A stretch of 64,000 bases of DNA. Source: a virus. The translations under genes and the position numbers were made by a program. Numbering within the stretch: the stretch's first letter is position 1; each line of letters opens with the position of its first letter. The notes under the pieces are model-generated. The model saw nothing but the letters and a program-made list of their open reading frames with translations, was not told the origin of the DNA and did no database searches. Below are positions 1-64,000 of the stretch, in pieces. The stretch lies in the IMG/VR virus record IMGVR_UViG_3300017917_001030, positions 66,603-130,602 of that record, one strand, 5' to 3'.

Positions 1-960
1 TTCTTCCGATTCTATGACTCCAATATTGCTGAAGGCATTACTATGACAGGGCAATATGTTATTCAAAAGGTCGGATATGCCTTGGATGAGTATTTGAACA
101 AGGTGTGTGGCACTAAGGATTATAAGTATTCGTTCTATTCAGATACAGACTCTTGTTATATCACTTTAGATCCACTTGTCCAAAAGTTTTATAAGGATCA
201 GTCTAAAGAAAAGATCATTGAGATTCTCGACAAAATCTGTGAGGAAAAGATCGTTGGTGCAATCAACAAGGCGTGTGACGAGCTTTCAAACTACACTAAT
301 GCGTTCGAGAAGAAGATTTACTTCAAGCGAGAAGCGATTGCAGATCGAGGCATCTGGGTTGCTAAGAAGCGATATGCGTTGAATGTGTATAACAACGAAG
401 GTGTTCAATATAAAGAACCTAAGCTGAAGGTCATGGGATTGGAGATTGTCAGATCGTCCACACCCGAGCCTGTTCGTGATGCGCTTAAGCAAGCGGTTAA
501 ACTTGCTCTGACAAGTACCGAGTCCAAACTACAAGATTATATTAGAGACTTCGAGAAAGAGTATCGTAAAATGGATGCGGAACGCATCGCATTTCCTCGC
601 GGAGTAAACGGGCTCGATAAATACAAAGATAGAGCAAATATATATAAATCCGCAACACCGATGCACGTCAGAGGATCGTTGTTGTATAACTTCTATATTC
701 GTGAGAAAAATATTGAAAAAGAGTATGAGGTTATTAATGAAGGTGACAAGATTAAGTTTGTCTATTTGAAAGAACCCAATCTAATTAAAGAAAATTGTAT
801 TGCGTTCATTTCTAAGATTCCGGAAGAATTTAATCTTAGACAGTATGTTGATTATGACACAATGTTTGAGAAATCATTCATTGAACCTCTGACTACTATT
901 CTTAATGGCGTGGGTTGGACAGCTAAGCCACAAGCTACATTGGAAGGATTATTCTCATGA
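1..960 (+). CDS. 43: Family B DNA polymerase (T4 gp43-like), C-terminal part; 5' end lies outside the window
   Basis: Frame is open from position 1 (FFRFYDSNIAEGITMTGQ). Contains motifs YSDTDS, KKRYALN and KLKVMGLEIVRSSTP, and a C-terminal clamp-binding-like LEGLF. Confidence 0.97.
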   Translation, partial: FFRFYDSNIAEGITMTGQYVIQKVGYALDEYLNKVCGTKDYKYSFYSDTDSCYITLDPLVQKFYKDQSKEKIIEILDKICEEKIVGAINKACDELSNYTNAFEKKIYFKREAIADRGIWVAKKRYALNVYNNEGVQYKEPKLKVMGLEIVRSSTPEPVRDALKQAVKLALTSTESKLQDYIRDFEKEYRKMDAERIAFPRGVNGLDKYKDRANIYKSATPMHVRGSLLYNFYIREKNIEKEYEVINEGDKIKFVYLKEPNLIKENCIAFISKIPEEFNLRQYVDYDTMFEKSFIEPLTTILNGVGWTAKPQATLEGLFS

Positions 961-1343
961 ATATTAAAGCAATGATACTCGTAGGTGCACTTGCACTAAC
1001 AGGTTGCAGTTCAGTTAAAGAATGGATACCTAGTTTCTGGGATGATAACCAAAGCAAGGTAACGATTGATCTAAGACAAAGTGTTAATCAATTAGATTGT
1101 TCTAAAGAACACTTACCACAAATTGTTCCTATTAAAACAAATCTAGAATGGCTTCAACTATATTCGGAAAGTAAAAAGACGACCGATGTAATGAAGCTAA
1201 TTAAACCTATGACAGAAACGGTGGATGACTTTTATAATCGTAGTAAACAAAAACAGGGATCCACTGCTTATTGTGAGTTGAAGAAAAAGCTCATGGTTGT
1301 GCAGGCGAGAGCAATATCCGAAACAATACTTAGGAGATTCTAA
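957..1343 (+). CDS. Putative lipoprotein
   Basis: Signal peptide with lipobox LALTG-C; start overlaps the gp43 stop (ATGA). Confidence 0.7.
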   Translation: MNIKAMILVGALALTGCSSVKEWIPSFWDDNQSKVTIDLRQSVNQLDCSKEHLPQIVPIKTNLEWLQLYSESKKTTDVMKLIKPMTETVDDFYNRSKQKQGSTAYCELKKKLMVVQARAISETILRRF

Positions 1344-1573
1344 TGGAACAATTAAGAGGTTTGGTGGGATGCGGACACGCATGGGCTGAGCAACGAGCAC
1401 TTATGGCGCTTGAACTATCAGATCAATACGCCACAAATCAAATTACAAGAGATGAATATCTTGAACTGCTTCAAGACCTAGTTAGAACAGATGTACTAGA
1501 TCAAGAGGCAAATGATATGCAAGTTAAAGCTGCACTTGTTACTGCGGTATATGGATTGATGCAGGTGGTATAA
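1343..1573 (+). CDS. Hypothetical protein, 76 aa
   Basis: Translationally coupled ORF (TAATG overlap). Confidence 0.7.
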   Translation: MEQLRGLVGCGHAWAEQRALMALELSDQYATNQITRDEYLELLQDLVRTDVLDQEANDMQVKAALVTAVYGLMQVV

Positions 1574-2368
1574 TTGAAAACAGCTTTGTTATTTCATATG
1601 TTGGGACTAGGTGATCATATCTCATATAATGGCCTAGCTAGAAGATTGATTTTTGAAAAGCAACTAGAAAAGCTATATATCCTTGCCTGGGAAAAATATG
1701 CTTATCTGGTTGCTTATATGTACAGAGACGAACCAAGAATACAGGTAGTCGCAATTAGAGACGGTGTTGAATACTACGATTCACGCCAAGCAATAATTCA
1801 TTACAATACAGATGCAGTATATCTATTAGGGCATGCTGTATTGCCAGGTCAACCATTTGCGGATGTGGTTAGACCCGACGCAGAATATAAACAAGTATCC
1901 TGGGCTGACCTTTCAGCAAAATATCCGTATGGTCATAGAAATTACTATGAGTTTATGAATATAGATTGGAAGCATCGCTTTACAGATACGATGTATGTTC
2001 GCGATATGCAAGAAGAGCAGCGCCTCTTTAATAAACTAAATCCGAACCATGAGGAATATGTTTTTGTTCAAGATGATCCCAACCGAGGATTTTCTTTTGA
2101 TAAAGACAAAGTATTGAACCTAGTAGGCAAAGATGTTAAAATTATTAGTAATGATACATCCGAGAACTTATTCCATTATGGTTCAATCATCCAAAATGCA
2201 AAGCAAGTTCATTTAATGGAATCGTCATTTAGATGTTTTGTTGAAACAGTTCCAACAGAAGGTGTTGAGTTTTATCTACATCATTACATACGCAATTCTG
2301 AGAGGTTAGTATATGACGGTAAAATATGTCCCGTTGAAACTAGAAAGCCTTGGCAGGTTATACTATAA
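1574..2368 (+). CDS. Putative glycosyltransferase-like protein (GT-B/GT9-like)
   Basis: N-terminal GLGDHI motif and C-terminal IIQNAKQVHLMESSF resemble GT9-like proteins; TTG start. Confidence 0.55.
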   Translation: MKTALLFHMLGLGDHISYNGLARRLIFEKQLEKLYILAWEKYAYLVAYMYRDEPRIQVVAIRDGVEYYDSRQAIIHYNTDAVYLLGHAVLPGQPFADVVRPDAEYKQVSWADLSAKYPYGHRNYYEFMNIDWKHRFTDTMYVRDMQEEQRLFNKLNPNHEEYVFVQDDPNRGFSFDKDKVLNLVGKDVKIISNDTSENLFHYGSIIQNAKQVHLMESSFRCFVETVPTEGVEFYLHHYIRNSERLVYDGKICPVETRKPWQVIL

Positions 2369-2384
2369 TTGAAAAGGAAATAAT

Positions 2385-3464
2385 ATGTCGTTACTAGAGA
2401 AATTAAAAAAGAATTCTACAATTAAAGAAACAGAAATACTTAACAAATCCAAATTCTTCTCTAAGAAGGATATGATTCAGACATCCGTGCCTATGATGAA
2501 CGTGGCATTGTCTGGTAGTTTAGAAGGTGGGCTTACACCTGGTCTAACAGTTTTTGCCGGGCCATCTAAGCATTTTAAAACAGCATTCTCATTGCTGTTG
2601 GCTAAGGCATACACCGACAAATATCCTGATGGTGTTGTTCTATTCTATGATTCAGAGTTTGGTTCTCCACAATCCTACTTCGATAACTTTGGTATTGATA
2701 CGAACCGTATTCTGCATACTCCAATCACAGACATTGAACAGTTGAAGTTTGATGTAATGTCTCAGCTTAATAACATTGAACGAGGTGACCATGTTATCAT
2801 TATCGTTGACTCTGTTGGTAACCTTGCATCTAAGAAAGAAGTTGATGATGCATTGGAAGGAAAGTCTGTTGCGGATATGACACGTGCTAAACAAATGAAG
2901 TCTTTGTTTAGAATGATTACACCGCACTTGACTATTAAAGATATTCCGATGGTTGTTGTTAATCACACCTATGCAGAAATCGGTTTGTATCCAAGACAAA
3001 TTGTTTCTGGCGGAACTGGCATTTACTATTCTGCAGACAACATTTATATCATTGGTCGTCAACAAGAAAAAGACGGTAACGAAATTACAGGTTACAACTT
3101 TATTATCAACGTCGAGAAGTCTAGATTTGTTAGAGAAAAATCTAAGGTGCCAATTGAAGTTACATACGAAGGTGGTATCAGTAAATGGTCTGGCCTACTA
3201 GACATTGCACTTGAATCTGGTCATGTTATCAAACCATCTAACGGTTGGTATTCTAGAGTAAATAAAGAAACAGGTGAAGTTGAATCTAAGAAGTGGCGAG
3301 TAAAAGATACCTACAGCAAAGACTTCTGGCTTGAGGTATTGACGGACAAAACATTCCGCGAATATATTGATAACAAGTATAGAATGGCGGGCGGAGATAT
3401 GTTAAAATCTGCTATGGAAGATATTGATGTGGATGAGGAGTTCGAGAATGCAAGCGATCTATGA
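2385..3464 (+). CDS. uvsX: UvsX RecA-like recombinase
   Basis: Walker A AGPSKHFKT, YDSEFG, DSVGNLASKKE and SGGTGIYYSAD are characteristic of T4 UvsX; AAGGAAA ribosome-binding site. Confidence 0.96.
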   Translation: MSLLEKLKKNSTIKETEILNKSKFFSKKDMIQTSVPMMNVALSGSLEGGLTPGLTVFAGPSKHFKTAFSLLLAKAYTDKYPDGVVLFYDSEFGSPQSYFDNFGIDTNRILHTPITDIEQLKFDVMSQLNNIERGDHVIIIVDSVGNLASKKEVDDALEGKSVADMTRAKQMKSLFRMITPHLTIKDIPMVVVNHTYAEIGLYPRQIVSGGTGIYYSADNIYIIGRQQEKDGNEITGYNFIINVEKSRFVREKSKVPIEVTYEGGISKWSGLLDIALESGHVIKPSNGWYSRVNKETGEVESKKWRVKDTYSKDFWLEVLTDKTFREYIDNKYRMAGGDMLKSAMEDIDVDEEFENASDL

Positions 3465-3753
3465 GCCATGGGCAGTAAGTAAGATTGGTAAGGAAGATCT
3501 TTGGGGTGTAAAAATTATCGAAGGTGAATATAAAGGAGCGATCATTAGTATCAATTCTTTAGACTTCATCGACGATAATTCTGGTGAATGTGCTCTTGAC
3601 TTTAACTTTATCCAAAAGCCCGAAGGCAAAACAGATGAAGATCTAAAGTCGGAGGACTTTAACAAAACACTCACACTTATTATTAATGATATTCTAGAGA
3701 AAGCGGTTAATGAATACAAAGATCGAGACGGTGATTCTATCACAGCTGGTTAA
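3448..3753 (+). CDS. Head vertex assembly chaperone-like protein (T4 gp40 position)
   Basis: Lies between uvsX and gp41 as in T4; WGVKIIEGEYKG...LDFNFI pattern; ATG at 3448. Confidence 0.6.
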   Translation: MQAIYEPWAVSKIGKEDLWGVKIIEGEYKGAIISINSLDFIDDNSGECALDFNFIQKPEGKTDEDLKSEDFNKTLTLIINDILEKAVNEYKDRDGDSITAG

Positions 3754-5110
3754 TGATGATGAGTTTATGAGGAAAACGATCCCGTTCTTGAAGCGGGATT
3801 ATTTTCTAGACTCAAATGAACAGCTAATATTTGATAATATCGTAGGATTTATTGAGCAGTATAATACTATTCCTAACAGAGACGCTTTGATTATTGCTAC
3901 TCAAAATAATAAGTCTTTGAATGATGAACAGTATAAAGAAGTATGTGAACTTATTTCTACATTGGTTCCAAGCGAACATAATAAAGAATGGTTGTATAAG
4001 GAAACAGAAAAGTTCTGTAAAGATAAAGCAATCTATAATGCCATCATGGAATCTATTAAGATCATTGATGGTCGAGATAAAAATAGATCAGAGGATGGTA
4101 TTCCTCAGTTGTTGCAGAATGCACTTGGTGTATGTTTCGACAACAACGTAGGTCATGATTACTTAGATAATTCTGATACTCGTTATGACTTTTACCACAA
4201 GGTTGAATCTAGAATTCCGTTCGATCTAGATTTCTTTAACAAGATTACTAACGGTGGTCTGCCAAATAAAACACTTAATGTTGTATTGGCAGGTACAGGT
4301 GTTGGTAAGTCTTTGTTCATGTGTCACGTTGCTGCATCTGTATTGGCGCAAGGCAAAAATGTTTTGTATATCACTATGGAAATGGCGGAGGAACGTATTG
4401 CTGAGCGTATTGATGCGAACTTGATGAACATCACTATGGATCAGCTTAAAGACTTGCCAAAAGCCATATTCGATAATCGTATTGAAAAGATTAGAAACAA
4501 GACTGAAGGCAAATTGATTATTAAAGAGTACCCTACTGCTGGTGCTCACGTAGGTCACTTTAAATCTTTGTTAAATGAATTGCAGCTAAAGAAACAGTTC
4601 AAGCCTGATATTATTGTTATTGATTACTTGAATATTTGCGCTTCATCTAGATTTAAAGCAAGTGCAGCAACTAACTCTTATACTTTGATTAAGTCTATAG
4701 CTGAAGAACTTCGTGGCCTTGCGGTTGAGGAAAATGTTCCTATTCTATCTGCTACTCAGACTACTCGAGGTGGTTATGGTAATACAGATGTTGAACTGAC
4801 AGATACTTCTGAATCGTTTGGTTTGCCTGCGACAGTAGACTTTATGTTTGCTTTGATTTCCACTGAAGAACTTGAACAGTTGAATCAACTAATGGTCAAG
4901 CAGTTGAAGAACAGATATAATGACCCGACCGCAAATAAACGGTTTGTCATTGGTGTTGATCGAGCGAAAATGAAGTTATATGATTTGGAACAGTCTGCTC
5001 AAAAGGGTTTGACTGACTCAAACATTGATGTTGACACAACCAGAAGTAGCAATTATAATTTAGGTGAAGTATTTAATCGAAGAAGAGACCTATCGTCTAT
5101 TAAGGTGTAA
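3710..5110 (+). CDS. 41: Replicative DnaB-like helicase (T4 gp41)
   Basis: Walker A LAGTGVGKS, YITMEMAEERI, IDYLNI, SESFGLPATVD and QLKNRYND. Confidence 0.97.
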   Translation: MNTKIETVILSQLVNDDEFMRKTIPFLKRDYFLDSNEQLIFDNIVGFIEQYNTIPNRDALIIATQNNKSLNDEQYKEVCELISTLVPSEHNKEWLYKETEKFCKDKAIYNAIMESIKIIDGRDKNRSEDGIPQLLQNALGVCFDNNVGHDYLDNSDTRYDFYHKVESRIPFDLDFFNKITNGGLPNKTLNVVLAGTGVGKSLFMCHVAASVLAQGKNVLYITMEMAEERIAERIDANLMNITMDQLKDLPKAIFDNRIEKIRNKTEGKLIIKEYPTAGAHVGHFKSLLNELQLKKQFKPDIIVIDYLNICASSRFKASAATNSYTLIKSIAEELRGLAVEENVPILSATQTTRGGYGNTDVELTDTSESFGLPATVDFMFALISTEELEQLNQLMVKQLKNRYNDPTANKRFVIGVDRAKMKLYDLEQSAQKGLTDSNIDVDTTRSSNYNLGEVFNRRRDLSSIKV

Positions 5111-5112
5111 AC

Positions 5113-5943
5113 ATGAGAAATTATTGGAGTTGTTCTGATTTTGCTGATTGGGTTCGAGGTATACCTAAAGGCAAAGCCAAGACCGGCAAAGGCTGGGATG
5201 AATGGGAAAAGGAAGCAAAAGAAAAACATCCAATTCGTTATTGGATAGCTGAAGAAGCTCTAGATAGAATTCAGACTTTCGTTCGCCTACCTATTGATAC
5301 ACTGTACAACATCAAATACTACATTAACAATCGTTGGATCACTAAGACTCACGCATTAACAGCACATCCAAACGATATTAAGCGTGGGCAGTGGTGTGAT
5401 CTTAGCCATCGCTTCCTGCCCTGTCTTTTTAATGAGCTACGAGAGTTCGTCGAAGTAGAACTTGCGTGGTGGCACCTTGCTTGGAGCCCTGAAGAAAGAC
5501 CTAAGTATAATATGCCATGGTGGGCAGTAGGTTGGTGGCGTATTAGAACTTGGCGTTGTCCACAAGCTGGTCTAGACAACCTTAAATGGCAAATAAATCT
5601 CAAAGCCGAAGAAAACTATGGTCTGAACCCTGGCGATGAAGGTTACGGAGAACCTACTCGTCAAGCCATTAATGCAAAAGAAATCTACGATCTTTACATC
5701 TGGTGGACAGAGGTTTATCCGAAGAGACCTGATCCACATGACGTTGGCGGTTGGACTGCGTACTGCGAAATGCGTAGAGAAAAAGGTTATAGTCTTCTTG
5801 ACATGGAGTCTGAAACACCTGAAGAAGCAGAGATCGCTAGAGTCGCTCTTGACAAGACACAAGAGATTGAAGAACAATATCGCAAGGAAGACGAAGAAAT
5901 GATGATTCGTCTAATTAAAGTTAGAGATTCCCTTTGGACATAA
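5113..5943 (+). CDS. Hypothetical Trp-rich phage protein, 276 aa
   Basis: Long ORF directly after gp41; no recognised motif. Confidence 0.8.
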   Translation: MRNYWSCSDFADWVRGIPKGKAKTGKGWDEWEKEAKEKHPIRYWIAEEALDRIQTFVRLPIDTLYNIKYYINNRWITKTHALTAHPNDIKRGQWCDLSHRFLPCLFNELREFVEVELAWWHLAWSPEERPKYNMPWWAVGWWRIRTWRCPQAGLDNLKWQINLKAEENYGLNPGDEGYGEPTRQAINAKEIYDLYIWWTEVYPKRPDPHDVGGWTAYCEMRREKGYSLLDMESETPEEAEIARVALDKTQEIEEQYRKEDEEMMIRLIKVRDSLWT

Positions 5944-5954
5944 AGGATAACATC

Positions 5955-6215
5955 ATGGATAAAGTTAAAACTAAATCAACTGCTAGTAAAGTGCCTGCAA
6001 AGAAAGCGACGCCGAAACCAGCAAAGGTTGAAAATATCACATGGCCGAAAATTACAGTAGGCTCACATCTGACCGTCACGGAATTCGATGACGGTCGTAC
6101 TATTTTAGCATGGGATGATGACGTGCTTTTGCAAGAAGTTAGAGCAGCAATCGCATCTGTAGAAAATCAAACCACAACAGAAAGTAAACCTAAGCGTTCG
6201 ACAAAGACTAAATAA
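5955..6215 (+). CDS. Hypothetical basic protein
   Basis: AAGGA ribosome-binding site before ATG 5955; Lys/Ala/Pro-rich N-terminus. Confidence 0.7.
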   Translation: MDKVKTKSTASKVPAKKATPKPAKVENITWPKITVGSHLTVTEFDDGRTILAWDDDVLLQEVRAAIASVENQTTTESKPKRSTKTK

Positions 6216-6225
6216 AGGATCTACT

Positions 6226-6693
6226 ATGTTATTGAAGTTGCTTGAAAAGATCGGTCGAAAAAGAATAATCAAGGACAGACATGGTGATGAATACATGCAT
6301 CGCTACTACCTTGGTTTCAAGGAGAAACAAGATGCATTCGACGATGTTAAACCCTACCCCAACATCTTTATCCACAAAATCTTCAAATCCGACGAAGATA
6401 GAGACCCTCACGATCATCCCTGGACATACCTCACCGTTATCCTCGGTGGAGGATATTGGGAATACACCCCAGTTTTCGACTCAAAAGGCGCCTTTGTTAC
6501 AGAGGTCAGTCGCTGGAGAGGACCTGGAAGCGTTATATGGCGTAGAGCCACCGACCTTCACCGATTAGAAATGACGGAACCTACAACGACTTTATTCATT
6601 CACGGATGGAGAAAGCGAGAGTGGGGCTTTTTGACGAATAAAGGCTGGATTGACCGAATTACTTATATTAAAGGGAAACTTGCAAAGGTATAA
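6226..6693 (+). CDS. Cupin-fold protein
   Basis: PHDHPW...GGYWE...HRLE cupin motifs. Confidence 0.7.
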   Translation: MLLKLLEKIGRKRIIKDRHGDEYMHRYYLGFKEKQDAFDDVKPYPNIFIHKIFKSDEDRDPHDHPWTYLTVILGGGYWEYTPVFDSKGAFVTEVSRWRGPGSVIWRRATDLHRLEMTEPTTTLFIHGWRKREWGFLTNKGWIDRITYIKGKLAKV

Positions 6694-6696
6694 ATA
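6689..6696 (+). promoter_or_regulatory. T4-type late promoter TATAAATA
   Basis: Exact consensus, about 20 nt upstream of ORF 6718. Confidence 0.7.
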
Positions 6697-6717
6697 ATTT
6701 CTGAGGGGGTAGCAATA

Positions 6718-7227
6718 ATGCAAGTTTCCGTAAGAAATGCAAGAGATAGAACGCTGACTACACTTTTAAAGCTAGCAGCCAATTCGTTCGGCAAGGCGTT
6801 GCTATCACCCCAGATGCTCAAAAATATCAATCTTAAGATTATTATCCGTGATCAATTAGACGCAGGTGGGTACTGCGATTACGATCAAGACGATTCAAGT
6901 TGTCCGAGAGATTTCACTATAGAAATCTGCAGAACCAGAAAAAAGATCAATATGTTCAAAGTTCTGGCGCATGAGATGGTTCATGTTAAACAAATCGCTC
7001 GTGGAGAAATGAAGGATAGATACGTAAAGAGCAAATACGTTGTAGTATGGTTTGGTGAAAAATATAGTGAAGAGGATGTTTCTTACTGGGATCAACCATG
7101 GGAGATAGAAGCCTATGGTCTAGAAAATTCCCTTGTTGCAAAATTTCTAGTTGAACACGATCAATTTAAAAATTTAAAGCAAAGGCATAGTGATTGGTTT
7201 GCAGAAGAAGCTCTGAATAGAGAATAA
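6718..7227 (+). CDS. Putative zinc metallopeptidase (HExxH)
   Basis: VLAHEMVHVKQ and YWDQPWEIEA motifs. Confidence 0.75.
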   Translation: MQVSVRNARDRTLTTLLKLAANSFGKALLSPQMLKNINLKIIIRDQLDAGGYCDYDQDDSSCPRDFTIEICRTRKKINMFKVLAHEMVHVKQIARGEMKDRYVKSKYVVVWFGEKYSEEDVSYWDQPWEIEAYGLENSLVAKFLVEHDQFKNLKQRHSDWFAEEALNRE

Positions 7228-7245
7228 CAACTAAAGGAGCGACAA

Positions 7246-7404
7246 ATGGGCAGTATAGTTTTTACATTATATGATATTATTCAGCTCTTACTTATGCTTG
7301 GTGCTTGTTATGCTTGTTATAGATGGGGGCACCATAAAGGTATGAATGATACAATAGATTTCTTCGAAGCGGAAGGTATAATCAAAAGAGAGGAAGAGGC
7401 TTAA
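7246..7404 (+). CDS. Small membrane protein, 52 aa (not in the ORF track)
   Basis: AAGGAG ribosome-binding site; MGSIVFTLYDIIQLLLMLGACYACYRWG... with one hydrophobic helix. Confidence 0.7.
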   Translation: MGSIVFTLYDIIQLLLMLGACYACYRWGHHKGMNDTIDFFEAEGIIKREEEA

Positions 7405-7434
7405 TTTATACCACCGTTGTTCTTTAACAACACC

Positions 7435-7467
7435 GAAAACCCGAGCATTTGACTCGGGTTTCTTTTT
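7435..7467 (+). terminator. Rho-independent terminator overlapping a sigma70 promoter (TTGACT 7449, 17 nt, TATACT 7472)
   Basis: AAACCCGAG/CTCGGGTTT stem followed by a T tract. Confidence 0.75.
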
Positions 7468-7543
7468 CTGTTATACTTATGGTATGGTTACAGAATTTAA
7501 GTCTAGCAAAAAGGTAAAACCTTTTTATTACCTAAAAAAGTGC

Positions 7544-7572
7544 TTGACTCGGTGACCGATTGAACATATAAT
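7544..7572 (+). promoter_or_regulatory. Sigma70-type early promoter
   Basis: TTGACT-N17-TATAAT preceded by AAAAAAGTGC. Confidence 0.85.
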
Positions 7573-7578
7573 AATGGT

Positions 7579-7968
7579 ATGGTTAAGAACTTCATTGTAG
7601 GTAGCGACGTAGAAATCACGACAAAGTGGAAATCAAATCTGCTTTGGCGAGACTATGACGTCAACACTTTCAAGGGCAAAGTAGTTGCAAATCCTAAATG
7701 GCTTGACAACGACTACGTTTCCGTGTATACTGGGAATACAGATTACCCTGTATCCTATATTCACAAGAAGTTCATTGTGGGATTCGATATGGCTGAGAAT
7801 CGTAGCGATCTGCGAATATTCAAAGTCAAATCGAAGACTAAAGGAAGTGTCTACAATGTCACTTCCGTTGGTGGCAAGGTATCTTGCGATTGTGTTGGTT
7901 TCCAATTCCGCAGATACTGTAAGCATTCGGATTCAGTCAAGAAGCTTTTGGACAAAGAAAGTGCTTGA
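7579..7968 (+). CDS. SWIM-type zinc finger protein
   Basis: C-terminal CDC-x-GF-xx-RRYCKH. Confidence 0.75.
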   Translation: MVKNFIVGSDVEITTKWKSNLLWRDYDVNTFKGKVVANPKWLDNDYVSVYTGNTDYPVSYIHKKFIVGFDMAENRSDLRIFKVKSKTKGSVYNVTSVGGKVSCDCVGFQFRRYCKHSDSVKKLLDKESA

Positions 7969-7993
7969 CAAGTTGAACAGAATGCTATATAAT
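7965..7993 (+). promoter_or_regulatory. Sigma70-type early promoter
   Basis: TTGACA-N17-TATAAT, perfect consensus. Confidence 0.9.
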
Positions 7994-8036
7994 TTGACTT
8001 GTGATTGTTTAATATCTTTTGAAAAGGATCTATATT

Positions 8037-8468
8037 ATGTCTAAAACTTCAGCAACATTCACCGTCGCCGGTGTGTCTACTCAGAACGGCGTTACTAAAG
8101 TGCGCTTTGCTAATGACTTGGCATCTCGTGTCAAGCTCTTGTCTAAAGGTGGGCATTCCCCTCTTGAACTTATTGAGTTGCCTAAGGCAATGACTAAGGC
8201 TGAGGCTTGCCAGCATCTTCTTAGTGTTGGCGGAGTGTTCAATCAATGGACTGATCTGATTAATCAGACCATGGATAAGAAGTCTGGCGTTGTTGTGGCT
8301 CAAGCCAAAGCAGCAAAGCCTGCAAAGAAAGCGACCCCTGCTAAAGCTGCAGTACCTGCTAAGAAAGCAGCACCGGCTAAAAAGGCAGTCCCCGCTAAAG
8401 CACCTAAGGCATCTGCCGAAGATGATTTTGAGATTGAGGAATTGAAAGAGCTTGCTGAGGCAAACTAA
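8037..8468 (+). CDS. Hypothetical protein with histone-H1-like PAKKA-repeat tail
   Basis: AAGGA ribosome-binding site; repeated PAKKA/PAKAA units followed by an acidic tip. Confidence 0.75.
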   Translation: MSKTSATFTVAGVSTQNGVTKVRFANDLASRVKLLSKGGHSPLELIELPKAMTKAEACQHLLSVGGVFNQWTDLINQTMDKKSGVVVAQAKAAKPAKKATPAKAAVPAKKAAPAKKAVPAKAPKASAEDDFEIEELKELAEAN

Positions 8469-8531
8469 TTCAAAAAAGTATCACTAGAACCGTTGGTCAG
8501 GCTATATATAATATATAGCAAGGAAAGTAAA

Positions 8532-8648
8532 ATGTTACTAATATCTAAACCCCTACACTGCGAGAGCAATTATATTGGCAGACAGCCAGTAGAAGCCTTT
8601 GCACGCACAAATTCATGGGATGAATTTACCGAGGGGCGGGATAGTTAA
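8532..8648 (+). CDS. Putative attenuator leader peptide, 38 aa, containing all 20 amino acids
   Basis: AAGGAAAG ribosome-binding site; MLLISKPLHCESNYIGRQPVEAFARTNSWDEFTEGRDS*; its 3' part TACCGAGGG is complementary to the 5' arm of the following terminator. Confidence 0.7.
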   Translation: MLLISKPLHCESNYIGRQPVEAFARTNSWDEFTEGRDS

Positions 8649-8669
8649 GTAGTATACTACGTTCTTAAC

Positions 8670-8708
8670 AAAACCCTCGGTACCCCTAAAGTCCGAGGGT
8701 TTTTCTTT
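8670..8708 (+). terminator. Rho-independent terminator (putative attenuator)
   Basis: AAAACCCTCGG/CCGAGGGTTTT stem followed by a T-rich tract. Confidence 0.85.
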
Positions 8709-8735
8709 ATATGACAATTTTTAATAACCTTGTGC

Positions 8736-8764
8736 TTGACAGGGTTTCTAAAAGGTGTTATAAT
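8736..8764 (+). promoter_or_regulatory. Sigma70 promoter at the start of the tRNA array
   Basis: TTGACA-N17-TATAAT with an extended -10 TG. Confidence 0.9.
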
Positions 8765-8794
8765 AAGCATCTGGTTTAGAAGTGTTCTAAACAT

Positions 8795-8807
8795 TGTTCT
8801 TTAAAAA
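8795..8807 (+). promoter_or_regulatory. boxA-like antitermination element
   Basis: TGTTCTTTAAAAA resembles rrn boxA TGCTCTTTAACA and lies between the promoter and the first tRNA. Confidence 0.55.
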
Positions 8808-8821
8808 TTTGCATTCCAATT

Positions 8822-8895
8822 ACCCGGTTAGCTCAAAGGTAGAGCACACGACTGATAATCGTGAGACAGAGGATCGTTACCTCTACTGGGTACCA
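8822..8895 (+). tRNA. tRNA-Ile(GAT)
   Basis: Cloverleaf; anticodon loop CTGATAA; encoded CCA; T-loop ATCGTTA. Confidence 0.92.
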
Positions 8896-8967
8896 TATAA
8901 AAACACATTACGGCAACCTGCCTGAGGGAGAGGATACCGAACTAGTGTCGGGTAGTGTGTTTCTATA
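8896..8967 (+). ncRNA. Family-B long-stem spacer RNA, copy 1
   Basis: TATAAAAACACATTA...TAGTGTGTTTCTATA closing stem, identical to 11437-11523. Confidence 0.55.
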
Positions 8968-8975
8968 TAGTTTAT

Positions 8976-9052
8976 GCTCGGTTCGTCTAGCGGTCCAGGA
9001 CAACGGCCTTTCACGTCGTAGATCACGGGTTCAAATCCCGTACCGAGTACCA
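8976..9052 (+). tRNA. tRNA-Glu(TTC)
   Basis: Cloverleaf; loop CTTTCAC; CCA. Confidence 0.95.
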
Positions 9053-9058
9053 CAAATT

Positions 9059-9143
9059 GGAGGTGTAGGAAAATTGGTAACCCCAGCGGACTGTAAATCC
9101 GCCGCCCCTGGCACTACTTGTTCGACTCAAGTCACCTCCACCA
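9059..9143 (+). tRNA. tRNA-Tyr(GTA)
   Basis: Cloverleaf with long variable arm; loop CTGTAAA; CCA. Confidence 0.93.
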
Positions 9144-9148
9144 TATTA

Positions 9149-9257
9149 AGGATGCGAACAGCAATCTTTTTTAACTTTAAGCCAAACGAGTGGTCCGGTT
9201 CGATTCCGGCTTGTGGTGTAATGGTAGCATACCCGTCAAAAGTAAAAAGGCATCCTG
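9149..9257 (+). ncRNA. Family-A (Y-RNA/YrlA-like) RNA, copy 1, with a permuted T-arm/D-arm tRNA mimic
   Basis: AGGATGC-GAA-CAGCAA...GCATCCTG; internal CCGG-TTCGATT-CCGG followed by TGGTGTAATGGTAGCAT. Confidence 0.7.
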
Positions 9258-9265
9258 TTAATAAT

Positions 9266-9343
9266 GGCTAGGTGGCAGAGTGGTCCAATGCAGCGGATTG
9301 CAAATCCGTAAAGTCGTCAGTTCGAATCTGACTCTAGCTTCCA
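9266..9343 (+). tRNA. tRNA-Cys(GCA)
   Basis: Cloverleaf; loop TTGCAAA; U73; CCA. Confidence 0.93.
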
Positions 9344-9355
9344 ACAAAAAAGTGC

Positions 9356-9383
9356 TTGACTTTTTTAGTACAGGCATTATAAT
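9356..9383 (+). promoter_or_regulatory. Sigma70-type promoter within the tRNA array
   Basis: AAAAAAGTGC-TTGACT-N16-TATAAT. Confidence 0.8.
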
Positions 9384-9534
9384 AAGTACATAAATTAATA
9401 ACACGCCTCGCAGCGTTATTAAACTAGTGTTAGCTCTGCTAATTACTAGCGCAAATATAAACGGTGCATCAACGATGTGCTTTCGGTATCCGCGATAGAG
9501 ATACGGCTAAAGTTCGTAATGCCAAAAGTATTTA

Positions 9535-9609
9535 GGTCTCAAAGTGTTCATGGACGCACGCAAGCCTGTCACGCTTGAAGAAGGGGATCGTTACCCCTTG
9601 GGACCGCCA
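9535..9609 (+). tRNA. tRNA-Asp(GTC)
   Basis: Cloverleaf; loop CTGTCAC; G73; CCA; T-loop ATCGTTA. Confidence 0.92.
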
Positions 9610-9611
9610 AG

Positions 9612-9727
9612 ATTTAGTAAGTGCTGTTTACAGCAACCGTGTCACAAGTCTAGGGTTGAGGCTCTAGTTTAGTATGTTTACATACACCGTGTTGCAAGTG
9701 AAGGGTTGAGGCTCTTCCTTACTAAAT
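9612..9727 (+). ncRNA. Structured RNA with two tandem covarying 50-nt units
   Basis: ATTTAGTAAG/CTTACTAAAT closing stem; repeated hairpin-ACCGTGT-CAAGT-hairpin unit. Confidence 0.6.
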
Positions 9728-9748
9728 ATTTTTATCTCAAAGTTTTAT

Positions 9749-9823
9749 TCCGGAGTAGCACAGCGGTAGTGCAGTTGACTGTTAATCAATTGGTCGTAGG
9801 TTCGATCCCTGCCTCCGGAGCCA
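9749..9823 (+). tRNA. tRNA-Asn(GTT)
   Basis: Cloverleaf; loop CTGTTAA; CCA. Confidence 0.95.
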
Positions 9824-9828
9824 GTTAT

Positions 9829-9904
9829 GCGGGTGTAATTCAGTTGGTAGAATGCTTCCTTGCCAAGGAAGATGTCGAGAGTTCGAGTCTCTTCGCCCGC
9901 TCCA
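9829..9904 (+). tRNA. tRNA-Gly(GCC)
   Basis: Cloverleaf; loop TTGCCAA; U73; CCA. Confidence 0.95.
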
Positions 9905-9909
9905 GTTTT

Positions 9910-9969
9910 AGGATAGTAACAGCAATCAAAAAGCATACATTTGTAACTGTAAAAGCAAACTCTATCCTG
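9910..9969 (+). ncRNA. Family-A RNA, copy 2 (short)
   Basis: AGGATAG-TAA-CAGCAA...CTATCCTG. Confidence 0.65.
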
Positions 9970-9979
9970 TTATTTTTTA

Positions 9980-10056
9980 GCCCCGGTGACGGAATTGGTA
10001 TACGTGTTGGTCTTAGAAACCAAATTTTAGGAGTTCGAGTCTCCTCTGGGGCACCA
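9980..10056 (+). tRNA. tRNA-Leu(TAG), short variable arm
   Basis: Cloverleaf; loop CTTAGAA; A73; CCA. Confidence 0.9.
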
Positions 10057-10059
10057 AGT

Positions 10060-10226
10060 TTTGTAAGTGTAGATGTTGAGAAAGCATGTATAGGCATATA
10101 TGTGTGAGGCGGATATGAAACCCCGACAAGTAACAACTAGTACTACGTACCTCTAACCAGTCCGCGGCTTATCTAGAAAATACTGGTAAAATGGTTCCGA
10201 ATGAGGGAGGCGGAACTACTTACAAA
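10060..10226 (+). ncRNA. Putative structured RNA of about 167 nt
   Basis: TTTGTAAGT/ACTTACAAA closing stem directly after a tRNA CCA; no credible ORF. Confidence 0.4.
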
Positions 10227-10274
10227 TTCATTCTCGCTTTGACTTATGGCGTACAATAGGATAAATTATAAGTC

Positions 10275-10342
10275 ATTTTTAAAGTACATTATGAAAAGAA
10301 TTCCGAGATAAATCGGTAGGTAACATAGTGTATTTTAAAAAT
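10275..10342 (+). ncRNA. Family-B long-stem spacer RNA, divergent copy
   Basis: ATTTTTAAAGTACATTATG...CATAGTGTATTTTAAAAAT stem. Confidence 0.45.
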
Positions 10343-10343
10343 T

Positions 10344-10419
10344 GGGGCCATAGCTCATCTGGGAGAGCGCCTGTTTTGCAAGCAGGAGGCGGTCGGTTCG
10401 AGTCCGACTGGTTCCACCA
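10344..10419 (+). tRNA. tRNA-Ala(TGC)
   Basis: Cloverleaf; loop TTTGCAA; G3:U70; CCA. Confidence 0.95.
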
Positions 10420-10423
10420 AATT

Positions 10424-10498
10424 GCCTGGATAGCTCAGGGGTAGAGCGTCTCCCTTACAAGGAGAGGGTCCGCGGTTCGAAACCGTGTCCAGGTACCA
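10424..10498 (+). tRNA. tRNA-Val(TAC)
   Basis: Cloverleaf; loop CTTACAA; CCA. Confidence 0.95.
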
Positions 10499-10503
10499 AT
10501 CAT

Positions 10504-10580
10504 CGGGGTGTAGCGCAGCCTGGTAGCGCATCTGCTTTGGGAGCAGGAGGTCGTGAGTTCGAGTCCCACCACCCCGACCA
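10504..10580 (+). tRNA. tRNA-Pro(TGG)
   Basis: Cloverleaf; loop TTTGGGA; CCA. Confidence 0.95.
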
Positions 10581-10595
10581 TCATAAGGAAATGCT

Positions 10596-10862
10596 ATGTC
10601 ATATGTACCATTGAGAGATAAAGTTCTGTTGGAAGAAACAGAAAAAGCTACAGTCACAGAAAGCGGAATTTATTTAGGTGACGCTCGTGCAGATAACAAT
10701 ACACGACCAGGTCGTGTTCTTGCAGTAGGTCCAGAAGTGTCCGAAATCAAAGCAGGAGATATTGTTTACGTGATGTGGCAAAAATCTCATATCATCAAAG
10801 AAGGCGATAAATTGCTTGCAATCGTAGGCATAGATGATATAATTGCAGTATTAGAAGATTAA
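10596..10862 (+). CDS. groES: Co-chaperonin GroES (Cpn10)
   Basis: PLRDKVL...TESGIYL...GRVLAVGP...DIIAVLE matches the GroES pattern; TAAGGA ribosome-binding site. Confidence 0.88.
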   Translation: MSYVPLRDKVLLEETEKATVTESGIYLGDARADNNTRPGRVLAVGPEVSEIKAGDIVYVMWQKSHIIKEGDKLLAIVGIDDIIAVLED

Positions 10863-10863
10863 T

Positions 10864-10940
10864 GTGACCATAGCTCAGTAGGATAGAGCATCTGCCTTCT
10901 AAGCAGACGGTCGGGGGTTCGAATCCCTCTGGTCACGCCA
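10864..10940 (+). tRNA. tRNA-Arg(TCT)
   Basis: Cloverleaf; loop CTTCTAA; CCA. Confidence 0.95.
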
Positions 10941-10945
10941 GTTTT

Positions 10946-11009
10946 AGGATAGTAACAGCAACCACAATTTACACTAGACTTATAATCTAACCAGTAAAAT
11001 TCTATCCTG
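10946..11009 (+). ncRNA. Family-A RNA, copy 3, carrying an anticodon-stem-loop-like hairpin (TAGA-CTTATAA-TCTA)
   Basis: AGGATAG-TAA-CAGCAA...CTATCCTG. Confidence 0.65.
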
Positions 11010-11013
11010 TTAT

Positions 11014-11089
11014 TCCCTCTTCGCCAAGTTGGTAAGGCATCGGATTTTGATTCCGACATTCGGTGGTTCGAGTCCATCAGGGGGAGCCA
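11014..11089 (+). tRNA. tRNA-Gln(TTG)
   Basis: Cloverleaf; loop TTTTGAT; CCA. Confidence 0.93.
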
Positions 11090-11095
11090 ATTAGT

Positions 11096-11174
11096 TGGGG
11101 CGTAGTGTACTCTGGTATTAGCACACTGGTCTTTGAAACCAGTAGATTGGGTTCGATTCCCGACGCCCTTACCA
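11096..11174 (+). tRNA. tRNA-Gln(TTG), second divergent copy with U1:U72 mismatch
   Basis: Cloverleaf; loop CTTTGAA; CCA. Confidence 0.85.
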
Positions 11175-11280
11175 TATTATTTTTAAACGGAGAACGACAT
11201 GAAACGAGGTAAACTCTAGTGTCATCCCAGGTCCCGTATTGGTCTTGGATGGCACGTAAAATCAATTTAATTACGACCAT

Positions 11281-11357
11281 CCCTTGCTGGCGTCAACGGT
11301 TAGCGTACCGGACTCTTAATCCGCGAGGTCTCAGTTCGAATCTGAGGCAAGGGACCA
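11281..11357 (+). tRNA. tRNA-Lys(CTT)
   Basis: Cloverleaf; loop CTCTTAA; CCA. Confidence 0.92.
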
Positions 11358-11361
11358 ATAT

Positions 11362-11436
11362 GGGATTGAAGCTTTAAGGTGAAGCAACGGACTTTTAATC
11401 CGTAGAACTGGGATCGTCGGCCCAGCAGTCCTACCA
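11362..11436 (+). tRNA. tRNA-Lys(TTT), atypical 8-nt T-loop
   Basis: Cloverleaf; loop CTTTTAA; T-loop ATCGTCGG; CCA. Confidence 0.85.
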
Positions 11437-11523
11437 TATAAAAACACATTAAACGCCCACCCATCGTGGTTGATGGCCGGTAGTTGCGTCTCTAACCAAG
11501 CCGCTTCATAGTGTGTTTCTATA
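11437..11523 (+). ncRNA. Family-B long-stem spacer RNA, copy 2
   Basis: Same 15-nt arms as 8896-8967 with a different interior. Confidence 0.55.
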
Positions 11524-11615
11524 TGGTAGTTTAACTCCGTGGTTAACTCCGCCAGGCCGATACGCTCTATAGAGCGTGTCGAAGCAAGGAGCTACCATAA
11601 CCTAAAAAGATAAAA

Positions 11616-11807
11616 ATGTATATTTCACAAATAGCAAGAATCAACGATCATTATATGGGTCGTGATCGAGAAAAAGTTTATGTTACTTTGAAAGATGAAA
11701 ACGGAGCTACTTATACCAGATATGAGCAGTACCTTTTCACGCCTTACAACAAGCAAGGTAAACTAGAAGAATTACAAAAAGGTAATACCATAGATTTAAA
11801 AGCTTAG
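11616..11807 (+). CDS. Hypothetical protein, 63 aa
   Basis: ORF filling a gap in the tRNA array. Confidence 0.6.
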   Translation: MYISQIARINDHYMGRDREKVYVTLKDENGATYTRYEQYLFTPYNKQGKLEELQKGNTIDLKA

Positions 11808-11882
11808 CGGTCCTTAGTTCAATGGATAGAATGCCATGCTTCGAACTTGGAGATGTGGGTTCGATTCCTGCAGGACCGGCCA
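11808..11882 (+). tRNA. tRNA-Arg(TCG)
   Basis: Cloverleaf; loop CTTCGAA; CCA. Confidence 0.88.
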
Positions 11883-11886
11883 ATTT

Positions 11887-11962
11887 GCCCTGGTGACGGA
11901 ACGGTATACGTGTCGGATTCAAAATCCGAATTCTGAGAGTTCGAATCTCTCCTGGGGCACCA
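11887..11962 (+). tRNA. tRNA-Leu(CAA), short variable arm
   Basis: Cloverleaf; loop TTCAAAA; A73; CCA; paralog of 9980-10056. Confidence 0.9.
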
Positions 11963-11964
11963 AT

Positions 11965-12040
11965 GGTATTCTTAGTGTAGTGGTCTGCACACGACGTTGT
12001 GACCGTCGTAGTATGAGTTCGATCCTCATAGAATACCCCA
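11965..12040 (+). tRNA. tRNA-His(GTG)
   Basis: G-1:C73 pair; loop TTGTGAC; CCA. Confidence 0.93.
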
Positions 12041-12049
12041 AACAATTAT

Positions 12050-12125
<76 letters not shown>

Positions 12126-12130
12126 AATAT

Positions 12131-12220
12131 GGAAGCGTGGTAGAGTGGTCTAATACGTCAGCCTTGAAAACTGAAGATTCTTAATCGGGTCCGTGAGTTC
12201 GAATCTCACCGCTTCCACCA
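12131..12220 (+). tRNA. tRNA-Ser(TGA)
   Basis: Long variable arm; loop CTTGAAA; CCA. Confidence 0.93.
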
Positions 12221-12322
12221 GTATTCTTGCAAGAAGAAAACACTGCGCCCTGAGCCTCACCGGGCGGTATGTCAGTTACAAAACAGTAGGGTAAGAGTCC
12301 CAAGGAGAGGCACGAATACAAT

Positions 12323-12413
12323 AGTGAGATGCGAGAGTTGGTCTAATCGGCCTCCCTGGAAAGGAGTGCATCGTGCAAACGGTACTAGGGTTCGAATCCC
12401 TATCTCACTGCCA
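12323..12413 (+). tRNA. tRNA-Ser(GGA)
   Basis: Long variable arm; loop CTGGAAA; CCA. Confidence 0.9.
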
Positions 12414-12415
12414 AC

Positions 12416-12503
12416 GGAAGATTAACTGAGTAGGACTCAGCACTGATTCGAAACCAGTTGGACTCAGAAATGGGTTGGGGATCGAGACCTCAGTCTTCCA
12501 CCA
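12416..12503 (+). tRNA. tRNA-Ser(CGA) with a tRNA-Sec-like extended D-stem
   Basis: GGAAGAT/GTCTTCC acceptor stem; CTGAG/CTCAG D-stem; loop TTCGAAA; long variable arm; CCA. Confidence 0.8.
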
Positions 12504-12505
12504 GG

Positions 12506-12534
12506 TTGACACTAAAATCAAAAGATGTTATAAT
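12506..12534 (+). promoter_or_regulatory. Sigma70 promoter
   Basis: TTGACA-N17-TATAAT with an extended -10 TG. Confidence 0.9.
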
Positions 12535-12554
12535 TAATTTTTAAGGAGTTAAAG

Positions 12555-13076
12555 ATGCCAGCAGTATTCATTGTTAGTGATACGCACTTCGGGCATGCTG
12601 GTGTCTGCAAATTCTTACGTGAAGATGGCACCAAGCTTAGACCATGGGACTCACCTGAAGAAATGGATGAGGCAATGGTTAAGGCCTGGAACGAAACAGT
12701 TAGACCTAATGATAAAGTTTATCACCTCGGCGACGTAGTTATTAATCGCAAAGCTCTACACATTCTTGGTAGACTGAATGGTGATAAAGTTCTTATCAAA
12801 GGCAACCATGATATTTTTAAGTTAGAGGATTATACTCAATACTTCAGAGATATTCGTGCATATCATGTAATGAACAACTACATTCTTTCCCACATTCCTG
12901 TTCACGCATCGTCAAAGGGAAGGTTTGCAGGTAACATTCATGGGCACCTACACTCTAACAAAGTAATGACTATGGACGGTAACTTTGTTGATCCATGGTA
13001 TCAGTGTGTTTGTGTAGAGCAAACTGATTTTAGGCCTATTACATTTGAAAATGTATTGAAACGATTTGAAAAATAA
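12555..13076 (+). CDS. Calcineurin-like metallophosphoesterase
   Basis: SDTHFGH, HLGD, KGNHD, SHIP and HGHLH motifs. Confidence 0.92.
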   Translation: MPAVFIVSDTHFGHAGVCKFLREDGTKLRPWDSPEEMDEAMVKAWNETVRPNDKVYHLGDVVINRKALHILGRLNGDKVLIKGNHDIFKLEDYTQYFRDIRAYHVMNNYILSHIPVHASSKGRFAGNIHGHLHSNKVMTMDGNFVDPWYQCVCVEQTDFRPITFENVLKRFEK

Positions 13077-13166
13077 GGAAGACGGGCAGGACGGTAATGC
13101 AGCGGATTGCTAATCCGTAGACCGTAGTAATACGGTCAGTGGGTTCGACTCCCACGTCTTCCACCA
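13077..13166 (+). tRNA. tRNA-Ser(GCT)
   Basis: Long variable arm; loop TTGCTAA; CCA. Confidence 0.93.
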
Positions 13167-13171
13167 GTTTT

Positions 13172-13285
13172 AGGATACTTGCAGCAAATTCACAGCAATG
13201 AAAGCCGTGTGTTTTAGGTTCGATTCCTAAATTCCCCGTTAGGAGAATTAGCTCAATTGGTAGAGCAACGAAAAAGAGTATCCTG
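13172..13285 (+). ncRNA. Family-A (YrlA-like) RNA, copy 4: circularly permuted tRNA mimic
   Basis: AGGATAC-TTG-CAGCAA...GTATCCTG; T-arm 13214-13230, loop-closed acceptor stem 13231-13248, TA plus D-arm 13249-13266. Confidence 0.8.
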
Positions 13286-13293
13286 TTATTTTT

Positions 13294-13385
13294 GCCAGCG
13301 AGACTGGGTAGTCAGAGAGGTCTTATAAACCTTTTAGCGCCAGATTAGCGTTCTTGAGAGTGTTCGAGTCACTCCGCTGGTACCA
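13294..13385 (+). tRNA. Atypical tRNA with TAT anticodon (Ile?), long variable arm and minimal D-loop
   Basis: GCCAGCG/CGCTGGT acceptor stem; GACT-GGGT-AGTC D-arm; loop CTTATAA; TTCGAGT T-loop; ACCA end. Confidence 0.75.
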
Positions 13386-13389
13386 TTTT

Positions 13390-13464
13390 GGTGATATGAC
13401 GTAGACGGATGCGTAGCGGTTTCATAAGCCGACGAGGTTGGATCGTTACCAACTATCACCACCA
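13390..13464 (+). tRNA. tRNA-Met(CAT), elongator or Ile2
   Basis: Cloverleaf; loop TTCATAA; T-loop ATCGTTA; CCA. Confidence 0.85.
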
Positions 13465-13472
13465 TATATAAT

Positions 13473-13549
13473 GCGTCCTTAGCATAACTGGAGAATGCAC
13501 TGGTTTACGAAGCCAGGGGATGGGAGTTCGAATCTCTTGGGACGCACCA
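13473..13549 (+). tRNA. tRNA-Arg(ACG)
   Basis: Cloverleaf; loop TTACGAA; CCA. Confidence 0.93.
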
Positions 13550-13555
13550 TATAAA

Positions 13556-13629
13556 GCTCCTATAGTTAAGTGGTATAACGTATCCTTGGTAAGGATAAAT
13601 TCTGAGTTCAATTCTCGGTGGGAGCACCA
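13556..13629 (+). tRNA. tRNA-Thr(GGT)
   Basis: Cloverleaf; loop TTGGTAA; CCA. Confidence 0.93.
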
Positions 13630-13644
13630 ACAAAGGAGTTACTT

Positions 13645-13824
13645 ATGAGCGGCAAAGGTTCCAAACCAAGACCATTCAGTGTAGATAGTGATACCTACAG
13701 TAATAATTGGAATGCAATTTTCGGTAAGAAAAAAGACAATACTGGTACAGATAAGAATGAATATTATGATGTACTAAGTACAGAAGAATCATTAACAGAA
13801 AACGAAAAAGATAAAACAGAATAA
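13645..13824 (+). CDS. Small hypothetical protein (MSGKGSKPRPFSV...WNAIFGKK)
   Basis: AAGGAG ribosome-binding site before ATG 13645. Confidence 0.75.
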   Translation: MSGKGSKPRPFSVDSDTYSNNWNAIFGKKKDNTGTDKNEYYDVLSTEESLTENEKDKTE

Positions 13825-13828
13825 TTAT

Positions 13829-13902
13829 GCATCCCTGATGTAATGGCAGCATGACGGTCTCCAAAACCGTTCGTCGGGGTTCGAGTCCCTGGGGGTGTGC
13901 CA
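13829..13902 (+). tRNA. tRNA-Trp(CCA)
   Basis: Cloverleaf; loop CTCCAAA; CCA. Confidence 0.93.
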
Positions 13903-13982
13903 ATATTCGTGAGCAGGTTTAATTTCGATCTCAGCGGCCCTGACGATCAAAAATTAAAACCTTTTTATTAATACCCTGACGG

Positions 13983-14011
13983 TTGACAGAGTCATTGAAA
14001 GACATTATAAT
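13983..14011 (+). promoter_or_regulatory. Sigma70 promoter
   Basis: TTGACA-N17-TATAAT. Confidence 0.88.
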
Positions 14012-14031
14012 AATGGTATAGTAAGTTAAAT

Positions 14032-14109
14032 GCGGGTAGACAGGACAAGGGGCGTCCAGCAGCCTTCCAAGCTGAAGATCGCGGAGTTCGACTCTCCCTA
14101 CCCGCTCCA
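14032..14109 (+). tRNA. tRNA-Gly(TCC), apparent 8/4 fold
   Basis: GCGGGTAG/CTACCCGC acceptor stem; GGAG/CTCC T-stem; loop CTTCCAA; U73; CCA. Confidence 0.85.
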
Positions 14110-14127
14110 ATTTTGTTAGGTGGTACT

Positions 14128-14607
14128 ATGAGAAAGCAAATTAACATCGAAGAAATCAAGTCGTTTATCGACGCCCAGAGTCCCGAAACCAAAATTTACA
14201 TTGGTGCGGATTCAGAACGTTACAAACGTGATGGTGTTTGGTATGCCGACTATACTCTTGCTGTTGTAGTACACATCGACGGTCGTCATGGTTGTAAGAT
14301 TTTCGGTGAAGTTCAAACCGAAATCGACTATGACAAAAAGAACAGTCGCCCTGCAATGCGACTAATGAACGAAGTTTACAAAGTATCAGAACTATATCAC
14401 AAGCTTGTTGATGTTGTTGGTGATCGAGAAGTCCAAATACATCTTGACATCAACCCGCAAGAATGTTATAATAGTTCAATAGTAATTCAACAAGCCGTAG
14501 GTTATATCAAAGGAACTTGTAACATTATTCCGATGGTTAAACCGAAAGCTTTTGCAGCAAGCTATGCCGCAGACCGACTAAAGGAAGTCTTGGCGCTTGC
14601 AGCTTGA
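14128..14607 (+). CDS. RNase H-like YkuK-family protein
   Basis: IYIGADS, RLMNEV, IHLDIN and KPKAFAASYAAD motifs. Confidence 0.85.
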   Translation: MRKQINIEEIKSFIDAQSPETKIYIGADSERYKRDGVWYADYTLAVVVHIDGRHGCKIFGEVQTEIDYDKKNSRPAMRLMNEVYKVSELYHKLVDVVGDREVQIHLDINPQECYNSSIVIQQAVGYIKGTCNIIPMVKPKAFAASYAADRLKEVLALAA

Positions 14608-14613
14608 GAATAA

Positions 14614-14688
14614 GCCGAAGTAGCACAACGGTAGTGCAGCGCTCTTGTAAAGCGAAGGTTGAGGGTTCGATTCCTTTCTTCGGCACCA
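14614..14688 (+). tRNA. tRNA-Thr(TGT)
   Basis: Cloverleaf; loop CTTGTAA; CCA. Confidence 0.94.
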
Positions 14689-14694
14689 GTTATT

Positions 14695-14921
14695 AGGATG
14701 AGTACAGCAGTCACAAAACGAAAATAAAGTACTGCCCATTCACGGAGGACCACCGTAAGGTGTAATTTTATGGGCTATGGGGCATACCTGAAATAAAATA
14801 GCGATGCTGGTTAACCAGATAGACTAACATACTCGAATGTATGTTTGATTTCAGTGGGGAATTCGCCCGAAAGGGAGCACTGGGGTTCAAGAACCAAGTT
14901 AATACTAACCCGACCATCCTG
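14695..14921 (+). ncRNA. Family-A RNA, copy 5 (long, 227 nt, multi-hairpin cargo)
   Basis: AGGATGA-GTA-CAGCAG...CATCCTG. Confidence 0.55.
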
Positions 14922-14932
14922 CTTATATTATT

Positions 14933-15029
14933 AGAATAGGTTCAGCAAACATCTAGCGGTGTAATACCCGCATTATAGGAAGGTGAGTTTCGAGTTTTCA
15001 CCATAATCAAAAAGTAGAAAACTATTCTG
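14933..15029 (+). ncRNA. Family-A RNA, copy 6, directly upstream of the Ro60-like gene
   Basis: AGAATAG-GTT-CAGCAA...CTATTCTG (compensatory change); internal hairpin with a TTCGAGT-containing loop. Confidence 0.65.
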
Positions 15030-15073
15030 ATGTATAGGTTAAAATAAATCATAACCTGAAAGTGAGAAAAAAT

Positions 15074-16510
15074 ATGAATACTTTTGTTGAAGCAGTAGCA
15101 AATCAAGAAGCCCGTACCACTAACGGTATGAAGGCTCGTAAGTCCACCGCATCCGCTGTTGTAGATTTGTTCTACAATATTGGTGCATCCCGTGGCAAGA
15201 ATGTTATCCCCGGCTTTACTGCCGCACTTGCAGAGAACCGTGACTTGGCACTTCGTGTTGCAGCATGGGCTCGTGATGTGCGTGGTGGTGCAGGTGAACG
15301 ACAACTCTTCCGTGACATTCTTGTCTACTTGGAAAAGTACGACCCCGAAGCAGCTAAGGCTCTTTTGGCTAAGGTACCTGAGCTGGGTCGTTGGGACGAC
15401 TTGTTCGTCTTTAAGACCAAGGAGCTAAAGGAAGCAGCATACACTATGTTGGGTGACGCATTGCGTGAACGCAACGGTCTGGCTGCTAAGTGGACTCCTC
15501 GTCAAGGCCCTATTGCTTTGGAAATCCGTAAGTTCTTCGGCATGTCGCCTAAGTTCTATCGTAAGTCCTTGGTTAACCTAACTAAGGTCGTTGAACAAGA
15601 TATGTGTGCTAAGAACTGGGATAACATCAACTTCTCTCATGTTCCTTCGGTTGCGGCATCCCGTTACAAGAAGGCATTTAACCGTAACACTGAAAAGTAT
15701 GCAGAATACGTAAAGTCGTTGGTTAAGGGAGATAACCCGGAAGTTAAGGTCAACGCAGGCGCAGTATATCCATATGATGTAGTGAAGGGAATCATCCCTA
15801 ACTCTTATGTCAAAAGCGCTTTTGACAAGACAGAGCTTGACCTAATTGAAAAGCAATGGGAAGCTCTTCCTAATTACGTAGGCGATGCTAACATTCTTCC
15901 TTTGGTTGACGTTAGCGGGTCGATGTCTTGTCCTGTTGGTGGCTATGGTTCTAAGAATAAGATGTCCTGTATGGATGTTGCTGTTTCGTTGGGACTTTAC
16001 CTTGCGGACAAGAACAAGGGCAAGTTCAAGGATACTTTCTTGACATTTAGCTCTTCGCCAGAACTACTTACTCTAAAGGGTAATATTGTTCAAAAGGTTA
16101 CACAAATGGTTGCTTCTAAGTGGGGAATGTCCACCAACCTACACGCAGCATTTTCAAAGATTCTGTCTGTAGCGAAGAAAGGTAATGTTCCGCAAGAAGA
16201 AATGCCAGATATGGTATTGATCTTGTCCGACATGCAATTCAATGCTTGCATTGAGCATGACGACAGTGCAATCAAAATGATTGCTCGTAAGTACGAAGAA
16301 GCAGGCTACACCATGCCTAAGGTTGTATTCTGGAACTTGAATGCTGCATATGGTAACACACCAGTGAAGTTTGACAAGTCTGGTACTGCTTTGGTATCTG
16401 GTTTTAGCCCATCTATTGTTAAGCCTTTGTTGGCAGGCAACCTTGAAACTTTCACCCCAGAAAGTGTCATGTTGCAGACCATCATGCAAGACCGTTACGC
16501 GGTATTGTAA
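15074..16510 (+). CDS. DUF2828-like / TROVE(Ro60)-like helical-repeat plus vWA protein
   Basis: RDVRGGAGER, GRWDDL and AKWTPR motifs; C-terminal vWA with MIDAS DVSGSM, STNL and ILSDMQF, plus VFWNL; alternative GTG start at 15062. Confidence 0.8.
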   Translation: MNTFVEAVANQEARTTNGMKARKSTASAVVDLFYNIGASRGKNVIPGFTAALAENRDLALRVAAWARDVRGGAGERQLFRDILVYLEKYDPEAAKALLAKVPELGRWDDLFVFKTKELKEAAYTMLGDALRERNGLAAKWTPRQGPIALEIRKFFGMSPKFYRKSLVNLTKVVEQDMCAKNWDNINFSHVPSVAASRYKKAFNRNTEKYAEYVKSLVKGDNPEVKVNAGAVYPYDVVKGIIPNSYVKSAFDKTELDLIEKQWEALPNYVGDANILPLVDVSGSMSCPVGGYGSKNKMSCMDVAVSLGLYLADKNKGKFKDTFLTFSSSPELLTLKGNIVQKVTQMVASKWGMSTNLHAAFSKILSVAKKGNVPQEEMPDMVLILSDMQFNACIEHDDSAIKMIARKYEEAGYTMPKVVFWNLNAAYGNTPVKFDKSGTALVSGFSPSIVKPLLAGNLETFTPESVMLQTIMQDRYAVL

Positions 16511-16635
16511 GTGCTCAATTCTGACAGCACGTTAAACACGGTCAGACGTCGATCTTAAATGACTGCGCCGGCACTACGCAAGGTGTCTCCGTACTCGGTA
16601 AGCGGAACTAATTTCAATTTTGGTTAACCTATTGG

Positions 16636-16664
16636 TTGACGAAAATTTGCCAAGGCTATATAAT
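16636..16664 (+). promoter_or_regulatory. Sigma70 promoter
   Basis: TTGACG-N17-TATAAT. Confidence 0.85.
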
Positions 16665-16675
16665 AAGTGTTTTAT

Positions 16676-16758
16676 GCGGGTGTGGTGAAATAGGTAGACA
16701 CAGGAGACTTAAAATCTCCCGCTTCGGCGTGCTGGTTCGAGTCCGGTCACCCGTACCA
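16676..16758 (+). tRNA. tRNA-Leu(TAA)
   Basis: Long variable arm; loop CTTAAAA; CCA. Confidence 0.95.
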
Positions 16759-16771
16759 TTATTCTAAAACT

Positions 16772-17236
16772 ATGAAAGATAATATGTCACTAACTTTACA
16801 AAATATTGAAAGTGCTTTGGCGGGTGAGTCTATGGCTCATATCAAGTATCGTTACTTTGCCAAAATTGCACGTGAGGAAGGCTTCGAAGAAGTCGCAAAA
16901 CATTTTGAACATACTGCAGATCAAGAAATTCTTCATGCTTGGGGTCACCTTGAGCTGTTGATTGGTAAGCCTAATACCAAAGAATGCCTTGAAAAAGCTA
17001 TTGCAGGTGAGACTTATGAGTATACTGAAATGTATCCTAAGTTCGAGCATCAGGCAAAAGCAGAATCTAATATCGAAGCAGTTAAAGAGTTCAACGAACA
17101 AGGTCGTGAATCCTTGCAGCATGCTCAAGAATTTAAAGCAGTATTGGCAAAAGCAGAAAAGCGCTTTGCTGCTCTTAAGGGTGTCGAGAAGCGTCATGCT
17201 GAAGCATACCAAAAAGTTCTTGGAGGTCTAGCATGA
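16772..17236 (+). CDS. rbr: Rubrerythrin (ferritin-like diiron protein)
   Basis: ALAGESMA, AREEG, E-x-x-HA, AIAGETYEYTEMYP and EKRHA motifs; start could instead be ATG 16784. Confidence 0.9.
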   Translation: MKDNMSLTLQNIESALAGESMAHIKYRYFAKIAREEGFEEVAKHFEHTADQEILHAWGHLELLIGKPNTKECLEKAIAGETYEYTEMYPKFEHQAKAESNIEAVKEFNEQGRESLQHAQEFKAVLAKAEKRFAALKGVEKRHAEAYQKVLGGLA

Positions 17237-17388
17237 GCGATAATCAATACGAATACAAGCATGTCTGTCCTGTTTGTGACTATGTTCATGAGGACAATGA
17301 AACTACTCCATTCGATCAAATGCCTGCTGATTATGTTTGCCCAGCATGCGGTGTCGAAAAAGATTGGTTTGATAAACGAGTTGCATGA
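17233..17388 (+). CDS. Rubredoxin, 51 aa (not in the ORF track)
   Basis: MSDNQYEYKHVCPVCDYVH...MPADYVCPACGVEKDWF has two CxxC motifs; ATGA overlaps at both ends. Confidence 0.88.
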   Translation: MSDNQYEYKHVCPVCDYVHEDNETTPFDQMPADYVCPACGVEKDWFDKRVA

Positions 17389-17780
17389 TTGATTGTCTAG
17401 TCATCGGTGATTCTATTGCCGTAGGTGTTCAGCAGTTTAGGCAAGAGTGTGCGATCTATGCTAAGGTAGGTATTAATAGCAGAGATTGGAACAACAAGTT
17501 TATCGGCAAAGACCTACGTGCAAATACAGTTATTATTAGCCTGGGGTCTAACGACTCCGGCAATATTAAGACTGCTGCAGAGCTAAACGAACTAAGACAA
17601 TCGGTAACATCCAAAAAAGTAGTTTGGATTTTGCCTTCTAATAATAGTGACAAACGAGACATCGTAAAATTCATAGCAGAAAAATACGGTGATATTGTGT
17701 TGGGTGTAAATCAACTATCCAAAGACGGTGTGCATCCAACAGTCGCTGGTTATAAAGAATTAGCAAATAATACAAAATAG
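17385..17780 (+). CDS. SGNH/GDSL hydrolase-like protein
   Basis: IGDSIA, SLGSND and DGVHP blocks. Confidence 0.85.
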   Translation: MIDCLVIGDSIAVGVQQFRQECAIYAKVGINSRDWNNKFIGKDLRANTVIISLGSNDSGNIKTAAELNELRQSVTSKKVVWILPSNNSDKRDIVKFIAEKYGDIVLGVNQLSKDGVHPTVAGYKELANNTK

Positions 17781-17785
17781 TTTTT

Positions 17786-17862
17786 GCGCCTGTAGCTCAG
17801 TTGGTTAGAGCAGTGGACTCATAATCCATTGGTCGCGGGTTCAAGTCCCTCCGGGCGCACCA
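17786..17862 (+). tRNA. tRNA with CAT anticodon (Ile2-like or Met)
   Basis: Cloverleaf; loop CTCATAA; CCA. Confidence 0.92.
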
Positions 17863-17877
17863 TTTAACGAGGTAATT

Positions 17878-18087
17878 ATGTCCAATCAAGTAACATCAGA
17901 AGATGCAGTCAACCAAGTAGGCAATCGTTACGATCTTGTTTTGATCGCAGCACGCCGAACACGTGAATTGAAGCGTGGGCATAAGCCATTGATTGATTCA
18001 AAGCATAAGCCAGCAGTAACGGCTCTAAATGAAATTGAACAAGGTAAAATTGGCAGAGATTACCTGTTAAAATTGAGAAAACGGTAA
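17878..18087 (+). CDS. rpoZ: RNA polymerase omega subunit homolog
   Basis: VTSEDAV..VGNRYDLVLIAARR...HKPAVTALNEI.QGKIG matches the RpoZ pattern; GAGGT ribosome-binding site. Confidence 0.9.
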   Translation: MSNQVTSEDAVNQVGNRYDLVLIAARRTRELKRGHKPLIDSKHKPAVTALNEIEQGKIGRDYLLKLRKR

Positions 18088-18185
18088 ACTAAGCTATTTA
18101 GCTTTATCGTCATCTATATTATAATAAGCATGTGGTGAGTTAGCCGCAATCGTTATTTTTTTTTTTATTTTAATGGAGATTTACA

Positions 18186-18437
18186 ATGGTTAAAAATCGT
18201 GTTTTGAAAGTTCTTGAGTCTGGTCGTCAATTTACACCCGCTCAATTGGCAGGTCTTACCGGTGCATCTGAGGACAGCATTCGTCCTCGTATTAGCGAAC
18301 TTCGCGCCGAAGGTCACGCAATCTATACTAACACTACAAAGAATGGTAAGGTTGCATATCGTCTAGGTACTCCTAGCCGTCGCATGGTTGCCGCAGCTTA
18401 CGCAAGCATGGGCAGCGACGCTTTCACTCGTATGTGA
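18186..18437 (+). CDS. Winged helix-turn-helix protein
   Basis: FTPAQLAGLTGASEDSIRPRISELRAEG...YRLG. Confidence 0.7.
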   Translation: MVKNRVLKVLESGRQFTPAQLAGLTGASEDSIRPRISELRAEGHAIYTNTTKNGKVAYRLGTPSRRMVAAAYASMGSDAFTRM

Positions 18438-18523
18438 TCTAAGTAACCGAGCACCTTGCCCGTTTGAGCTTCATTCAATAAAGTGCTTCCGTATGGCGTA
18501 AGCGGAATTTATTAGAGTATATC

Positions 18524-18814
18524 ATGCCACTATATCTTGTTGAAACAATTACTACATTCAAACATCAATATATCATTGACTGTAAAGAAGCATCTCATGC
18601 CGAAGATACAGTTGTTTGTAATGAGGCAACAGAACTAGATCAAAAATATCTAGGTGAAACGATTGTAACTACTAGAGAAATTACTACGAATGAGTTTTAC
18701 TCCATGCTTCCAACAAGCATGAATGGTCATCTAAAGGATAAAATTATCCATCAAGTTCAGTATCAGGCTGAGCGCCCAGACTACTCAAGTAATATCGAAG
18801 GGCTTGGTATTTAA
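18524..18814 (+). CDS. Hypothetical protein
   Basis: ORF with plausible phage codon usage. Confidence 0.7.
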   Translation: MPLYLVETITTFKHQYIIDCKEASHAEDTVVCNEATELDQKYLGETIVTTREITTNEFYSMLPTSMNGHLKDKIIHQVQYQAERPDYSSNIEGLGI

Positions 18815-19375
18815 ATGTATAACTTCGAAGACGAAGCTGTTAGAAAAAAAGCTAAATCGCTTTGGTATATTCGCAAAGGAAACCCTGCACTTCTAAGTAA
18901 AGAAGATGCGGAGTTCGTTGAAGCATTTTGCAGTTGGGACTATCAACGCAGGAAGAAAAAGATTGACCCCAACAAGCTAGCAGAAGTCCAAAAGAAAAAC
19001 AGAGAAGCGTATCGTAAAAAGAAAGCGCAACCTGAAAATTTTGGCAAGCTAGAATATACTGCTCTTAAATCGAGAGTTAATTCCAAGAAAAAAGAAGGTC
19101 GTGTTCTAGGGTTTGATCTGACTCCAGAATACATTCAAAAGGTCTTCGATTCTTGTCAGGGCAAATGTGCTATAACCGGGCTTCCTTTTAGCATGGAACT
19201 TGGGACTAAAAAGAAACGAAATCCTTTTAGACCCAGCGTAGATCGAATTAATTCGAGAAAAGGGTATGTCAAAGGCAATATCCAGATTGTTCTCACTATC
19301 GTGAATACAATGAAAATGGATTACACCGACGATATACTGCATCCAGTTATACGGGCTTGGTCCTCTAATATCTAA
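18815..19375 (+). CDS. Putative HNH-like endonuclease
   Basis: GKCAITG...PSVDRINSRKGYVKGNIQIV...NTMK (beta-beta-alpha-metal-like pattern). Confidence 0.65.
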   Translation: MYNFEDEAVRKKAKSLWYIRKGNPALLSKEDAEFVEAFCSWDYQRRKKKIDPNKLAEVQKKNREAYRKKKAQPENFGKLEYTALKSRVNSKKKEGRVLGFDLTPEYIQKVFDSCQGKCAITGLPFSMELGTKKKRNPFRPSVDRINSRKGYVKGNIQIVLTIVNTMKMDYTDDILHPVIRAWSSNI

Positions 19376-19377
19376 AA

Positions 19378-19403
19378 AAAACCGGCGAGCAATCGCCGGT
19401 TTT
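19378..19403 (+). terminator. Rho-independent terminator, possibly bidirectional
   Basis: AAAACCGGCGA-GCAA-TCGCCGGTTTT. Confidence 0.85.
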
Positions 19404-19430
19404 CTACGTGTTTCTCGGATTACTATGCCT

Positions 19431-19438
19431 TATAAATA
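19431..19438 (+). promoter_or_regulatory. T4-type late promoter TATAAATA
   Basis: Exact consensus upstream of ORF 19470. Confidence 0.8.
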
Positions 19439-19469
19439 ATATAAGAACATAGACTTTAATGGGAATACA

Positions 19470-20498
19470 ATGATCTCTCTAAAAGACCTACGCCTAAATT
19501 TTGACGTCTTAAACGAAGCTGCAAGGGAAACAGGCGCAGCATCCGACGCAGAAGGCAAATTACACGAACTATTAACAGGCTACCATTTCAATAAGGGTAA
19601 GCATGTTGAATCCTATCGTGAAGAAGGCAAAACACCGCAAGAAGTGCACGATAATCTAAAGGCTGCTGTTTCTCCAGAAACTTATGAACGTATTAATAAG
19701 CATGCGGAAGAAATGGCATATAACCTACACCATCATCTAAGACAAGAAGGTTTTAGGGGCAAGGTCAGCAAAGTAGCTTGGACTTCACAAACTAAAGACG
19801 TTGAGCACTTTACCGGCAAACCTGATCCGAACAATGAGTCGGATATTATGGTTGAACTAAAGCACGGCGCAAGTTCAAATAAACCAAATGGTACAGTTGA
19901 ACACCTAGGCTTTAGTATGAAGTATGCTAATAATGCACCTACACTAAAGAATAAAACACCCAAGACAATGGGTGAAACTTATGGTATCGACCATAAGAAA
20001 CTAATGCAACATCACGAACAGCATATGGAAAGTGTTCGTAAACAATTAGGTGTTGAGAAGTCTTCTTCTGGTGCTGAAATGCACTCCAAATATAAAGAGC
20101 TCAGAGGAACTGCTAAAGGCGATAGTATCGAAAGAACATCCCATGCCTCAAGAGTAGCAATGATTGGCGAATTACATAAACACCTAAGTAATATGTCACC
20201 TGAAGAATTGCACAAGCATATTCTAAACCATATTGCAGGCGAGACTAATTCAAGAGTGTTAATGGCAAGTACCACATCAACAGGTCAACACCATATTATT
20301 GATACCAGAGAACATTATAATAAGATTCTAAAAGAGCACGCAAAACATCTTGCAGTTAAAAAGGGTGAAGGTACGACCTTGTCTATTACAGGCAAAGGCG
20401 GAAAACCACTGTTAAATATACAGGCAGTTAATAAAGGCCGTCCAACAAAGACACCAGAATTTATTGCTAAGCCTGGTGCATCATTAATGGGTAAATAA
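19470..20498 (+). CDS. His-rich hypothetical protein, possible PD-(D/E)xK nuclease fold
   Basis: GKLHE...SDIMV...GFSMKY spacing resembles a restriction-endonuclease-like active site. Confidence 0.5.
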   Translation: MISLKDLRLNFDVLNEAARETGAASDAEGKLHELLTGYHFNKGKHVESYREEGKTPQEVHDNLKAAVSPETYERINKHAEEMAYNLHHHLRQEGFRGKVSKVAWTSQTKDVEHFTGKPDPNNESDIMVELKHGASSNKPNGTVEHLGFSMKYANNAPTLKNKTPKTMGETYGIDHKKLMQHHEQHMESVRKQLGVEKSSSGAEMHSKYKELRGTAKGDSIERTSHASRVAMIGELHKHLSNMSPEELHKHILNHIAGETNSRVLMASTTSTGQHHIIDTREHYNKILKEHAKHLAVKKGEGTTLSITGKGGKPLLNIQAVNKGRPTKTPEFIAKPGASLMGK

Positions 20499-21691
20499 TG
20501 TTATCATTCAATAATTTTTTAGTTGAAGCTGCGAGCGAAGACAAACTAAAACACCTAGAGCATTTAGAAGACCATGTTATAAATGCAGGAGCAGATGGTT
20601 TTGCTCATGCTGTTCATAATTTGGAAGACGTTCATGGTAAACTAAAAGGTGGTAAGAATAACACCACTGTAATGACCAAGTATGATGGTTCACCATCTAT
20701 TGTCTTTGGTCATAATCCAGAGAACGGCAAATTCTTTGTTGCATCTAAATCTATTTTCAATAAGAATCCTAAATTAAACTACGATGAAAATGATGTAGAT
20801 GCCAACCATGGACATGCTCCTGGTCTGGCGCAAAAGTTGAAAGCAGCTTTGCAACATCTACCTAAAGTTACACCGAAGGAAGGTGTATATCAGGGTGATC
20901 TAATGCACTCAGGTGTTAAGAATAGTGACAATCCATATGGTGATATAGAAGAAAAAGGTGGTAAGTATCACTTCAAGCCAAACACCATTACCTATTCTAC
21001 AGATAAGAATTCTAAAGAAGGTCTTGCTGCAGGTAAATCTAAGTTAGGTGTTGTTGTCCATACCGCGTATAAAGGTAAGACAATTGAAAGTATGAAGGCT
21101 GATTATACACCTGATGTATCACACTTTACCCAACATCCAGACGTACATCTAATCAATAACAGAGAAGACGTACACTCTGCAAAATTAACACCGGAGCAAG
21201 AAACTAAATTTAAGCGTCATCTAAACGCAGCTAAGAAGGCATTTGCCGAAGCACCGATGACTGCTTTACATGCTATATCAGGTCACGAAGAACATCTAAA
21301 GAACTATGTGAACTCCACTGTTAGAGATCAGACAAGACCTACAGTAAACGGCTATATAAAACATCTTGAGAGTAAACATAGAGCAGCAATATCCAAGCTA
21401 AAGTCGGATAAAGCTATTGCCGAAAAGACAGCATCTATGCACAACGAGTTAGCTACCGCTAATCGTAAGAGAGATCATTTTGAGCACGTACTTAAGATGC
21501 ACTATCAATTACAACGTGCTAAGGATGAATTAACACACGCCTTGTCGTCTGCTAAGTTCCCATTCGAGCATTACATAAACGACAAGAAAGTTAAGCCAGA
21601 GGGATTTGTTGTTGTTCGTAATAACAGACCATCTAAATTTGTTGATAGAGATGAATTTAGTCGTGAGAACTTTGCTGCAAGACCAAGATAA
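20498..21691 (+). CDS. Conserved T4-like phage protein (DUF6267-like) with ligase/nucleotidyltransferase-like motifs
   Basis: HLEHLED, TKYDGSP, YQGDLM, EGFVV and KFVDRDEFS. Confidence 0.7.
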   Translation: MLSFNNFLVEAASEDKLKHLEHLEDHVINAGADGFAHAVHNLEDVHGKLKGGKNNTTVMTKYDGSPSIVFGHNPENGKFFVASKSIFNKNPKLNYDENDVDANHGHAPGLAQKLKAALQHLPKVTPKEGVYQGDLMHSGVKNSDNPYGDIEEKGGKYHFKPNTITYSTDKNSKEGLAAGKSKLGVVVHTAYKGKTIESMKADYTPDVSHFTQHPDVHLINNREDVHSAKLTPEQETKFKRHLNAAKKAFAEAPMTALHAISGHEEHLKNYVNSTVRDQTRPTVNGYIKHLESKHRAAISKLKSDKAIAEKTASMHNELATANRKRDHFEHVLKMHYQLQRAKDELTHALSSAKFPFEHYINDKKVKPEGFVVVRNNRPSKFVDRDEFSRENFAARPR

Positions 21692-21742
21692 TATATTACT
21701 ATCACCCAGGCTCATAGAGTATGCTAACACCGTGTCAATAAG

Positions 21743-23392
21743 ATGTCTATAAAAAGTATTAAAGAAAAAGAACTTTTGGTTAACTTTGCTAAATCGTTAG
21801 GGCAAGAGATTGACCCACGTATGGTTGAAGAAGTCGAGCGGTTGAACAAGATCAAGGCGCAGATACAAGAATCGGTTAAAGATAATGTTTTTATTGATCT
21901 ATCTAATGCTATAAAGCAACAGTCGCAACCTGTTTTGGTTGAAAGTAATTATCCGGTGCCTCCATCGCTGGATGACCTAATGAATCTAATGGAGGAAAAG
22001 GAGACGGAGAATGAGTTGGTTCAAGCACAAACCACCGAAGAACCCACCCTTACCGAAGAAACCAAAACCGATACCCCCGCCGATAAGCCAGCAACCCTTG
22101 CAGAAGTAACAGCAAAATTTATTTCGGAAGCACCTAAAGATAGTTTCCAACAACCCGATCCACTACCTGTACCAGGTAATTTGGCTGAGATACAAAAGAA
22201 GTTAAAGTTTCTTGAGCAATGGATCGGTAAAGTATCAATGGCTGGGCCTGGCTCTGGCGAAACAAGATTTAGATTTTTGGATGATATTAGACGTGAGACT
22301 ATAGATGATACTCACAAGGTATTAAGATATTATCCTTCTCAGAATCCTGCATATAGTAAGTTTGGTTTTGGTTTCTTAAGTGGAGATCAGGGCCCTATCT
22401 ATTCTATGCGTTATGACACGAATGGTTATACCAGTAACGCAAACGTAACCGCTGGTCTAACTGCTTGGAATAAAACAAAAGATTGTTTGGACATTTATCA
22501 GGCTGACGGTTCAGTTCTACAGACGGGCCTTGAAAACTATATTCGAGTATATAACACATCAGCCAATACAATAAACCAAGGTACATTTGTTCAATTTGGT
22601 GGAGTATATACTGATAATGAGGAAACACCTATTGCCGTTCCCTTTGTCAATGATGCCAATGCTGTTCCTTTATATAGCATAGGTGTTGTAACAACCACTA
22701 TAGGATCAAATGCTGCAGGCAGAGCTACGGTGCTAGGAGAGGTTCATGGTATAGATACTTCGGGTAATGTTTCTGGCGAATCGTGGAACGTGGGCGATTT
22801 ACTTTGGGCTAAACCTGGTGCGCCGGGCAAATTAACAAAGGTCAAACCTACTGCACCGAATGTGGTTGTTTCCGTCGCTGCAGTGTTGAAAAAAGACTCT
22901 ACGGATGGTACTTTATTAGTCCGTCCTACAATATGGCCCAGATTATATTACGCTAGTTTTTCTGATACAACAGATCAATATGCAGCAAACGTAAATACTG
23001 CATATGCTATAACATACAATACTGTAGATATTGCTAGTGGATTTGAAATAGGTACACCGAGATCTAGAGTGTATGCAAGAAATTCTGGTTTATATAACTT
23101 CCAGTTTTCTGCTCAGTATGTATCCACAAACTCCAGCGCTAAAGATGTGTATATTTGGATAAGAAAAAACGGCCAAGATATACCTAATAGTGCATCGAGA
23201 AAATCTATAACAGGTAACGGTGTTTATGATGTTCTAGCTTGGAACTTTATTGTCAGTATGAATGCTAATGATTATTTTGAATTAATGTGGGCGGCGAATG
23301 ACACCACAATTAGGCTTGCAGCACCCGGAGCAACCTCTTTTTGCCCTGCGATTCCTTCAGTGATTCTAACGGTTACCGAAGTAGCTCTATAA
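21743..23392 (+). CDS. Hypothetical, probably structural protein, 549 aa
   Basis: Acidic linker then beta-rich C-terminal domains (GLYNFQFSAQ...IWIRKNG...DYFELMW, C1q/BclA-like pattern). Confidence 0.6.
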   Translation: MSIKSIKEKELLVNFAKSLGQEIDPRMVEEVERLNKIKAQIQESVKDNVFIDLSNAIKQQSQPVLVESNYPVPPSLDDLMNLMEEKETENELVQAQTTEEPTLTEETKTDTPADKPATLAEVTAKFISEAPKDSFQQPDPLPVPGNLAEIQKKLKFLEQWIGKVSMAGPGSGETRFRFLDDIRRETIDDTHKVLRYYPSQNPAYSKFGFGFLSGDQGPIYSMRYDTNGYTSNANVTAGLTAWNKTKDCLDIYQADGSVLQTGLENYIRVYNTSANTINQGTFVQFGGVYTDNEETPIAVPFVNDANAVPLYSIGVVTTTIGSNAAGRATVLGEVHGIDTSGNVSGESWNVGDLLWAKPGAPGKLTKVKPTAPNVVVSVAAVLKKDSTDGTLLVRPTIWPRLYYASFSDTTDQYAANVNTAYAITYNTVDIASGFEIGTPRSRVYARNSGLYNFQFSAQYVSTNSSAKDVYIWIRKNGQDIPNSASRKSITGNGVYDVLAWNFIVSMNANDYFELMWAANDTTIRLAAPGATSFCPAIPSVILTVTEVAL

Positions 23393-23401
23393 TTCAAAAA
23401 T

Positions 23402-23409
23402 TATAAATA
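23402..23409 (+). promoter_or_regulatory. T4-type late promoter TATAAATA
   Basis: Exact consensus upstream of ORF 23441. Confidence 0.8.
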
Positions 23410-23440
23410 ATAAGTCTAAACTATATTCTAATGGAAAACA

Positions 23441-25324
23441 ATGGATTTCAAACAATTTCTCTCCGAGGAAAAGCACGATACCATCGCAGTTCTTAATGGT
23501 AGAATGACCCCTGTTACCAAGGGTCACGAAGAGAACGTAAATGGGCTAAAAAAGTTGGCAAAAGAACATAATGCCGATCATTTAGTTATTGCTACTCACT
23601 CCCACGATACAAAGACTGAAGGCTCTGCTAATAAAAATCCTCTTTCTCCAGCGCAGAAAGAAAAGCACCTTCATAGAGCATTCCCAAACACAAATATACA
23701 GATGACTTCTAAAGAGAAGCCATCCATTTTCCATCATCTTTCTGACCTTCATAAGAAAGGTTATAAGCACGTTGTTCTTGCATCCGGTGCTGATAGAACA
23801 GAGGATTATGAGCGAGTAAAGAAGTATAACGGTGTTAAGGGTTCTCACGGTTACTACAAATTTAAATCCATTAAGACAGCAAGTACAGGTGAAAGAAAAG
23901 AAGGCGTATCTGGTACAGATATGAGAAAACACGCCGCTTCTGGTAACTTTGAGAAGTTTAAAGAAGGCCTTGCATCTAAGCTTGCAAGCAACGAAAAGCA
24001 TGCTAAAGACATCTATAACGATGTTAGACACGGTATGCATATCAAAGAAGATTACGAAAATCCAAACAGATTCGATTGGGGCACACCCGAAGGTACTAAC
24101 CATGCCATGAAAATGACACCTGGAATGGAACCAGAAAAGATTGTTTGTCCTGTTGGCGAAACATGGAGCAAAGGAAAGGGAACGTGTGTTCCTATTCGTG
24201 AAGCATATATTGCTAACGAAATATTCAACCTTGGTTCTATTGTAGAAGCAACCGACGGTGTTGCAGGTGAAATCGTTTACAGAGGTTCCTCTTACGTAAC
24301 TATACAATTAGAAAATGGTGAGACAACAAAGCGTTGGTTAAAAGACGTGAAAGAAAGCACCAAAGAAATAATTATTAGCAAGAAAAAAATTAAAGAAAAT
24401 GTTTCTCCTGCTAGAAAAATTCCTGCTCTGTTAATGTCTAAAGAACAGTTAGCGGAAATGACCCGTGGTAATATGGAAATAGAATACATGGGTTACAAAA
24501 CATCTAACCTTCATATGTCAACAGATGCTTCAGAAAAGCTAAAAGAACTGACTAGAAGAAATGATGTCAATCCTAAATTTGTTATGCAGGCTATCAGAGC
24601 GACGGATAATTATTTGCAGATACAAAAGGATGCATCTAACGAAGGTTTCGCAAAAGAAGAAACCGTCCATAGCTTTGTAAATATGGTAGCAATTGCTCAC
24701 GATACATTAAATATGCTAGGCGTATCTGATCAAGAACTAGTATATATGAATGATAACCTTAAAGCAATGTCCGATCTAAGTATGCACCGAGATGGTTCTT
24801 TTGCTAACGAACCTTATGTCGCTGTTCCTGTTGCAGGATTAGGTGATATAGAAGAAGGTGTTGATTCTTCAGACTACAGAATTGTTGTTGATAGCTTGGG
24901 GCGTAAACGAAGAGTTCGTGCTAACAGAATAATTACAGATAAAGAAACAGACAAGGATACCGAAATGAAAGAATCCAAATTAAATCTATCTTCATTCAGA
25001 GAAAAGATCAAGGTAGAAGAGCAAACAGTTGATCCAAAATCATTAGATGCTATTGAATCTCCTACACACGCCAGAGATATTAATTTTAGAGGCGAAAAAG
25101 ATGTATTCCATGGAATTGATAAGCCTATTGAAGGACAAGATGTTGACGGCAAACAGCTAGGCATGGTTTCATTCAAGTCTTTTATGAATGCTCCAGAAAC
25201 ACAAAAGGTTGCTGCAGAGCATGCTAAGGATAGACAAGATGTACACAGAGCGCAGGTAGAATTGGCACAAAGCCATAGCCCTGCATATAAACAAATGTCA
25301 AAAGCAGCTAGACAGGACGTATAA
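23441..25324 (+). CDS. Cytidylyltransferase-like (HxGH family) protein with long C-terminal extension
   Basis: GRMTPVTKGH, KNPLS, GADR, YNG and SGTDMR motifs seen in T4-like phage cytidylyltransferase-like proteins. Confidence 0.75.
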   Translation: MDFKQFLSEEKHDTIAVLNGRMTPVTKGHEENVNGLKKLAKEHNADHLVIATHSHDTKTEGSANKNPLSPAQKEKHLHRAFPNTNIQMTSKEKPSIFHHLSDLHKKGYKHVVLASGADRTEDYERVKKYNGVKGSHGYYKFKSIKTASTGERKEGVSGTDMRKHAASGNFEKFKEGLASKLASNEKHAKDIYNDVRHGMHIKEDYENPNRFDWGTPEGTNHAMKMTPGMEPEKIVCPVGETWSKGKGTCVPIREAYIANEIFNLGSIVEATDGVAGEIVYRGSSYVTIQLENGETTKRWLKDVKESTKEIIISKKKIKENVSPARKIPALLMSKEQLAEMTRGNMEIEYMGYKTSNLHMSTDASEKLKELTRRNDVNPKFVMQAIRATDNYLQIQKDASNEGFAKEETVHSFVNMVAIAHDTLNMLGVSDQELVYMNDNLKAMSDLSMHRDGSFANEPYVAVPVAGLGDIEEGVDSSDYRIVVDSLGRKRRVRANRIITDKETDKDTEMKESKLNLSSFREKIKVEEQTVDPKSLDAIESPTHARDINFRGEKDVFHGIDKPIEGQDVDGKQLGMVSFKSFMNAPETQKVAAEHAKDRQDVHRAQVELAQSHSPAYKQMSKAARQDV

Positions 25325-25326
25325 AA

Positions 25327-25764
25327 ATGAATGAATTAGAATTAGCATTAAAGAAGGTACTTGCCGATACATTCACGATGTATTTTAAAGCACATGTATT
25401 TCATTGGAACGTAGAAGGGCCTGATTTTAAACAGTATCACGATTTCTTCGGTGGTTTATATGAGGAACTATTTGGTGCAGTAGATCCCATTGCAGAACAT
25501 TGCAGAGCTTTGGGATACTATACTCAGACATCTTTAAATCAGATGTTAGATTTAAAAATTATTCCTGAGCAAGAACAAGTTTTAACTGATCCAAGATCAA
25601 TGGCACGAGAGTTGCTAACAAATAACGATATGATTATTGTATCGTTGATGCGTGCATATCAAGAAGCCGAAAAGGCAACAGAGCTTGGTCTATGTAATTT
25701 CCTACAAGATAGAATTGATGTACACACCAAGCATGGTTGGATGTTAAGAGCGGTAACAAAATGA
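25327..25764 (+). CDS. dps: Dps-family ferritin-like DNA-protection protein
   Basis: HVFHWNVEG, HDFF..LYEE...D.IAEH and KHGWML motifs. Confidence 0.92.
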   Translation: MNELELALKKVLADTFTMYFKAHVFHWNVEGPDFKQYHDFFGGLYEELFGAVDPIAEHCRALGYYTQTSLNQMLDLKIIPEQEQVLTDPRSMARELLTNNDMIIVSLMRAYQEAEKATELGLCNFLQDRIDVHTKHGWMLRAVTK

Positions 25765-26219
25765 TTAAGTTTTCAGATTACCTAGGGCAAGATCTAGAAG
25801 TTAACGAAGAAGAACTTGTAGAATCTGTAGAGTGGGAAGATATCGAAGATACCTATACCGCTGAGGATTTTATTGAAGTTCTTGATGAAGAGTACTTGGA
25901 CGAAAAGTTATCCGTTACAGCTAGAATTAAAAAGGGCCAGAAGTTAAAATCTAGAAAGACTGCGTTTGCGCAGGCCAGAAAGATGAAACTACGCAGAACT
26001 TCTAACCCCGAAGTAATCGGTAAGCGTGCTAAAGTTGCAGCAAGACGTTCTATTATTAAGAAGTTATTAAAGGGCAGAGATAAGAGTAAGTTATCTGCTC
26101 AAGAAAAAGATAGAATAGAAAAACAAGCAACTATGATTATGTCTAATCAAAAGGGTCTTGTAGTTAGAATGATTCCAAAGGTTAGAGATTTAGAACGCCA
26201 ACGGTTAAAGAGCAAATAA
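25761..26219 (+). CDS. Hypothetical protein with acidic N-half and basic C-half
   Basis: ATG 25761 overlaps the dps stop; MIKFSDYL N-terminus. Confidence 0.75.
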   Translation: MIKFSDYLGQDLEVNEEELVESVEWEDIEDTYTAEDFIEVLDEEYLDEKLSVTARIKKGQKLKSRKTAFAQARKMKLRRTSNPEVIGKRAKVAARRSIIKKLLKGRDKSKLSAQEKDRIEKQATMIMSNQKGLVVRMIPKVRDLERQRLKSK

Positions 26220-27130
26220 TGGACAAGGTTTCTTTAGCTATACAGGAAAATCTTAATAAATGGTTCAAAGAAAAGTGGGTTAGATTTGGACCAGATGGAA
26301 AAATAAGAGGAGCCTGTGCAAGAGGAGATGATTCTGAGGGAAAGCCGAAGTGTCTTCCAATGGCAAAGGCTCATGCATTAGGTAAGAAGGGTCGTGCTAG
26401 TGCAGCTGCAAGAAAACGCAGAGAAGACCCCAATCCAGAGCGTAGTGGTAGCGCAATTAATGTTGCTACTCGAAAAGAAGGAATAGAAATGGATAATCAG
26501 GCATGTCCTCATTGTGGTGGACCTCTATTTGAAGATTTGTTAATGGCTGAAGAAAAAGACGCATGCTATTATAAAGTTAAGAGCAAGTATAAAATATGGC
26601 CAAGTGCTTATGCATCTGGTGCGTTAGTTCAATGCAGAAAAAAGGGCGCCTCTAATTGGGGAAATAAAAACGAATCCGAAGGTACAGATATGAAGATGAA
26701 GAAAAAGACATATTCAAAGTTAAAAGAGGAACTAGACCAGGTATATTGTTCTGAGTGTCTAGAAGACGAGTATGGATATGTCGAGGAAACCTTCGAAGTA
26801 ACAGGCAATGAGCAATATGAGGACTGGGGCGAGTCTGAAGACCTAACAGAAGCAGAATATCAAGGCAAACAAGTCTCACTTCATAAGCCTTTTAGAACAT
26901 CAGATGGCAAAGGTAAATTTGCTGTCTATGCAAAGAATGAAAAAGGGAACGTAGTCAAAGTTAATTTCGGTGATACCACCGGATTGACAATTAAGACAAG
27001 CAATCCTGAAAGACGTCGTAATTTTAGAGCCAGACACAACTGTGATAATCCTGGTCCAAAACACAAGGCCCGTTATTGGTCATGCAAGGCATGGTCAAGA
27101 GGTTCGGTTAAAGCCGGAATCGGCGCTTAA
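26219..27130 (+). CDS. Multi-domain conserved T4-like phage protein with small Cys-containing basic domains
   Basis: LNKWFKEKWV...KPKCLP, KDACYYKVK...WPSAYASGALVQCRK and KVNFGD...FRARHNCD...ARYWSC domains separated by acidic linkers. Confidence 0.75.
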   Translation: MDKVSLAIQENLNKWFKEKWVRFGPDGKIRGACARGDDSEGKPKCLPMAKAHALGKKGRASAAARKRREDPNPERSGSAINVATRKEGIEMDNQACPHCGGPLFEDLLMAEEKDACYYKVKSKYKIWPSAYASGALVQCRKKGASNWGNKNESEGTDMKMKKKTYSKLKEELDQVYCSECLEDEYGYVEETFEVTGNEQYEDWGESEDLTEAEYQGKQVSLHKPFRTSDGKGKFAVYAKNEKGNVVKVNFGDTTGLTIKTSNPERRRNFRARHNCDNPGPKHKARYWSCKAWSRGSVKAGIGA

Positions 27131-27165
27131 TAAATATTCATAGAAACATCTTAAGGGAAACCAAA

Positions 27166-28044
27166 ATGCAAAGAATCACTAACGATTTGTTTGAGTCTAT
27201 CAGAAAAATTACTTCAACCGAAGTTCAACAGTTGTCTGAGGAATCTCAAACATTAGACGAAAAAAAGAAAATGAAAATGGAGAAGGAAGAGCCTGAAGAA
27301 AAAATGGAAAAAGAAGAAGGCGAATCCATGAAGGAAGCTCTTGTCGGTAAGCAAGCTGTTCTAGATAAAAATAAGAACAACAAGCTAGACAAAGAAGACT
27401 TCAAAATTCTTCGCGGTGAAAAGGCAATGAAGGAAGAAGAAGAAAAAGAAGATGAAAGTCTTGATGAAGCTTCTTACTCCGCTAAGGCAGCCCGCAAGGG
27501 TAAAGATATCGGCAAGCCAGGCAAAATGTTTGGTAAGATTGCAGGTAGTGCAGCTAAGAAATATGGCTCTGAAGAAAGAGGCAAGAAAGTTGCTGGTGCA
27601 GTTCTAGCTAAGCTACGTGCTAAGCATATGAAAGAAGAAGCAGATCTAATTGAATCTGTTACAGAAACAGTTATCAAGCATGATGACTTTGTAATTGAAG
27701 TTACAAATAATCCTACAGTAGGAGACTTCTTGAAGGCGTTGCAAACAATCGTTCCTGTTCAAGAAGAAGCAGATCAAGCGGAAGTTGTTGCTGCAGCAAT
27801 GGAAGCATTCGACGAGCAAAACGTTGATGTTATCATTGAAGCATTTACACGTTCTGAGATTGGTGAGAAAATTGCTGCTCATAAAAAGGCAGGTAACCTA
27901 GTGGCAGGCGAAAAGTTTTCTGTTAAGGACGGAAAGCCATACGCTGAATATGTGGTAACTGATAAAGAAGGTAACCGCAAAAAATATATTCATCATGGCA
28001 CGACACGTCGCATGGAAAGCATGCTAGCATCCAAAACAAAATAA
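27166..28044 (+). CDS. Probable prohead core / internal head protein
   Basis: Highly charged; several L/I-x-E sites; EF-hand-like LDKNKNNKLDKEDF; AATAAATA late-promoter variant at 27129. Confidence 0.55.
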   Translation: MQRITNDLFESIRKITSTEVQQLSEESQTLDEKKKMKMEKEEPEEKMEKEEGESMKEALVGKQAVLDKNKNNKLDKEDFKILRGEKAMKEEEEKEDESLDEASYSAKAARKGKDIGKPGKMFGKIAGSAAKKYGSEERGKKVAGAVLAKLRAKHMKEEADLIESVTETVIKHDDFVIEVTNNPTVGDFLKALQTIVPVQEEADQAEVVAAAMEAFDEQNVDVIIEAFTRSEIGEKIAAHKKAGNLVAGEKFSVKDGKPYAEYVVTDKEGNRKKYIHHGTTRRMESMLASKTK

Positions 28045-28061
28045 AGACGGTAACTCGTTTT

Positions 28062-28069
28062 TATAAATA
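28062..28069 (+). promoter_or_regulatory. T4-type late promoter TATAAATA
   Basis: Exact consensus upstream of ORF 28089. Confidence 0.8.
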
Positions 28070-28088
28070 ATAAAAATAGGAGACAAAA

Positions 28089-28628
28089 ATGTCACAATGG
28101 GGTAAATTAGAAAGACTAGAACAAGCAGCAACAGCTACAGCAAATACAGGTAGCTCTACTATTGTTCTAAGTACACAACGTGCTACAGCAGCTAACGGCT
28201 GGGCAGTTGGTTATTCTGTAGTTATTGCTAACGTAGATTACAGAATCGCAGCAATCACTTCTGCAAATACAGTAGTATTAGACACCGCATATGTTGGTGC
28301 TAACGTTGCTGCAGCAAACGTTGCTATTCAGCAAGATCCAAAAGATATCAGAACAAATGGTTGGGGTACAACTTTTGCATCTGGTAGCGGAGCAAATACT
28401 GTAAACAAAGGTACAGTATATGGTGTTGACCGTACTGAAATGGGTGTTGCTGGTAATAAGGCTAACGGCTTTAGCCACACTGGTTGGACTTACTACAAGA
28501 CATATACTAATACACAAGGCGCAACACGCCACAAGGCAGAGGTATTAGTTGCTATGTCCAAGAACTTTAACGCTAACGCAACAGGTACACTACAAACTGA
28601 TGCTAATGACGGCTCTGTTCTAAGTTAA
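28089..28628 (+). CDS. Virion structural protein, 179 aa
   Basis: AGGAG ribosome-binding site; MSQWG...HTGW...RHKAEVLVAM. Confidence 0.65.
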   Translation: MSQWGKLERLEQAATATANTGSSTIVLSTQRATAANGWAVGYSVVIANVDYRIAAITSANTVVLDTAYVGANVAAANVAIQQDPKDIRTNGWGTTFASGSGANTVNKGTVYGVDRTEMGVAGNKANGFSHTGWTYYKTYTNTQGATRHKAEVLVAMSKNFNANATGTLQTDANDGSVLS

Positions 28629-28650
28629 TCCTTTCTCCTAGGGTGGGTTA

Positions 28651-31600
28651 ATGGCAGATACAAGAGTATCGCAGCTTAATACTGCAAATGTAGTTAATAA
28701 GGACGACTTACTATATTTAGTACAAAATGATGAGAGCAAAAATGTAACTGCGGGTACATTATTTGCTTCTATAGTTGATCCTACATTAACTGGTAATATA
28801 TCGTTGGGTGGTGGCATCGTTGATGTCATCACTGGTCCTGGTGTCATTGACATCACAACCACAAGAACTGATCTTTTTGGTGGCGTTTCGGCTGATGCTA
28901 ACGCCATTGCAAACGGGTCGGTTCTTCCTTCCACGATTTATTTCTACACTGCGAACACATCTGCTTCTGGTAGAGGTCTAACCTTTAAACCAGATACGCC
29001 ATTAAATAAAACCCTTTATGTTACCCATGCTCGCGGTAAGATTCACTTATCTGGCGCACCAGGAACAGTAACATATGGCCCAGATGATTGGGTTGGTTCA
29101 GATGGTTTAAGACCTTTCCCTCGAGGTTTACACTTCGTTAAGGGATCTACATATACTCTTGATGTTAGTGATCCAACTAACGCAAGTAATATTATTGGTC
29201 TTTCTACATCTATTGACGGTTTAAACACATTAGGTCAAGATTACACTGTTAATGTAACACGTAATGGTACTCCTGGTACACCTGGCGCTAATATTGTTTA
29301 CTACTTCCCAGATGTTCCTACGGATCTAGGCGGTAAGAACTACCTAGATATTCCTCAGGGTGTTGACGGTCAGTTAAAGGTTATTAACCTTGTTACGACC
29401 AGAGGTGGTTCTTTCGTTATTACAAGTAACATTAAGAACAACCTTGCTATTGAATTAAGAAAAGTAGGCGACTCTGCTTTCTTAATGTATTCTGGTAACT
29501 CTTGGTTACTAGTTGGTGCAAACCCAGGCTTGGCAACAACCTTCTCTGGTACTTCTGATGATGTTCCAGAAGGTCAAAAATTATACTTCACTGTAGAAAG
29601 AGCAAGAGCTTCTATTAGTGCAGGCGATGGTACCATTATTTACGATCAAGGCAATGGTACTATTCGTGCTAATTTGGCTACAGTTGGTGCTGCAGAATTC
29701 GCTTTAGCTGCTGATAGCGCTAACACTGCAATATATTCTTTATATTCAGGGCAGGCAAATAACGCCAATACTGCAGGCTATGCAACATACGCAGGTCAAG
29801 CAAATAATGCTAATACTGCAAGCTACGCTAATGTTGCGGGTGTTGCTAATGTAGCGTTGACTCTTGCAACGAGTCATTATGCCAATATCTATGCTAATGT
29901 ATTGGATAGATTCTTAACAACACCTAATGTTACTTTCAACGATATTGTTGTTCAGGGTAACTTGATCGTTGAGGGTAATGTAACAACCTTAAATACTGCG
30001 GTATTGACGGTTGAAGATAAAAACATTGTTATTGCAAATGGTGCGGTAAATGCTGCAGCAGCCGATAATTCTGGCATCCAAATTGAGGGTGCCAATGCAA
30101 GTATTATATACTATGCTACAGGCGACAAATTTGCAATCAATAAAAATGTAGATATTACAGGAAATGTATCGGCTACCGGTACTGCTACAGTCCCAACAGT
30201 TGTAGCAAATACATTAACTGTTTCTGGTAATGTAGATATAAATGCCGCGGGAAATATTACAATCTCCGGTACATCTACATCATCCACAGTTGTTGCTAAT
30301 AATGCAGTAATCGCAAATGGTTTAACTGCTAATGGAACAATTAGTGCCGGTAATATTTCTATTATTGGTACATTCACTGCAAATAGTGCAACAGGCATTT
30401 CCCTAGGAACGCCAACACTTGGTTCATTAACAAGTAATGCTGCAACATTTACAACAGCAACTTCTGTTACAAACGGTATCGCTAAATTGAACGAAATTTT
30501 AGGTAAACTAGTTCCCCCAGCACCACCTGACTTCCCAGGCGGAACTGCTATTGCTGTTCAAAGCTTGTCATCTTATCGTATGGCAAACTTTACCCAAACA
30601 GATAGAACACCTCAAGCAAACGCAAACGTTGCTGGCGGTACAACAGTTACAACCGTAAGACGTGCTGCAACATATTCTACAAACACTGTTGCAACAAGAG
30701 GTCCTGGTGATACAGGTACAGTTACAGTTTATTTGAATGGCGCGCCTTCAGGTAGCAGAACATTAACAACACTATTGAATGGTAATGGCACATATAGTAA
30801 CCTTATCATCACTAATAACTATGATTATGCAGTAGCGAATCCAAATATTACAGCCGGTTTCTGGTCTGTATTCTCTGCTTCTGCATCAGGTACTGTAGGC
30901 AATGGTTGGAATCAGGTTTACATTACTCATAGTACAACAGGCAATACAAATTCTTATAATTGGTATTATGACAATAGTGCTCCAGGTACACCTACATTTG
31001 CTAATGTTTCCATATTACCAACAACTGTAAGTAATACTTATTCAAGTACTATTCCTCATTATAATAGTTCGACTCAATTTACACTTACTGCTAACGTAAA
31101 CAGATTGAGTGGTGATATGTATCCTACAAGTGATACATTCTTGACGGGTTCTGCAGGTGGAGCTTTCCAAACACCTGTAAGTAAAACATATGCTCAACAA
31201 GGTATTGTAACACCATTGGTGAGAAATATGTATGTTGAGAGCGGCAGCGCAAATATCAACACTACATCCAATGTGATAACAGGATTTGGATCTAGTGCGA
31301 CTGGACCATCATTGAGCGTAGTTAACAGCTATGCTACAGGAACACAAGCTTTTGCTCCTGGTGCAACAGTGCTATATAAGACAGGCACATCGAGCACGAT
31401 GGAGGAAACAAATATTACATTGACAGGTAGTATTGGTTCTGGCTCAGGTGCTGTCGTCCGAATCGAAAATCCTGGCTCAACTGATACACCTATATATACA
31501 GCAAGTGCGACTGCTTTTAATAGTCAATCTAGTACATTGCAAACATATGATGCAACTATTGTTGCTGGTGTATTAAAGCACGATCAAACAAATTATTCTA

Positions 31601-32028
31601 CTGGTTATTTACCAGTAGGCCCAGATTTGAGTTCTGGCAGAAGTGGTGCACAATATTTCACATTCAAGTTTATTAGAACTTCTGTATCGAAATTTGATAT
31701 TAAATGGACAGGTACTATTGCAGGTCTATGGGTAGCATTGCCAGGTAGTACCATTGATACATCATCTACATTAAATGGTTGGTTAGATCTAAGTACTGCT
31801 TATGCTGGTGCAGGTGTACCGGGTGCAGGAACAGGTGGTAATGGAAGTAACGGTGGAGCATTGGGAACAGTTGCCCCATTGAATTCGGCACAAACAAATA
31901 GACAAATCACTGCTACATTTGGTACTGTGAGCAGCTCCAGTACCGCAACAAATGAAATATACGTAAGAATAAAATTAACAAGCGGACAAAGCGTAACGGC
32001 ATTGTCAGTATTAGCGGCGAGCAATTAA
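28651..32028 (+). CDS. Large virion structural or fibre protein, 1125 aa
   Basis: Ala/Asn/Thr/Gly-rich; shares the EDKNI..ANGAVNAAAAD module with downstream fibre proteins. Confidence 0.8.
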   Translation: MADTRVSQLNTANVVNKDDLLYLVQNDESKNVTAGTLFASIVDPTLTGNISLGGGIVDVITGPGVIDITTTRTDLFGGVSADANAIANGSVLPSTIYFYTANTSASGRGLTFKPDTPLNKTLYVTHARGKIHLSGAPGTVTYGPDDWVGSDGLRPFPRGLHFVKGSTYTLDVSDPTNASNIIGLSTSIDGLNTLGQDYTVNVTRNGTPGTPGANIVYYFPDVPTDLGGKNYLDIPQGVDGQLKVINLVTTRGGSFVITSNIKNNLAIELRKVGDSAFLMYSGNSWLLVGANPGLATTFSGTSDDVPEGQKLYFTVERARASISAGDGTIIYDQGNGTIRANLATVGAAEFALAADSANTAIYSLYSGQANNANTAGYATYAGQANNANTASYANVAGVANVALTLATSHYANIYANVLDRFLTTPNVTFNDIVVQGNLIVEGNVTTLNTAVLTVEDKNIVIANGAVNAAAADNSGIQIEGANASIIYYATGDKFAINKNVDITGNVSATGTATVPTVVANTLTVSGNVDINAAGNITISGTSTSSTVVANNAVIANGLTANGTISAGNISIIGTFTANSATGISLGTPTLGSLTSNAATFTTATSVTNGIAKLNEILGKLVPPAPPDFPGGTAIAVQSLSSYRMANFTQTDRTPQANANVAGGTTVTTVRRAATYSTNTVATRGPGDTGTVTVYLNGAPSGSRTLTTLLNGNGTYSNLIITNNYDYAVANPNITAGFWSVFSASASGTVGNGWNQVYITHSTTGNTNSYNWYYDNSAPGTPTFANVSILPTTVSNTYSSTIPHYNSSTQFTLTANVNRLSGDMYPTSDTFLTGSAGGAFQTPVSKTYAQQGIVTPLVRNMYVESGSANINTTSNVITGFGSSATGPSLSVVNSYATGTQAFAPGATVLYKTGTSSTMEETNITLTGSIGSGSGAVVRIENPGSTDTPIYTASATAFNSQSSTLQTYDATIVAGVLKHDQTNYSTGYLPVGPDLSSGRSGAQYFTFKFIRTSVSKFDIKWTGTIAGLWVALPGSTIDTSSTLNGWLDLSTAYAGAGVPGAGTGGNGSNGGALGTVAPLNSAQTNRQITATFGTVSSSSTATNEIYVRIKLTSGQSVTALSVLAASN

Positions 32029-35000
32029 ATGGCTGTATCAGATTCTCAAAAGGTAGACTTACTCTATAAACAGGCATTCGGTGTCACTAAAACCGATACC
32101 GCAGCCAATAAGAGCCCTAGCAACGAAGCGCTTGCTAGCCCACTCGTAGTACGTGGCGATACTATTTGGATTGAATCTAGCAGTATTCCTGCGACAGCAA
32201 GCCCTGTTGCAAACATTGTTGAGTTTACAGGAACAAACGGTGTAGAGTGTGTTGCTGACACAACAACTGTTCCAGTAGGTGGCGTATATCCTACATGGAA
32301 AACCAATCTATCTAACTGGATTAATACAGAGTTTGGTGTTTCATACTTAGTTAAAGTATATGTAGATAATCCAGGCTCAGGTGACCCTGCATCTACAGGT
32401 ACACAAATATTTGCTGCTGGTTCGGGTGGTACTGGCGAATACTATTTTAATCACTCTTCAGGTGTTTTAAACTTTATCGGCGGAACTATTCCCGCTGCGT
32501 TAACATCTGGCAAAGTAATCTATATTGTAGGTTACAGATACATTGGCAAAACAGGTGTTAAAAGTGATTGGATAACTACTGCCAATGTTGCAGAGTCGGC
32601 ATCTAATCTATATTACACTAATGAACGAGTTTATGCTAATGTTGCAGAAATGTTGCCAAACTATACAGGCAATATCCAAGCGCAAAACATTAACATATCT
32701 GGATTGTTAACAGGTGATGGCTCTGGCTTAACAGGTGTTAATGCTTCTGGTTATACTGGAACAACCGATGCGATTTCAGAAGGTTCTGTAAATCTATTCT
32801 ACACTGATGAAAGAGTAGAAGCATATGTTCGCCCCAATTTAGAATCCAACCTTGTTCTAAAAGCTAACGTTGTTGACCTAACAACATCCAACGTTGCTGA
32901 GTTAGATAACCTATACTACACTAACGATAGAGTATCAGCATATGTTACTCCTTTGTTGGATCTAAAAGCAGATAAGACTCAGTTAAATACAACAAGTATT
33001 ACTGAGGGTAACAAACTATTCTATACAAATGCTAGAGTTTATGCAAACGTAATAGCATTGTTACCTACTTATTCTGGTAATATTAATGCAGGCAATATTA
33101 ATATTGCAGGTACATTTACTGGTAATGGTTCTGGTTTAGTTGGCATTACTGCAGGCGCATTTACGGGTAATACAGATACAGTCCGCGAAGGTCTATCTAA
33201 TCTTTACTACTCTAATGCAAGAGTTGCTGCATATATTAGCGCTAACCTTACATCTAAGGCTAATGTAGTTGATCTAACAACAGCAAATGTTGCAGAACTA
33301 AACAATCTATACTATACCAATACAAGAGTTCAAGCATATTTGGAACAAGCGCAGGATATTATTCCTGCAACAGGATTCACATATGATCTAGGTTCCGAGA
33401 CAAATCCATGGAGAGATTTATGGTTGTCTGGTTCTACTCTTCGTTTGGGTAATTTAGTATTAAGAGATTCTGGTGGAACTTTAGCAGTTACTTCTGGTAA
33501 TGCTAATACCATTGCTCTAGTTACCTCGGGTGTAAGGGAAAACGGTGATACCACAAAAGGTAACGTATACTTTACCAATGCTAGAGTTTTTGGTGCAATT
33601 ACAAACCAGGATGTAACTTTAAATACATTGACATTGTTGGGTGACCTATTCGTTCAGGGTAACACCACAACATTAAATACTGCCACTGTAAATATCGAAG
33701 ATAAGAACCTACTTATCGCAAACGGTGCAGTAAATGCGGCAGCAGCTGACGGCGCAGGCATTACCATTGATGGTGCCAATGCAACATTCACATACTCATC
33801 TGCTGGTGATAATTTTGATATCAATAAACCTCTTGTAACACGCGGTAACGTAGTATTACACGTTGGTAATTCCACAAGCGATTTACAAGAAGGATCTAAT
33901 CTATACTACACTGAGCAGCGTGCGAATGATGCAATAGATGCTCGTGTAACCAAAGCATTTGTTGATAATCTAAATGTTGATGCAGACACATTAGACGGTT
34001 ACAATTCAAGTGATTTTGCTCTTGATACTGATCTAACAACAGCTAATGTTGCAGAACTTAATAACTTGTATTACACCAATGCAAGAGTTCAAGCATACTT
34101 ACAAGATCAGTTAGATTCTAAAGCAAACGTAGTAGATTTAACTACTGCTAATGTTGCAGAGTTAAACAATTTATACTATACAAATGCAAGAGTTGATGCA
34201 TATGTAACGCCTTATTTAAATCTAAAGGCTAATGTTGCTGATCTAAATTCTTCTAACATTATAGAAGGCGACAAGCTATTCTATACAAATGCAAGAGTCC
34301 AAGCATTTGTACAAGCTAATATAGATTCAAAGGCCAATGTTGTTGATCTAACAACAAGCAATGTTGCTGAAGGTTCTCAGCTATACTACACAAATGCAAG
34401 AGTTAGATCCACACTTGCTGCAGGATTAGGTGTTACTTATAACGAAGGCACTGGAACATTCTCAATTGGTCAGGATGTCGCTCCTAGCGCAAATGTAACA
34501 TTTAGAAATCTAGCTGTTACTGGTAATGCTGTATTCTACGGCAACGTAATTACATATGGTGCAAATAATCTTGTTATCTCTGATAACATGATTTACTTAA
34601 ATGATGATAGTAATTCAAACCCAGATTTAGGTATTGCAGCTAATTATAACGACGGAACCTACAAGCATACAGGCTTCTTTAGAGATGCTTCTGATGGTAA
34701 TTGGAAAGTTTACGATTCCTACATTCCAGAACCAGATGCCAACATCTTTATTGATACCTCGCATCCATCGTTTAGACTTGCTAACATTCAAGCCAACGTA
34801 TTCATTGGTGAATTCCATGGTGACGTTAAGGGCAATATATTAGGTTATATTGCATCCATTTCGAACTTCACTACTTCTGATTTAAAAGAAGGTGCTAACC
34901 TTTACTATACAGAAGCAAGAGCAAACGGTGCTATTGATGCCCGTGTAACTAAAGCTTTTGTAGATAATTTAAATGTTGATGCAGATACTCTAGATGGTTA

Positions 35001-38000
35001 TAACTCTAGCGATTTCGCATTAGATACAGATTTAACTACTGCCAATGTTGCAGAGTTAAACAATCTATACTATACTAATGCAAGAGTTCAAGCTTACATC
35101 CAAGGCAATTTGGATTCTAAAGCTAACGTTGTTGACCTAACAACAAGCAACGTTGCAGAAGGCACACAACTATATTATACAAATGCTAGAGTTGATGCTT
35201 GGGTTGCGCCTAAGCTTGCAGCGAATCTTGTATTCAAAGCCAATGTAGTTGATTTGACTACTGCTAATATTGCAGAACTTAATAACCTATACTACACAAA
35301 TGCAAGAGTTTATGGTAATGTTGTAGAAAGTCTAACCAACTTTACTGCAAATATTGTTCCTGCGACAAACGGTGTTTATAATCTAGGTTCATCCACAAAA
35401 CGATTTAAAGATTTGTGGTTGTCGGGTACAACATTACACCTAGGTAATATTTCTCTTTCGGATTCTAACGGCAATCTACAAATTACATCTACTTCTGGCC
35501 CAGGTCAGTTGTTGACAGATGTAGTTACTGCCAATGTTTGGAATTACATCTACACTGCTAATGTAATTGAAACACCTGGCAACTTGTATTTCACTAATAC
35601 AAGAGTATTCAACGCAATCACAAATCAAGATTTAAGTCTAAACAACTTAACTCTATTAGGTGACCTATTTGTTCAGGGTAACACTGTTGCATTGAATACT
35701 GCTACATTGAATGTAGAAGATAAGAATATTGTTCTAGCTAATGGTGCAGTAAATGGTGCAGCAGCTGACGGTGCTGGTATTACAGTACAAGGCGCAGATG
35801 CAAATATTACATATTCTGTATCCGGCGATAAATGGACATTTAACAAGCCAATTGAATCTGCTACAGTTATTGCAAACGAAGTTCAATCTAAAGTTTGGAC
35901 AGGCATTTATACAGCTAACGTAGTAGAATCTCCAAGTGCTCTATACTATACAGATACAAGAGCATATGCAAATCTATTACAAGCAAGCATTAACGCCCTT
36001 GCAGATGTAGATACAGTTTCTGTCGCACCAGTAACAGGCCAATCTCTAATTTGGAATGGAAGTTCTTGGGCTCCTAGTTCAGTTGGTGGTTCTGCATTCG
36101 CAGAGACTGCAAATGTTGCTAATACTGTTCTAACAATTAGTAACTTCAGCACAACAGATTTGGCTGAAGGTTCGCAACTATACTACACCAATGCTAGAGT
36201 AGATGCTTGGATCGCACCTAATTTGGCTTCTAATTTGGTGCCAAAAGCCAACGTTGTTGATCTAACGACAGCGAATGTTGCAGAGCTAGATAATCTTTAC
36301 TACACTAATGCAAGAGTCGATGCTTGGGTTGCGCCTAAGCTTGCCGCTAACCTTGTATTTAAAGCTAACGTTGTAGATTTAACAACAGCAAATGTTGCTG
36401 AATTAGATAATCTATACTATACCAATACACGTGTTGACGCATACGTTACACCTTTCCTAAATCTAAAGGCGAACGTAGTAGACCTAACAACATCTAATGT
36501 TGCTGAAGGTTCTCAACTATACTACACAAACACCAGAGTCCATGCAAATGTTATGCAGACTTTGGTTCCATATGCTACAAAGGTATATGTAGACGAGAGT
36601 GTTGCTAATTTGGTTGCTGGCGCACCAGCAGTTCTTGATACTTTATATGAACTTGCTAATGCATTAGGTAACGATGCATCGTTTGCAACAACAGTAACAA
36701 ATACACTAGCTACAAAGGCAAAATCTACTGATCTAACAACAGCAAATGTTGTTGAACTTAATAATCTATATTATACAGATGATAGAGTTTATGCTAATGT
36801 AGTAACTCTATTGCCAGAATATGCAGGCAATATTGGTGCAGATTATGTAATTGCCACAAGATTCATTGGTAATGGTTCTCTATTGAGCGGCGTTACTGCT
36901 ACAGGATTTAGTGGAAACACTGATCTAGTAGCTGAAGGCTTGAACCTGTACTACACCAATGCTCGTGTTGACGCATACGTTACACCGTCATTGAACCTAA
37001 AAGCAAATGTTGTAGACTTAACAACAAGTAATGTTGCTGAAGGTACTAATCTATACTTTACAAATGCAAGAGTTCAAGCATTTGTACAGGCAAATGTAAA
37101 TTCTAAAGCAAACGTAGTAGATTTAACTACTGCTAATATTACAGAACTTACTAATCTGTTCTACACTAATGCTAGAGTCGCAGCATTTGTTACACCAAAT
37201 CTAAATCTAAAAGCAAATGTAGTTGATCTAACTACAAGCAATGTTGCTGAAGGCACTCAATTATATTATTCAAATGCAAGAGTAGATGCATGGTTGGCAC
37301 CGAATCTTGCAGCTAACCTAGTACCTAAGGCCAATGTAGTAGATTTGACCACTGCTAATGTTGCAGAACGCAATAATCTATACTACACTAATGCTCGTGT
37401 TGATGCTTGGTTAGTGCCTAATTTGGCATCCAATTTGGTGCCAAAAGCTAACGTTGTTGACTTAACAACATCAAATGTCGTTGAAGGTACTCAGTTATAC
37501 TTCACTAATACAAGAGTATTTGATGCGATTACAAGCAAGAATGTAACATTCAACGACTTAACATTGTTGGGCGATTTGATTGTTCAGGGCAATACAACTA
37601 CCCTTAACACCGCAACAGTTATCGTTGAAGACAAGAATATTCTAATAGCGAACGGTGCAGTTAGTGCTGCAGCAGCCGATGGTGCTGGTATCACTATTAT
37701 GGGTGCCAACGCTAACATCTTGTATCGCTCTACAGGTGATAAGTTTACTGTTGACCGTCCATTAGAAGTTCAGGGTAGTTTTGTTCTAACTCAAGGAACA
37801 ACGACAACAGATATCCCTGAGGGTGCGAACCTATATTACACAGATGCCAGAGTTTATGCTAATATTGCAGCTGCAAATATTAGTATTCTAAATGATGTTG
37901 ATACTGAGAATTATCCTCCACAAGAAGGTTATGTTCTAAAATGGGTAAATGGTTATTGGGTAGCTAATAGTATTGGTCTATCTAGTGTTGAAACAGCACA

Positions 38001-38307
38001 ACTTGCAGATGTTGCAAACACCGCGGTATTGGCTCAGGCTGCTAATATTGCTAATTTAGTTGTTTCTATTACCAACTTTACTACAAGCGATCTAAGAGAA
38101 GGTTCTAATCTATATTATACAAATGCAAGAGTCGCTTCTAATGTAATTACAACTGTTCCTACAATATTGCCTACATACACTGGTAATGTTAAGGCAGGCA
38201 ATGTTAATGTTTCTGGCGCAGTTCATTATGCAAATAGTACAGGGGTTCTAAAAGTATATCAAGTGTATAATGAAATAACAAATAGTTTAGATACAGTATT
38301 TGCATAA
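32029..38307 (+). CDS. Giant repetitive tail-fibre-like protein, 2092 aa
   Basis: Dozens of DLTT(A/S)NVAExxNLYYTNARV repeats; APAVLDTLYELANALGND fibre motif. Confidence 0.85.
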   Translation: MAVSDSQKVDLLYKQAFGVTKTDTAANKSPSNEALASPLVVRGDTIWIESSSIPATASPVANIVEFTGTNGVECVADTTTVPVGGVYPTWKTNLSNWINTEFGVSYLVKVYVDNPGSGDPASTGTQIFAAGSGGTGEYYFNHSSGVLNFIGGTIPAALTSGKVIYIVGYRYIGKTGVKSDWITTANVAESASNLYYTNERVYANVAEMLPNYTGNIQAQNINISGLLTGDGSGLTGVNASGYTGTTDAISEGSVNLFYTDERVEAYVRPNLESNLVLKANVVDLTTSNVAELDNLYYTNDRVSAYVTPLLDLKADKTQLNTTSITEGNKLFYTNARVYANVIALLPTYSGNINAGNINIAGTFTGNGSGLVGITAGAFTGNTDTVREGLSNLYYSNARVAAYISANLTSKANVVDLTTANVAELNNLYYTNTRVQAYLEQAQDIIPATGFTYDLGSETNPWRDLWLSGSTLRLGNLVLRDSGGTLAVTSGNANTIALVTSGVRENGDTTKGNVYFTNARVFGAITNQDVTLNTLTLLGDLFVQGNTTTLNTATVNIEDKNLLIANGAVNAAAADGAGITIDGANATFTYSSAGDNFDINKPLVTRGNVVLHVGNSTSDLQEGSNLYYTEQRANDAIDARVTKAFVDNLNVDADTLDGYNSSDFALDTDLTTANVAELNNLYYTNARVQAYLQDQLDSKANVVDLTTANVAELNNLYYTNARVDAYVTPYLNLKANVADLNSSNIIEGDKLFYTNARVQAFVQANIDSKANVVDLTTSNVAEGSQLYYTNARVRSTLAAGLGVTYNEGTGTFSIGQDVAPSANVTFRNLAVTGNAVFYGNVITYGANNLVISDNMIYLNDDSNSNPDLGIAANYNDGTYKHTGFFRDASDGNWKVYDSYIPEPDANIFIDTSHPSFRLANIQANVFIGEFHGDVKGNILGYIASISNFTTSDLKEGANLYYTEARANGAIDARVTKAFVDNLNVDADTLDGYNSSDFALDTDLTTANVAELNNLYYTNARVQAYIQGNLDSKANVVDLTTSNVAEGTQLYYTNARVDAWVAPKLAANLVFKANVVDLTTANIAELNNLYYTNARVYGNVVESLTNFTANIVPATNGVYNLGSSTKRFKDLWLSGTTLHLGNISLSDSNGNLQITSTSGPGQLLTDVVTANVWNYIYTANVIETPGNLYFTNTRVFNAITNQDLSLNNLTLLGDLFVQGNTVALNTATLNVEDKNIVLANGAVNGAAADGAGITVQGADANITYSVSGDKWTFNKPIESATVIANEVQSKVWTGIYTANVVESPSALYYTDTRAYANLLQASINALADVDTVSVAPVTGQSLIWNGSSWAPSSVGGSAFAETANVANTVLTISNFSTTDLAEGSQLYYTNARVDAWIAPNLASNLVPKANVVDLTTANVAELDNLYYTNARVDAWVAPKLAANLVFKANVVDLTTANVAELDNLYYTNTRVDAYVTPFLNLKANVVDLTTSNVAEGSQLYYTNTRVHANVMQTLVPYATKVYVDESVANLVAGAPAVLDTLYELANALGNDASFATTVTNTLATKAKSTDLTTANVVELNNLYYTDDRVYANVVTLLPEYAGNIGADYVIATRFIGNGSLLSGVTATGFSGNTDLVAEGLNLYYTNARVDAYVTPSLNLKANVVDLTTSNVAEGTNLYFTNARVQAFVQANVNSKANVVDLTTANITELTNLFYTNARVAAFVTPNLNLKANVVDLTTSNVAEGTQLYYSNARVDAWLAPNLAANLVPKANVVDLTTANVAERNNLYYTNARVDAWLVPNLASNLVPKANVVDLTTSNVVEGTQLYFTNTRVFDAITSKNVTFNDLTLLGDLIVQGNTTTLNTATVIVEDKNILIANGAVSAAAADGAGITIMGANANILYRSTGDKFTVDRPLEVQGSFVLTQGTTTTDIPEGANLYYTDARVYANIAAANISILNDVDTENYPPQEGYVLKWVNGYWVANSIGLSSVETAQLADVANTAVLAQAANIANLVVSITNFTTSDLREGSNLYYTNARVASNVITTVPTILPTYTGNVKAGNVNVSGAVHYANSTGVLKVYQVYNEITNSLDTVFA

Positions 38308-38309
38308 TT

Positions 38310-39197
38310 ATGGCAGTTGCTACAAGACTTACTTCTGATGGAATTTTATACAACAATGGCAGTTTTGATGAAATAACCAAATCATCGAACAGCGTAGATC
38401 CTACTGCTGTTTACTCTGCAGAATTTGATGAAATTACCATACAAGGTTCAGGTGTTGCTAAAAGAGAAACCCTTGACGGTAAATTACTTGTATCCAAAGA
38501 GTTTGACGAGTTTTCTGGTGCTCCTGTAGTTGACCCTGCATTAAAGGTATGGTTGGATTCAACGAATACACGTAGTTATTCAGGTACAGGTTCTACTTGG
38601 AACGATCTTTCAGGTAACAATAGAAACGCAACACTAATTGCTTCACCCACGTTTGAAAATGTAAAAGGCGGGGCAATTAATTTTAAAAGTGCAAATTCAA
38701 ATTATGCAACCCTGTCTGATCTAGGATCCCTATCTAGATTTACAGTTGAAGCTTGGGTGTATTTTAACAGTATACCGACAACCGATTATTTCCCATCTAT
38801 AGTCACAAACACCTATTTGGGTGGTTCTAATGTTAACTTCAGTTTGGGGTTTAATGGTGCGAATGGTACTGGATTTTGGAATGGAAGATTGTGTGGTGGA
38901 TTTTTCAATGGAGCGTGGCGCAATACTTTGGGATTTATTCCTGCAATAAATACATGGTATAATGTTTGTGTGACCTACGATGGCACCACTGTACGATTTT
39001 ATAATAATGGAGTTCAAGATTCTTTTCTAACATATACAGGCACACCTGCTACTTCTGGATCGGGTGTTAGAATTGCAAGACGTTGGGATGATACAAACTA
39101 TATAGATGGTTATATTCCTGTTGTTAGAATTTATAATAGAGCCCTAAGTGCTACTGAAGTTAAGGCAAACTACGATGCCTTAAAGAGAAGATTTTGA
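38310..39197 (+). CDS. LamG/concanavalin A-like domain protein
   Basis: SYSGTGSTWNDLSGNN, FTVEAWV, WYNVCVTYDG and RIYNRALS. Confidence 0.85.
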   Translation: MAVATRLTSDGILYNNGSFDEITKSSNSVDPTAVYSAEFDEITIQGSGVAKRETLDGKLLVSKEFDEFSGAPVVDPALKVWLDSTNTRSYSGTGSTWNDLSGNNRNATLIASPTFENVKGGAINFKSANSNYATLSDLGSLSRFTVEAWVYFNSIPTTDYFPSIVTNTYLGGSNVNFSLGFNGANGTGFWNGRLCGGFFNGAWRNTLGFIPAINTWYNVCVTYDGTTVRFYNNGVQDSFLTYTGTPATSGSGVRIARRWDDTNYIDGYIPVVRIYNRALSATEVKANYDALKRRF

Positions 39198-39208
39198 AAC
39201 GGTGATCA

Positions 39209-39216
39209 TATAAATA
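39209..39216 (+). promoter_or_regulatory. T4-type late promoter TATAAATA
   Basis: Exact consensus upstream of ORF 39242. Confidence 0.75.
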
Positions 39217-39241
39217 TAATAATTAAGAGTTTTTAAAACAA

Positions 39242-42200
39242 ATGGCAAAATTACTTAGCGGATCAAGAATATATGGTAATGCTACGGTAGACACCGTTCT
39301 AACCGTAGGCGGCAATATAAATGCAGGAAATATTGCTGTAAATACCGTTTCTGCCAATTCTTTGGTAGGTATTAACACCACAAGTATTCCTGAAGGTTCT
39401 AATTTATATTATACAGACGCTAGAGTAATTAATGCAGTAACAAGCACAACACTATCAAATCTAACAGTTAGCGGAAATGTAACTGGTACTTTTGTTGGTG
39501 ATGGTTCTGGTATTACAAATGTAACCGCTACAGGTTTTAGCGGAAATACTTCTGGTGTTGCAGAAGGCGACAATCTATACTACACTAACGCAAGAGTAGA
39601 TTCTTACGTTACCCCTTTATTAAACCTAAAAGCCGATAATGTAGACTTAACTACTGCAAATGTTGCAGAACTAGATAACCTATACTACACTAACGCAAGA
39701 GTAGATTCATACGTCGCTCCTTTGTTAGATAAAAAAGCGGATAACGTTGATTTAACAACCGCTAATGTTTCCGAATTAGATAATCTATACTATACTAATG
39801 CTAGAGTTGATGCTTGGATTGCACCGAACCTAGCAGCCAACCTTGTACCAAAAGCAAATGTAGTTGATTTAACTACCGCGAATGTCGCTGAGCGTAATAA
39901 TCTATACTACACAAATACAAGAGTTGATTCTTACGTAACACCGTTCTTAAATCTAAAAGCCAATGTAGCAGATTTAACAACATCTAATGTTACTGAAGGT
40001 AACAACCTTTACTATACCAATGCAAGAGTTAGATCTACTCTTTCTGGCGGTACAGGTGTAACATATGATAAAGTTACCGGCCAAATATCAATCGGTCAAG
40101 ATGTTGCTACTACATCTAGCGTAACGTTCAGTTCATTGGCAGTTACTGGTAATACTGTATTCTACGGTAATGTAACAACATATGGCGCAAATAATCTTGT
40201 TGTTTCGGACAACATGATTTACCTAAATGATGATAGTAATTCTAATCCCGACATAGGTATTGCCGCTAATTACAATGACGGAACCTATCAGCACGCTGGT
40301 TTCTTCCGTGACGCATCAGATGGCGGTAAGTGGAAGGTTTATGATTCATACCTTCCTGAACCAGATGCTAATATCTTTATTGATACTTCTGATCCGTCAT
40401 TCAAGCTTGCTGATTTTGCAGCAAAAACTGTTTATGCGAATGTTGTTGGTAATGTAACAGGATTCGTTTCTTCAATCGGTAATTTTAGTACATCCGATCT
40501 TGCAGAAGGTTCTAACAAGTATTTTACAGATACCAGAGCACGTGACGCTGTTACAAATACAACATTATCTAATTTAACAGTCTCTGGTAATGTAACTGCT
40601 GCATACTTCTTAGGCGACGGTTCTAAGTTAGTAGGAGTTACTGCTACAGGATTTAGTGGAAACACTACAGGTGTTGCAGAAGGTGAAAACCTATACTACA
40701 CCAATGCAAGAGTCGATGCCTGGATCGCACCTAATTTGGCTTCTAATTTGGTGTCAAAAGCGAATGTGGTTGATCTAACCACCGCAAACGTTGCAGAATT
40801 AAATAATTTATATTACACTAATGCAAGAGTTGCTGCTTATATCCAACCTAGTTTGGATGCTAAGGCTGACAATAGCGATTTAACTACAGCAAATATTGCT
40901 GAACTTGATAATTTATACTACACTAATGCTAGAGTAGATGCCTGGATCGCTCCTAATCTGGCAGCTAATTTAGTACCTAAAGCTAACGTAGTAGACTTAA
41001 CAACATCTAATGTTACTGAGGGTTCTCAGTTATACTACACCAATGCGAGAGTAGATGCATGGTTAGCTCCAAACTTAGCTGCAAATCTTGTTCCTAAGGC
41101 TAACGTAGTTGATTTAACTACAAGCAACGTTACTGAAGGTTCGCAACTATACTACACCAACGCTAGAGTACACGCAAACGTTCTACAAGCATTAGTTCCA
41201 TATGCAACTATTAATTATGTAGATGGCAGTATTGCTAACCTAATTAATGGTGCACCTGCAGTTCTAGATACATTGTATGAGTTGGCAAATGCGTTGGGCA
41301 ATGATGCTTCTTTCGCAACAACTGTTACAAATACTCTTGCTCAGAAGGTTGACACTGTAGATTTTACTACAGCAAATATTGTTGAATTAACGAATCTATT
41401 CTATACTGAAGCCAGAGCAAACGGTGCAATAGATGCACGTGTAAACAAGGCATTTGTTGATGCTCTTGGCGTTGATGCTACTACATTAGATGGTCTAGAT
41501 TCTACAGCATTTGCAAGAACAGGTGATCTAACAACATCTAATATTGCTGAAGGTACTAACCTTTACTATACAAATGCTCGTGTTGAAGCATATCTTGTTC
41601 CTAGTTTAAATAACAAGGCTAATGTTTCTGACCTTACAACAAGTAATGTTGCTGAAGGTTCTCAGTTATACTACACCAATGCAAGAGTAGATGCGTATAT
41701 TACGCCTGCATTGAACTTAAAAGCCAATGTTTCTGATCTAACATCTGGAAATATTACAGAAACGAATAATCTATTCTACACCAATGCTAGAGTAGATGCT
41801 TGGATCGCTCCTAATTTAGCATCCAACTTGGTGCCGAAAGCGAACGTTGTTGATTTGACAACAGCAAATGTTGCAGAACTAAACAATCTATATTATACCA
41901 ATGCTAGAGTTTACTCTAACGTTATTGGCTTGTTCGCACCATATGAAACAACAGCTAATGTTGACTATAAGCTAGGATTTAAGGCTGACAATTCTGATCT
42001 AACAACAGCTAATGTTGCAGAATTGGATAACCTATACTATACAAATGCTAGAGTCCATGCTAATGTTACGGAAACATTAACTGCTTATGCAACCAAAATA
42101 TATGTAGATGAGAGTGTTGCTAATTTGGTTGCTGGTGCTCCAGCGGTCCTAGACACTTTATATGAATTAGCTGAAGCTCTAGGTAATGATGCATCTTTTG

Positions 42201-45200
42201 CAACGACTGTTACAAACTCTTTAGCTACAAAGGCTAAGACTACAGACTTAACAACAGCGAATGTTGCAGAGCTAACCAATCTTTATTACACCAATGCAAG
42301 AGTTTACAGTAATGTAATTGGTTTATTTGCACCTTATGAAACTACTGCTAATGTAGACTCCAAACTTGTTTATAAGGCAAATGTAGTAGACCTAACAACA
42401 TCAAATGTTGTAGAAGGTACGAATCTATACTTCACACCTGGCCGTGCAGTAACTGCTGTTGAAAATACAACTCTAAGTAATTTAACTGTTTCTGGTAATG
42501 TTTCTGCTCTATATTTCTTGGGCGACGGTTCTCTACTTACTGGTGTAACAGCAACTGGTTTCAGCGGTAATACTTCTGGTATTCTAGAAGGCGATAACCT
42601 ATTCTATACTAACGCAAGAGTTTACTCTAACGTTATTGGATTATTTGCACCGTATGAAACTACTGCAAATGTAGATTCTAAGTTAGTCTATAAGGCAAAT
42701 GTTGTTGACCTAACAACAAGCAATGTTGTAGAAGGTGATAACCTATACTACACTAACGAACGTGTTTATTCTAACGTTATTGGATTATTTGCACCGTATG
42801 AAACAACCGCTAGTGTTAATGCAAAGTTAGTATATAAAGCAAATGTTGTTGATTTGACCACATCTAATGTGGTTGAGGGCAACAATCTATACTATACAGA
42901 TGCAAGAGTTTATTCTAATGTTATTGGCTTATTTGCTCCTTATGAGACTAAGGCTAATGTAGCATTAAAGGCCAACATAGTTGATCTAACTACAAGCAAT
43001 GTTGTAGAAGGTTCACAACTATACTACACCAATGCAAGAGTACATTCTAATGTTGTTTCTGCATTAGCAACATATGCTACGAAAGTATATGTTGACCAAA
43101 GCGTTGCTAATTTGGTTGCTGGTGCTCCAGCAGTCCTAGATACATTGTACGAGTTAGCTGGCGCATTGGGAAATGATGCTTCTTTTGCTACAACCGTTAC
43201 AAACTCGTTAGCTACAAAGGCCAAAACTACAGACCTAACTACTGCTAACGTAATTGAACTTAATAATCTATATTACACGGAAGCAAGAGCGAATGCATCT
43301 ATTAACAATGTAGTGGACAAGTATTATGTCCAAGCATTGAATATAGATGTGTATAATACACAAATCTTTGGTAAGATTACTAATGCTCAATTAGAAACAC
43401 CATATGTAACAATTAACGGTGTTACAACAACATTGGGTGATTCTACAAATATTGCTGCTACATTATCTAATAGCATAACATTTAATGATACAGGTAACGG
43501 CGATAATCCGACTATTTTTGATGGTTCTGCTTCCAAGACTATTTCTTATAATACAATTGGTGCCGCACCTAATAGTTTTGTTATTACATCGTTGGCAGGT
43601 AAGGTTAACTATCCAGACCTAACAACAAGCAATATTGCAGAGCTAGATAATTTATATTACACAAATGCAAGAGTTTACTCTAATGTAATTGGTTTATTTG
43701 CTCCTTACGAAACAACCGCAAGTGTAAACGGCAAACTAGCATTAAAGGCTAACTTAACTAGCCTAACAACAGCTAACGTAACAGAACTTAATAATCTATA
43801 TTACACCAACGCTAGAGTTTATTCTAACGTTATCGGATTGTTTGCTCCTTACGCAACTGTTTCCAACGTAAATTTAAAGGCAAATATATCTCAGTTGACT
43901 ACTGCTAACGTAGTAGAACTTAATAACCTATACTATACAAACTCTAGAGCTTACAGCAATATAATTACCACATTGCCAACATATGGCGGTGATATACTAT
44001 TGACTAACTTGACTGCTAACGGTCGAGTAACATTTAATCTACCATCGTCAGGTACTACAGATTTTACTATTGCTAGCGGTATTGCTACAGCATTTAAGAC
44101 ACGTTTTGGTACAACAGCTACTAACCAATATAGCTGGCGTACAAATATGTACTATGATGGTGCTAATTGGCAGAAGGATGATGCTTCAAGAGGCGCTTGG
44201 AGAAATAATCATTTAGTACAGACTACAGATACAGGCAGCGCAGTACAACTTGCATATGCTCCTGTTGGTTCTACAACCGCTGTAGAAATGATGTCGTTAA
44301 ATGGCATTGGCAATCTAACGATTCGCGGCAATATCATTACAACCAACGGTGTGTTTATTGGTGATGGTTCTGGTCTATCCAATATTAATGCAGGCGTATT
44401 CTCAGGAAACACCGATACAATTCTTGAAGGTGTAAGTAATCTATACTACTCTAACGCAAGAGTTTACAGTAATGTAATTGGTTTATTTGCACCTTATGAA
44501 ACTACTGCTAATGTAGACTCCAAACTTGTTTACAAAGCAAATGTTGTTGATTTGACCACTGCTAATATTGCAGAACTTAATAACCTATACTACACTAACG
44601 CTAGAGTTTATAGTAATGTTATCGGCTTGTTTACGCCGTATGAAACAACAGCTAATGTAGATAACAAACTTGTAACCAAGGCTAATGTAACTGATTTGAC
44701 CACATCTAATGTGGTTGAAGGTAACAATCTATATTACACCAACGCTAGAGTTAGAACTGCTCTATCGGGCGGTACTGGTGTAACTTACAACCCAAGTACC
44801 GGTGCGATTTCCATAGGTCAAGATGTTTCGACAACATCTAGTGTAATATTTAACGATTTACGAGTTAACGGCAATGCTGTATTCTACGGCAGTGTGACAA
44901 CTTACGGTGCAAATAATCTTGTTGTTTCGGATAACATGATTTATTTGAACGACGGTGATAGTAACTCTAACCCTGATATCGGTATTGCTGGCAACTATAA
45001 CGACGGAACGTATAAGCATACTGGTTTCTTCAGAGATGCTTCTGATGGTAACTGGAAGGTATATGATTCGTATGCTCTTGAGCCTGATGCTAATATCTTT
45101 ATTGATACAAGTCACCCTTCATTCCGTCTAGCAAATATTCAAGCTAACTTATTCATTGGTGACCTAAAGGGTAACGTAATTGGTTCAATGGTTGGAACAG

Positions 45201-48200
45201 TAAGTTCCATCAGCAACTTTACTACAAGCGATCTAAGAGAAGGTTCTAACCTATACTACACCAACGCTAGAGTTTACTCCAATGTTATTGGTTTGTTTGC
45301 CCCATATGCAACGATTGCTAGCCTAAATCTTAAGGCAAACATCGTCGACCTAACAACATCTAATGTTGTCGAAGGCAATAACCTATATTACAGCAACGCT
45401 AGAGTTCATAGTAATGTTGTTGCCGCATTGTCCAATTATACTGGTACAATCAACGGCACTATAATTAATGCAAGCAATGTAAACACTAATAACTTAATTG
45501 CAAATACAATTATTACTGGCGGTTCTGGTGGTAATATTGAGGGTGCAAATTATATTACTGCAAATTATATTCTTGGTAATGTAATTAGTCCTAGCACTGT
45601 TCAAGCTCAATATTTTGTAGGTAACGGTGCATTACTAACAGGTATTACTGCAGGTGCATTTACAGGAACAACTTTTGATATTGCAGAAGGCGGAAGTAAC
45701 CTTTACTACACCAACGCTAGAGTTTACTCTAACGTAATTGGTTTATTTGCTCCTTACGAAACCATTTCTAATGTAGCATTAAAAGCTAACATTGTAGACC
45801 TTACTACAAGTAATGTTGCTGAAGGTACTCAGTTATATTTCACCAACTCTAGAGTTTACGCAAATGTTCTTGGTGTTTTAAGTAATTATGTTTCGGCTGC
45901 TAATTTGGCAGTTAAAGCCAACGTATATGATTTAACAACAGCTAACGTAGTAGAATTAAATAATCTCTATTATACTAATTCTAGAGTTTATGCTAATGTT
46001 ATTGAGCTATTACCAACATATACCGGATTTATTTCTGGTGTATTTACAGGTGATGGTTCTGGATTAACAGGTGTTAGTGCAGCATCATTTACAGGCAATA
46101 CTTCGGTAATTCCTGAAGGCGCTAATCTATATTACACTAACGCAAGAGTATATGCTAACGTTGTTTCAATGTTGCCTACATTCACAGGAAATATCCGTGC
46201 AGGTAACATTATTGCTTCAGGTGTAATTACTGGTGCTAACGGTTCGGTTGGCGGAACGATTACTGGCGCAAGCTTGATCCAAGCAAATATTTTAAGCGCA
46301 TTTACTTGGAACAATCTATACACAACTAACGTTATAGAAAGAGGTACGTCCCTATACTTCTCCAATACCAGAGTTCAAAATTACTTAGCAGGTGTTTCGC
46401 AAGATATTGTTCCTGTATCAAATAACGTTATTAACTTAGGTTCACCTACAAAACGATTTAATAAGTTATACTTGGCAGGTAACACCATCGACTTAGGTGG
46501 TATGACAATTTCCGAAACAAGTGGCGAACTTGTTGTTATTAACCAATACGGTAACGTTGTTCTACAAGCAAATGGTATTGCAGGTGTTAACTCCTTCAAT
46601 AACTTGCAAGGCGATATTACATTAGAACAGATTGGCGGCGCTGTTCGCGAATCTAATGTATTGATAACCGATTATATTACTGAGACTGGTTCTAATCTAT
46701 TCTATAGTAATGATCGTGTGTATGCTAATGTTTCTATGGCGAATATTAGCATCTTCGAAGATGTTGATACAGTAACAAGTGCTCCGGTATATGGTCAAGT
46801 TCTAACATGGACTGGCACAGTTTGGGCACCATCTAATGTTGCTCAAAGTGCTGCTGCAGAAAATGCAAACGTTGCTAATAGCGTAGGCACTTTAAGCAAC
46901 TTTACAACAACTGACCTAGCTGAAGGTAACAACCTATACTATACAAACGCTAGAGTTTATAGCAATATTATTCAGTTAGGTTACGCAACAACAACTTATG
47001 TTAACCAAGCTGTTGCTAATATAGTAAATGGTGCCCCTGCAGTATTGGATACTCTATATGAGTTAGCAAATGCGTTGGGCAATGATGCATCGTTTGCAAC
47101 AACAGTTACAAACTCGTTAGCTACAAAGGCCAGAACATCTGACCTAACAACAGCTAACGTAATAGAGTTGACGAACCTATATTATACTAACGCAAGAGTT
47201 TACTCTAACGTTATTGGATTATTTGCACCTTATGAAACTAAGACAAACGTTGCTCTTAAGGCTAATGTTGTAGATCTAACAACATCTAATGTTGTAGAAA
47301 ACACAAACCTATATTATACAAATGCAAGAGTAAGAGCAAATGTAATATCACTATTACCAACTCTTGCAGGTGCAGGTATTGCAATTGATGCGAATGGTGT
47401 TATTTCTGCTAATGTATTGACTGCAGAAATAAGCGTGCCGATGCAAGAATTCATTGGCGACGCCGCTACAACAATATTTACATTGAATAGATCAGTAACC
47501 AATGCTACAAATGTATTGTTATTGGTTGATGGTTTGGTTCAAACACCTACAACAGATTATAGTATTTCTGGAACAACATTAACATTAACTGATGCTCCAG
47601 CAACAGGCTCTAATATTGTTGTTAGATACCCATTAGGATTGTCCGTTTCTACAGCTGCTCCAGCATTGAATGGTGGTACAGGCGTTTCTGTTGTAGGAAG
47701 TAACATTTCTATTGGTCAGAACGTTTCAACAACAGCTAATGTAACATTTGCATCACTATCAGTTACAGGCAATACTACATTCGCAGGTAATGTTGTTGGT
47801 GCAAATATTCAAGCTAACGTATTCGTTGGCAATATTAGCGGAAACGTACTAGAAAGCGGAAATAGTTTTGCAATTGGTTATAGAGAAGTCCCACAAAGAA
47901 CTGCAAGTACTGCTTATACATTTATAAATGATGATAGATCTAAGCATGTTTATTATACAGGCGCAGACGCAAACGTAACGATTCCTGCAGATGGCAGTAC
48001 AACTGGAGGAACATTCCCAGTAGGTGCGGTTCTAACAGTTATTAATAACGGTTCAGGCAATGTGACTCTAACAGGTACTCCTACATTGTTTATGGCAGGA
48101 AACACAACGTCTGGTAGCAGAGTGCTAGGAACTAAAGGTATGGCAAGCTTAATTAAGGTTGCTGCAAATACATGGTTTATTAGTGGTGCAGGGTTAACAT

Positions 48201-48202
48201 AA
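39242..48202 (+). CDS. Giant repetitive tail-fibre-like protein, 2986 aa
   Basis: Same repeat as 32029-38307, plus YSNVIGLFAPYET units; C-terminal IGYREVPQ...KVAANTWFISG tip domain. Confidence 0.85.
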   Translation: MAKLLSGSRIYGNATVDTVLTVGGNINAGNIAVNTVSANSLVGINTTSIPEGSNLYYTDARVINAVTSTTLSNLTVSGNVTGTFVGDGSGITNVTATGFSGNTSGVAEGDNLYYTNARVDSYVTPLLNLKADNVDLTTANVAELDNLYYTNARVDSYVAPLLDKKADNVDLTTANVSELDNLYYTNARVDAWIAPNLAANLVPKANVVDLTTANVAERNNLYYTNTRVDSYVTPFLNLKANVADLTTSNVTEGNNLYYTNARVRSTLSGGTGVTYDKVTGQISIGQDVATTSSVTFSSLAVTGNTVFYGNVTTYGANNLVVSDNMIYLNDDSNSNPDIGIAANYNDGTYQHAGFFRDASDGGKWKVYDSYLPEPDANIFIDTSDPSFKLADFAAKTVYANVVGNVTGFVSSIGNFSTSDLAEGSNKYFTDTRARDAVTNTTLSNLTVSGNVTAAYFLGDGSKLVGVTATGFSGNTTGVAEGENLYYTNARVDAWIAPNLASNLVSKANVVDLTTANVAELNNLYYTNARVAAYIQPSLDAKADNSDLTTANIAELDNLYYTNARVDAWIAPNLAANLVPKANVVDLTTSNVTEGSQLYYTNARVDAWLAPNLAANLVPKANVVDLTTSNVTEGSQLYYTNARVHANVLQALVPYATINYVDGSIANLINGAPAVLDTLYELANALGNDASFATTVTNTLAQKVDTVDFTTANIVELTNLFYTEARANGAIDARVNKAFVDALGVDATTLDGLDSTAFARTGDLTTSNIAEGTNLYYTNARVEAYLVPSLNNKANVSDLTTSNVAEGSQLYYTNARVDAYITPALNLKANVSDLTSGNITETNNLFYTNARVDAWIAPNLASNLVPKANVVDLTTANVAELNNLYYTNARVYSNVIGLFAPYETTANVDYKLGFKADNSDLTTANVAELDNLYYTNARVHANVTETLTAYATKIYVDESVANLVAGAPAVLDTLYELAEALGNDASFATTVTNSLATKAKTTDLTTANVAELTNLYYTNARVYSNVIGLFAPYETTANVDSKLVYKANVVDLTTSNVVEGTNLYFTPGRAVTAVENTTLSNLTVSGNVSALYFLGDGSLLTGVTATGFSGNTSGILEGDNLFYTNARVYSNVIGLFAPYETTANVDSKLVYKANVVDLTTSNVVEGDNLYYTNERVYSNVIGLFAPYETTASVNAKLVYKANVVDLTTSNVVEGNNLYYTDARVYSNVIGLFAPYETKANVALKANIVDLTTSNVVEGSQLYYTNARVHSNVVSALATYATKVYVDQSVANLVAGAPAVLDTLYELAGALGNDASFATTVTNSLATKAKTTDLTTANVIELNNLYYTEARANASINNVVDKYYVQALNIDVYNTQIFGKITNAQLETPYVTINGVTTTLGDSTNIAATLSNSITFNDTGNGDNPTIFDGSASKTISYNTIGAAPNSFVITSLAGKVNYPDLTTSNIAELDNLYYTNARVYSNVIGLFAPYETTASVNGKLALKANLTSLTTANVTELNNLYYTNARVYSNVIGLFAPYATVSNVNLKANISQLTTANVVELNNLYYTNSRAYSNIITTLPTYGGDILLTNLTANGRVTFNLPSSGTTDFTIASGIATAFKTRFGTTATNQYSWRTNMYYDGANWQKDDASRGAWRNNHLVQTTDTGSAVQLAYAPVGSTTAVEMMSLNGIGNLTIRGNIITTNGVFIGDGSGLSNINAGVFSGNTDTILEGVSNLYYSNARVYSNVIGLFAPYETTANVDSKLVYKANVVDLTTANIAELNNLYYTNARVYSNVIGLFTPYETTANVDNKLVTKANVTDLTTSNVVEGNNLYYTNARVRTALSGGTGVTYNPSTGAISIGQDVSTTSSVIFNDLRVNGNAVFYGSVTTYGANNLVVSDNMIYLNDGDSNSNPDIGIAGNYNDGTYKHTGFFRDASDGNWKVYDSYALEPDANIFIDTSHPSFRLANIQANLFIGDLKGNVIGSMVGTVSSISNFTTSDLREGSNLYYTNARVYSNVIGLFAPYATIASLNLKANIVDLTTSNVVEGNNLYYSNARVHSNVVAALSNYTGTINGTIINASNVNTNNLIANTIITGGSGGNIEGANYITANYILGNVISPSTVQAQYFVGNGALLTGITAGAFTGTTFDIAEGGSNLYYTNARVYSNVIGLFAPYETISNVALKANIVDLTTSNVAEGTQLYFTNSRVYANVLGVLSNYVSAANLAVKANVYDLTTANVVELNNLYYTNSRVYANVIELLPTYTGFISGVFTGDGSGLTGVSAASFTGNTSVIPEGANLYYTNARVYANVVSMLPTFTGNIRAGNIIASGVITGANGSVGGTITGASLIQANILSAFTWNNLYTTNVIERGTSLYFSNTRVQNYLAGVSQDIVPVSNNVINLGSPTKRFNKLYLAGNTIDLGGMTISETSGELVVINQYGNVVLQANGIAGVNSFNNLQGDITLEQIGGAVRESNVLITDYITETGSNLFYSNDRVYANVSMANISIFEDVDTVTSAPVYGQVLTWTGTVWAPSNVAQSAAAENANVANSVGTLSNFTTTDLAEGNNLYYTNARVYSNIIQLGYATTTYVNQAVANIVNGAPAVLDTLYELANALGNDASFATTVTNSLATKARTSDLTTANVIELTNLYYTNARVYSNVIGLFAPYETKTNVALKANVVDLTTSNVVENTNLYYTNARVRANVISLLPTLAGAGIAIDANGVISANVLTAEISVPMQEFIGDAATTIFTLNRSVTNATNVLLLVDGLVQTPTTDYSISGTTLTLTDAPATGSNIVVRYPLGLSVSTAAPALNGGTGVSVVGSNISIGQNVSTTANVTFASLSVTGNTTFAGNVVGANIQANVFVGNISGNVLESGNSFAIGYREVPQRTASTAYTFINDDRSKHVYYTGADANVTIPADGSTTGGTFPVGAVLTVINNGSGNVTLTGTPTLFMAGNTTSGSRVLGTKGMASLIKVAANTWFISGAGLT

Positions 48203-49161
48203 TGGCAGGCGCACTGGCATTAATGGCGTCGGGTGTAGTTGCTCAGCAAGGACATAGTATGCGAAATGCTGCTTCCTCGGGCCCGGCTGCACCTGGACAA
48301 CAAGCATACACAACAGCAGGAACTTATACGTGGGTTGCACCTGCAGGTGTAACTAGTGTTTGTGTAGTGTGCGTTGGGGGCGGCGGAGCTGGAGGTGTTC
48401 CTGGTTATCTAAGAATGGGTGCTGGCGGCGGAGGCGGTGGTCTTGGCTATAAAAATAATATTTCTGTTACTCCTGGTCAAAGTTATACAGTAGTAGTAGG
48501 TGCGGGTGGAACAGCTCCTCCCAAATCTCCTTATTATCAAGACGGTGGCTCTGGAGGTGATAGTTATTTTATAAACTCTACCACTGTTAAAGGTGCAGGT
48601 GGTAGCGGGGCAACTGGGTCAGGGGAAGTAGGCGGAGCAGGTGGTAGCTATGTAGGCGACGGCGGCGGCAATGGTGGCCAAGGAGGTTGGTTCGATTCTG
48701 GAACATATGGTTCTCCACCAAACGGCGCAGCTGGCGGCGGTGGCGCAGGTGGTTACTCAGGTACAGGAGGCGCAGGTGGATATGGCGGCGCAAGTCCCTA
48801 TTAATCTGATCCAAAGAATTTAGGTACTGCTGGTTCTGGCGGTGCTGGCGGTGGCGGTGGCGGCAGTTATAATAACGGTGGCGGCTATGTTGGATCAGGA
48901 GCCGGTGGCGTTGGAATTTTGGGCGCTGGCGCGAACGGCTCTGCCGGCGGTAATGGTGGCGGTGGCGGCGGCGGCTCAGGCGGAGGCAGCGGTGCAGGAG
49001 GCGGATATAGTAGATTTGCAGCACCTGGAACATACGGTGGCGGCGCTGGCGGAAACTATAGCTCAAATTCCCAATCAAATGCTCCTGGTGCGTCTGGCGC
49101 CGTGCGCATAATTTGGGGTGCTGGTAGATCTTTCCCAAGCACTAATACAGGAGACGTATAA
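48202..49161 (+). pseudogene. Glycine-rich adhesin-like gene interrupted by a single in-frame TAA (48802-48804)
   Basis: The frame continues past the TAA to GAVRIIWGAGRSFPSTNTGDV*; homologous to the ORF at 63416. Confidence 0.75.
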
Positions 49162-49565
49162 TGGAATTATTCATTAGAGTAGAAAACGGACAGTTAAAAG
49201 ACCATCCTATTATAAAAGAAAACCTTTTGCAAGTTTATCCCGACTTAGATTTTAATCTTTTGCCTGAATGGTTGATGCCATTTCAAAGAATAGAAGCACC
49301 TAGAATCGGTCCTTATGAAAAGAATCTACGTTGTGTTTATGAAATAGTAAATGGTGTTGCAAAAGACGTTTGGTATACAGATCAAATGACACCGGAAGAA
49401 AAACTGGCTAAACAAAACGCTATAAAAGATACATGGGCACGTGTAGGGTTTGCTAGCTGGACGTTTGACGAAAATTTATGCGACTTTGTTCCTCCTATTC
49501 CATATCCAAATGATAATAACAATTATTCTTGGAATGAAAATGAACAAACATGGGTACCAGTTTAA
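49161..49565 (+). CDS. Tail-fibre assembly/chaperone-like protein
   Basis: Follows the adhesin-like gene; SWTFDE...PPIPYP.D...Y.WNE..QTW. Confidence 0.55.
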   Translation: MELFIRVENGQLKDHPIIKENLLQVYPDLDFNLLPEWLMPFQRIEAPRIGPYEKNLRCVYEIVNGVAKDVWYTDQMTPEEKLAKQNAIKDTWARVGFASWTFDENLCDFVPPIPYPNDNNNYSWNENEQTWVPV

Positions 49566-49623
49566 TCTATTTTGAAATGAAAAATTGCTTTAATAAATAA
49601 TAAAAATAAGTTCAGGATTGTAG

Positions 49624-52600
49624 ATGCCAATACGCAGAATAGATCATACGTATATCAAAACAAGAGGTGCTAACACCAATGATATACTTAGAGTTAATTC
49701 CGGAAACCTAGAATATATATCCGGAAATACAGTGGTTATACAAGCACTGTATGGTCTTGCCGGCAACAATGTCACAATCGACGCTAACGGAAAAATTAAT
49801 GCCACTGCTACAGGTGGTGGCGGTAGTGTTACACAAGCAAATTTAACAACAGCTAACGTTGTAGAACTTAATAATCTATACTTCAGTAACGCACGAGTAA
49901 AAGATTCTATCTCCAAACAAACTTTAAGTAATGCTACTTTTAGTGGGGATATTGTTGTAGGTGGTCTACTTCGTGCATCGGCTCAGGGTGGCGACGAAGG
50001 CGGACAAATTGAGTTAGCTAATGCCATAACTAACTCCACGTTAAATGGCCCAATCAATATTGATGTTTATCAAAACAAACTTAGAATTTTTGAATCTAGT
50101 GGTAGCAATCGAGGCGTTTATGTAGATCTATCCACAGCTAGCGGGGGTGTTGGCACTAACCTAATAGGTGGCGGTACTGGCACCATTACACAGGTTGGTA
50201 GTGTAACAACTGGCGGTGTTCCTAATTCAGAGATTGTTTCCATTCTGACTACAACAGGTGTTCTAACAACAGCTAACGTAACGGAATTAAACAACCTTTA
50301 CTACACCAATGCTAGAGTTTACGCTAACGTTGTTTCAGCACTAACTACTTATACTGGCAATATTAGTGCAGGTAATCTAATTGCTAATTCGATTACAACT
50401 GCCGGTACTTCTGGTAATATTACAGGCGTCAACTACATTACTGCCAATTATGTTTTGGGCAATGTTATTAGTTCGGGTAACGTGCAGGCGCAATATTTCT
50501 TAGGCAATGGTGCTTTACTAACAGGAATAACCGCAGGCGGATTCTCTGGCAACACTACTGGTATCGCAGAAGGTGCAAATTTATATTACACCAATGCTAG
50601 AGTTTATTCCAACGTTGTTTCTTTACTAACAACATACACGGGAAATATTAACGCCGGCAATTTAATCGCCAATTCGATTACAACTGCTGGTACTTCTGGT
50701 AACATTACGGGTGTTAATTACATCACTGCCAATTATGTTCTCGGCAACGTAGTTAGTTCTGGTAATGTCCAAGCTCAGTATTTCTTGGGTAATGGTGCAC
50801 TTCTAACAGGCATCACTGCTGGTGGATTCTCTGGTAACACTACTGGTATCGCAGAAGGTGCAAATTTATATTACACCAACGCAAGAGTTTACGCTAACGT
50901 TATTTCCTTATTGCCCACATATACTGGCAATGTTAATGCTGGTAATGTTATTGCAAATACAGTTATAATTGGTTCTAGATTAATAACATCGGGTAGTGGC
51001 GGCAACATTAGCGGTGTTAATTTTATTACTGCAAACCAAGTTCTTGCTAATGTAACGGCTTCGGGTAACGTTCAAGCGCAATATTTCTTAGGTAACGGTG
51101 CACTTCTAACAGGTATCACTGCTGGTGGATTCTCCGGCAACACTACCGGTATTGCTGAAGGCGCTAATCTATATTACACTAACGCAAGAGTATATGCTAA
51201 TGTAATTTCCTTGTTGCCAAATTATACCGGTAATCTAAGTGCTGGTAATGTTAATACAGGTAACTTAATAATTACAACATCACTATCGACCTCCGGAGCA
51301 GGTGGTAATATTAGTGGCGCTGATTATATAATTGCGAACCAAGTTCTTGCTAATGTAACAGCTTCGGGTAACGTAACGGCTCAGTATTTCTTGGGCAACG
51401 GTGCTTTATTGTCCGGTATTACTGCGGGGGGATTCTCTGGTAACACGTCCGGCATCGCTGAAGGCGCAAACCTATATTATACCAATGCAAGAGTTTACGC
51501 TAACGTTATTTCGTTACTACCAAATTATACAGGTAATTTAGCTGCAGGTAACATAAATGTAGGTAATTTAGTAATATCCACCACAATAACAACTGCCGGC
51601 ACTGGTGGTAATATTGGTGGGGCTAATTATGTGTTTGCTAATCAAGTTGTTGCTAACGTAACTGCTTCAGGTAATGTCCAAGCTCAGTATTTCCTAGGTA
51701 ACGGCGCATTATTAACAGGCATTACCGCCGGCGGCTTCTCTGGTAATACTACCGGTATTGCTGAAGGCGCTAATCTATATTACACTAATGCAAGAGTAAG
51801 AGCTAACGTTGTTGCGTTGTTGCCAAATTATGGCGGTAATATTCTTGCTCAAATTGTTGAGGCATCTATTTGGAACGGCCTGTATACCGGTAACGTAACA
51901 GAATCAGGTATAAACTTATACTTCTCTAATATTAGAGCAAGACAAGCAGTAGGTGCAAGTACGGGTGTAATATATGATGTAAACACTGGTCTATTTGCTA
52001 TTGGTCAGAATGTTGCACCTACAGCTAACGTAACGTTTAATAACCTTACAGTAACAGGAACAACTACATACTATGGTAATGTAACCACATATAATTCAAA
52101 TAATCTCGTCGTTGGCGAGAACATGATTTATTTGAATGACGGTGATGATACATCTAATCCCGATATTGGTATTTCTGGTAACTATAACGACGGAACATAT
52201 AAGCATACTGGCTTCTTTAGAGACGCAACAGATGGAAATTGGAAGGTATATGATTCTTATACTCCAGAACCATCCGCAAATATCTTTATTAATACCGAGC
52301 ATGCGTCATTTAGACTTGCTAATATTCAAGCTAACGTCTTTGTTGGTAGTTTAGTAGGTAACGTAACTGGTCTTGTATCATCCATTAGTAACTTCTCTAC
52401 TACTAACCTAAGAGAAGGCTCTAATCTATACTATAGTAATGACCGTGTTCGTTCAAACGTAATTTCATTATTACAAACATTAGCCGGCAATAACATTACT
52501 ATTGATGCTAATGGTAAGATCAATTCTACTGCTACAGGCGGTGGGGGTAGCGGTAATATAACAATAGTATCTCTGGGAACTATTCAGAGCAGTGATACAT

Positions 52601-52848
52601 ATGTAGGTGGAAACTCAAATATTATTCTAACATCTACTGTAGTTAGCGCAAAAGATGTTATCGTTACAATAGATGGTTTGACACAGATACCTACATTAGA
52701 TTACTATGTTGCAGGCAATGTTCTAGCATTCACAAGTGCACCTCCAGCAAACTCTACTATTGAAACAAAGATCATATCGACTGCAGCAACTAATCATAGT
52801 TATATTGCACAATATGTAATCCATCCATTCTTGTTAATGGGTGCATAA
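49624..52848 (+). CDS. Repetitive fibre protein, 1074 aa, with about five tandem 95-100 aa repeats
   Basis: Repeated VQAQYFLGNGALLTGITAGGFSGNTTGIAEGANLYYTNARV; C-terminal HPFLLMGA. Confidence 0.85.
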   Translation: MPIRRIDHTYIKTRGANTNDILRVNSGNLEYISGNTVVIQALYGLAGNNVTIDANGKINATATGGGGSVTQANLTTANVVELNNLYFSNARVKDSISKQTLSNATFSGDIVVGGLLRASAQGGDEGGQIELANAITNSTLNGPINIDVYQNKLRIFESSGSNRGVYVDLSTASGGVGTNLIGGGTGTITQVGSVTTGGVPNSEIVSILTTTGVLTTANVTELNNLYYTNARVYANVVSALTTYTGNISAGNLIANSITTAGTSGNITGVNYITANYVLGNVISSGNVQAQYFLGNGALLTGITAGGFSGNTTGIAEGANLYYTNARVYSNVVSLLTTYTGNINAGNLIANSITTAGTSGNITGVNYITANYVLGNVVSSGNVQAQYFLGNGALLTGITAGGFSGNTTGIAEGANLYYTNARVYANVISLLPTYTGNVNAGNVIANTVIIGSRLITSGSGGNISGVNFITANQVLANVTASGNVQAQYFLGNGALLTGITAGGFSGNTTGIAEGANLYYTNARVYANVISLLPNYTGNLSAGNVNTGNLIITTSLSTSGAGGNISGADYIIANQVLANVTASGNVTAQYFLGNGALLSGITAGGFSGNTSGIAEGANLYYTNARVYANVISLLPNYTGNLAAGNINVGNLVISTTITTAGTGGNIGGANYVFANQVVANVTASGNVQAQYFLGNGALLTGITAGGFSGNTTGIAEGANLYYTNARVRANVVALLPNYGGNILAQIVEASIWNGLYTGNVTESGINLYFSNIRARQAVGASTGVIYDVNTGLFAIGQNVAPTANVTFNNLTVTGTTTYYGNVTTYNSNNLVVGENMIYLNDGDDTSNPDIGISGNYNDGTYKHTGFFRDATDGNWKVYDSYTPEPSANIFINTEHASFRLANIQANVFVGSLVGNVTGLVSSISNFSTTNLREGSNLYYSNDRVRSNVISLLQTLAGNNITIDANGKINSTATGGGGSGNITIVSLGTIQSSDTYVGGNSNIILTSTVVSAKDVIVTIDGLTQIPTLDYYVAGNVLAFTSAPPANSTIETKIISTAATNHSYIAQYVIHPFLLMGA

Positions 52849-52857
52849 GGAAAGAAA

Positions 52858-53187
52858 ATGGGAATAATCTATAAGGTTTTAGGGCAAATAAACCCAACTG
52901 CTAATACAATAACAGATTTGTATACTGCCCCGTCTGGTGCAAATACAATCATCAGTACAATATCGGTATGTAATCAAACGAACGTTTCAAGTAATTTTGA
53001 TATTGCTGTTGTACCTAGCGGCGATACATTGGGCGCTAAGAATTATATAAACTTTAATACTCCCTTGCCCGCAAGTGATACCATTACTCTGACACTTGGA
53101 TTGACTTTGGCAGCGGGTGATAAAGTTCGCGCAAATGTGAGATCATCGACTATTAGTGTAAATGCTTACGGAAGCGAGATAACATAA
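52858..53187 (+). CDS. Small virion structural protein
   Basis: YKVLGQ.NP...STISVCNQ...YGSEIT, typical of fibre-associated adaptor proteins. Confidence 0.7.
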   Translation: MGIIYKVLGQINPTANTITDLYTAPSGANTIISTISVCNQTNVSSNFDIAVVPSGDTLGAKNYINFNTPLPASDTITLTLGLTLAAGDKVRANVRSSTISVNAYGSEIT

Positions 53188-56100
53188 TGGCATTTAAAAC
53201 TTCTGGCGCAAATATCGTTAGAAAATCTTCTACAAGAGCAAGCGGTGTTGCTGCGTATGCCGAGGCGACAAATGAATTTGTTTTATTGGGAAGATCAGTA
53301 GAAGTACAAGATGTATCTATTAAGAAAACATCTGTTGTATCTGGCACTGACCTATCAAAAACAAATTTGGGTGGTCCTGCGATTACCAGTTTGGTTATAA
53401 CAGATAGCAGCTATAATGCCTTAGATGATACTGCAGTATTGCCTGCAGGTGGTTATGCCAAAGTTATCGGTACAGGTTTTCAATCTGGCGCGGTTATCTA
53501 TTTAAATGGTTCGGCACTAACTACAACTTTTATAAGTTCCACTGAGCTAAGAATAGTTATACCTGCGACAAGCCTTGGTACCTATTCTTTAATGTTGTTT
53601 AACCCAGATAATACTGGCGCAATTTATCTAAACTTAGTTACTTCTGAAGCACCATCTTGGATAACCAATGCAGGTAACGTTGCTGCTTATATTGAAACAA
53701 CAAACATAAGTGCAAACGTCAGAGCAAATACTGCAAATAACGACAGTATTACGTATAGTTTAGTTTCTGGTTCTTTGCCTTCCGGTGCTACACTTTATGC
53801 CAACGGTTTAATTGCTGGTACAGCGCCGGCTGAGGCAAACTCAACCACATATTCTTTTGTTATTAATGCTAACGATACGCAGAATCAAAACGTGACTCGT
53901 TCGTTTAGTATGACCATCAATACAGATGTTGTTACATGGTCTTCTCCTGCGGATGGAACGATTTATACTATAGCCAATAGTACAGCGATTTCTAATGTGA
54001 CTCTTGCTGCTACTAATTTAGCAGGTGGAAATATAGTTTATACCGCGAATACGTTACCTGGCGGTGTATCATTGACAAATAATGTATTGTTTGGAACACC
54101 TGCAAATGCATATGCCACAAGTACATTACTAACTGCCAATGCAACTACTACAGGCAGAACATCTACTAGAACGATTCATTGGTCTATTCAGTTGCCAGGC
54201 GATGAATTCTTTAAGTATGTCACAACATTATTAAGTGCAAGTAATTCTGCAAATACATTTGTTAAAGATTCAAGTATTACTAGTGCAAACGTCGTTATAA
54301 GCGGTGATACTAAACCATTTAACTTTAATCCATATACACCTGGTTATTATAGTAATTACTTTGATGGCACTGGCGACTTTTTAAGTACGCCTACCGGTCC
54401 TGCAGCTTTTGATTTCTCATCTACTAAAGATTTAACCTTTGAATGCTGGGTTAATCTTACTACGTCTGGACTCTATTGCTTATTTGACATACAAGAATGT
54501 CAACCGTTTAGATTTATATACAATTCTGGTACGTTTCAATGGCAAGCTACGTCAAGCGGTGGTACTATATTAAGCTACGCATACACTTTAACTCCTGGTA
54601 GATGGTATCACGTTGCATTTGTTAGAAGTGCCGATACATTGTATCTATTTGTCGACGGCGCACTACTTACTACAGCTTCATACACAAGCAATTGGGTCGC
54701 ATCTGCCACCGGCGCGGTTCGAGTGGGATGCAATCGAGGTGATACTTGGTTCGTTAACGGATATATGTCTAGTGTTAGACTTGTAAAAGGAACAGCACTT
54801 TATACATCTGCATTTACTCCATCCATATCGCCACTTACAGCAGTGTCTGGAACAAGTTTATTAACTTGCCAATCAAACAGATTTCTCGACACTAGCTCTA
54901 ATAATTTTACAATAACTAACAATGGTGATACAAAAGTAAGTTCGATTACACCATACACACCAAGTTCAAGTTACAGTACATATGGTAGTACATACTTTGA
55001 TGGTACTGGGGATTATTTAAGTTGGTCTGGAACAAGTATAGCTGGCGATTTTACTGCTGAGGCTTGGGTTTATCCTACTGCTAATGACGCATCTGGTTAT
55101 TGTGTACTTTACGGATCATCTGCGGCTAATAACCAGTTATATTATAATGCAAGTACCGGTGCAGTTGGATTAGTTTTAAATGCTACTACAGTTATTTCAG
55201 CAACAGGAGCAGCAGTTAAACTAAATGCATGGAATCATATTGCCTTTGTTCGTTCTGGGTCTACATGCACAATATATGTAAATGGAGCATCGGCAGCAAC
55301 AGGTACAAATTCTTCTACATTCAACCTAGGATTCTTAGGAACATACGCATATACTTCGTTTGGTTATGAAGTTAACGGTTATGTGACAGATGCAAGAATA
55401 GTTAACGGCACCGCAGTTTATACCGGCGCATTTACTCCACCAACGAGTCCACTAACAGCAGTAACTAACACAGTTTTACTAACATGCCAAGGTAACCAAC
55501 CAGTAGCAAACAATACATTCTTAGATAACAGTACAAACAATTCTTCTATAACAAGAAGCGGTAACACCACACAAGGTAATTTTAGCCCATATGGTGAAGG
55601 TTGGAGTATTAGTAATGATGCTACAGGGTTTATTTACGGAGGAACTCAAACAACTTGGGGATTAGGTGCTTTCACGCTTGAAGGTTGGTTTAATTTTAAT
55701 TCATTTACGGCTAGTACATACATTATGGGTTTCGGTACCAATGCCGGCGGCCAAACTCCATATCTTGATGTATCGATTACAGGAACAGGAACAGCTATAA
55801 CAGTCGAGCTATATTCAACTGTTACCTCCCAATGGATATTCAATGCACCTTTTACTTTCAATAAAGGTCAATGGTATCATATTGCAGCAGTATCTAATGG
55901 CACGACAGTAACTGTATATGTTGACGGGCAATCCAAAACTACCACATTACAACAAGGAACATTTCCAGGAACTTATAATCCTTCTATGAATCCGTGGGCC
56001 GGTGGCATTCTTTATGGTAGCGGTGGCACTCGTACTGACGGTTTAAACGGTTATTTCTCGAACTGCCGTTATGTAATAGGAACAGCAGTATATACTAGTA

Positions 56101-58697
56101 ACTTTACTCCTAGCTCAACCCCTCTGAGTGCTATACCAAAAACCGTATTTTTGTCTGCACAGAGTAACAACTTAAAAGATAACTCTTCCAATAATGCAAC
56201 AATTACGAAAGTGGGTACTGCACCTAGCATTCAAAAATTTAGTCCATTTGCAGGGACTACATTACCCACCCCATATTACAGTACGTACCTCAACGGTAGC
56301 AGTGATTATTTGACTACTCCGAGTTTCTCATTGACCCTTGCAACATGGACTATGGAATTCTGGTTGTATACTACCAGCACGACACAGTATCAAACATTTG
56401 TTCATAGGGGAAACGGTGCAGCATGGGGTGTCACTTCTATTTTTGATTTATATATGAGTGGCACTACAACAGGTACATTAGTGCTATTAAACGGTACAGG
56501 CGGAACATATCTCAATGGAACGACTCAAATTAATAACGGTGTCTGGCACCACGTAGCTGTAACTTACGACGGTACAAACTACCGACTTTTTGTAGATGGA
56601 AAACTTGATGCTTACCAAGCTGGATCGGCAATGAGTACAGCGTCATATCTGTTCTACATAGGTTACGATCCTAGAAACGCTAGATATACTAGTGGTTATA
56701 TTAGTAATTTTAGATTTGTTGACGGCAGTGTTGTTTACCCAACTGGTAGCACTACTACAGGTTCAACAATATTCACACCGCCAACTACACCGTTAACAGC
56801 AATAACAAACACAAGTTTGTTAACATGCCAGTCAAATACATTTATTGATAACAGTACAAACAACTTTACAATTACCGCGGCAACTACTACAGTAAAACCA
56901 ACAACATTCAATCCATTCACAGTAAGTTATTCTACAGGTCAGAGTTACACACCTGCAGTCTATGGTGGCAGTATGTATTTTGATGGCACAGGGGATTATT
57001 TGGGTGTAACCGTACCTTCTTTTGGCTCCGGGGATTTTACTATTGAAGGCTGGACATATAATACAGGATCAGTTGTCAATAACGGAGTTTTTCATTTAGC
57101 TACCTCTGGTTTTCCTTCTGCTATTACTGGTCTTGCGCTAGCTTATTTTACAACCGGCGGAGGATGGAATCTTTATTATGCAAACGGTAGCCAATCAAAT
57201 GCAGGAACAAACCCAGTTGCAAATACTTGGTACCACTTTGCCGTAGTTAGAAGCGGAAATTCTCTAAAATTATACATTAACGGAATTAGCACCGTCTCGG
57301 TAACAGATAGCACAAACTATTCACTAACATCTATGAATATAGGTGGTTATTATTCTACATCTTACCTGATGACCGGTTACATTAGTGATTTTAGAATAAT
57401 TAGAGGACAAGCACTATACACCTCAAACTTTGTACCACAAAACACGCCACTACAAGCAGTTAGAAATACAACGCTGCTATTGAACGGCACATCTGATAGT
57501 ATATCTGATGCTAGTAGCATGGTGAATTTTGAAACAGTGGGTGACACAAAGGTAGATAACCTTGGTCCTTATAGTGGAAGTTATTACAGTGGGTATTCTA
57601 CAGGTGCAAGCGGAGTGTATCTTACTGCACCGTCTGCTGCGTGGACAACCTTAGCAGGAACATTTACTGTAGAGTTTTGGATAAACTGGTTAGTCGCACC
57701 GGGAGCTACCAGCGGCTCATTTATGGGTGTACAAAGTAACGGTGGTTGGACTTTATATGCTGACGGTACTAGAATTTCTCCAAATGTATACGGTACTGGT
57801 AACATTTTCAACTCAACTTTTACACAATCTTCTATTGTTGCTGGCAGATGGTATCATATAGCAGTCACACGCAACAGTTCTAATTTAATGACAATGTGGG
57901 TTGATGGTGTTTCAGTTGGATCTGCTACAACATCTACCACCTACACACAAGGTGCATGGGCTATATTCAGTCCCGGAAACGTCGGTTTATTAAACGGCTA
58001 CATCAGCAATCATAGAGTTACAAATACTTGCTTGTATACAACAACATTCACACCACCTACAACACCATTGACAGCCGTATCAGGTACTAGTTTGCTAACC
58101 TGTCAATCAAACAGATTTATTGATAATAGTACAAACAATTTTACTATTACAGTTAACGGTGTCACAAAAGTAGCAACACAAAACCCATTCCGCAATAATA
58201 GTGATTATTCTATGTATTTTGACGGAACGGGGGATTATTTAACAACACCTGCGTCTCCGAATTTGGCGTTTGCCTTAGGTGATTTTACTGTTGAATTATG
58301 GGCATTACATTTAGATTCCGGCGCTTACTCTGGTTATTTCTGGGGTAACAGTTCGGGGTTTGTACTAAGACGCACTAACGCAAACAAATTAGAAGTTTCG
58401 CAAGATAGCGTAGCAAGCATTCTTGTTTCAACTGCAACAATTCCAGTGGGTCAGTGGGTTCATATTGCCGTAACACGAAGTGGAACAACTTTTAGATTGT
58501 TTATAAATGGTACCTTAGATAGTAGTGTAACTTCTTCTGCTAACTTTGTATCTACAGGTGCAGCAACTATAGGTTCAATTTCAAATACTGCTGGTTATTA
58601 TATGAATGGTTACATCAGCGATATGAGAATTACAAAGGGTGTCGCACGATATACAACAACCTTCACCCCACCAACTACACCATTCCTGGGTAAATAA
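53187..58697 (+). CDS. Multi-LamG, Ig-like fibre or receptor-binding protein, 1836 aa
   Basis: Ig-like N-terminal domains then about seven YFDGTGDYL...FTxExW...W.H.AV...FTPPTTPL..TSLLTCQSN repeats. Confidence 0.85.
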   Translation: MAFKTSGANIVRKSSTRASGVAAYAEATNEFVLLGRSVEVQDVSIKKTSVVSGTDLSKTNLGGPAITSLVITDSSYNALDDTAVLPAGGYAKVIGTGFQSGAVIYLNGSALTTTFISSTELRIVIPATSLGTYSLMLFNPDNTGAIYLNLVTSEAPSWITNAGNVAAYIETTNISANVRANTANNDSITYSLVSGSLPSGATLYANGLIAGTAPAEANSTTYSFVINANDTQNQNVTRSFSMTINTDVVTWSSPADGTIYTIANSTAISNVTLAATNLAGGNIVYTANTLPGGVSLTNNVLFGTPANAYATSTLLTANATTTGRTSTRTIHWSIQLPGDEFFKYVTTLLSASNSANTFVKDSSITSANVVISGDTKPFNFNPYTPGYYSNYFDGTGDFLSTPTGPAAFDFSSTKDLTFECWVNLTTSGLYCLFDIQECQPFRFIYNSGTFQWQATSSGGTILSYAYTLTPGRWYHVAFVRSADTLYLFVDGALLTTASYTSNWVASATGAVRVGCNRGDTWFVNGYMSSVRLVKGTALYTSAFTPSISPLTAVSGTSLLTCQSNRFLDTSSNNFTITNNGDTKVSSITPYTPSSSYSTYGSTYFDGTGDYLSWSGTSIAGDFTAEAWVYPTANDASGYCVLYGSSAANNQLYYNASTGAVGLVLNATTVISATGAAVKLNAWNHIAFVRSGSTCTIYVNGASAATGTNSSTFNLGFLGTYAYTSFGYEVNGYVTDARIVNGTAVYTGAFTPPTSPLTAVTNTVLLTCQGNQPVANNTFLDNSTNNSSITRSGNTTQGNFSPYGEGWSISNDATGFIYGGTQTTWGLGAFTLEGWFNFNSFTASTYIMGFGTNAGGQTPYLDVSITGTGTAITVELYSTVTSQWIFNAPFTFNKGQWYHIAAVSNGTTVTVYVDGQSKTTTLQQGTFPGTYNPSMNPWAGGILYGSGGTRTDGLNGYFSNCRYVIGTAVYTSNFTPSSTPLSAIPKTVFLSAQSNNLKDNSSNNATITKVGTAPSIQKFSPFAGTTLPTPYYSTYLNGSSDYLTTPSFSLTLATWTMEFWLYTTSTTQYQTFVHRGNGAAWGVTSIFDLYMSGTTTGTLVLLNGTGGTYLNGTTQINNGVWHHVAVTYDGTNYRLFVDGKLDAYQAGSAMSTASYLFYIGYDPRNARYTSGYISNFRFVDGSVVYPTGSTTTGSTIFTPPTTPLTAITNTSLLTCQSNTFIDNSTNNFTITAATTTVKPTTFNPFTVSYSTGQSYTPAVYGGSMYFDGTGDYLGVTVPSFGSGDFTIEGWTYNTGSVVNNGVFHLATSGFPSAITGLALAYFTTGGGWNLYYANGSQSNAGTNPVANTWYHFAVVRSGNSLKLYINGISTVSVTDSTNYSLTSMNIGGYYSTSYLMTGYISDFRIIRGQALYTSNFVPQNTPLQAVRNTTLLLNGTSDSISDASSMVNFETVGDTKVDNLGPYSGSYYSGYSTGASGVYLTAPSAAWTTLAGTFTVEFWINWLVAPGATSGSFMGVQSNGGWTLYADGTRISPNVYGTGNIFNSTFTQSSIVAGRWYHIAVTRNSSNLMTMWVDGVSVGSATTSTTYTQGAWAIFSPGNVGLLNGYISNHRVTNTCLYTTTFTPPTTPLTAVSGTSLLTCQSNRFIDNSTNNFTITVNGVTKVATQNPFRNNSDYSMYFDGTGDYLTTPASPNLAFALGDFTVELWALHLDSGAYSGYFWGNSSGFVLRRTNANKLEVSQDSVASILVSTATIPVGQWVHIAVTRSGTTFRLFINGTLDSSVTSSANFVSTGAATIGSISNTAGYYMNGYISDMRITKGVARYTTTFTPPTTPFLGK

Positions 58698-58731
58698 ATA
58701 ATAAGAACAGTATAAAAGGTTTTTATCAAAA

Positions 58732-59463
58732 ATGACACGTAGAATAGACGCCAGTTTAATTAGCGCAAATAACATAAGTAACAGCTTTGTTTTAGCTGCT
58801 TCTGGTGGTCTTACTACCTTTATTTCAATCGCCAATGTTCTTACCGCAGGTGACAATATCACGATTGCAGCTAATGGTAGAATCAGTTCTACAGGAGGCG
58901 GTGGCAGCGGAGGTTCCGGTGTAACGACGGTAAAGGTTGATAGTTTTGTTGCTAATGGATCACAGACAAGTTTTGTACTAAGTATTGCACCCCAAGCAAA
59001 AGATTATACTTTTGTTAATATTGACGGTGTTGAGCAATTACGATCTGCATATTCGCTTTCTGGTAGTACAATTATATTAAGTGAAGCACCTTCTGCTAAC
59101 GCAAATATTGACGTAACTACATTTTATGCGTTATCGAATACGACTTTGGGTCAGCCTGCATTTGTAACAAGAACATATACCGGCACCGGTTCACAAACTA
59201 ATTTTGCTGTTACATCTAACGTAATAAGTACAGGTATTCTTGTAACAGAAAACGGTATTTTGCAAACTCCAGAAACAGATTATACAGTTTCTGGTAATGT
59301 CCTAACATTCACAACTGCTCCTGCAAGCAATGTAGCTATACAGATTAGAGAACTTGGTACAGTTGTTTCAAACATAACATATAACACGGTTAACACAACT
59401 ATTACTAGTACCGGTTCTTCGAATGCAAGAGTCATGGGTTATAATTTAGTATTTGGTTTATAA
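58732..59463 (+). CDS. Virion structural protein
   Basis: Two G.QT.F...DGVEQ/NGILQ...Y.VSG..L.F..AP repeats. Confidence 0.75.
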   Translation: MTRRIDASLISANNISNSFVLAASGGLTTFISIANVLTAGDNITIAANGRISSTGGGGSGGSGVTTVKVDSFVANGSQTSFVLSIAPQAKDYTFVNIDGVEQLRSAYSLSGSTIILSEAPSANANIDVTTFYALSNTTLGQPAFVTRTYTGTGSQTNFAVTSNVISTGILVTENGILQTPETDYTVSGNVLTFTTAPASNVAIQIRELGTVVSNITYNTVNTTITSTGSSNARVMGYNLVFGL

Positions 59464-59478
59464 AACCTAGGAGATAAA

Positions 59479-59850
59479 ATGGCGGCCCCAAATTTAATCG
59501 GCGCAACTACTATAATTGGCAAGTCTGCAGGCGCTAACCTGACGTCCAACACCGCAGTAACTATATTGAGCAATGCTGCAAGTAGTAATAAATTATTTAA
59601 AATTAATACATTGAACGTAGCAAACTATAGTTCTTCAGCAGCATCTATAACAATAAGATTTCATGATGCCGCAAGTTTAGGTGGCAATGGATTTCCTATT
59701 GTCGGCGGAGTAAGTGTACCTGGTAATAGTACTTTAAACGTTATAGATAAAACGAGCCAATATTATTTAGAAGAGAATGAAAGTTTGGGTGCGATTGCAG
59801 GGACGGCAAACGTATTGGTTGTTACTTGTAGTTATGAGGATATTAGCTAA
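59479..59850 (+). CDS. Small virion structural protein
   Basis: AGGAG ribosome-binding site; MAAPNL...YYLEEN...SYEDIS. Confidence 0.75.
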   Translation: MAAPNLIGATTIIGKSAGANLTSNTAVTILSNAASSNKLFKINTLNVANYSSSAASITIRFHDAASLGGNGFPIVGGVSVPGNSTLNVIDKTSQYYLEENESLGAIAGTANVLVVTCSYEDIS

Positions 59851-60764
59851 TGGTTAAACGATATGCAGGCGGTGTGATTTCCGCAACAGCCCCTAGTATA
59901 TCCTTAAGCTCTGCATCTGGTATGTGGAGTCCCGTTGCTGCTATGCAAAATAAAATTTCTTGGCCGGGTAATGGTATACCTATAGAATATCTCTTAATCG
60001 GTGGAGGTGGCTCTGGGGGTGGAGATGTTGGCGGCGGCGGCGCAGGGTCTCAGGTACTTGCGGCATCTGCTATTGCAACCACCGGAAATATTTCTATAAC
60101 CATTGGCGCCGGTGGTGCTGCGGGCGCAGCAACAGGATACGGTTTAAAAGGTAGTAATTCTTCAATAACTGGAACTGCTATTACTAACTCGTTTACAGCG
60201 ATCGGTGGCTCTGGCGGGCAGGGTAGAACTTCAGGCGGAGCGTATGCAGGTGGTGTTGGATACAACGGTGGCGGTGGCTCATATGATTATTTAACAAGTT
60301 CAGCCTACAGCGGAGGATTCGCCGGTGGTTCAAGTACAGGCAGTGGATCTTCTTTAGGTTGTGGTGGTGGTGCTGGTGCTAGCAACGTGGGTGTATCTGG
60401 TACAACTACAGCTGGCGGTAATGGTGGACCTGGCATTTTTAGTACCATTACATTATCAAATGTTTCTTATGGTGGCGGTGGTGGCGGTTCTCAATATACC
60501 GGTGGTACGTTTGGTTCCGGCGTAGATGGGGGCGGAAATGCTAACAGCCCTTCGGGTAATGCCGGCGTATCTAATAGAGGCGGCGGTGGCGGTGGCGGAG
60601 CAACCGGTTTAGGTGGAGGCGGCGCGGGCGGCTCTGGATTTGCAGTTATTCGCTATCCAGATTCTTTCCCGGCCGCAACAAGTACTACCGGTTCACCCAA
60701 CGTTGTTGTAAGTGGTGGATATAGAATATATCAATTTACAGGCTCAGGTACATTAACTTTCTAA
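59850..60764 (+). CDS. Glycine-rich adhesin-like protein 1
   Basis: EYLLIGGGGSGG...GGSG.AVIRYPD...YRIYQFTGSGTLTF. Confidence 0.8.
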   Translation: MVKRYAGGVISATAPSISLSSASGMWSPVAAMQNKISWPGNGIPIEYLLIGGGGSGGGDVGGGGAGSQVLAASAIATTGNISITIGAGGAAGAATGYGLKGSNSSITGTAITNSFTAIGGSGGQGRTSGGAYAGGVGYNGGGGSYDYLTSSAYSGGFAGGSSTGSGSSLGCGGGAGASNVGVSGTTTAGGNGGPGIFSTITLSNVSYGGGGGGSQYTGGTFGSGVDGGGNANSPSGNAGVSNRGGGGGGGATGLGGGGAGGSGFAVIRYPDSFPAATSTTGSPNVVVSGGYRIYQFTGSGTLTF

Positions 60765-60771
60765 TATAACT

Positions 60772-61638
60772 ATGAATATCGGACCAGGAATTACAATCGG
60801 CGGGGGAATAAATCTAATTCCTATTTTTGGTGATGCTACGGCACCTACTAGCGTTGAATATCTTGTTGTCGCTGGCGGCGGCTCGGGAGGAGGCAGTGCA
60901 AATAGTGGAGGTATGGGAGGTGGTGGAGCAGGCGGTTATAGAACAGGTAATTTAAGTGTTTCAACTAGCATCGCCTATACAGTTACAGTTGGTTCCGGCG
61001 GCGCAGGCGGCGTGGCATCAGGTAACAACGGAGGGGATTCTGTATTTTCTTCAATAACTTCTACCGGAGGCGGTCAAGGTGCTGGCTCAGGTACTGGTAG
61101 TAATGGAGGATCTGGTGGAGGCTCGGCATACAACTCATCATCATTTGGAACCGGTACTGCTGGCCAAGGTAACAATGGCGGCGGTGGTAGCAACAGTAAT
61201 CCTTATCCTGGCGGAGGCGGTGGAGGAGCCGGTGCTGCAGGCGCAGCTGGTTCAGGATCTACAGGGGGTAACGGAGGTATAGGATTGCAATCTAGTATTT
61301 CTGGTACTGCTACGTATTATGCAGGAGGCGGTGGCGGAGGTGTCAGACCAGGCGGCAGTAGTGTAGCAGGAACTGGTGGCATGGGAGGCGGTGGTGCAGG
61401 ATCGGTTATTAGTGATACCCCAGGAACTGCCGGAACTGCAAACACTGGTGGCGGTGGCGGCGGAGGTAACCAGGTTGGTGCGACTGTTGTGGGTGCTAAC
61501 GGTGGTTCTGGTATAGTAATTATTCGTTACCCTGATACATATTTGGCAGCAACATCTACAACAGGTAGCCCCACAATTACCGTTGCTAATGGTTATAGAG
61601 TGTATCAATTCACCGGCTCCGGCTCAATAACTTTCTAA
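60772..61638 (+). CDS. Glycine-rich adhesin-like protein 2
   Basis: Paralog with the same polyglycine scaffold and C-terminus. Confidence 0.8.
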   Translation: MNIGPGITIGGGINLIPIFGDATAPTSVEYLVVAGGGSGGGSANSGGMGGGGAGGYRTGNLSVSTSIAYTVTVGSGGAGGVASGNNGGDSVFSSITSTGGGQGAGSGTGSNGGSGGGSAYNSSSFGTGTAGQGNNGGGGSNSNPYPGGGGGGAGAAGAAGSGSTGGNGGIGLQSSISGTATYYAGGGGGGVRPGGSSVAGTGGMGGGGAGSVISDTPGTAGTANTGGGGGGGNQVGATVVGANGGSGIVIIRYPDTYLAATSTTGSPTITVANGYRVYQFTGSGSITF

Positions 61639-61644
61639 TAAAAT

Positions 61645-62541
61645 ATGGAAATAGGGCAAGGAATTCTTTTTGGCGGTGGCATACTTATTGCTGCAGAACC
61701 TTCGGTTCTTCCTTCTGCATCTGCAGTCGATTATTTAATTGTTGCAGGTGGCGGTGGTGGTGGCAGAGGATTTGAAGGTGGCGGTGGCGGTGGTGGTGCC
61801 GGCGGTTTTAGAACTGCTACATCTATGTCTGTAACAGCAGGAACTTCCTATCCAATAACAGTGGGTGCAGGTGGACCAACGGGCCCAGGGGCTGCTGGTG
61901 GTAGTAATTATATTTTTTATGTTGGTGTCAACGGTAACGATTCGAGTTTTAATTCAATAACATCGCTCGGTGGTGGCGGTGGTGGTGGTAAAAGCGGAAA
62001 TGGCAATGCGGGTGGCTCTGGCGGTGGCGGCGGTGGCCGAGGCGGATATGCAGGTGCTGGCACCGCGGGCCAGGGTAACGATGGTGGCAGAGCTAACGAA
62101 TTCTTAGGTGGGGGTGGCGGCGGGGCGGGCGCAGTTGGTGTACAGCCTGCAGGCTCTAACAGAGATAGCGGCGGTGCCGGCGGCGCAGGATCTGCATCTA
62201 GTATTTCCGGAACAATTACATATTATGCAGGCGGCGGTGGCGGTGGAACAAATACAGATCAAGCAGTCACCGCAGCAGCCGGTGGTATAGGCGGTGGCGG
62301 TAATGGTGCCGGATGGCCTGCAAGCGATGGCGGTCCAGGTACTGCAAACACCGGTGGTGGTGGCGGCGGCGGAGGACAATATGGTGCTGAATATGCTGGC
62401 GGATCAGGCGGTTCTGGTATTGTTATAGTTAGATACCCCGATACATATGCAGCAGCAACTACCACAGGTAGCCCCACAATTACTGTTGCGGGTGGTTATA
62501 GAGTATATCAATTTACGGGCTCTGGCTCGATAACGTTTTAA
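61645..62541 (+). CDS. Glycine-rich adhesin-like protein 3
   Basis: Paralog with the same scaffold. Confidence 0.8.
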   Translation: MEIGQGILFGGGILIAAEPSVLPSASAVDYLIVAGGGGGGRGFEGGGGGGGAGGFRTATSMSVTAGTSYPITVGAGGPTGPGAAGGSNYIFYVGVNGNDSSFNSITSLGGGGGGGKSGNGNAGGSGGGGGGRGGYAGAGTAGQGNDGGRANEFLGGGGGGAGAVGVQPAGSNRDSGGAGGAGSASSISGTITYYAGGGGGGTNTDQAVTAAAGGIGGGGNGAGWPASDGGPGTANTGGGGGGGGQYGAEYAGGSGGSGIVIVRYPDTYAAATTTGSPTITVAGGYRVYQFTGSGSITF

Positions 62542-62552
62542 TTAAAATTATG
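62510..62552 (+). repeat. 43-nt exact direct repeat at a gene junction (second copy at 63376-63418)
   Basis: AATTTACGGGCTCTGGCTCGATAACGTTTTAATTAAAATTATG occurs at both positions. Confidence 0.9.
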
Positions 62553-63407
62553 AATATTGGCCCAGGTATTAGGTTTGGCAAAGGCATATCAATTAGCGCT
62601 CGTGTTTCTGCGGGTCCTACCTCAACGATCGACTATCTAGTAGTCGCAGGCGGCGGGGGCGGTGGTGATAGACACGGCGGCGGTGGCGGCGCTGGCGGAT
62701 ACAGAGCATTTACAGGTGTAGCGGTTTCCACAAGTACCGCATATACTATTACTATTGGTAGCGGCGGTACTGCCGGAAATTACGAAGCAAGTAGCGGCCA
62801 AGGTGGCCAAGGTGGTACTAGTTCGTTGATAGGTGGCGCAATATCTACATCCTCTAACGGTGGCGGCGGAGGCGGAACATATACTGCAGGTGTCCCATCT
62901 GGAACATTTGGTTCAGGTGGTGGTGGCGGTGGTAATGGTCAAGCAGGAGCTGCAGGTACAGCAGGGCAAGGTAACTCCGGTGGTTCTGGTCAAAACCCTG
63001 GTGGTGGAGGTGGCGGCGGCGCCGGCGCAGCTGGCGGCAATGCCAATAACGGTTCAGGTGGTAATGGATTGCAGTGGTTAGACGGAAATTACTATGCCGG
63101 CGGTGGCGGTGGTGCTTGGAGTACAAGTACTGGCCCAGCTACACCGGGCGGTTTAGGTGGCGGTGGTAACGGTGATTGGGACGATGCTAATATTACTGCT
63201 GGTACAGCAAATACCGGTGGCGGTGGTGGAGCAACAAGATCTAATAATACTGCTACTATTGGTAGAGCAGGTGGTTCTGGTGTTGTAATTATTCGTTACC
63301 CTGATACATATTTAGAAGCAACATCTACAACAGGTAGTCCAACAGTAACAACATCTGGTGGATATAGATATTATAAATTTACGGGCTCTGGCTCGATAAC
63401 GTTTTAA
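62550..63407 (+). CDS. Glycine-rich adhesin-like protein 4
   Basis: Paralog with the same scaffold. Confidence 0.8.
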   Translation: MNIGPGIRFGKGISISARVSAGPTSTIDYLVVAGGGGGGDRHGGGGGAGGYRAFTGVAVSTSTAYTITIGSGGTAGNYEASSGQGGQGGTSSLIGGAISTSSNGGGGGGTYTAGVPSGTFGSGGGGGGNGQAGAAGTAGQGNSGGSGQNPGGGGGGGAGAAGGNANNGSGGNGLQWLDGNYYAGGGGGAWSTSTGPATPGGLGGGGNGDWDDANITAGTANTGGGGGATRSNNTATIGRAGGSGVVIIRYPDTYLEATSTTGSPTVTTSGGYRYYKFTGSGSITF

Positions 63408-63415
63408 TTAAAATT

Positions 63416-64000
63416 ATGGAAATAGGACCAGGTATTTATTTTGGACGAGGTGTATATATTGCGCCAGAAATAGTTGTGGTACCGTCTGGCCAACAAGCAT
63501 ATACTACTGCTGGAACTTATACATGGGTCGCTCCTAATAACGTTACAAGTGTTTGTGTAGTATGCGTTGGTGGTGGCGGTAGTAGTGAACTGGGTGGCTG
63601 GCAAACCGGCGGCGGTGGTGGTGGATTGGGCTGGAAAAACAATATTGCCGTTACCCCTGGTCAAAGTTATACCGTAGTTGTTGGAGGTGGTGGAGTCAGA
63701 GGCGGTGGCGGACAAAGTTATTTCATTGATAATTCTACTGTAGCTGGTTTTGGTGGGAGTGTTGGTACTTCTTCAACAGGTGTGGTGACTAGCGGCGGCG
63801 GTTATGTAGGCACAGGGGGTGGCAATGGCGGCAATTCGGCACAACAAAACTCAAACTATAGAGGCGGCGGCGGCGCTGGTGGTTATTCCGGAAACGGAGG
63901 AAACAACGATGCTGCAGGAAGCGGTGGAGGCGGCGGCGGTGGAACTTCTGGCGGCAGCGGCAGAGCAGGTGGTGGCGGTGGCGTAGGTATATTAGGACAA
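63416..64000 (+). CDS. Glycine-rich adhesin-like protein 5, truncated by the window end
   Basis: MEIGPGIYFGRG...GQQAYTTAGTYTWVAPNNVTSVCVVCVGGGG...GVGILGQ; frame open to 64000. Confidence 0.8.
   Translation, partial: MEIGPGIYFGRGVYIAPEIVVVPSGQQAYTTAGTYTWVAPNNVTSVCVVCVGGGGSSELGGWQTGGGGGGLGWKNNIAVTPGQSYTVVVGGGGVRGGGGQSYFIDNSTVAGFGGSVGTSSTGVVTSGGGYVGTGGGNGGNSAQQNSNYRGGGGAGGYSGNGGNNDAAGSGGGGGGGTSGGSGRAGGGGGVGILGQ

What the first reader, a model, noticed from the sequence alone, without database searches (positions are those of the whole stretch)
8501..8708. Putative pan-tRNA-sensing attenuator: a leader peptide with all 20 amino acids at the entrance to the tRNA array
Seen in the sequence: a 38-codon ORF with a ribosome-binding site (8532-8648, MLLISKPLHCESNYIGRQPVEAFARTNSWDEFTEGRDS). 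It contains all 20 amino acids by codon 30 and uses 32 different codons. It opens with TTA, CTA and ATA and includes AGA, all read by tRNAs encoded downstream. Its 3' part TACCGAGGG (8627-8635) is the perfect 9-nt complement of CCCTCGGTA (8674-8682), which overlaps the 5' arm of the terminator at 8670-8708, so antiterminator and terminator are mutually exclusive. Established knowledge: this is the architecture of trp/his-type translation-coupled attenuators, which normally sense one or a few amino acids through codon runs. Inference: this leader samples nearly every tRNA, so stalling on any depleted or cleaved tRNA (for example after anticodon-nuclease defence) would free the antiterminator and allow read-through into 33 tRNA genes, while a ribosome reaching the stop would mask it. 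A palindrome GCTATATATAATATATAGC (8501-8519), containing TATAAT and a TATATATA late-promoter-like variant, precedes it. Caveat: a separate sigma70 promoter (8736-8764) lies downstream of the terminator, so the switch would control only read-through or late transcription.
Basis: partly seen in the sequence, partly recalled or inferred. Interest (0 to 1): 0.92.

Follow-up and report, generated by a model that had tools for sequence, protein, structure and literature searches.

The report
All-amino-acid leader switch before phage tRNAs
An uncultured T4-like phage and dozens of relatives start their tRNA gene cluster with a tiny translated gene that evolution keeps stocked with nearly all 20 amino acids and that ends inside a stop/go RNA switch, so slow decoding of any codon probably lets transcription run on into the phage's own tRNA genes.

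Summary
The window holds a 38-codon ORF (8532-8648) with all 20 amino acids, a 9-nt segment (8627-8635) complementary to the 5' arm of a terminator hairpin (8674-8699 plus T run), then a consensus sigma-70 promoter and a 31+ tRNA array.

It is conserved: 57 of 81 loci carry the same layout. That layout is a T4-type late-promoter box, a 29-42 codon ORF, an antiterminator at the ORF end, a terminator, a promoter and tRNAs.

Of 41 distinct homologous leader peptides, 25 hold all 20 amino acids, 14 hold 19 and 2 hold 18, at a mean pairwise identity of only 34%. Column shuffles, decay simulations and all other small ORFs of these phages fail to reproduce this.

The ORF end and the terminator arm covary. 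An upstream C-rich segment and a conserved mid-ORF hairpin complete a trp-like four-segment design. Folding with a masked ribosome switches from antiterminator to terminator at a conserved Trp codon.

Best reading (about 0.7): a pan-aminoacyl-tRNA-sensing attenuator that feeds read-through into the phage tRNA array. Nothing is shown experimentally.

I found no published account. The closest in print is the mycobacterial whiB7 uORF attenuator. This scan's earlier unpublished notes report the same design on other phage DNA.

The parts
8503..8510 (+). Late-promoter-like box, one mismatch to the T4-type late octamer carried at this place by all 38 other unique relatives. It lies inside the palindrome 8501-8519.
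   Evidence: Exact octamers lie 20-32 nt before five long ORFs of the window. A gp55 late-sigma homolog is in the same genome.
8520..8527 (+). Purine-rich Shine-Dalgarno-like stretch ahead of the leader start codon.
   Evidence: Equivalent purine runs occur in most relatives, and a leaderless-type start occurs in the L002, L008, L041, L055 and L070 groups.
8532..8648 (+). Leader ORF: 38 codons plus stop, all 20 amino acids, 32 different codons.
8542..8554 (+). Segment 1 (anti-antiterminator): C-rich stretch around the conserved Pro codon (codons 4-8). It pairs with segment 2 in the untranslated RNA.
   Evidence: The same partner region appears in most of the 14 of 18 representatives whose free-RNA fold keeps the terminator.
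8559..8603 (+). Mid-ORF two-tier hairpin. The outer stem joins the Cys-codon region to the Phe-Ala codons, and the inner stem covaries among clades. It is a candidate RNA polymerase pause hairpin.
8616..8618 (+). Conserved Trp codon that marks the 3' limit of the modelled sensing zone.
8627..8635 (+). Segment 2: antiterminator 5' strand, exact complement of 8674-8682.
   Evidence: (7 of 500 shuffles as stable)
8649..8660 (+). Small palindromic hairpin in the 25-nt spacer between the stop codon and the terminator.
8670..8682 (+). Segment 3: A-run plus the terminator 5' arm (8674-8680) and two loop bases. It is shared by the antiterminator and the terminator.
8693..8704 (+). Segment 4: terminator 3' arm (8693-8699) and T run (8700-8704).
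   Evidence: In one search, 4 of 7 stem pairs show compensatory changes.
8736..8764 (+). Consensus sigma-70 promoter with an extended -10, downstream of the terminator. It gives attenuator-independent expression of the array.
   Evidence: It is conserved in the relatives and duplicated in some.
8822..17862 (+). Regulated target: array of 31 or more tRNA genes covering all 20 amino acids, interleaved with a phosphoesterase gene, a Ro60-like gene and other genes.

Best explanation
This is a ribosome-mediated transcription attenuator of the trp-leader type, placed at the entrance of the phage tRNA array. Its leader peptide is kept by selection as a near-complete sample of the 20 amino acids.

Transcripts arrive from the late-type promoter box, or from the upstream gene, which has no terminator of its own. 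They carry four pairing segments:
- segment 1: C-rich, codons 4-8;
- segment 2: G-rich, at the ORF end;
- segment 3: the terminator 5' arm;
- segment 4: the terminator 3' arm.

Three outcomes follow.
- No translation: 1 pairs with 2, 3 pairs with 4, and transcription stops.
- The ribosome runs through to the stop codon: it covers segment 2, 3 pairs with 4, and transcription stops.
- The ribosome stalls anywhere from about codon 3 to the conserved Trp codon, because the aminoacyl-tRNA for that codon is scarce: segment 1 is covered or left behind, segment 2 pairs with segment 3 as soon as 3 is made, the terminator cannot form, and RNA polymerase reads on into the tRNA genes.

Because the sensing zone holds 18-20 different amino acids, shortage of almost any charged tRNA would raise supply of the phage's own tRNAs. 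That is a feedback loop on decoding capacity, useful late in infection or after tRNA loss.

Shown here: the sequence anatomy, its conservation, selection on amino-acid completeness, covariation, and fold behaviour in silico. Inferred: translation, stalling, read-through, the late timing, and the physiological trigger.
For: 1) Conservation and synteny.
- The upstream gene has 226 relatives in viral contigs, of which 80 were kept.
- tRNAs follow on the same strand in 63 of the 75 loci where its stop codon is seen.
- The element is found in 55 of 81 loci by nhmmer, plus L043 and L072 by eye.
- 38 of 39 unique regions have a late box and an ORF of at least 24 codons ending 15-45 nt before the terminator. 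The 39th is cut by its contig end.

2) Completeness of the amino-acid set.
- Of 34 distinct peptides, 20 have 20 residue types, 12 have 19 and 2 have 18.
- With 7 more, the tally is 25, 14 and 2 of 41 (hand count).
- The null mean is 14.4-15.8 types.
- Uniform composition gives P(20) = 0.002-0.02.
- Column shuffle on 17 clade representatives (mean identity 34%): observed 19.59 and 11 complete, against 17.38 +/- 0.26 and 0.69 complete; 0 of 20000 shuffles reach it.
- Decay from a complete ancestor with 50-66% of residues replaced gives P(20) = 1.5-2.7%.
- Of 1126 distinct small ORFs in all loci, 24 are complete, and 21 of those are leaders.

3) Reading frame. The two other frames carry stops in 15 of 17 and 17 of 17 representatives.

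4) RNA switch.
- The stop-to-terminator gap is 25-33 nt.
- The ORF-end/terminator-arm duplex beats at least 97% of dinucleotide shuffles in 16 of 25 unique sequences, mean z -2.3.
- Matched partners average -15.43 kcal/mol against -12.79 for swapped partners, with 0 of 20000 permutations as good.
- L043, L072 and L101 changed both strands together.
- 4 of 7 terminator pairs show compensatory changes.
- Segment 1:2 pairing with an intact terminator appears in the free-RNA fold of 14 of 18.
- The mid-ORF hairpin is present in 23 of 23, with varying inner stems.

5) Ribosome masking, folding only the RNA 3' of the ribosome.
- In the window, P(terminator) is at most 0.32 for A-site codons 3-29 and at least 0.99 from codon 30.
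- In all 18 leaders, the 5' arm is already paired upstream (0.50-1.00) until about the Trp codon.
- After that the value falls, to 0.31 or less in 16 of 18. The window stays at 0.39-0.52 for three codons, and L088 stays at 0.31-0.67.

6) Late promoter. A gp55 homolog scores E 2.4e-21. Five of five exact boxes lie on the coding strand 20-32 nt before long ORFs.

7) Independent leaders with unrelated peptides.
- The L088 family has 18-19 types in 33-34 codons.
- The L101 leader (17 types) lacks Cys, His and Ser. The contiguous array behind it serves exactly 16 amino acids, all present in the leader. The Cys, His and Ser tRNAs lie about 18 kb further on.

8) Precedent. In the M. smegmatis whiB7 uORF, removing the single Trp codon significantly lowered the response to Trp deprivation, and removing the three His codons abolished the response to His deprivation (PMC10274678, section 7 read).
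Against: - There are no expression data, and no RNA run was available, so translation, termination and read-through are untested.
- The strong sigma-70 promoter just after the terminator means the switch can only add to array transcription.
- 11 of 81 loci have the gene-to-tRNA junction without the element: L024, L025, L028, L029, L034, L045, L048, L049, L068, L071 and L074.
- Antiterminator pairing is no better than shuffles in the GTG-start clade (L009, L014, L015, L022, L023: z -0.01 to -1.56), in L026 and in L072.
- At equilibrium the terminator stays favoured whatever the ribosome position in L014 and L041 (at least 0.97), and largely so in L032 and L038.
- In 4 of 18 free-RNA folds, plus L088 and L101, the antiterminator wins without any ribosome.
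- The masking model assumes that RNA behind a ribosome cannot pair with RNA ahead of it. Without that assumption the window's antiterminator wins only at codons 3-12.
- Each amino acid has only 1-3 codons. [quoted passage not shown]
- The match between leader set and tRNA set is imperfect. The L098, L102 and L105 arrays show no Phe tRNA although their leaders have Phe. L085 shows no Lys tRNA. The L095 array is complete but its leader lacks Val. The L088 phage record has only 6 tRNAs.
- In the window, Asp first appears at codon 30, at the edge of the modelled zone.
Confidence: 0.7

Rival explanations
1. It is a generic translation-status sensor. The leader and switch respond to any slowing of ribosomes (inhibitors, ribosome damage, loss of coupling), as the bmrCD, vmlR and tlrB leaders of Bacillus subtilis do. 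The amino-acid completeness carries no specific tRNA-by-tRNA logic.
For: The architecture is the same as those stalling-sensing attenuators: anti-antiterminator, antiterminator, terminator (PMC13689557, passages read). The L088 phage record has only 6 tRNAs behind a 19-type leader. The tRNA region also holds RNA-repair-like genes.
Against: A generic sensor needs no particular composition. Yet completeness is maintained against drift and is essentially unique among small ORFs of these phages. The L101 leader matches its proximal array.
Confidence: 0.15
2. It is a functional micropeptide or arrest peptide. The ORF encodes a small protein whose Phe-Ala-Arg...Asn-Ser-Trp motif acts by itself or inside the ribosome exit tunnel, and the hairpin is simply the terminator of this little late gene.
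For: A peptide motif is shared by most clades, with some synonymous codon changes. Gene callers recorded 8 representatives of it.
Against: The motif codons form the 3' strand of the conserved mid-ORF hairpin and pair with the Cys-codon region, so RNA structure explains much of their conservation. The L036 group, L043, L072, the L088 family and L101 lack the motif but keep the design and the high diversity. A peptide function predicts neither completeness of the amino-acid set nor covariation between the ORF end and the terminator arm.
Confidence: 0.08
3. It is a chance ORF in an ordinary intergenic terminator region. The complementarity is a by-product of a G-rich Gly/Glu-coding end, or of a partial duplication of the terminator arm.
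For: A 9-nt match within 200 nt is not rare by itself. 7 of 25 sequences show duplex energies within the shuffle range.
Against: The frame is kept in 17 clades. The composition statistics hold. Matched partners outscore swapped ones. The position of the stop codon relative to segment 2 and to the terminator is conserved.
Confidence: 0.02

Closest known systems
Leader-peptide transcription attenuators of enterobacterial amino-acid operons (trp, his, phe, leu, thr, ilv leaders). The general design is recalled; the abstract of PMC1183508 was read.
   Same: Both have a short translated leader ORF, four pairing segments (1:2, 2:3, 3:4), an intrinsic terminator, and termination both without translation and after complete translation. 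In both, read-through follows a ribosome stalled inside the leader, and a hairpin inside the ORF could serve as the pause signal.
   Different: There is no run of codons for one or a few amino acids. Instead there are 18-20 different amino acids at 1-3 codons each. The sensing zone spans nearly the whole ORF. The controlled genes are tRNA genes of a phage, not biosynthetic enzymes. The input promoter is of the T4 late type, and a second promoter bypasses the switch. There is no sequence homology.
whiB7 (wblC) uORF attenuator of mycobacteria (PMC10274678; abstract and section 7 read)
   Same: In both, a uORF with an antiterminator and terminator has its amino-acid content decide which starvations are sensed. 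[quoted passage not shown]
   Different: The whiB7 uORF is enriched for Ala, varies in content between species, and controls a transcription factor for drug resistance. Here the leader is much more compact, completeness itself appears to be selected, and the output is the tRNA supply, which closes a direct feedback loop. It is phage-borne and not homologous.
Ribosome-stalling attenuators of Bacillus subtilis resistance genes: bmrCD, vmlR, tlrB (PMC13689557; passages read)
   Same: Both have a leader peptide with an anti-antiterminator, antiterminator and terminator, in which a stalled ribosome gives read-through.
   Different: Those are triggered by antibiotic-bound ribosomes and control resistance genes. 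No constraint on amino-acid completeness is described for them.
Inducible long tRNA array (trn operon) of Anabaena sp. PCC 7120 (PMC8421152, abstract read; PMC10272220, only the start of the abstract seen in the listing)
   Same: Both are supernumerary tRNA arrays whose expression rises when translation is impaired.
   Different: According to the title and the start of the abstract of PMC10272220, control there involves a transcriptional repressor (TrcR). No leader peptide or attenuator is reported in what I read. It is cellular, not viral.
T-box riboswitches (recalled)
   Same: They sense the charging state of a tRNA and act through an antiterminator/terminator choice.
   Different: They bind one uncharged tRNA directly, without translation. 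No T-box or other cis-regulatory Rfam family matches 8400-8820.

Membership tests
Ribosome-mediated (leader-peptide) transcription attenuator | Short ORF with a start signal in the 5' leader, kept open in evolution | tested here: met
   ORF 8532-8648 with a purine-rich stretch before it. The homologous frame is open in 17 clade representatives, while the other frames carry stops in 15 and 17 of 17.
Ribosome-mediated (leader-peptide) transcription attenuator | Intrinsic terminator between the leader ORF and the controlled genes | tested here: met
   The hairpin 8674-8699 plus T run is present. It is conserved, with compensatory changes in 4 of 7 pairs.
Ribosome-mediated (leader-peptide) transcription attenuator | Antiterminator that shares a strand with the terminator and lies where a terminating ribosome would cover it | tested here: met
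   8627-8635 pairs with 8674-8682. In the relatives it lies at or next to the stop codon. Matched partners score better than swapped ones, with 0 of 20000 permutations as good. It is weak in 7 of 25 sequences.
Ribosome-mediated (leader-peptide) transcription attenuator | Anti-antiterminator (segment 1:2) giving termination without translation | tested here: met
   The free-RNA fold keeps the terminator in 14 of 18 representatives, in most of them with segment 2 paired to codons 4-8. This is not so in L026, L043, L072, L077, L088 and L101.
Ribosome-mediated (leader-peptide) transcription attenuator | Read-through rises when the ribosome stalls in the leader | not testable with these tools
   Only an in-silico ribosome-masking model is available. 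No RNA run was listed.
Classical amino-acid operon attenuators (trp/his type) | Cluster of regulatory codons for the amino acid made by the operon | tested here: not met
   32 different codons occur in 38, none more than twice. The controlled genes are tRNAs.
whiB7-type multi-amino-acid sensing uORF attenuator | uORF composition broad enough to report many amino acids, with single codons sufficing | tested here: inconclusive
   Breadth is met: 18-20 types in 41 of 41 main-family peptides. Whether single codons suffice here is untested. There is no sequence relationship and the regulated gene differs, so this is an analogy, not membership.
T-box / other curated cis-regulatory RNA families | Match to a curated covariance model | tested here: not met
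   In an Rfam scan of 7500-19000 at E up to 1, nothing falls in 8400-8820.
T4-type late transcription unit | Late-promoter octamer upstream and a gp55-type sigma factor in the genome | tested here: inconclusive
   A gp55 homolog is present. Exact octamers lie before five long ORFs and before the leader in 38 unique relatives. The window's own box has one mismatch, and no transcript start is known.

The most novel reading that the evidence does not exclude
Phages carry a homeostat for decoding capacity. A leader peptide that samples every amino acid acts as a pan-aminoacyl-tRNA gauge and switches late transcription into the phage's own tRNA set whenever any one tRNA runs short, for example after host tRNA cleavage or shut-off. 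The leader's amino-acid list co-evolves with the tRNA set it gates. In L101, the leader holds the 16 amino acids of its proximal array plus Leu, while the Cys, His and Ser tRNAs lie in a separate distant cluster.
Probability: 0.5. Interest if true: 0.93.

Novelty: new variant of a known kind. Interest (0 to 1): 0.86.

Why it matters
How phages regulate their often large tRNA sets is essentially unknown. Attenuation by leader peptides has been tied to amino-acid biosynthesis, aminoacyl-tRNA synthetases and drug resistance, not to tRNA genes.

A compact leader that is selected to contain all amino acids would be a natural, general sensor of charged-tRNA supply wired directly to tRNA production. 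It would give a testable answer to when and why phage tRNAs are made. It could link to tRNA-targeting host defences. It would also offer a small portable part for reporting decoding stress.

The comparative signal is unusually clean for a regulatory element known only from metagenomes: completeness of the amino-acid set is kept while the peptide sequence drifts.

Tried and rejected
- Cultured phages: blastn of 8000-8830 and tblastn of the upstream gene found nothing in the phage collection, so no cultured relative is at hand.
- The search for related loci with the single L072 protein returned only its own contig.
- MAFFT alignments (A1, A2) put the helices out of register. RNAalifold on A2 recovered only the terminator. 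I therefore measured the antiterminator, segment 1 and the mid-ORF hairpin per sequence in scripts, and built no covariance model.
- Folding with pairs allowed across the ribosome gave antitermination only for early codons. I kept it as a caveat and used the usual assumption.
- Codon adaptation: the leader is low, 0.539 against 0.705 +/- 0.074, with 1.7% of gene windows as low. The structure-forming G/C-rich codons explain much of that, so I draw nothing from it.
- tRNA-set matching is not general. I treat L101 as suggestive only. The hand-calculated chance that 3 missing types fall among 4 is 4 in 1140 under equal odds, which overstates the case because Cys and His are rare anyway.
- The pattern scans also brought chance matches without a T run, ORF or tRNAs. 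In one search, L096, L104 and L111 were dropped. In one search, most of the 120 metagenome loci were dropped and only 17 rows had a T-run terminator. L209 was dropped as a likely chance ORF.
- RNA runs: no RNA holder was listed.
- Literature: six searches found no report of a leader peptide gating tRNA genes or of an all-amino-acid leader in phages. Supplements were closed and not seen.
- The profile search of 1.84 billion representatives gave only 8 hits. Their amino-acid counts (P0004 complete, P0006 without His, P0008 without Val) are by eye.
Full report
**What is in the window**

The window is the last 64 kb of a 130.6-kb viral record estimated 72% complete. At 8532-8648 lies a 38-codon ORF preceded by a purine-rich stretch. 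It contains all 20 amino acids (the 20th appears at codon 30) and uses 32 different codons. Positions 8627-8635 are the exact reverse complement of 8674-8682.

The RNA fold of 8520-8715 forms a terminator hairpin with arms 8674-8680 and 8693-8699, followed by five T. The whole leader folds at -57 kcal/mol, better than all 200 shuffles, z -3.67. The simple terminator scan does not list this hairpin because its loop is longer than that scan allows.

A perfect sigma-70 promoter with an extended -10 follows at 8736-8764. The first of 31 tRNA genes starts at 8822, and 1-3 more appear at lower thresholds. The array serves all 20 amino acids. No curated RNA family matches the leader.

**What kind of phage**

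- The window encodes UvsX-like and DnaB-like proteins.
- The record encodes a homolog of the T4 late sigma factor gp55: E 2.4e-21, 35% identity over residues 8-174 (with the query taken from the T4 record).
- The T4-type late-promoter octamer occurs five times in the window, always on the coding strand and 20-32 nt before the start of a long ORF. The count itself is not above chance.
- The leader's own box at 8503-8510 differs from the octamer by one base.
- There is no match to any cultured phage.

**Conservation**

The gene just upstream (8019-8468, a protein with a Lys/Ala-rich tail) has 226 relatives in viral contigs, of which 80 were fetched. In 63 of the 75 loci where its stop codon is seen, tRNA genes follow on the same strand. 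None has tRNAs upstream.

A nucleotide profile of the leader finds the element in 55 of 81 loci. L043 and L072 carry diverged versions seen by eye.

All 39 unique versions have a late box, exact in the 38 relatives. In 38 of them an ORF of at least 24 codons ends 15-45 nt before a terminator. The 39th is cut by the contig end.

Eleven loci join the gene to the tRNA array without the element. Thirteen are truncated or uninformative.

**The amino-acid set is under selection**

The 34 distinct leader peptides from these loci have 29-42 residues: 20 contain all 20 amino acids, 12 contain 19 and 2 contain 18. Seven more from two pattern scans bring the tally to 25, 14 and 2 of 41 (hand count).

The nulls all fall short:
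- Random peptides of these lengths with the phage's proteome composition hold 14.4-15.8 types, and P(all 20) is 4.5e-5 to 9e-4.
- Even uniform composition gives only 0.2-2%.
- In the phage's own record, the leader is the only one of 218 small ORFs with all 20. In all loci, 21 of the 24 complete small ORFs among 1126 are leaders.

The 17 clade representatives share only 34% identity on average. Shuffling residues within alignment columns keeps conserved positions and composition. It drops the mean from 19.59 to 17.38 +/- 0.26 types and the number of complete peptides from 11 to 0.69. None of 20000 shuffles reaches the observed values.

Starting from a complete peptide and replacing 50-66% of residues leaves 1.5-2.7% complete. 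Thus losses of single-copy residues are compensated elsewhere in the peptide: the set is conserved, not the sequence. Relatedness inflates such tests somewhat, but not by this margin.

The two other frames carry stops in 15 and 17 of 17 representatives.

**RNA anatomy**

- Terminator. It is conserved, with compensatory changes in 4 of 7 pairs. It starts 25-33 nt after the stop codon.
- Segment 2. The last codons of the ORF, usually overlapping or touching the stop codon, are complementary to the terminator 5' arm and its upstream flank. In the window they lie 10 nt before the stop codon. In 16 of 25 unique sequences this duplex beats at least 97% of dinucleotide shuffles. It is weak in the GTG-start clade, in L026 and in L072.
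- Covariation. Where the terminator arm or its flank differs (L036 group, L043, L072, L101, L088), the ORF end differs to match. Matched pairs average -15.43 kcal/mol against -12.79 for swapped pairs, with 0 of 20000 permutations as good.
- Segment 1. A C-rich stretch around a conserved Pro codon (window 8542-8554) pairs with segment 2 in the untranslated RNA. In the free-RNA fold, 14 of 18 representatives keep the terminator (compare).
- Mid-ORF hairpin. Between segments 1 and 2 lies a two-tier hairpin (window 8559-8603), present in all 23 leaders folded. Its outer stem joins the Cys-codon region to the Phe-Ala codons, and its inner stem has different sequences in different clades.

This hairpin explains much of the shared peptide motif at the RNA level. 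It sits where the pause hairpin of trp-type leaders sits; that comparison is from recall.

**Behaviour with a ribosome**

I masked 28 nt around each A-site codon and folded only the RNA ahead of the ribosome.

- In the window, the terminator probability is at most 0.32 for codons 3-29 and at least 0.99 from codon 30.
- In all 18 leaders tested, the terminator 5' arm is already paired with upstream RNA (0.50-1.00) before the 3' arm is made, as long as the ribosome sits before about the conserved Trp codon.
- After that point the value falls to 0.31 or less in 16 of 18. The window stays at 0.39-0.52 for three codons, and L088 at 0.31-0.67.
- Up to the Trp codon the leaders already hold 16-20 types, and 29 of the 32 with a Trp hold 18-20. 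The window holds 19, with Asp following at codon 30.

Caveats:
- At equilibrium the terminator remains favoured in L014 and L041, and mostly in L032 and L038.
- If pairing across the ribosome is allowed, the window's switch works only for codons 3-12.

**Leaders with unrelated peptides**

The pattern scan for late box, spacing and terminator found leaders with unrelated peptides.

- The L088 family has three members, with 18-19 types in 33-34 codons.
- L101 has 40 codons and 17 types.
- Both show the same switch in the masking model.

In the L101 phage, the 18 tRNA genes that directly follow the leader serve Lys, Val, Phe, Tyr, Ile, Trp, Gln, Met, Glu, Ala, Thr, Gly, Asp, Asn, Arg and Pro. The leader contains exactly these 16 plus Leu, and lacks Cys, His and Ser. 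The tRNAs for those three lie about 18 kb further on, or upstream in the case of one Ser tRNA.

Against a strict rule:
- the L098, L102 and L105 arrays show no Phe tRNA although their leaders have Phe;
- L085 shows no Lys tRNA;
- the L095 array is complete but its leader lacks Val;
- the L088 phage record has only six tRNAs.

**Mechanism proposed**

The parts fit a trp-type attenuator whose regulatory codons are all codons. No translation, or completed translation, gives termination. A ribosome waiting for any scarce aminoacyl-tRNA between about codon 3 and the Trp codon gives read-through into the tRNA array.

The array has its own strong promoter. The switch would therefore add transcription from upstream, plausibly late transcription by gp55-polymerase when host-type promoters fade (inference, recalled T4 biology). 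It could also insulate the array from the upstream gene.

The trigger could be tRNA loss through host defence or shut-off. That part is pure inference.

**Comparison with what is known**

- The design matches enterobacterial leader attenuators, but it lacks their codon runs and their targets.
- The nearest published logic is the mycobacterial whiB7 uORF. Its M. smegmatis version encodes every amino acid except Cys. [quoted passage not shown] Removing its only Trp codon weakens the Trp response, and removing its three His codons abolishes the His response.
- B. subtilis bmrCD, vmlR and tlrB show stalling-driven attenuation in general.
- The Anabaena tRNA array is induced by translational stress, apparently through a repressor (listing).
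- The Elf and Ehrenberg abstract warns that few regulatory codons mean low sensitivity. The whiB7 data show that single codons can still matter.
- Six literature searches found no leader peptide gating tRNA genes and no all-amino-acid leader in phages. Supplements were not available.

**Earlier notes of this scan**

These are unpublished AI notes and not independent evidence.

- The same stretch was flagged in an overlapping window (e1-6159161).
- Follow-up agents reported the same all-amino-acid design on other phage DNA (e1-5388380, e1-5810993, e1-6049458, e1-6100379).
- Others reported amino-acid-matched leaders before partial arrays (e1-5326844, e1-5802270, e1-5943215, e1-6108791).
- They gave me the leads to the whiB7 and Anabaena papers, which I read myself.
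- My L101 result agrees with the matched-leader notes.

**Verdict**

The mechanism is well founded in silico but untested. It is a new variant of leader-peptide attenuation, with an unusual sensing design and an unusual target.

Noticed in passing
window 15062-16510 and 13191-13290: A Ro60/TROVE-like RNA-binding protein gene (phrog_850, E 2e-143) lies inside the tRNA region. A weak YrlA (Y RNA-like) Rfam match sits at 13191-13290 (36.5 bits, below the gathering score of 69).
   Followed up: partly
window 8795-8807, and the same place in L003, L010, L022, L027 and L036: A T-rich boxA-like motif between the sigma-70 promoter and the first tRNA is conserved in the relatives' sequences printed. 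If that is right, transcripts from the downstream promoter would be termination-resistant.
   Followed up: partly
window 8019-8468: A 149-residue protein with a Lys/Ala/Pro-rich, histone-H1-like tail has no PHROG match. It is nevertheless the conserved left neighbour of the tRNA array in at least 63 fetched loci, and has 226 relatives in viral contigs.
   Followed up: partly
L002, L008, L041, L055, L070 (leader start): In these groups the leader start codon lies only 5-6 nt after the late-promoter box. The late transcript would then be leaderless or nearly so. Other clades have a Shine-Dalgarno-like run instead. L077, L079 and L081 have both kinds of in-frame start.
   Followed up: no
G001 (L134) 35887-35958; window about 9139-9219: ARAGORN calls a tRNA with an anticodon for the TAA stop codon in the L101 phage at the standard threshold. 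It calls a similar one in the window only at a lowered threshold. This may be a suppressor tRNA or a tRNA-like RNA.
   Followed up: no
L008, L026, L038, L055, L058, L077, L079 (after the terminator): Two tandem copies of the consensus sigma-70 promoter, about 100-130 nt apart, lie between the terminator and the first tRNA (sequences).
   Followed up: no
L029, L036, L037, L040, L045, L061, L064, L073 (just after the upstream gene's stop): A conserved small hairpin is followed by a G-rich/C-rich structured stretch of about 70-100 nt, lying between the upstream gene and the leader or the first tRNA. Its function is unknown.
   Followed up: no
window 28651-58697: There are very large ORFs of 1125, 2092, 2986, 1074 and 1836 residues, with only weak structural or tail-fibre PHROG matches. 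Two of them are preceded by exact late-promoter boxes.
   Followed up: no

What the first reader, a model, noticed from the sequence alone, without database searches (positions are those of the whole stretch)
13172..13285. Circularly permuted tRNA mimic (YrlA topology)
Seen in the sequence: inside family-A copy 4 the order is T-arm (TTAGG-TTCGATT-CCTAA, 13214-13230), a 7-bp acceptor-like stem closed by a GTTA loop (ATTCCCC/GGAGAAT, one mismatch, 13231-13248), TA, and a canonical D-arm (GCTC-AATTGGTA-GAGC, 13251-13266). CGT/ACG forms the start of an anticodon stem that leads into the closing stem. This is a tRNA opened at the anticodon loop and sealed at the acceptor end, so it cannot be charged or decode. 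Established knowledge: this matches the topology described for YrlA Y RNAs. Inference: an elbow decoy for tRNA-binding or tRNA-cleaving factors.
Basis: partly seen in the sequence, partly recalled or inferred. Interest (0 to 1): 0.78.

Follow-up and report, generated by a model that had tools for sequence, protein, structure and literature searches.

The report
Phage tRNA-mimic RNA with Ro-like partner
This stretch of a phage's tRNA gene row encodes a small RNA that is a rearranged, sealed copy of a tRNA on a conserved stem, probably the RNA partner of a Ro-like ring protein encoded next to it.

Summary
Window 13172-13288 (+) has a T arm, a closed 7-bp acceptor-like hairpin (6 of 7 paired), UA and a D arm, in that order, closed by an 8-bp stem.

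One correction: the anticodon arm is not lost. A 5-bp stem with a 7-nt loop is present. The chain break lies in that stem's 5' strand, not in the loop. Re-joined in silico, the core is a 73-nt molecule that ARAGORN calls a tRNA.

Eighteen distinct homologues keep 96% of pair cells. All 7 acceptor-hairpin pairs covary, and so does the 15:48 tertiary pair.

The RNA is one of six in this array that share a constant "handle": a 7-bp stem, UnCAGCAA, an A-rich linker and a 3' GUUR tail. All lie upstream of a DUF2828/DUF7788 gene whose model has the Ro60 fold. The same handle sits beside this gene in Felixounavirus, mycobacteriophage JoeDirt, Listeria P100, Sinorhizobium phiM7 and a cyanophage.

Best reading: a Y-RNA-like partner of a Ro-like protein, resembling YrlA but failing YrlA's 5' motif and Rfam cut-off. 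Binding, expression and the decoy role are untested.

Notes from this scan on the same genome (e1-6159162, -63, -64) reached similar ideas.

The parts
13172..13179 (+). Handle helix, 5' strand (AGGATACT).
   Evidence: It pairs with 13277-13284. In 103 distinct handle-bearing hits, all 8 helix pairs show changes on both sides and 92.6% of cells are paired.
13180..13187 (+). Conserved unpaired motif UnCAGCAA (TGCAGCAA here).
   Evidence: Column profile of 91 distinct full-length rows: U 81, C 80, A 68, G 89, C 86, A 88, A 85. The same CAGCAA is present in the bumzen, JoeDirt, phiM7 and P100 elements.
13195..13205 (+). Distal part of the anticodon-arm mimic: GC / AATGAAA / GC.
   Evidence: Seen in the sequence and the fold. 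Homologues carry 7-nt loops here, such as CTTCTAA, CTGAAAA and CTTGTAA. The hairpin helix in A5 is 85.7% paired, and 3 of 3 pairs covary.
13206..13208 (+). CGT, the 3' strand of the 3-bp stub (tRNA positions 41-43).
   Evidence: It pairs with ACG at 13268-13270. Homologues show CGT/ACG, CGC/GCG and CTC/GAG, read by eye rows and not counted formally.
13209..13213 (+). Variable-loop equivalent, GTGTT (positions 44-48).
   Evidence: Its last base pairs with D-loop position 15. The 15:48 pair is A:U in 9, G:C in 5 and U:A in 4 of 18 sequences.
13214..13230 (+). T arm: TTAGG-TTCGATT-CCTAA.
   Evidence: In A5 the T stem is 100% paired, and 3 of 5 pairs have changes on both sides.
13231..13248 (+). 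Closed acceptor-like hairpin: ATTCCCC / GTTA / GGAGAAT.
   Evidence: 6 of 7 positions are paired. In A5, 7 of 7 pairs have changes on both sides and 99.2% of cells are paired. In L051 and L054 the stem is much longer.
13249..13266 (+). UA (positions 8-9) plus the D arm GCTC-AATTGGTA-GAGC.
   Evidence: U8:A14 is kept in 18 of 18 sequences. The D stem is 100% paired, and 2 of 4 pairs have changes on both sides.
13267..13276 (+). A26, the ACG stub strand (13268-13270) and the A-rich linker AAAAAG.
   Evidence: The A-rich run before the 3' handle strand is conserved: A in 73-83 of 91 rows at four columns.
13277..13288 (+). Handle helix 3' strand (AGTATCCT) plus the 3' tail GTTA.
   Evidence: Tail columns: G 90, T 90, T 87, then G 60 / A 29, of 91 rows.
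9149..9260 (+). Family member A1: handle plus a T arm and a D-like arm, with no acceptor hairpin.
   Evidence: R1 scores 37.5 bits over the full length.
9910..9972 (+). Family member A2: handle plus a small hairpin.
10946..11012 (+). Family member A3: handle plus a hairpin with loop CTTATAA.
14695..14924 (+). Family member A5: handle plus a ~200-nt interior of unknown kind.
   Evidence: Similar long members lie just upstream of the gene in relatives. There was no Rfam match.
14933..15032 (+). Family member A6: AGAATAG / CTATTCT handle, UUCAGCAA motif, directly upstream of the Ro-like gene.
   Evidence: Read by eye, following the lead in note e1-6159162. My AGGAT-based regex missed it.
15074..16510 (+). 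Gene for a 478-aa DUF2828/DUF7788 protein with a Ro60-like fold (helical ring plus vWA domain with a DxSxS MIDAS motif).
   Evidence: Pfam: PF25043 at 9.8e-49 and PF11443 at 1.9e-25. The AF2 model has pLDDT 93.9. The 12 best Foldseek PDB hits are all Ro60/TROVE, with E 1.6e-8 to 1.9e-6.
12506..12534 (+). Consensus sigma-70-like promoter (12 of 12 matches) upstream of an ORF, tRNA-Ser and A4.
   Evidence: No terminator-like site on the + strand lies between it and A4. This is a consensus match only.
13077..13166 (+). tRNA-Ser(GCU), ending 5 nt before the handle.
   Evidence: Of the 115 regex-found elements (from 122) that have an upstream tRNA, 58 start 4-8 nt after a tRNA end.
13294..13385 (+). 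Odd tRNA(UAU) called by ARAGORN only, starting 5 nt after the tail.
   Evidence: Of the 97 elements that have a downstream tRNA, 45 end 1-9 nt before it.

Best explanation
The region encodes a discrete non-coding RNA of about 117 nt.

Its core is a complete tRNA cloverleaf in circularly permuted order. The acceptor end is sealed by a 4-nt loop. The chain ends emerge from the 5' strand of the anticodon stem.

Those ends run through A-rich linkers into a constant 'handle': a 7-8-bp helix, an unpaired UnCAGCAA, and a 3' GUUR tail.

Shown here: the structure, its conservation and covariation, the shared handle, and the linkage to a Ro60-fold gene.

Inferred:
1. The RNA is made as part of the tRNA-array transcript. 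It is released by the enzymes that trim the flanking tRNAs, with RNase P at the next tRNA setting its 3' end.
2. The handle is the docking site for the phage's DUF2828/DUF7788 Ro-like ring protein.
3. The tRNA-shaped module is the variable 'effector' end. It engages a tRNA-recognising factor, as proposed for YrlA with Rsr. Sister RNAs on the same handle display bare anticodon-stem-loop look-alikes or unpermuted tRNA bodies.
4. The most likely use is handling of tRNA-directed host activities during infection, by decoy, tether or quality control.
For: Structure
- The elements are at the stated coordinates, and the fold reproduces them (z = -2.79).
- The re-permuted core is 73 nt and ARAGORN calls it a tRNA. 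The native order is not called.
- In 18 distinct homologues, 96.3% of pair cells are standard pairs. Shuffled partners give 67.4% and slid partners 41-49%. 19 of 27 pairs change on both sides.
- Tertiary pairs: 15:48 is A:U in 9, G:C in 5 and U:A in 4; U8:A14 holds in 18 of 18.

Handle
- All 8 helix pairs covary in 103 distinct hits.
- The unpaired motif and the tail are near-invariant.

Strand and linkage
- All 122 regex-found elements lie on the gene's strand.
- A looser scan found 335 on the + strand against 42 on the - strand over 89 sources.
- All 300 listed rows of the 438 R1 hits are on the + strand.

Partner protein
- Pfam gives DUF7788 and DUF2828.
- The model has pLDDT 93.9.
- The top 12 PDB fold hits are all Ro60/TROVE over the full length.

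Cultured phages with the gene carry the handle beside it
- Bumzen: 53.9 bits. JoeDirt: 44.3 bits, in three tandem elements right after the gene.
- phiM7: 54.6 bits. Cyanophage BUCT-ZZ01: 53.6 bits. P100: three elements just upstream of the gene.

Controls without DUF7788
- T4's tRNA region gave only partial junction hits of 15-21 bits.
- Bxz1 (true TROVE) gave a hit in which the CAGCAA part was gapped out.

Placement: about half the elements sit in tRNA-like slots 4-9 nt from flanking tRNAs.
Against: - There is no expression or binding evidence of any kind.
- The Rfam YrlA score (36.5) is below the cut-off of 69 bits.
- YrlA's GNCGAA motif is absent.
- The protein is not Pfam TROVE. A sequence profile matches PDB Ro60 chains only weakly, at E 0.026-0.085 and only at the MIDAS region.
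- Gene neighbourhood could simply reflect shared residence in tRNA arrays rather than a physical partnership.
- In Aeromonas PX29 and Campylobacter CPX only weak hits of 21-26 bits were seen. In the >=7-bp scan PX29 had none, CPX had 2 + strand hits that were not inspected, and Vibrio VH7D had one doubtful element.
- Alignment A5 was fitted to the model's structure and the sequences are related, so the pair counts lean towards the structure.
- This copy's anticodon-like loop (AAUGAAA) lacks U33, so it is a poor mimic of a real anticodon loop.
Confidence: 0.62

Rival explanations
1. The handle RNAs are real structured RNAs, but their handle is not a Ro-protein site. It could be a processing, stability or spacing cassette of phage tRNA arrays, or the site of some other factor. 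The DUF2828 gene would then be nearby only because it too lives in tRNA regions.
For: - About half the elements occupy tRNA-like slots.
- The DUF2828 gene sits at the edge of tRNA arrays in many phages.
- No binding data exist.
Against: - In JoeDirt the elements lie directly after the gene, with no tRNA among the 18 annotated features of the 9.4-kb stretch fetched.
- T4's tRNA array, in a genome without DUF7788, has no handle.
- An invariant unpaired motif plus a covarying helix is the usual signature of a protein-binding site.
- Ro60-fold proteins are known to bind just such stem-plus-motif RNAs (PMC4201824 sections read; PMC12135203 passages read).
Confidence: 0.2
2. It is a working permuted or split tRNA gene. 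RNase P and 3' trimming open the acceptor loop and CCA is added. The two-piece or re-ligated molecule is then charged and decodes.
For: - The re-permuted core is a full 73-nt cloverleaf.
- The acceptor stem is exactly 7 bp in most homologues.
- M. smegmatis YrlA, which has a 7-bp stem, is cut by RNase P and receives CCA (PMC4201824, passages read).
Against: - The loop lacks U33, and position 3:70 is an A.C mismatch.
- Two of the 18 homologues have the acceptor stem extended by tens of base pairs.
- The handle would still project from the anticodon stem.
- The same handle carries cargo that is not a tRNA.
- No RtcB, Rnl1 or Rnl2 was found in the 130-kb record. The record is only ~72% complete, and the Rnl1 control rang nowhere.
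- There is no bulge-helix-bulge at the junction (by inspection).
Confidence: 0.06
3. It is a chance product or decayed remnant: the 3' half of one tRNA gene abutting the 5' half of the next.
For: - Dimeric tRNAs are a known false positive for YrlA models (PMC4201824, Methods passage read).
- Partial R1 and Rfam hits do occur at tRNA junctions.
Against: - Junction controls pair at 1-4 of 7 positions, against 6 of 7 here.
- Junctions score 17.8-18.7 bits with YrlA and match only R1 positions 25-98. This element matches the full length of both models.
- All 7 acceptor-hairpin pairs covary across homologues.
Confidence: 0.02

Closest known systems
YrlA Y RNAs of bacteria and some phages (Rfam RF02553; Chen et al. 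2014; Wang et al. 2018 preprint, abstract read)
   Same: - A stem formed by the two RNA ends, followed by V hairpin, T arm, closed acceptor-like hairpin and D arm.
- tRNA tertiary pairs, including a covarying 15:48 pair.
- No free CCA end.
- Encoded within 4 kb of a Ro60-fold gene on the same strand.
- Several different Y-like RNAs per locus.
   Different: - The 5' GNCGAAN0-1G motif is replaced by UnCAGCAA plus a fixed 3' GUUR tail.
- It scores below the Rfam cut-off.
- The partner is DUF2828/DUF7788 rather than Pfam TROVE.
- It is embedded in a tRNA array, in tRNA-like slots.
- The same handle also carries anticodon-stem-loop look-alikes and unpermuted tRNA bodies.
Thermus phage phiLo phiRo60 with Yrl1/Yrl2 (PMC12135203, abstract and passages read)
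   Same: A phage-encoded Ro60-fold protein with two adjacent Y-like RNAs upstream of its gene. The solved protein is among the top fold matches (9kop, 9l5y).
   Different: - The phiLo RNAs were picked by a CGAA motif in a stem-bulge-stem and are not described as tRNA mimics.
- That protein is a TROVE-domain protein.
Bas63 (Felixounavirus) gp130, a Ro60-like protein reported to counter the Ppl defence (PhageMaP preprint PMC11482910, one passage read)
   Same: - A Ro60-like gene directly upstream of the tRNA genes of a Felixounavirus.
- The authors guess that some 'tRNA genes' may be Y RNAs.
   Different: - No RNA was identified there.
- Here concrete candidates are given for a Felixounavirus, bumzen (L082 1949-2018, 2115-2172, 2502-2575, 2591-2719).
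- I did not verify that gp130 is the DUF2828 homologue.
Circularly permuted tRNA genes of red and green algae (recalled; only a search listing seen)
   Same: The 3' half of the cloverleaf is encoded upstream of the 5' half, with an intervening loop at the acceptor end.
   Different: Those are processed through a bulge-helix-bulge junction and a circular intermediate into working tRNAs. Here there is no such junction, the loop lacks U33, and a conserved handle replaces it.
T4 stable RNAs C and D in the tRNA cluster (annotation seen; properties recalled)
   Same: Small stable RNAs of unknown role encoded in line with phage tRNAs. rnaC has a T-arm-like 3' part.
   Different: They have no AGGAU/CAGCAA handle and give no full-length R1 match. 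T4 has no DUF7788 gene.

Membership tests
YrlA (RF02553) | Order V hairpin, T arm, closed acceptor-like stem-loop, D arm, enclosed by a stem made of the RNA's two ends. | tested here: met
   The Rfam model aligns over positions 1-114.
YrlA (RF02553) | tRNA tertiary pairs, including a covarying Levitt 15:48 pair. | tested here: met
   15:48 is complementary in 18 of 18 sequences, with three pair types. U8:A14 holds in 18 of 18. G18G19 and the TTCGA T loop are present.
YrlA (RF02553) | Score at or above Rfam's gathering cut-off (69 bits). | tested here: not met
   36.5 bits. The YrlA-like RNA beside the true TROVE gene of Bxz1 also scores only 32.5 bits, so this cut-off is strict for phage members.
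YrlA (RF02553) | GNCGAAN0-1G motif near the 5' end (proposed Rsr contact). | tested here: not met
   The 5' part reads UGCAGCAA. The only CGAA is near the 3' end (13269-13272) and is not conserved in the homologues.
YrlA (RF02553) | Encoded within about 4 kb of a Ro60 orthologue, on the same strand. | tested here: inconclusive
   A Ro60-fold gene starts 1.8 kb downstream on the same strand. It is DUF2828/DUF7788, and no Pfam TROVE match exists in the genome.
YrlA (RF02553) | Bound by Ro60/Rsr; carries tRNA modifications (pseudouridine 55, dihydrouridine). | not testable with these tools
   No RNA-holding sequencing run was listed. No wet-lab data exist.
Ro60/TROVE proteins (for the neighbouring gene) | Ring of helical repeats followed by a vWA domain with a MIDAS motif. 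| tested here: met
   The AF2 model has pLDDT 93.9. The 12 top PDB matches are Ro60/TROVE, with TMq 0.37-0.64 over 504-570 columns. DVSGSM is invariant in alignment A1.
Ro60/TROVE proteins (for the neighbouring gene) | Match to Pfam TROVE (PF05731). | tested here: not met
   No match in the genome or in the Pfam scan of the protein. Bxz1 gp220 does match, as a positive control.
Permuted tRNA genes that yield working tRNAs | Bulge-helix-bulge junction joining the ends, and a canonical anticodon loop (U33). | tested here: not met
   By inspection, the junction is a plain 8-bp helix flanked by 6-nt and 14-15-nt single strands. The loop is AAUGAAA.
Two-piece (permuted) tmRNA | Match to the tmRNA or permuted-tmRNA models; G3:U70 alanine identity pair. 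| tested here: not met
   No tmRNA-family hit at this place at E up to 10. Position 3:70 is A.C.

The most novel reading that the evidence does not exclude
The DUF2828 Ro-like ring and its handle RNAs form a phage 'display rack'. One constant handle presents a changing repertoire of tRNA parts: bare anticodon stem-loops with specific anticodon-like triplets, whole tRNA bodies, and sealed permuted tRNAs such as this one. The particle would then bait, sequester or report on host tRNA-cutting or tRNA-sensing immune enzymes. That would explain why a Felixounavirus Ro-like gene was reported to counter a defence system.
Probability: 0.25. Interest if true: 0.9.

Novelty: new variant of a known kind. 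Interest (0 to 1): 0.74.

Why it matters
Ro60 and Y RNA particles are known in animals, bacteria and a few phages. This protein family, by contrast, has no named RNA partner in anything I could find. It matched 710 phage records, including Felix O1-like coliphages, Listeria P100-like phages, and Campylobacter, Vibrio and mycobacterial phages.

This work supplies concrete, conserved RNA candidates with a simple recognisable handle. They occur in cultured E. coli, Salmonella, Listeria and Mycobacterium phages, so binding, processing and defence-evasion tests can be run at once.

The work also shows that permuted tRNA mimicry recurs with a second, distinct handle and protein pair. It further shows that phage 'tRNA arrays' hold unannotated non-tRNA genes. 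The Felixounavirus element is conserved in 246 of 252 matching records and is mostly unannotated.

My searches found no paper describing these RNAs. The supplementary tables of Chen et al. 2014 could not be opened, so some cluster-L mycobacteriophage copies may already be listed there.

Tried and rejected
- A single-sequence AF2 fold of the protein failed (pLDDT 38.9). It was replaced by the alignment-based fold.
- A phmmer search of the protein against PDB sequences gave nothing useful.
- Megablast of the region against named phages found only a tRNA-Trp match.
- My first regex for paired handles had a bug and found 0 elements. It was fixed.
- Pseudoknot idea: CAGC pairing with the 3' GUUG tail. 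I rejected it as unsupported. The A-to-C change at the second motif position (13 of 91 rows) goes with no change of the partner U in the examples read by eye (L062, L074), and the last tail base is A in 29 of 91 rows.
- Alternative pairing NNCAG with CUGNN. It fits A2 and A3 of the window but not the relatives (by eye).
- Sequencing runs: no RNA holder was listed. Read laying was not used, because DNA contigs cannot show an RNA.
- No RtcB or Rnl2 was found in the 130-kb record, which is ~72% complete. The Rnl1 search rang in no control, so it says nothing.
- The looser handle scan gives many false hits at 6 bp and some inside coding regions at 7 bp. Only the strand asymmetry is used from it.
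- The crude regex classes (11 permuted, 3 normal order, 9 T arm only, 1 D only, 67 neither, of 91 unique) undercount. Several long-stem permuted copies fell under 'neither'.
- L035 and window A1 were dropped from the seed alignment because MAFFT misaligned them.
Full report
**Setting.** The window is the second half of a 130.6-kb virus record, estimated ~72% complete. Positions 8822-17862 hold 31 tRNA genes by ARAGORN, all on the + strand. Rfam confirms 28 at its cut-off. The finding lies between tRNA-Ser(GCU) (13077-13166) and an odd tRNA(UAU) (13294-13385).

**The observation.**
- T arm, 13214-13230.
- A hairpin of ATTCCCC and GGAGAAT closed by GTTA, 13231-13248.
- TA.
- D arm, 13251-13266.
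- CGT (13206-08) opposite ACG (13268-70).
- An outer stem, AGGATACT/AGTATCCT (13172-79/13277-84).

RNAfold recovers these helices (-31.1 kcal/mol, z = -2.79, 2 of 200 shuffles as good).

The main rival is a mere junction of two tRNA genes. I tested it on the array itself. For 11 adjacent tRNA pairs, the seven acceptor positions are complementary at only 1-4 of 7, against 6 of 7 here.

One correction is needed. GC/AATGAAA/GC (13195-13205) continues the CGT/ACG stub into a 5-bp stem with a 7-nt loop. The anticodon arm is therefore kept, and the chain is broken in the 5' strand of its stem. I joined 13242-13270 to 13195-13238 in a script. That gives a 73-nt molecule which ARAGORN calls a tRNA over its whole length, while the native order is not called.

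**Likeness to YrlA.**
- The Rfam YrlA model aligns over positions 1-114 at 36.5 bits, below its cut-off of 69.
- Two tRNA-tRNA junctions in the array score 17.8 and 18.7 bits.
- As a positive control I took mycobacteriophage Bxz1. Its gp220 is a true TROVE plus Ro60-vWA protein. The RNA upstream of it scores only 32.5 bits.
- Failing the cut-off is therefore not decisive for phage members.
- YrlA's 5' GNCGAAN0-1G motif (PMC4201824, section 6 read) is absent here.

**A family with a constant handle.**
- In the whole record, five elements share AGGAT-N-(2-6 nt)-CAGCA at the 5' end and the matching N'-ATCCTG at the 3' end. All are on the + strand inside the tRNA array.
- A sixth element, with AGAATAG/CTATTCT, lies at 14933-15032. 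I read it by eye after note e1-6159162 pointed to it.
- Their interiors differ. A1 has a T arm and a D-like arm. A2 and A3 are about 63-67 nt with one small hairpin. A4 is the permuted tRNA. A5 and A6 are longer.

**The neighbouring gene.**
- Directly after A5 and A6 lies a 478-aa ORF (15074-16507) matching DUF7788 (9.8e-49) and DUF2828 (1.9e-25).
- No Pfam TROVE match exists in the genome.
- With a 99-sequence alignment, AlphaFold gave pLDDT 93.9.
- The 12 best Foldseek matches in the PDB are all Ro60/TROVE proteins: Xenopus and human Ro60, D. radiodurans Rsr, and Thermus phage phiLo Ro60. E-values run from 1.6e-8 to 1.9e-6 over 504-570 columns with TMq 0.37-0.64. The next hits are isolated vWA domains at E > 3e-3.
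- A sequence profile finds the same proteins first, but weakly (E 0.026-0.085, MIDAS region only).
- The family is large: 7999 of 8000 scored candidates matched, and 6217 50%-identity cluster representatives matched at E <= 0.001.
- It occurs in 710 named phage records. In some mycobacteriophages it is annotated 'Ro-like RNA binding protein'.

**Relatives and covariation.**
- Eighty viral contigs encoding 64-81% identical proteins were fetched. They carry 1255 ARAGORN tRNAs, all on the gene's strand.
- A strict regex found 122 handle-bearing elements (91 unique) in these loci plus the window. All 122 are on the + strand.
- From nine A4-type sequences I built model R1. It found 438 matches at E <= 1, and all 300 listed rows are on the + strand.
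- Eighteen distinct A4-type sequences (55.7-130.9 bits) were aligned. 96.3% of 481 pair cells are standard pairs, against 67.4% when 3' partners are shuffled and 41-49% when slid by 1-3 columns. 19 of 27 pairs change on both sides.
- Per helix:

| Helix | Pairs with changes on both sides | Cells paired |
|---|---|---|
| Acceptor-like | 7 of 7 | 99.2% |
| T stem | 3 of 5 | 100% |
| D stem | 2 of 4 | 100% |

- The tertiary 15:48 pair is A:U in 9, G:C in 5 and U:A in 4. U8:A14 holds in 18 of 18.
- Caveats: this alignment was fitted to the model, and the sequences are related.
- Across 103 distinct handle-bearing hits, all 8 handle pairs covary.
- The unpaired U-n-C-A-G-C-A-A, an A-rich run before the 3' strand, and the tail G-U-U-R are near-invariant.

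**What the other members carry.**
- By eye in the listing, many of the 51-71-nt members hold a 4-5-bp hairpin with a 7-nt loop of anticodon-loop form, for example CTTGTAA, CTTTTAA, CTGTTAA or CTGGAAA.
- Three or more members hold a tRNA body in normal order with a shortened acceptor stem that runs into the handle (L004:2640, L017:2170, L047:549).
- Some permuted members have canonical-looking anticodon loops (CTTCTAA, CTGAAAA, CTTGTAA). The window's copy has AATGAAA, without U33.
- Two of the 18 have the acceptor stem lengthened by tens of pairs.

**Placement.**
- Of the 115 elements (from 122) with an upstream tRNA, 58 begin 4-8 nt after it.
- Of the 97 with a downstream tRNA, 45 end 1-9 nt before it.
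- A 12-of-12 consensus promoter lies at 12506-12534, with no terminator-like site on the + strand before A4 (pattern match only).
- Release by tRNA-processing enzymes is an inference.

**Cultured phages.**
- The same architecture sits beside DUF2828/DUF7788 genes (Pfam check) in distant phages.

| Phage | Element | R1 score |
|---|---|---|
| Escherichia phage bumzen (Felixounavirus) | 2591-2719, plus three short ones in tRNA spacers | 53.9 bits |
| Mycobacterium phage JoeDirt | three tandem elements right after the gene; middle one permuted tRNA-like | 44.3 bits (Rfam YrlA 39.8) |
| Sinorhizobium phage phiM7 | 4587-4705 | 54.6 bits |
| Synechococcus phage BUCT-ZZ01 | 7627-7757, plus others either side of the gene | 53.6 bits |
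| Listeria phage P100plus | three short elements just upstream | 22.5 bits for one (5777-5888); the other two found by the scan only |

- Handle helices differ in sequence between phages (AGACCGTT, TGGACTC, GAGTCA, AGGAATC and others), but CAGCAA and the G after the 3' strand persist.
- Aeromonas PX29 and Campylobacter CPX gave only weak hits (21-26 bits). Vibrio VH7D gave one doubtful element.
- The bumzen element is conserved in 246 of 252 matching records, mostly with no annotation under it.
- Controls lacking DUF7788: the T4 tRNA region gave only partial junction hits of 15-21 bits. Bxz1 matched R1 only in the tRNA-like part, with the CAGCAA columns gapped.
- A looser scan (>=7-bp helix, CAGCA, G) counts 335 on the + strand and 42 on the - strand over 89 sources.

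**Literature.**
- YrlA RNAs mimic tRNA and lie near Ro60 genes in 254 bacteria and 22 phages (PMC4201824; abstract, sections 5 and 6, and passages read).
- YrlA's crystal structure is a close tRNA mimic lacking a free CCA end (10.1101/312249, abstract read).
- Thermus phage phiLo Ro60 binds two adjacent Y-like RNAs chosen by a CGAA motif (PMC12135203, passages read).
- A preprint reports that Bas63 gp130 is Ro60-like, lies upstream of the tRNA genes and counters the Ppl defence. It guesses that some tRNA genes may be Y RNAs (PMC11482910, one passage read).
- Jumbo-phage TROVE proteins are mentioned with 'a tRNA-like partner' (PMC7824862, one passage read).
- Searches for DUF2828, Ro-like plus phage plus tRNA, permuted tRNA plus phage, and anticodon nuclease plus decoy found no description of the handle RNAs.

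**Verdict.**
- The RNA is real, conserved and folded like a sealed, permuted tRNA (high confidence).
- That it docks through its handle on the Ro-fold DUF2828 protein, in the manner of Y RNAs, is the best-supported reading but rests on linkage and analogy (about 0.6).
- A decoy or tether role towards tRNA-directed factors is plausible and untested.
- It works like YrlA but fails two of YrlA's defining tests, so I file it as a new variant of the Ro/Y-RNA kind.

Noticed in passing
window 13294-13385: ARAGORN calls a 92-nt tRNA with anticodon UAU and a long variable arm. Rfam's tRNA model does not reach its cut-off there. Note e1-6159170 describes the same oddity.
   Followed up: no
window 13390-13461: Rfam calls a tRNA (42 bits) that ARAGORN misses. 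By eye it has a CAT anticodon and an unusual T loop (GGATCGTTACC). That T loop is also seen in the tRNAs at 8822 and 9535.
   Followed up: no
window 8896-8967 and 11437-11523: A second repeated element follows tRNAs: ATATAAAAACACATTA ... TAGTGTGTTTCTATAT brackets unrelated interiors (by eye). Note e1-6159166 lists a third copy.
   Followed up: no
window 9625-9724: Two tandem 50-nt units, 78% alike, each with a small hairpin, lie between tRNA-Asp and tRNA-Asn (family D18).
   Followed up: no
window 14113-14607: An ORF matching Pfam RNaseH_like (PF04308, 8.3e-17) lies just upstream of tRNA-Thr, A5, A6 and the Ro-like gene. It may belong to the same system.
   Followed up: no
window 12555-13076: A 173-aa ORF gives a weak calcineurin-like phosphoesterase match (PF12850, 25.8 bits, just under the cut-off of 27). 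It shares the promoter-to-A4 stretch.
   Followed up: no
window 8736-8764, 12506-12534, 13983-14011, 14444-14472: Four perfect 12-of-12 sigma-70 consensus promoters on the + strand lie within the tRNA region. Two 11-of-12 matches lie at 9356 and 16636.
   Followed up: no
window 10596-10862, 16772-17388, 17878-18087: Read by eye from the DNA and not scanned: a GroES-like ORF, rubrerythrin-like and rubredoxin-like ORFs, and an RNA polymerase omega-like ORF, all interleaved with the tRNAs.
   Followed up: no
L085 (Aeromonas phage PX29) 9639-10067: A record-annotated 'tRNA-OTHER' and a two-piece 'tRNA-Leu' overlap three weak tandem R1 hits of 23.9-26.2 bits. These may be mis-annotated handle RNAs.
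   Followed up: no
L086 (Listeria phage P100plus) 8809-10020: An RtcB-type RNA ligase gene lies 1.3 kb downstream of the DUF2828 gene, by the record's annotation. Cluster L1 mycobacteriophage LeBron has a Ro-like protein, an RNA ligase and a polynucleotide kinase, all toxic when overexpressed (PMC13148394, passages read).
   Followed up: no
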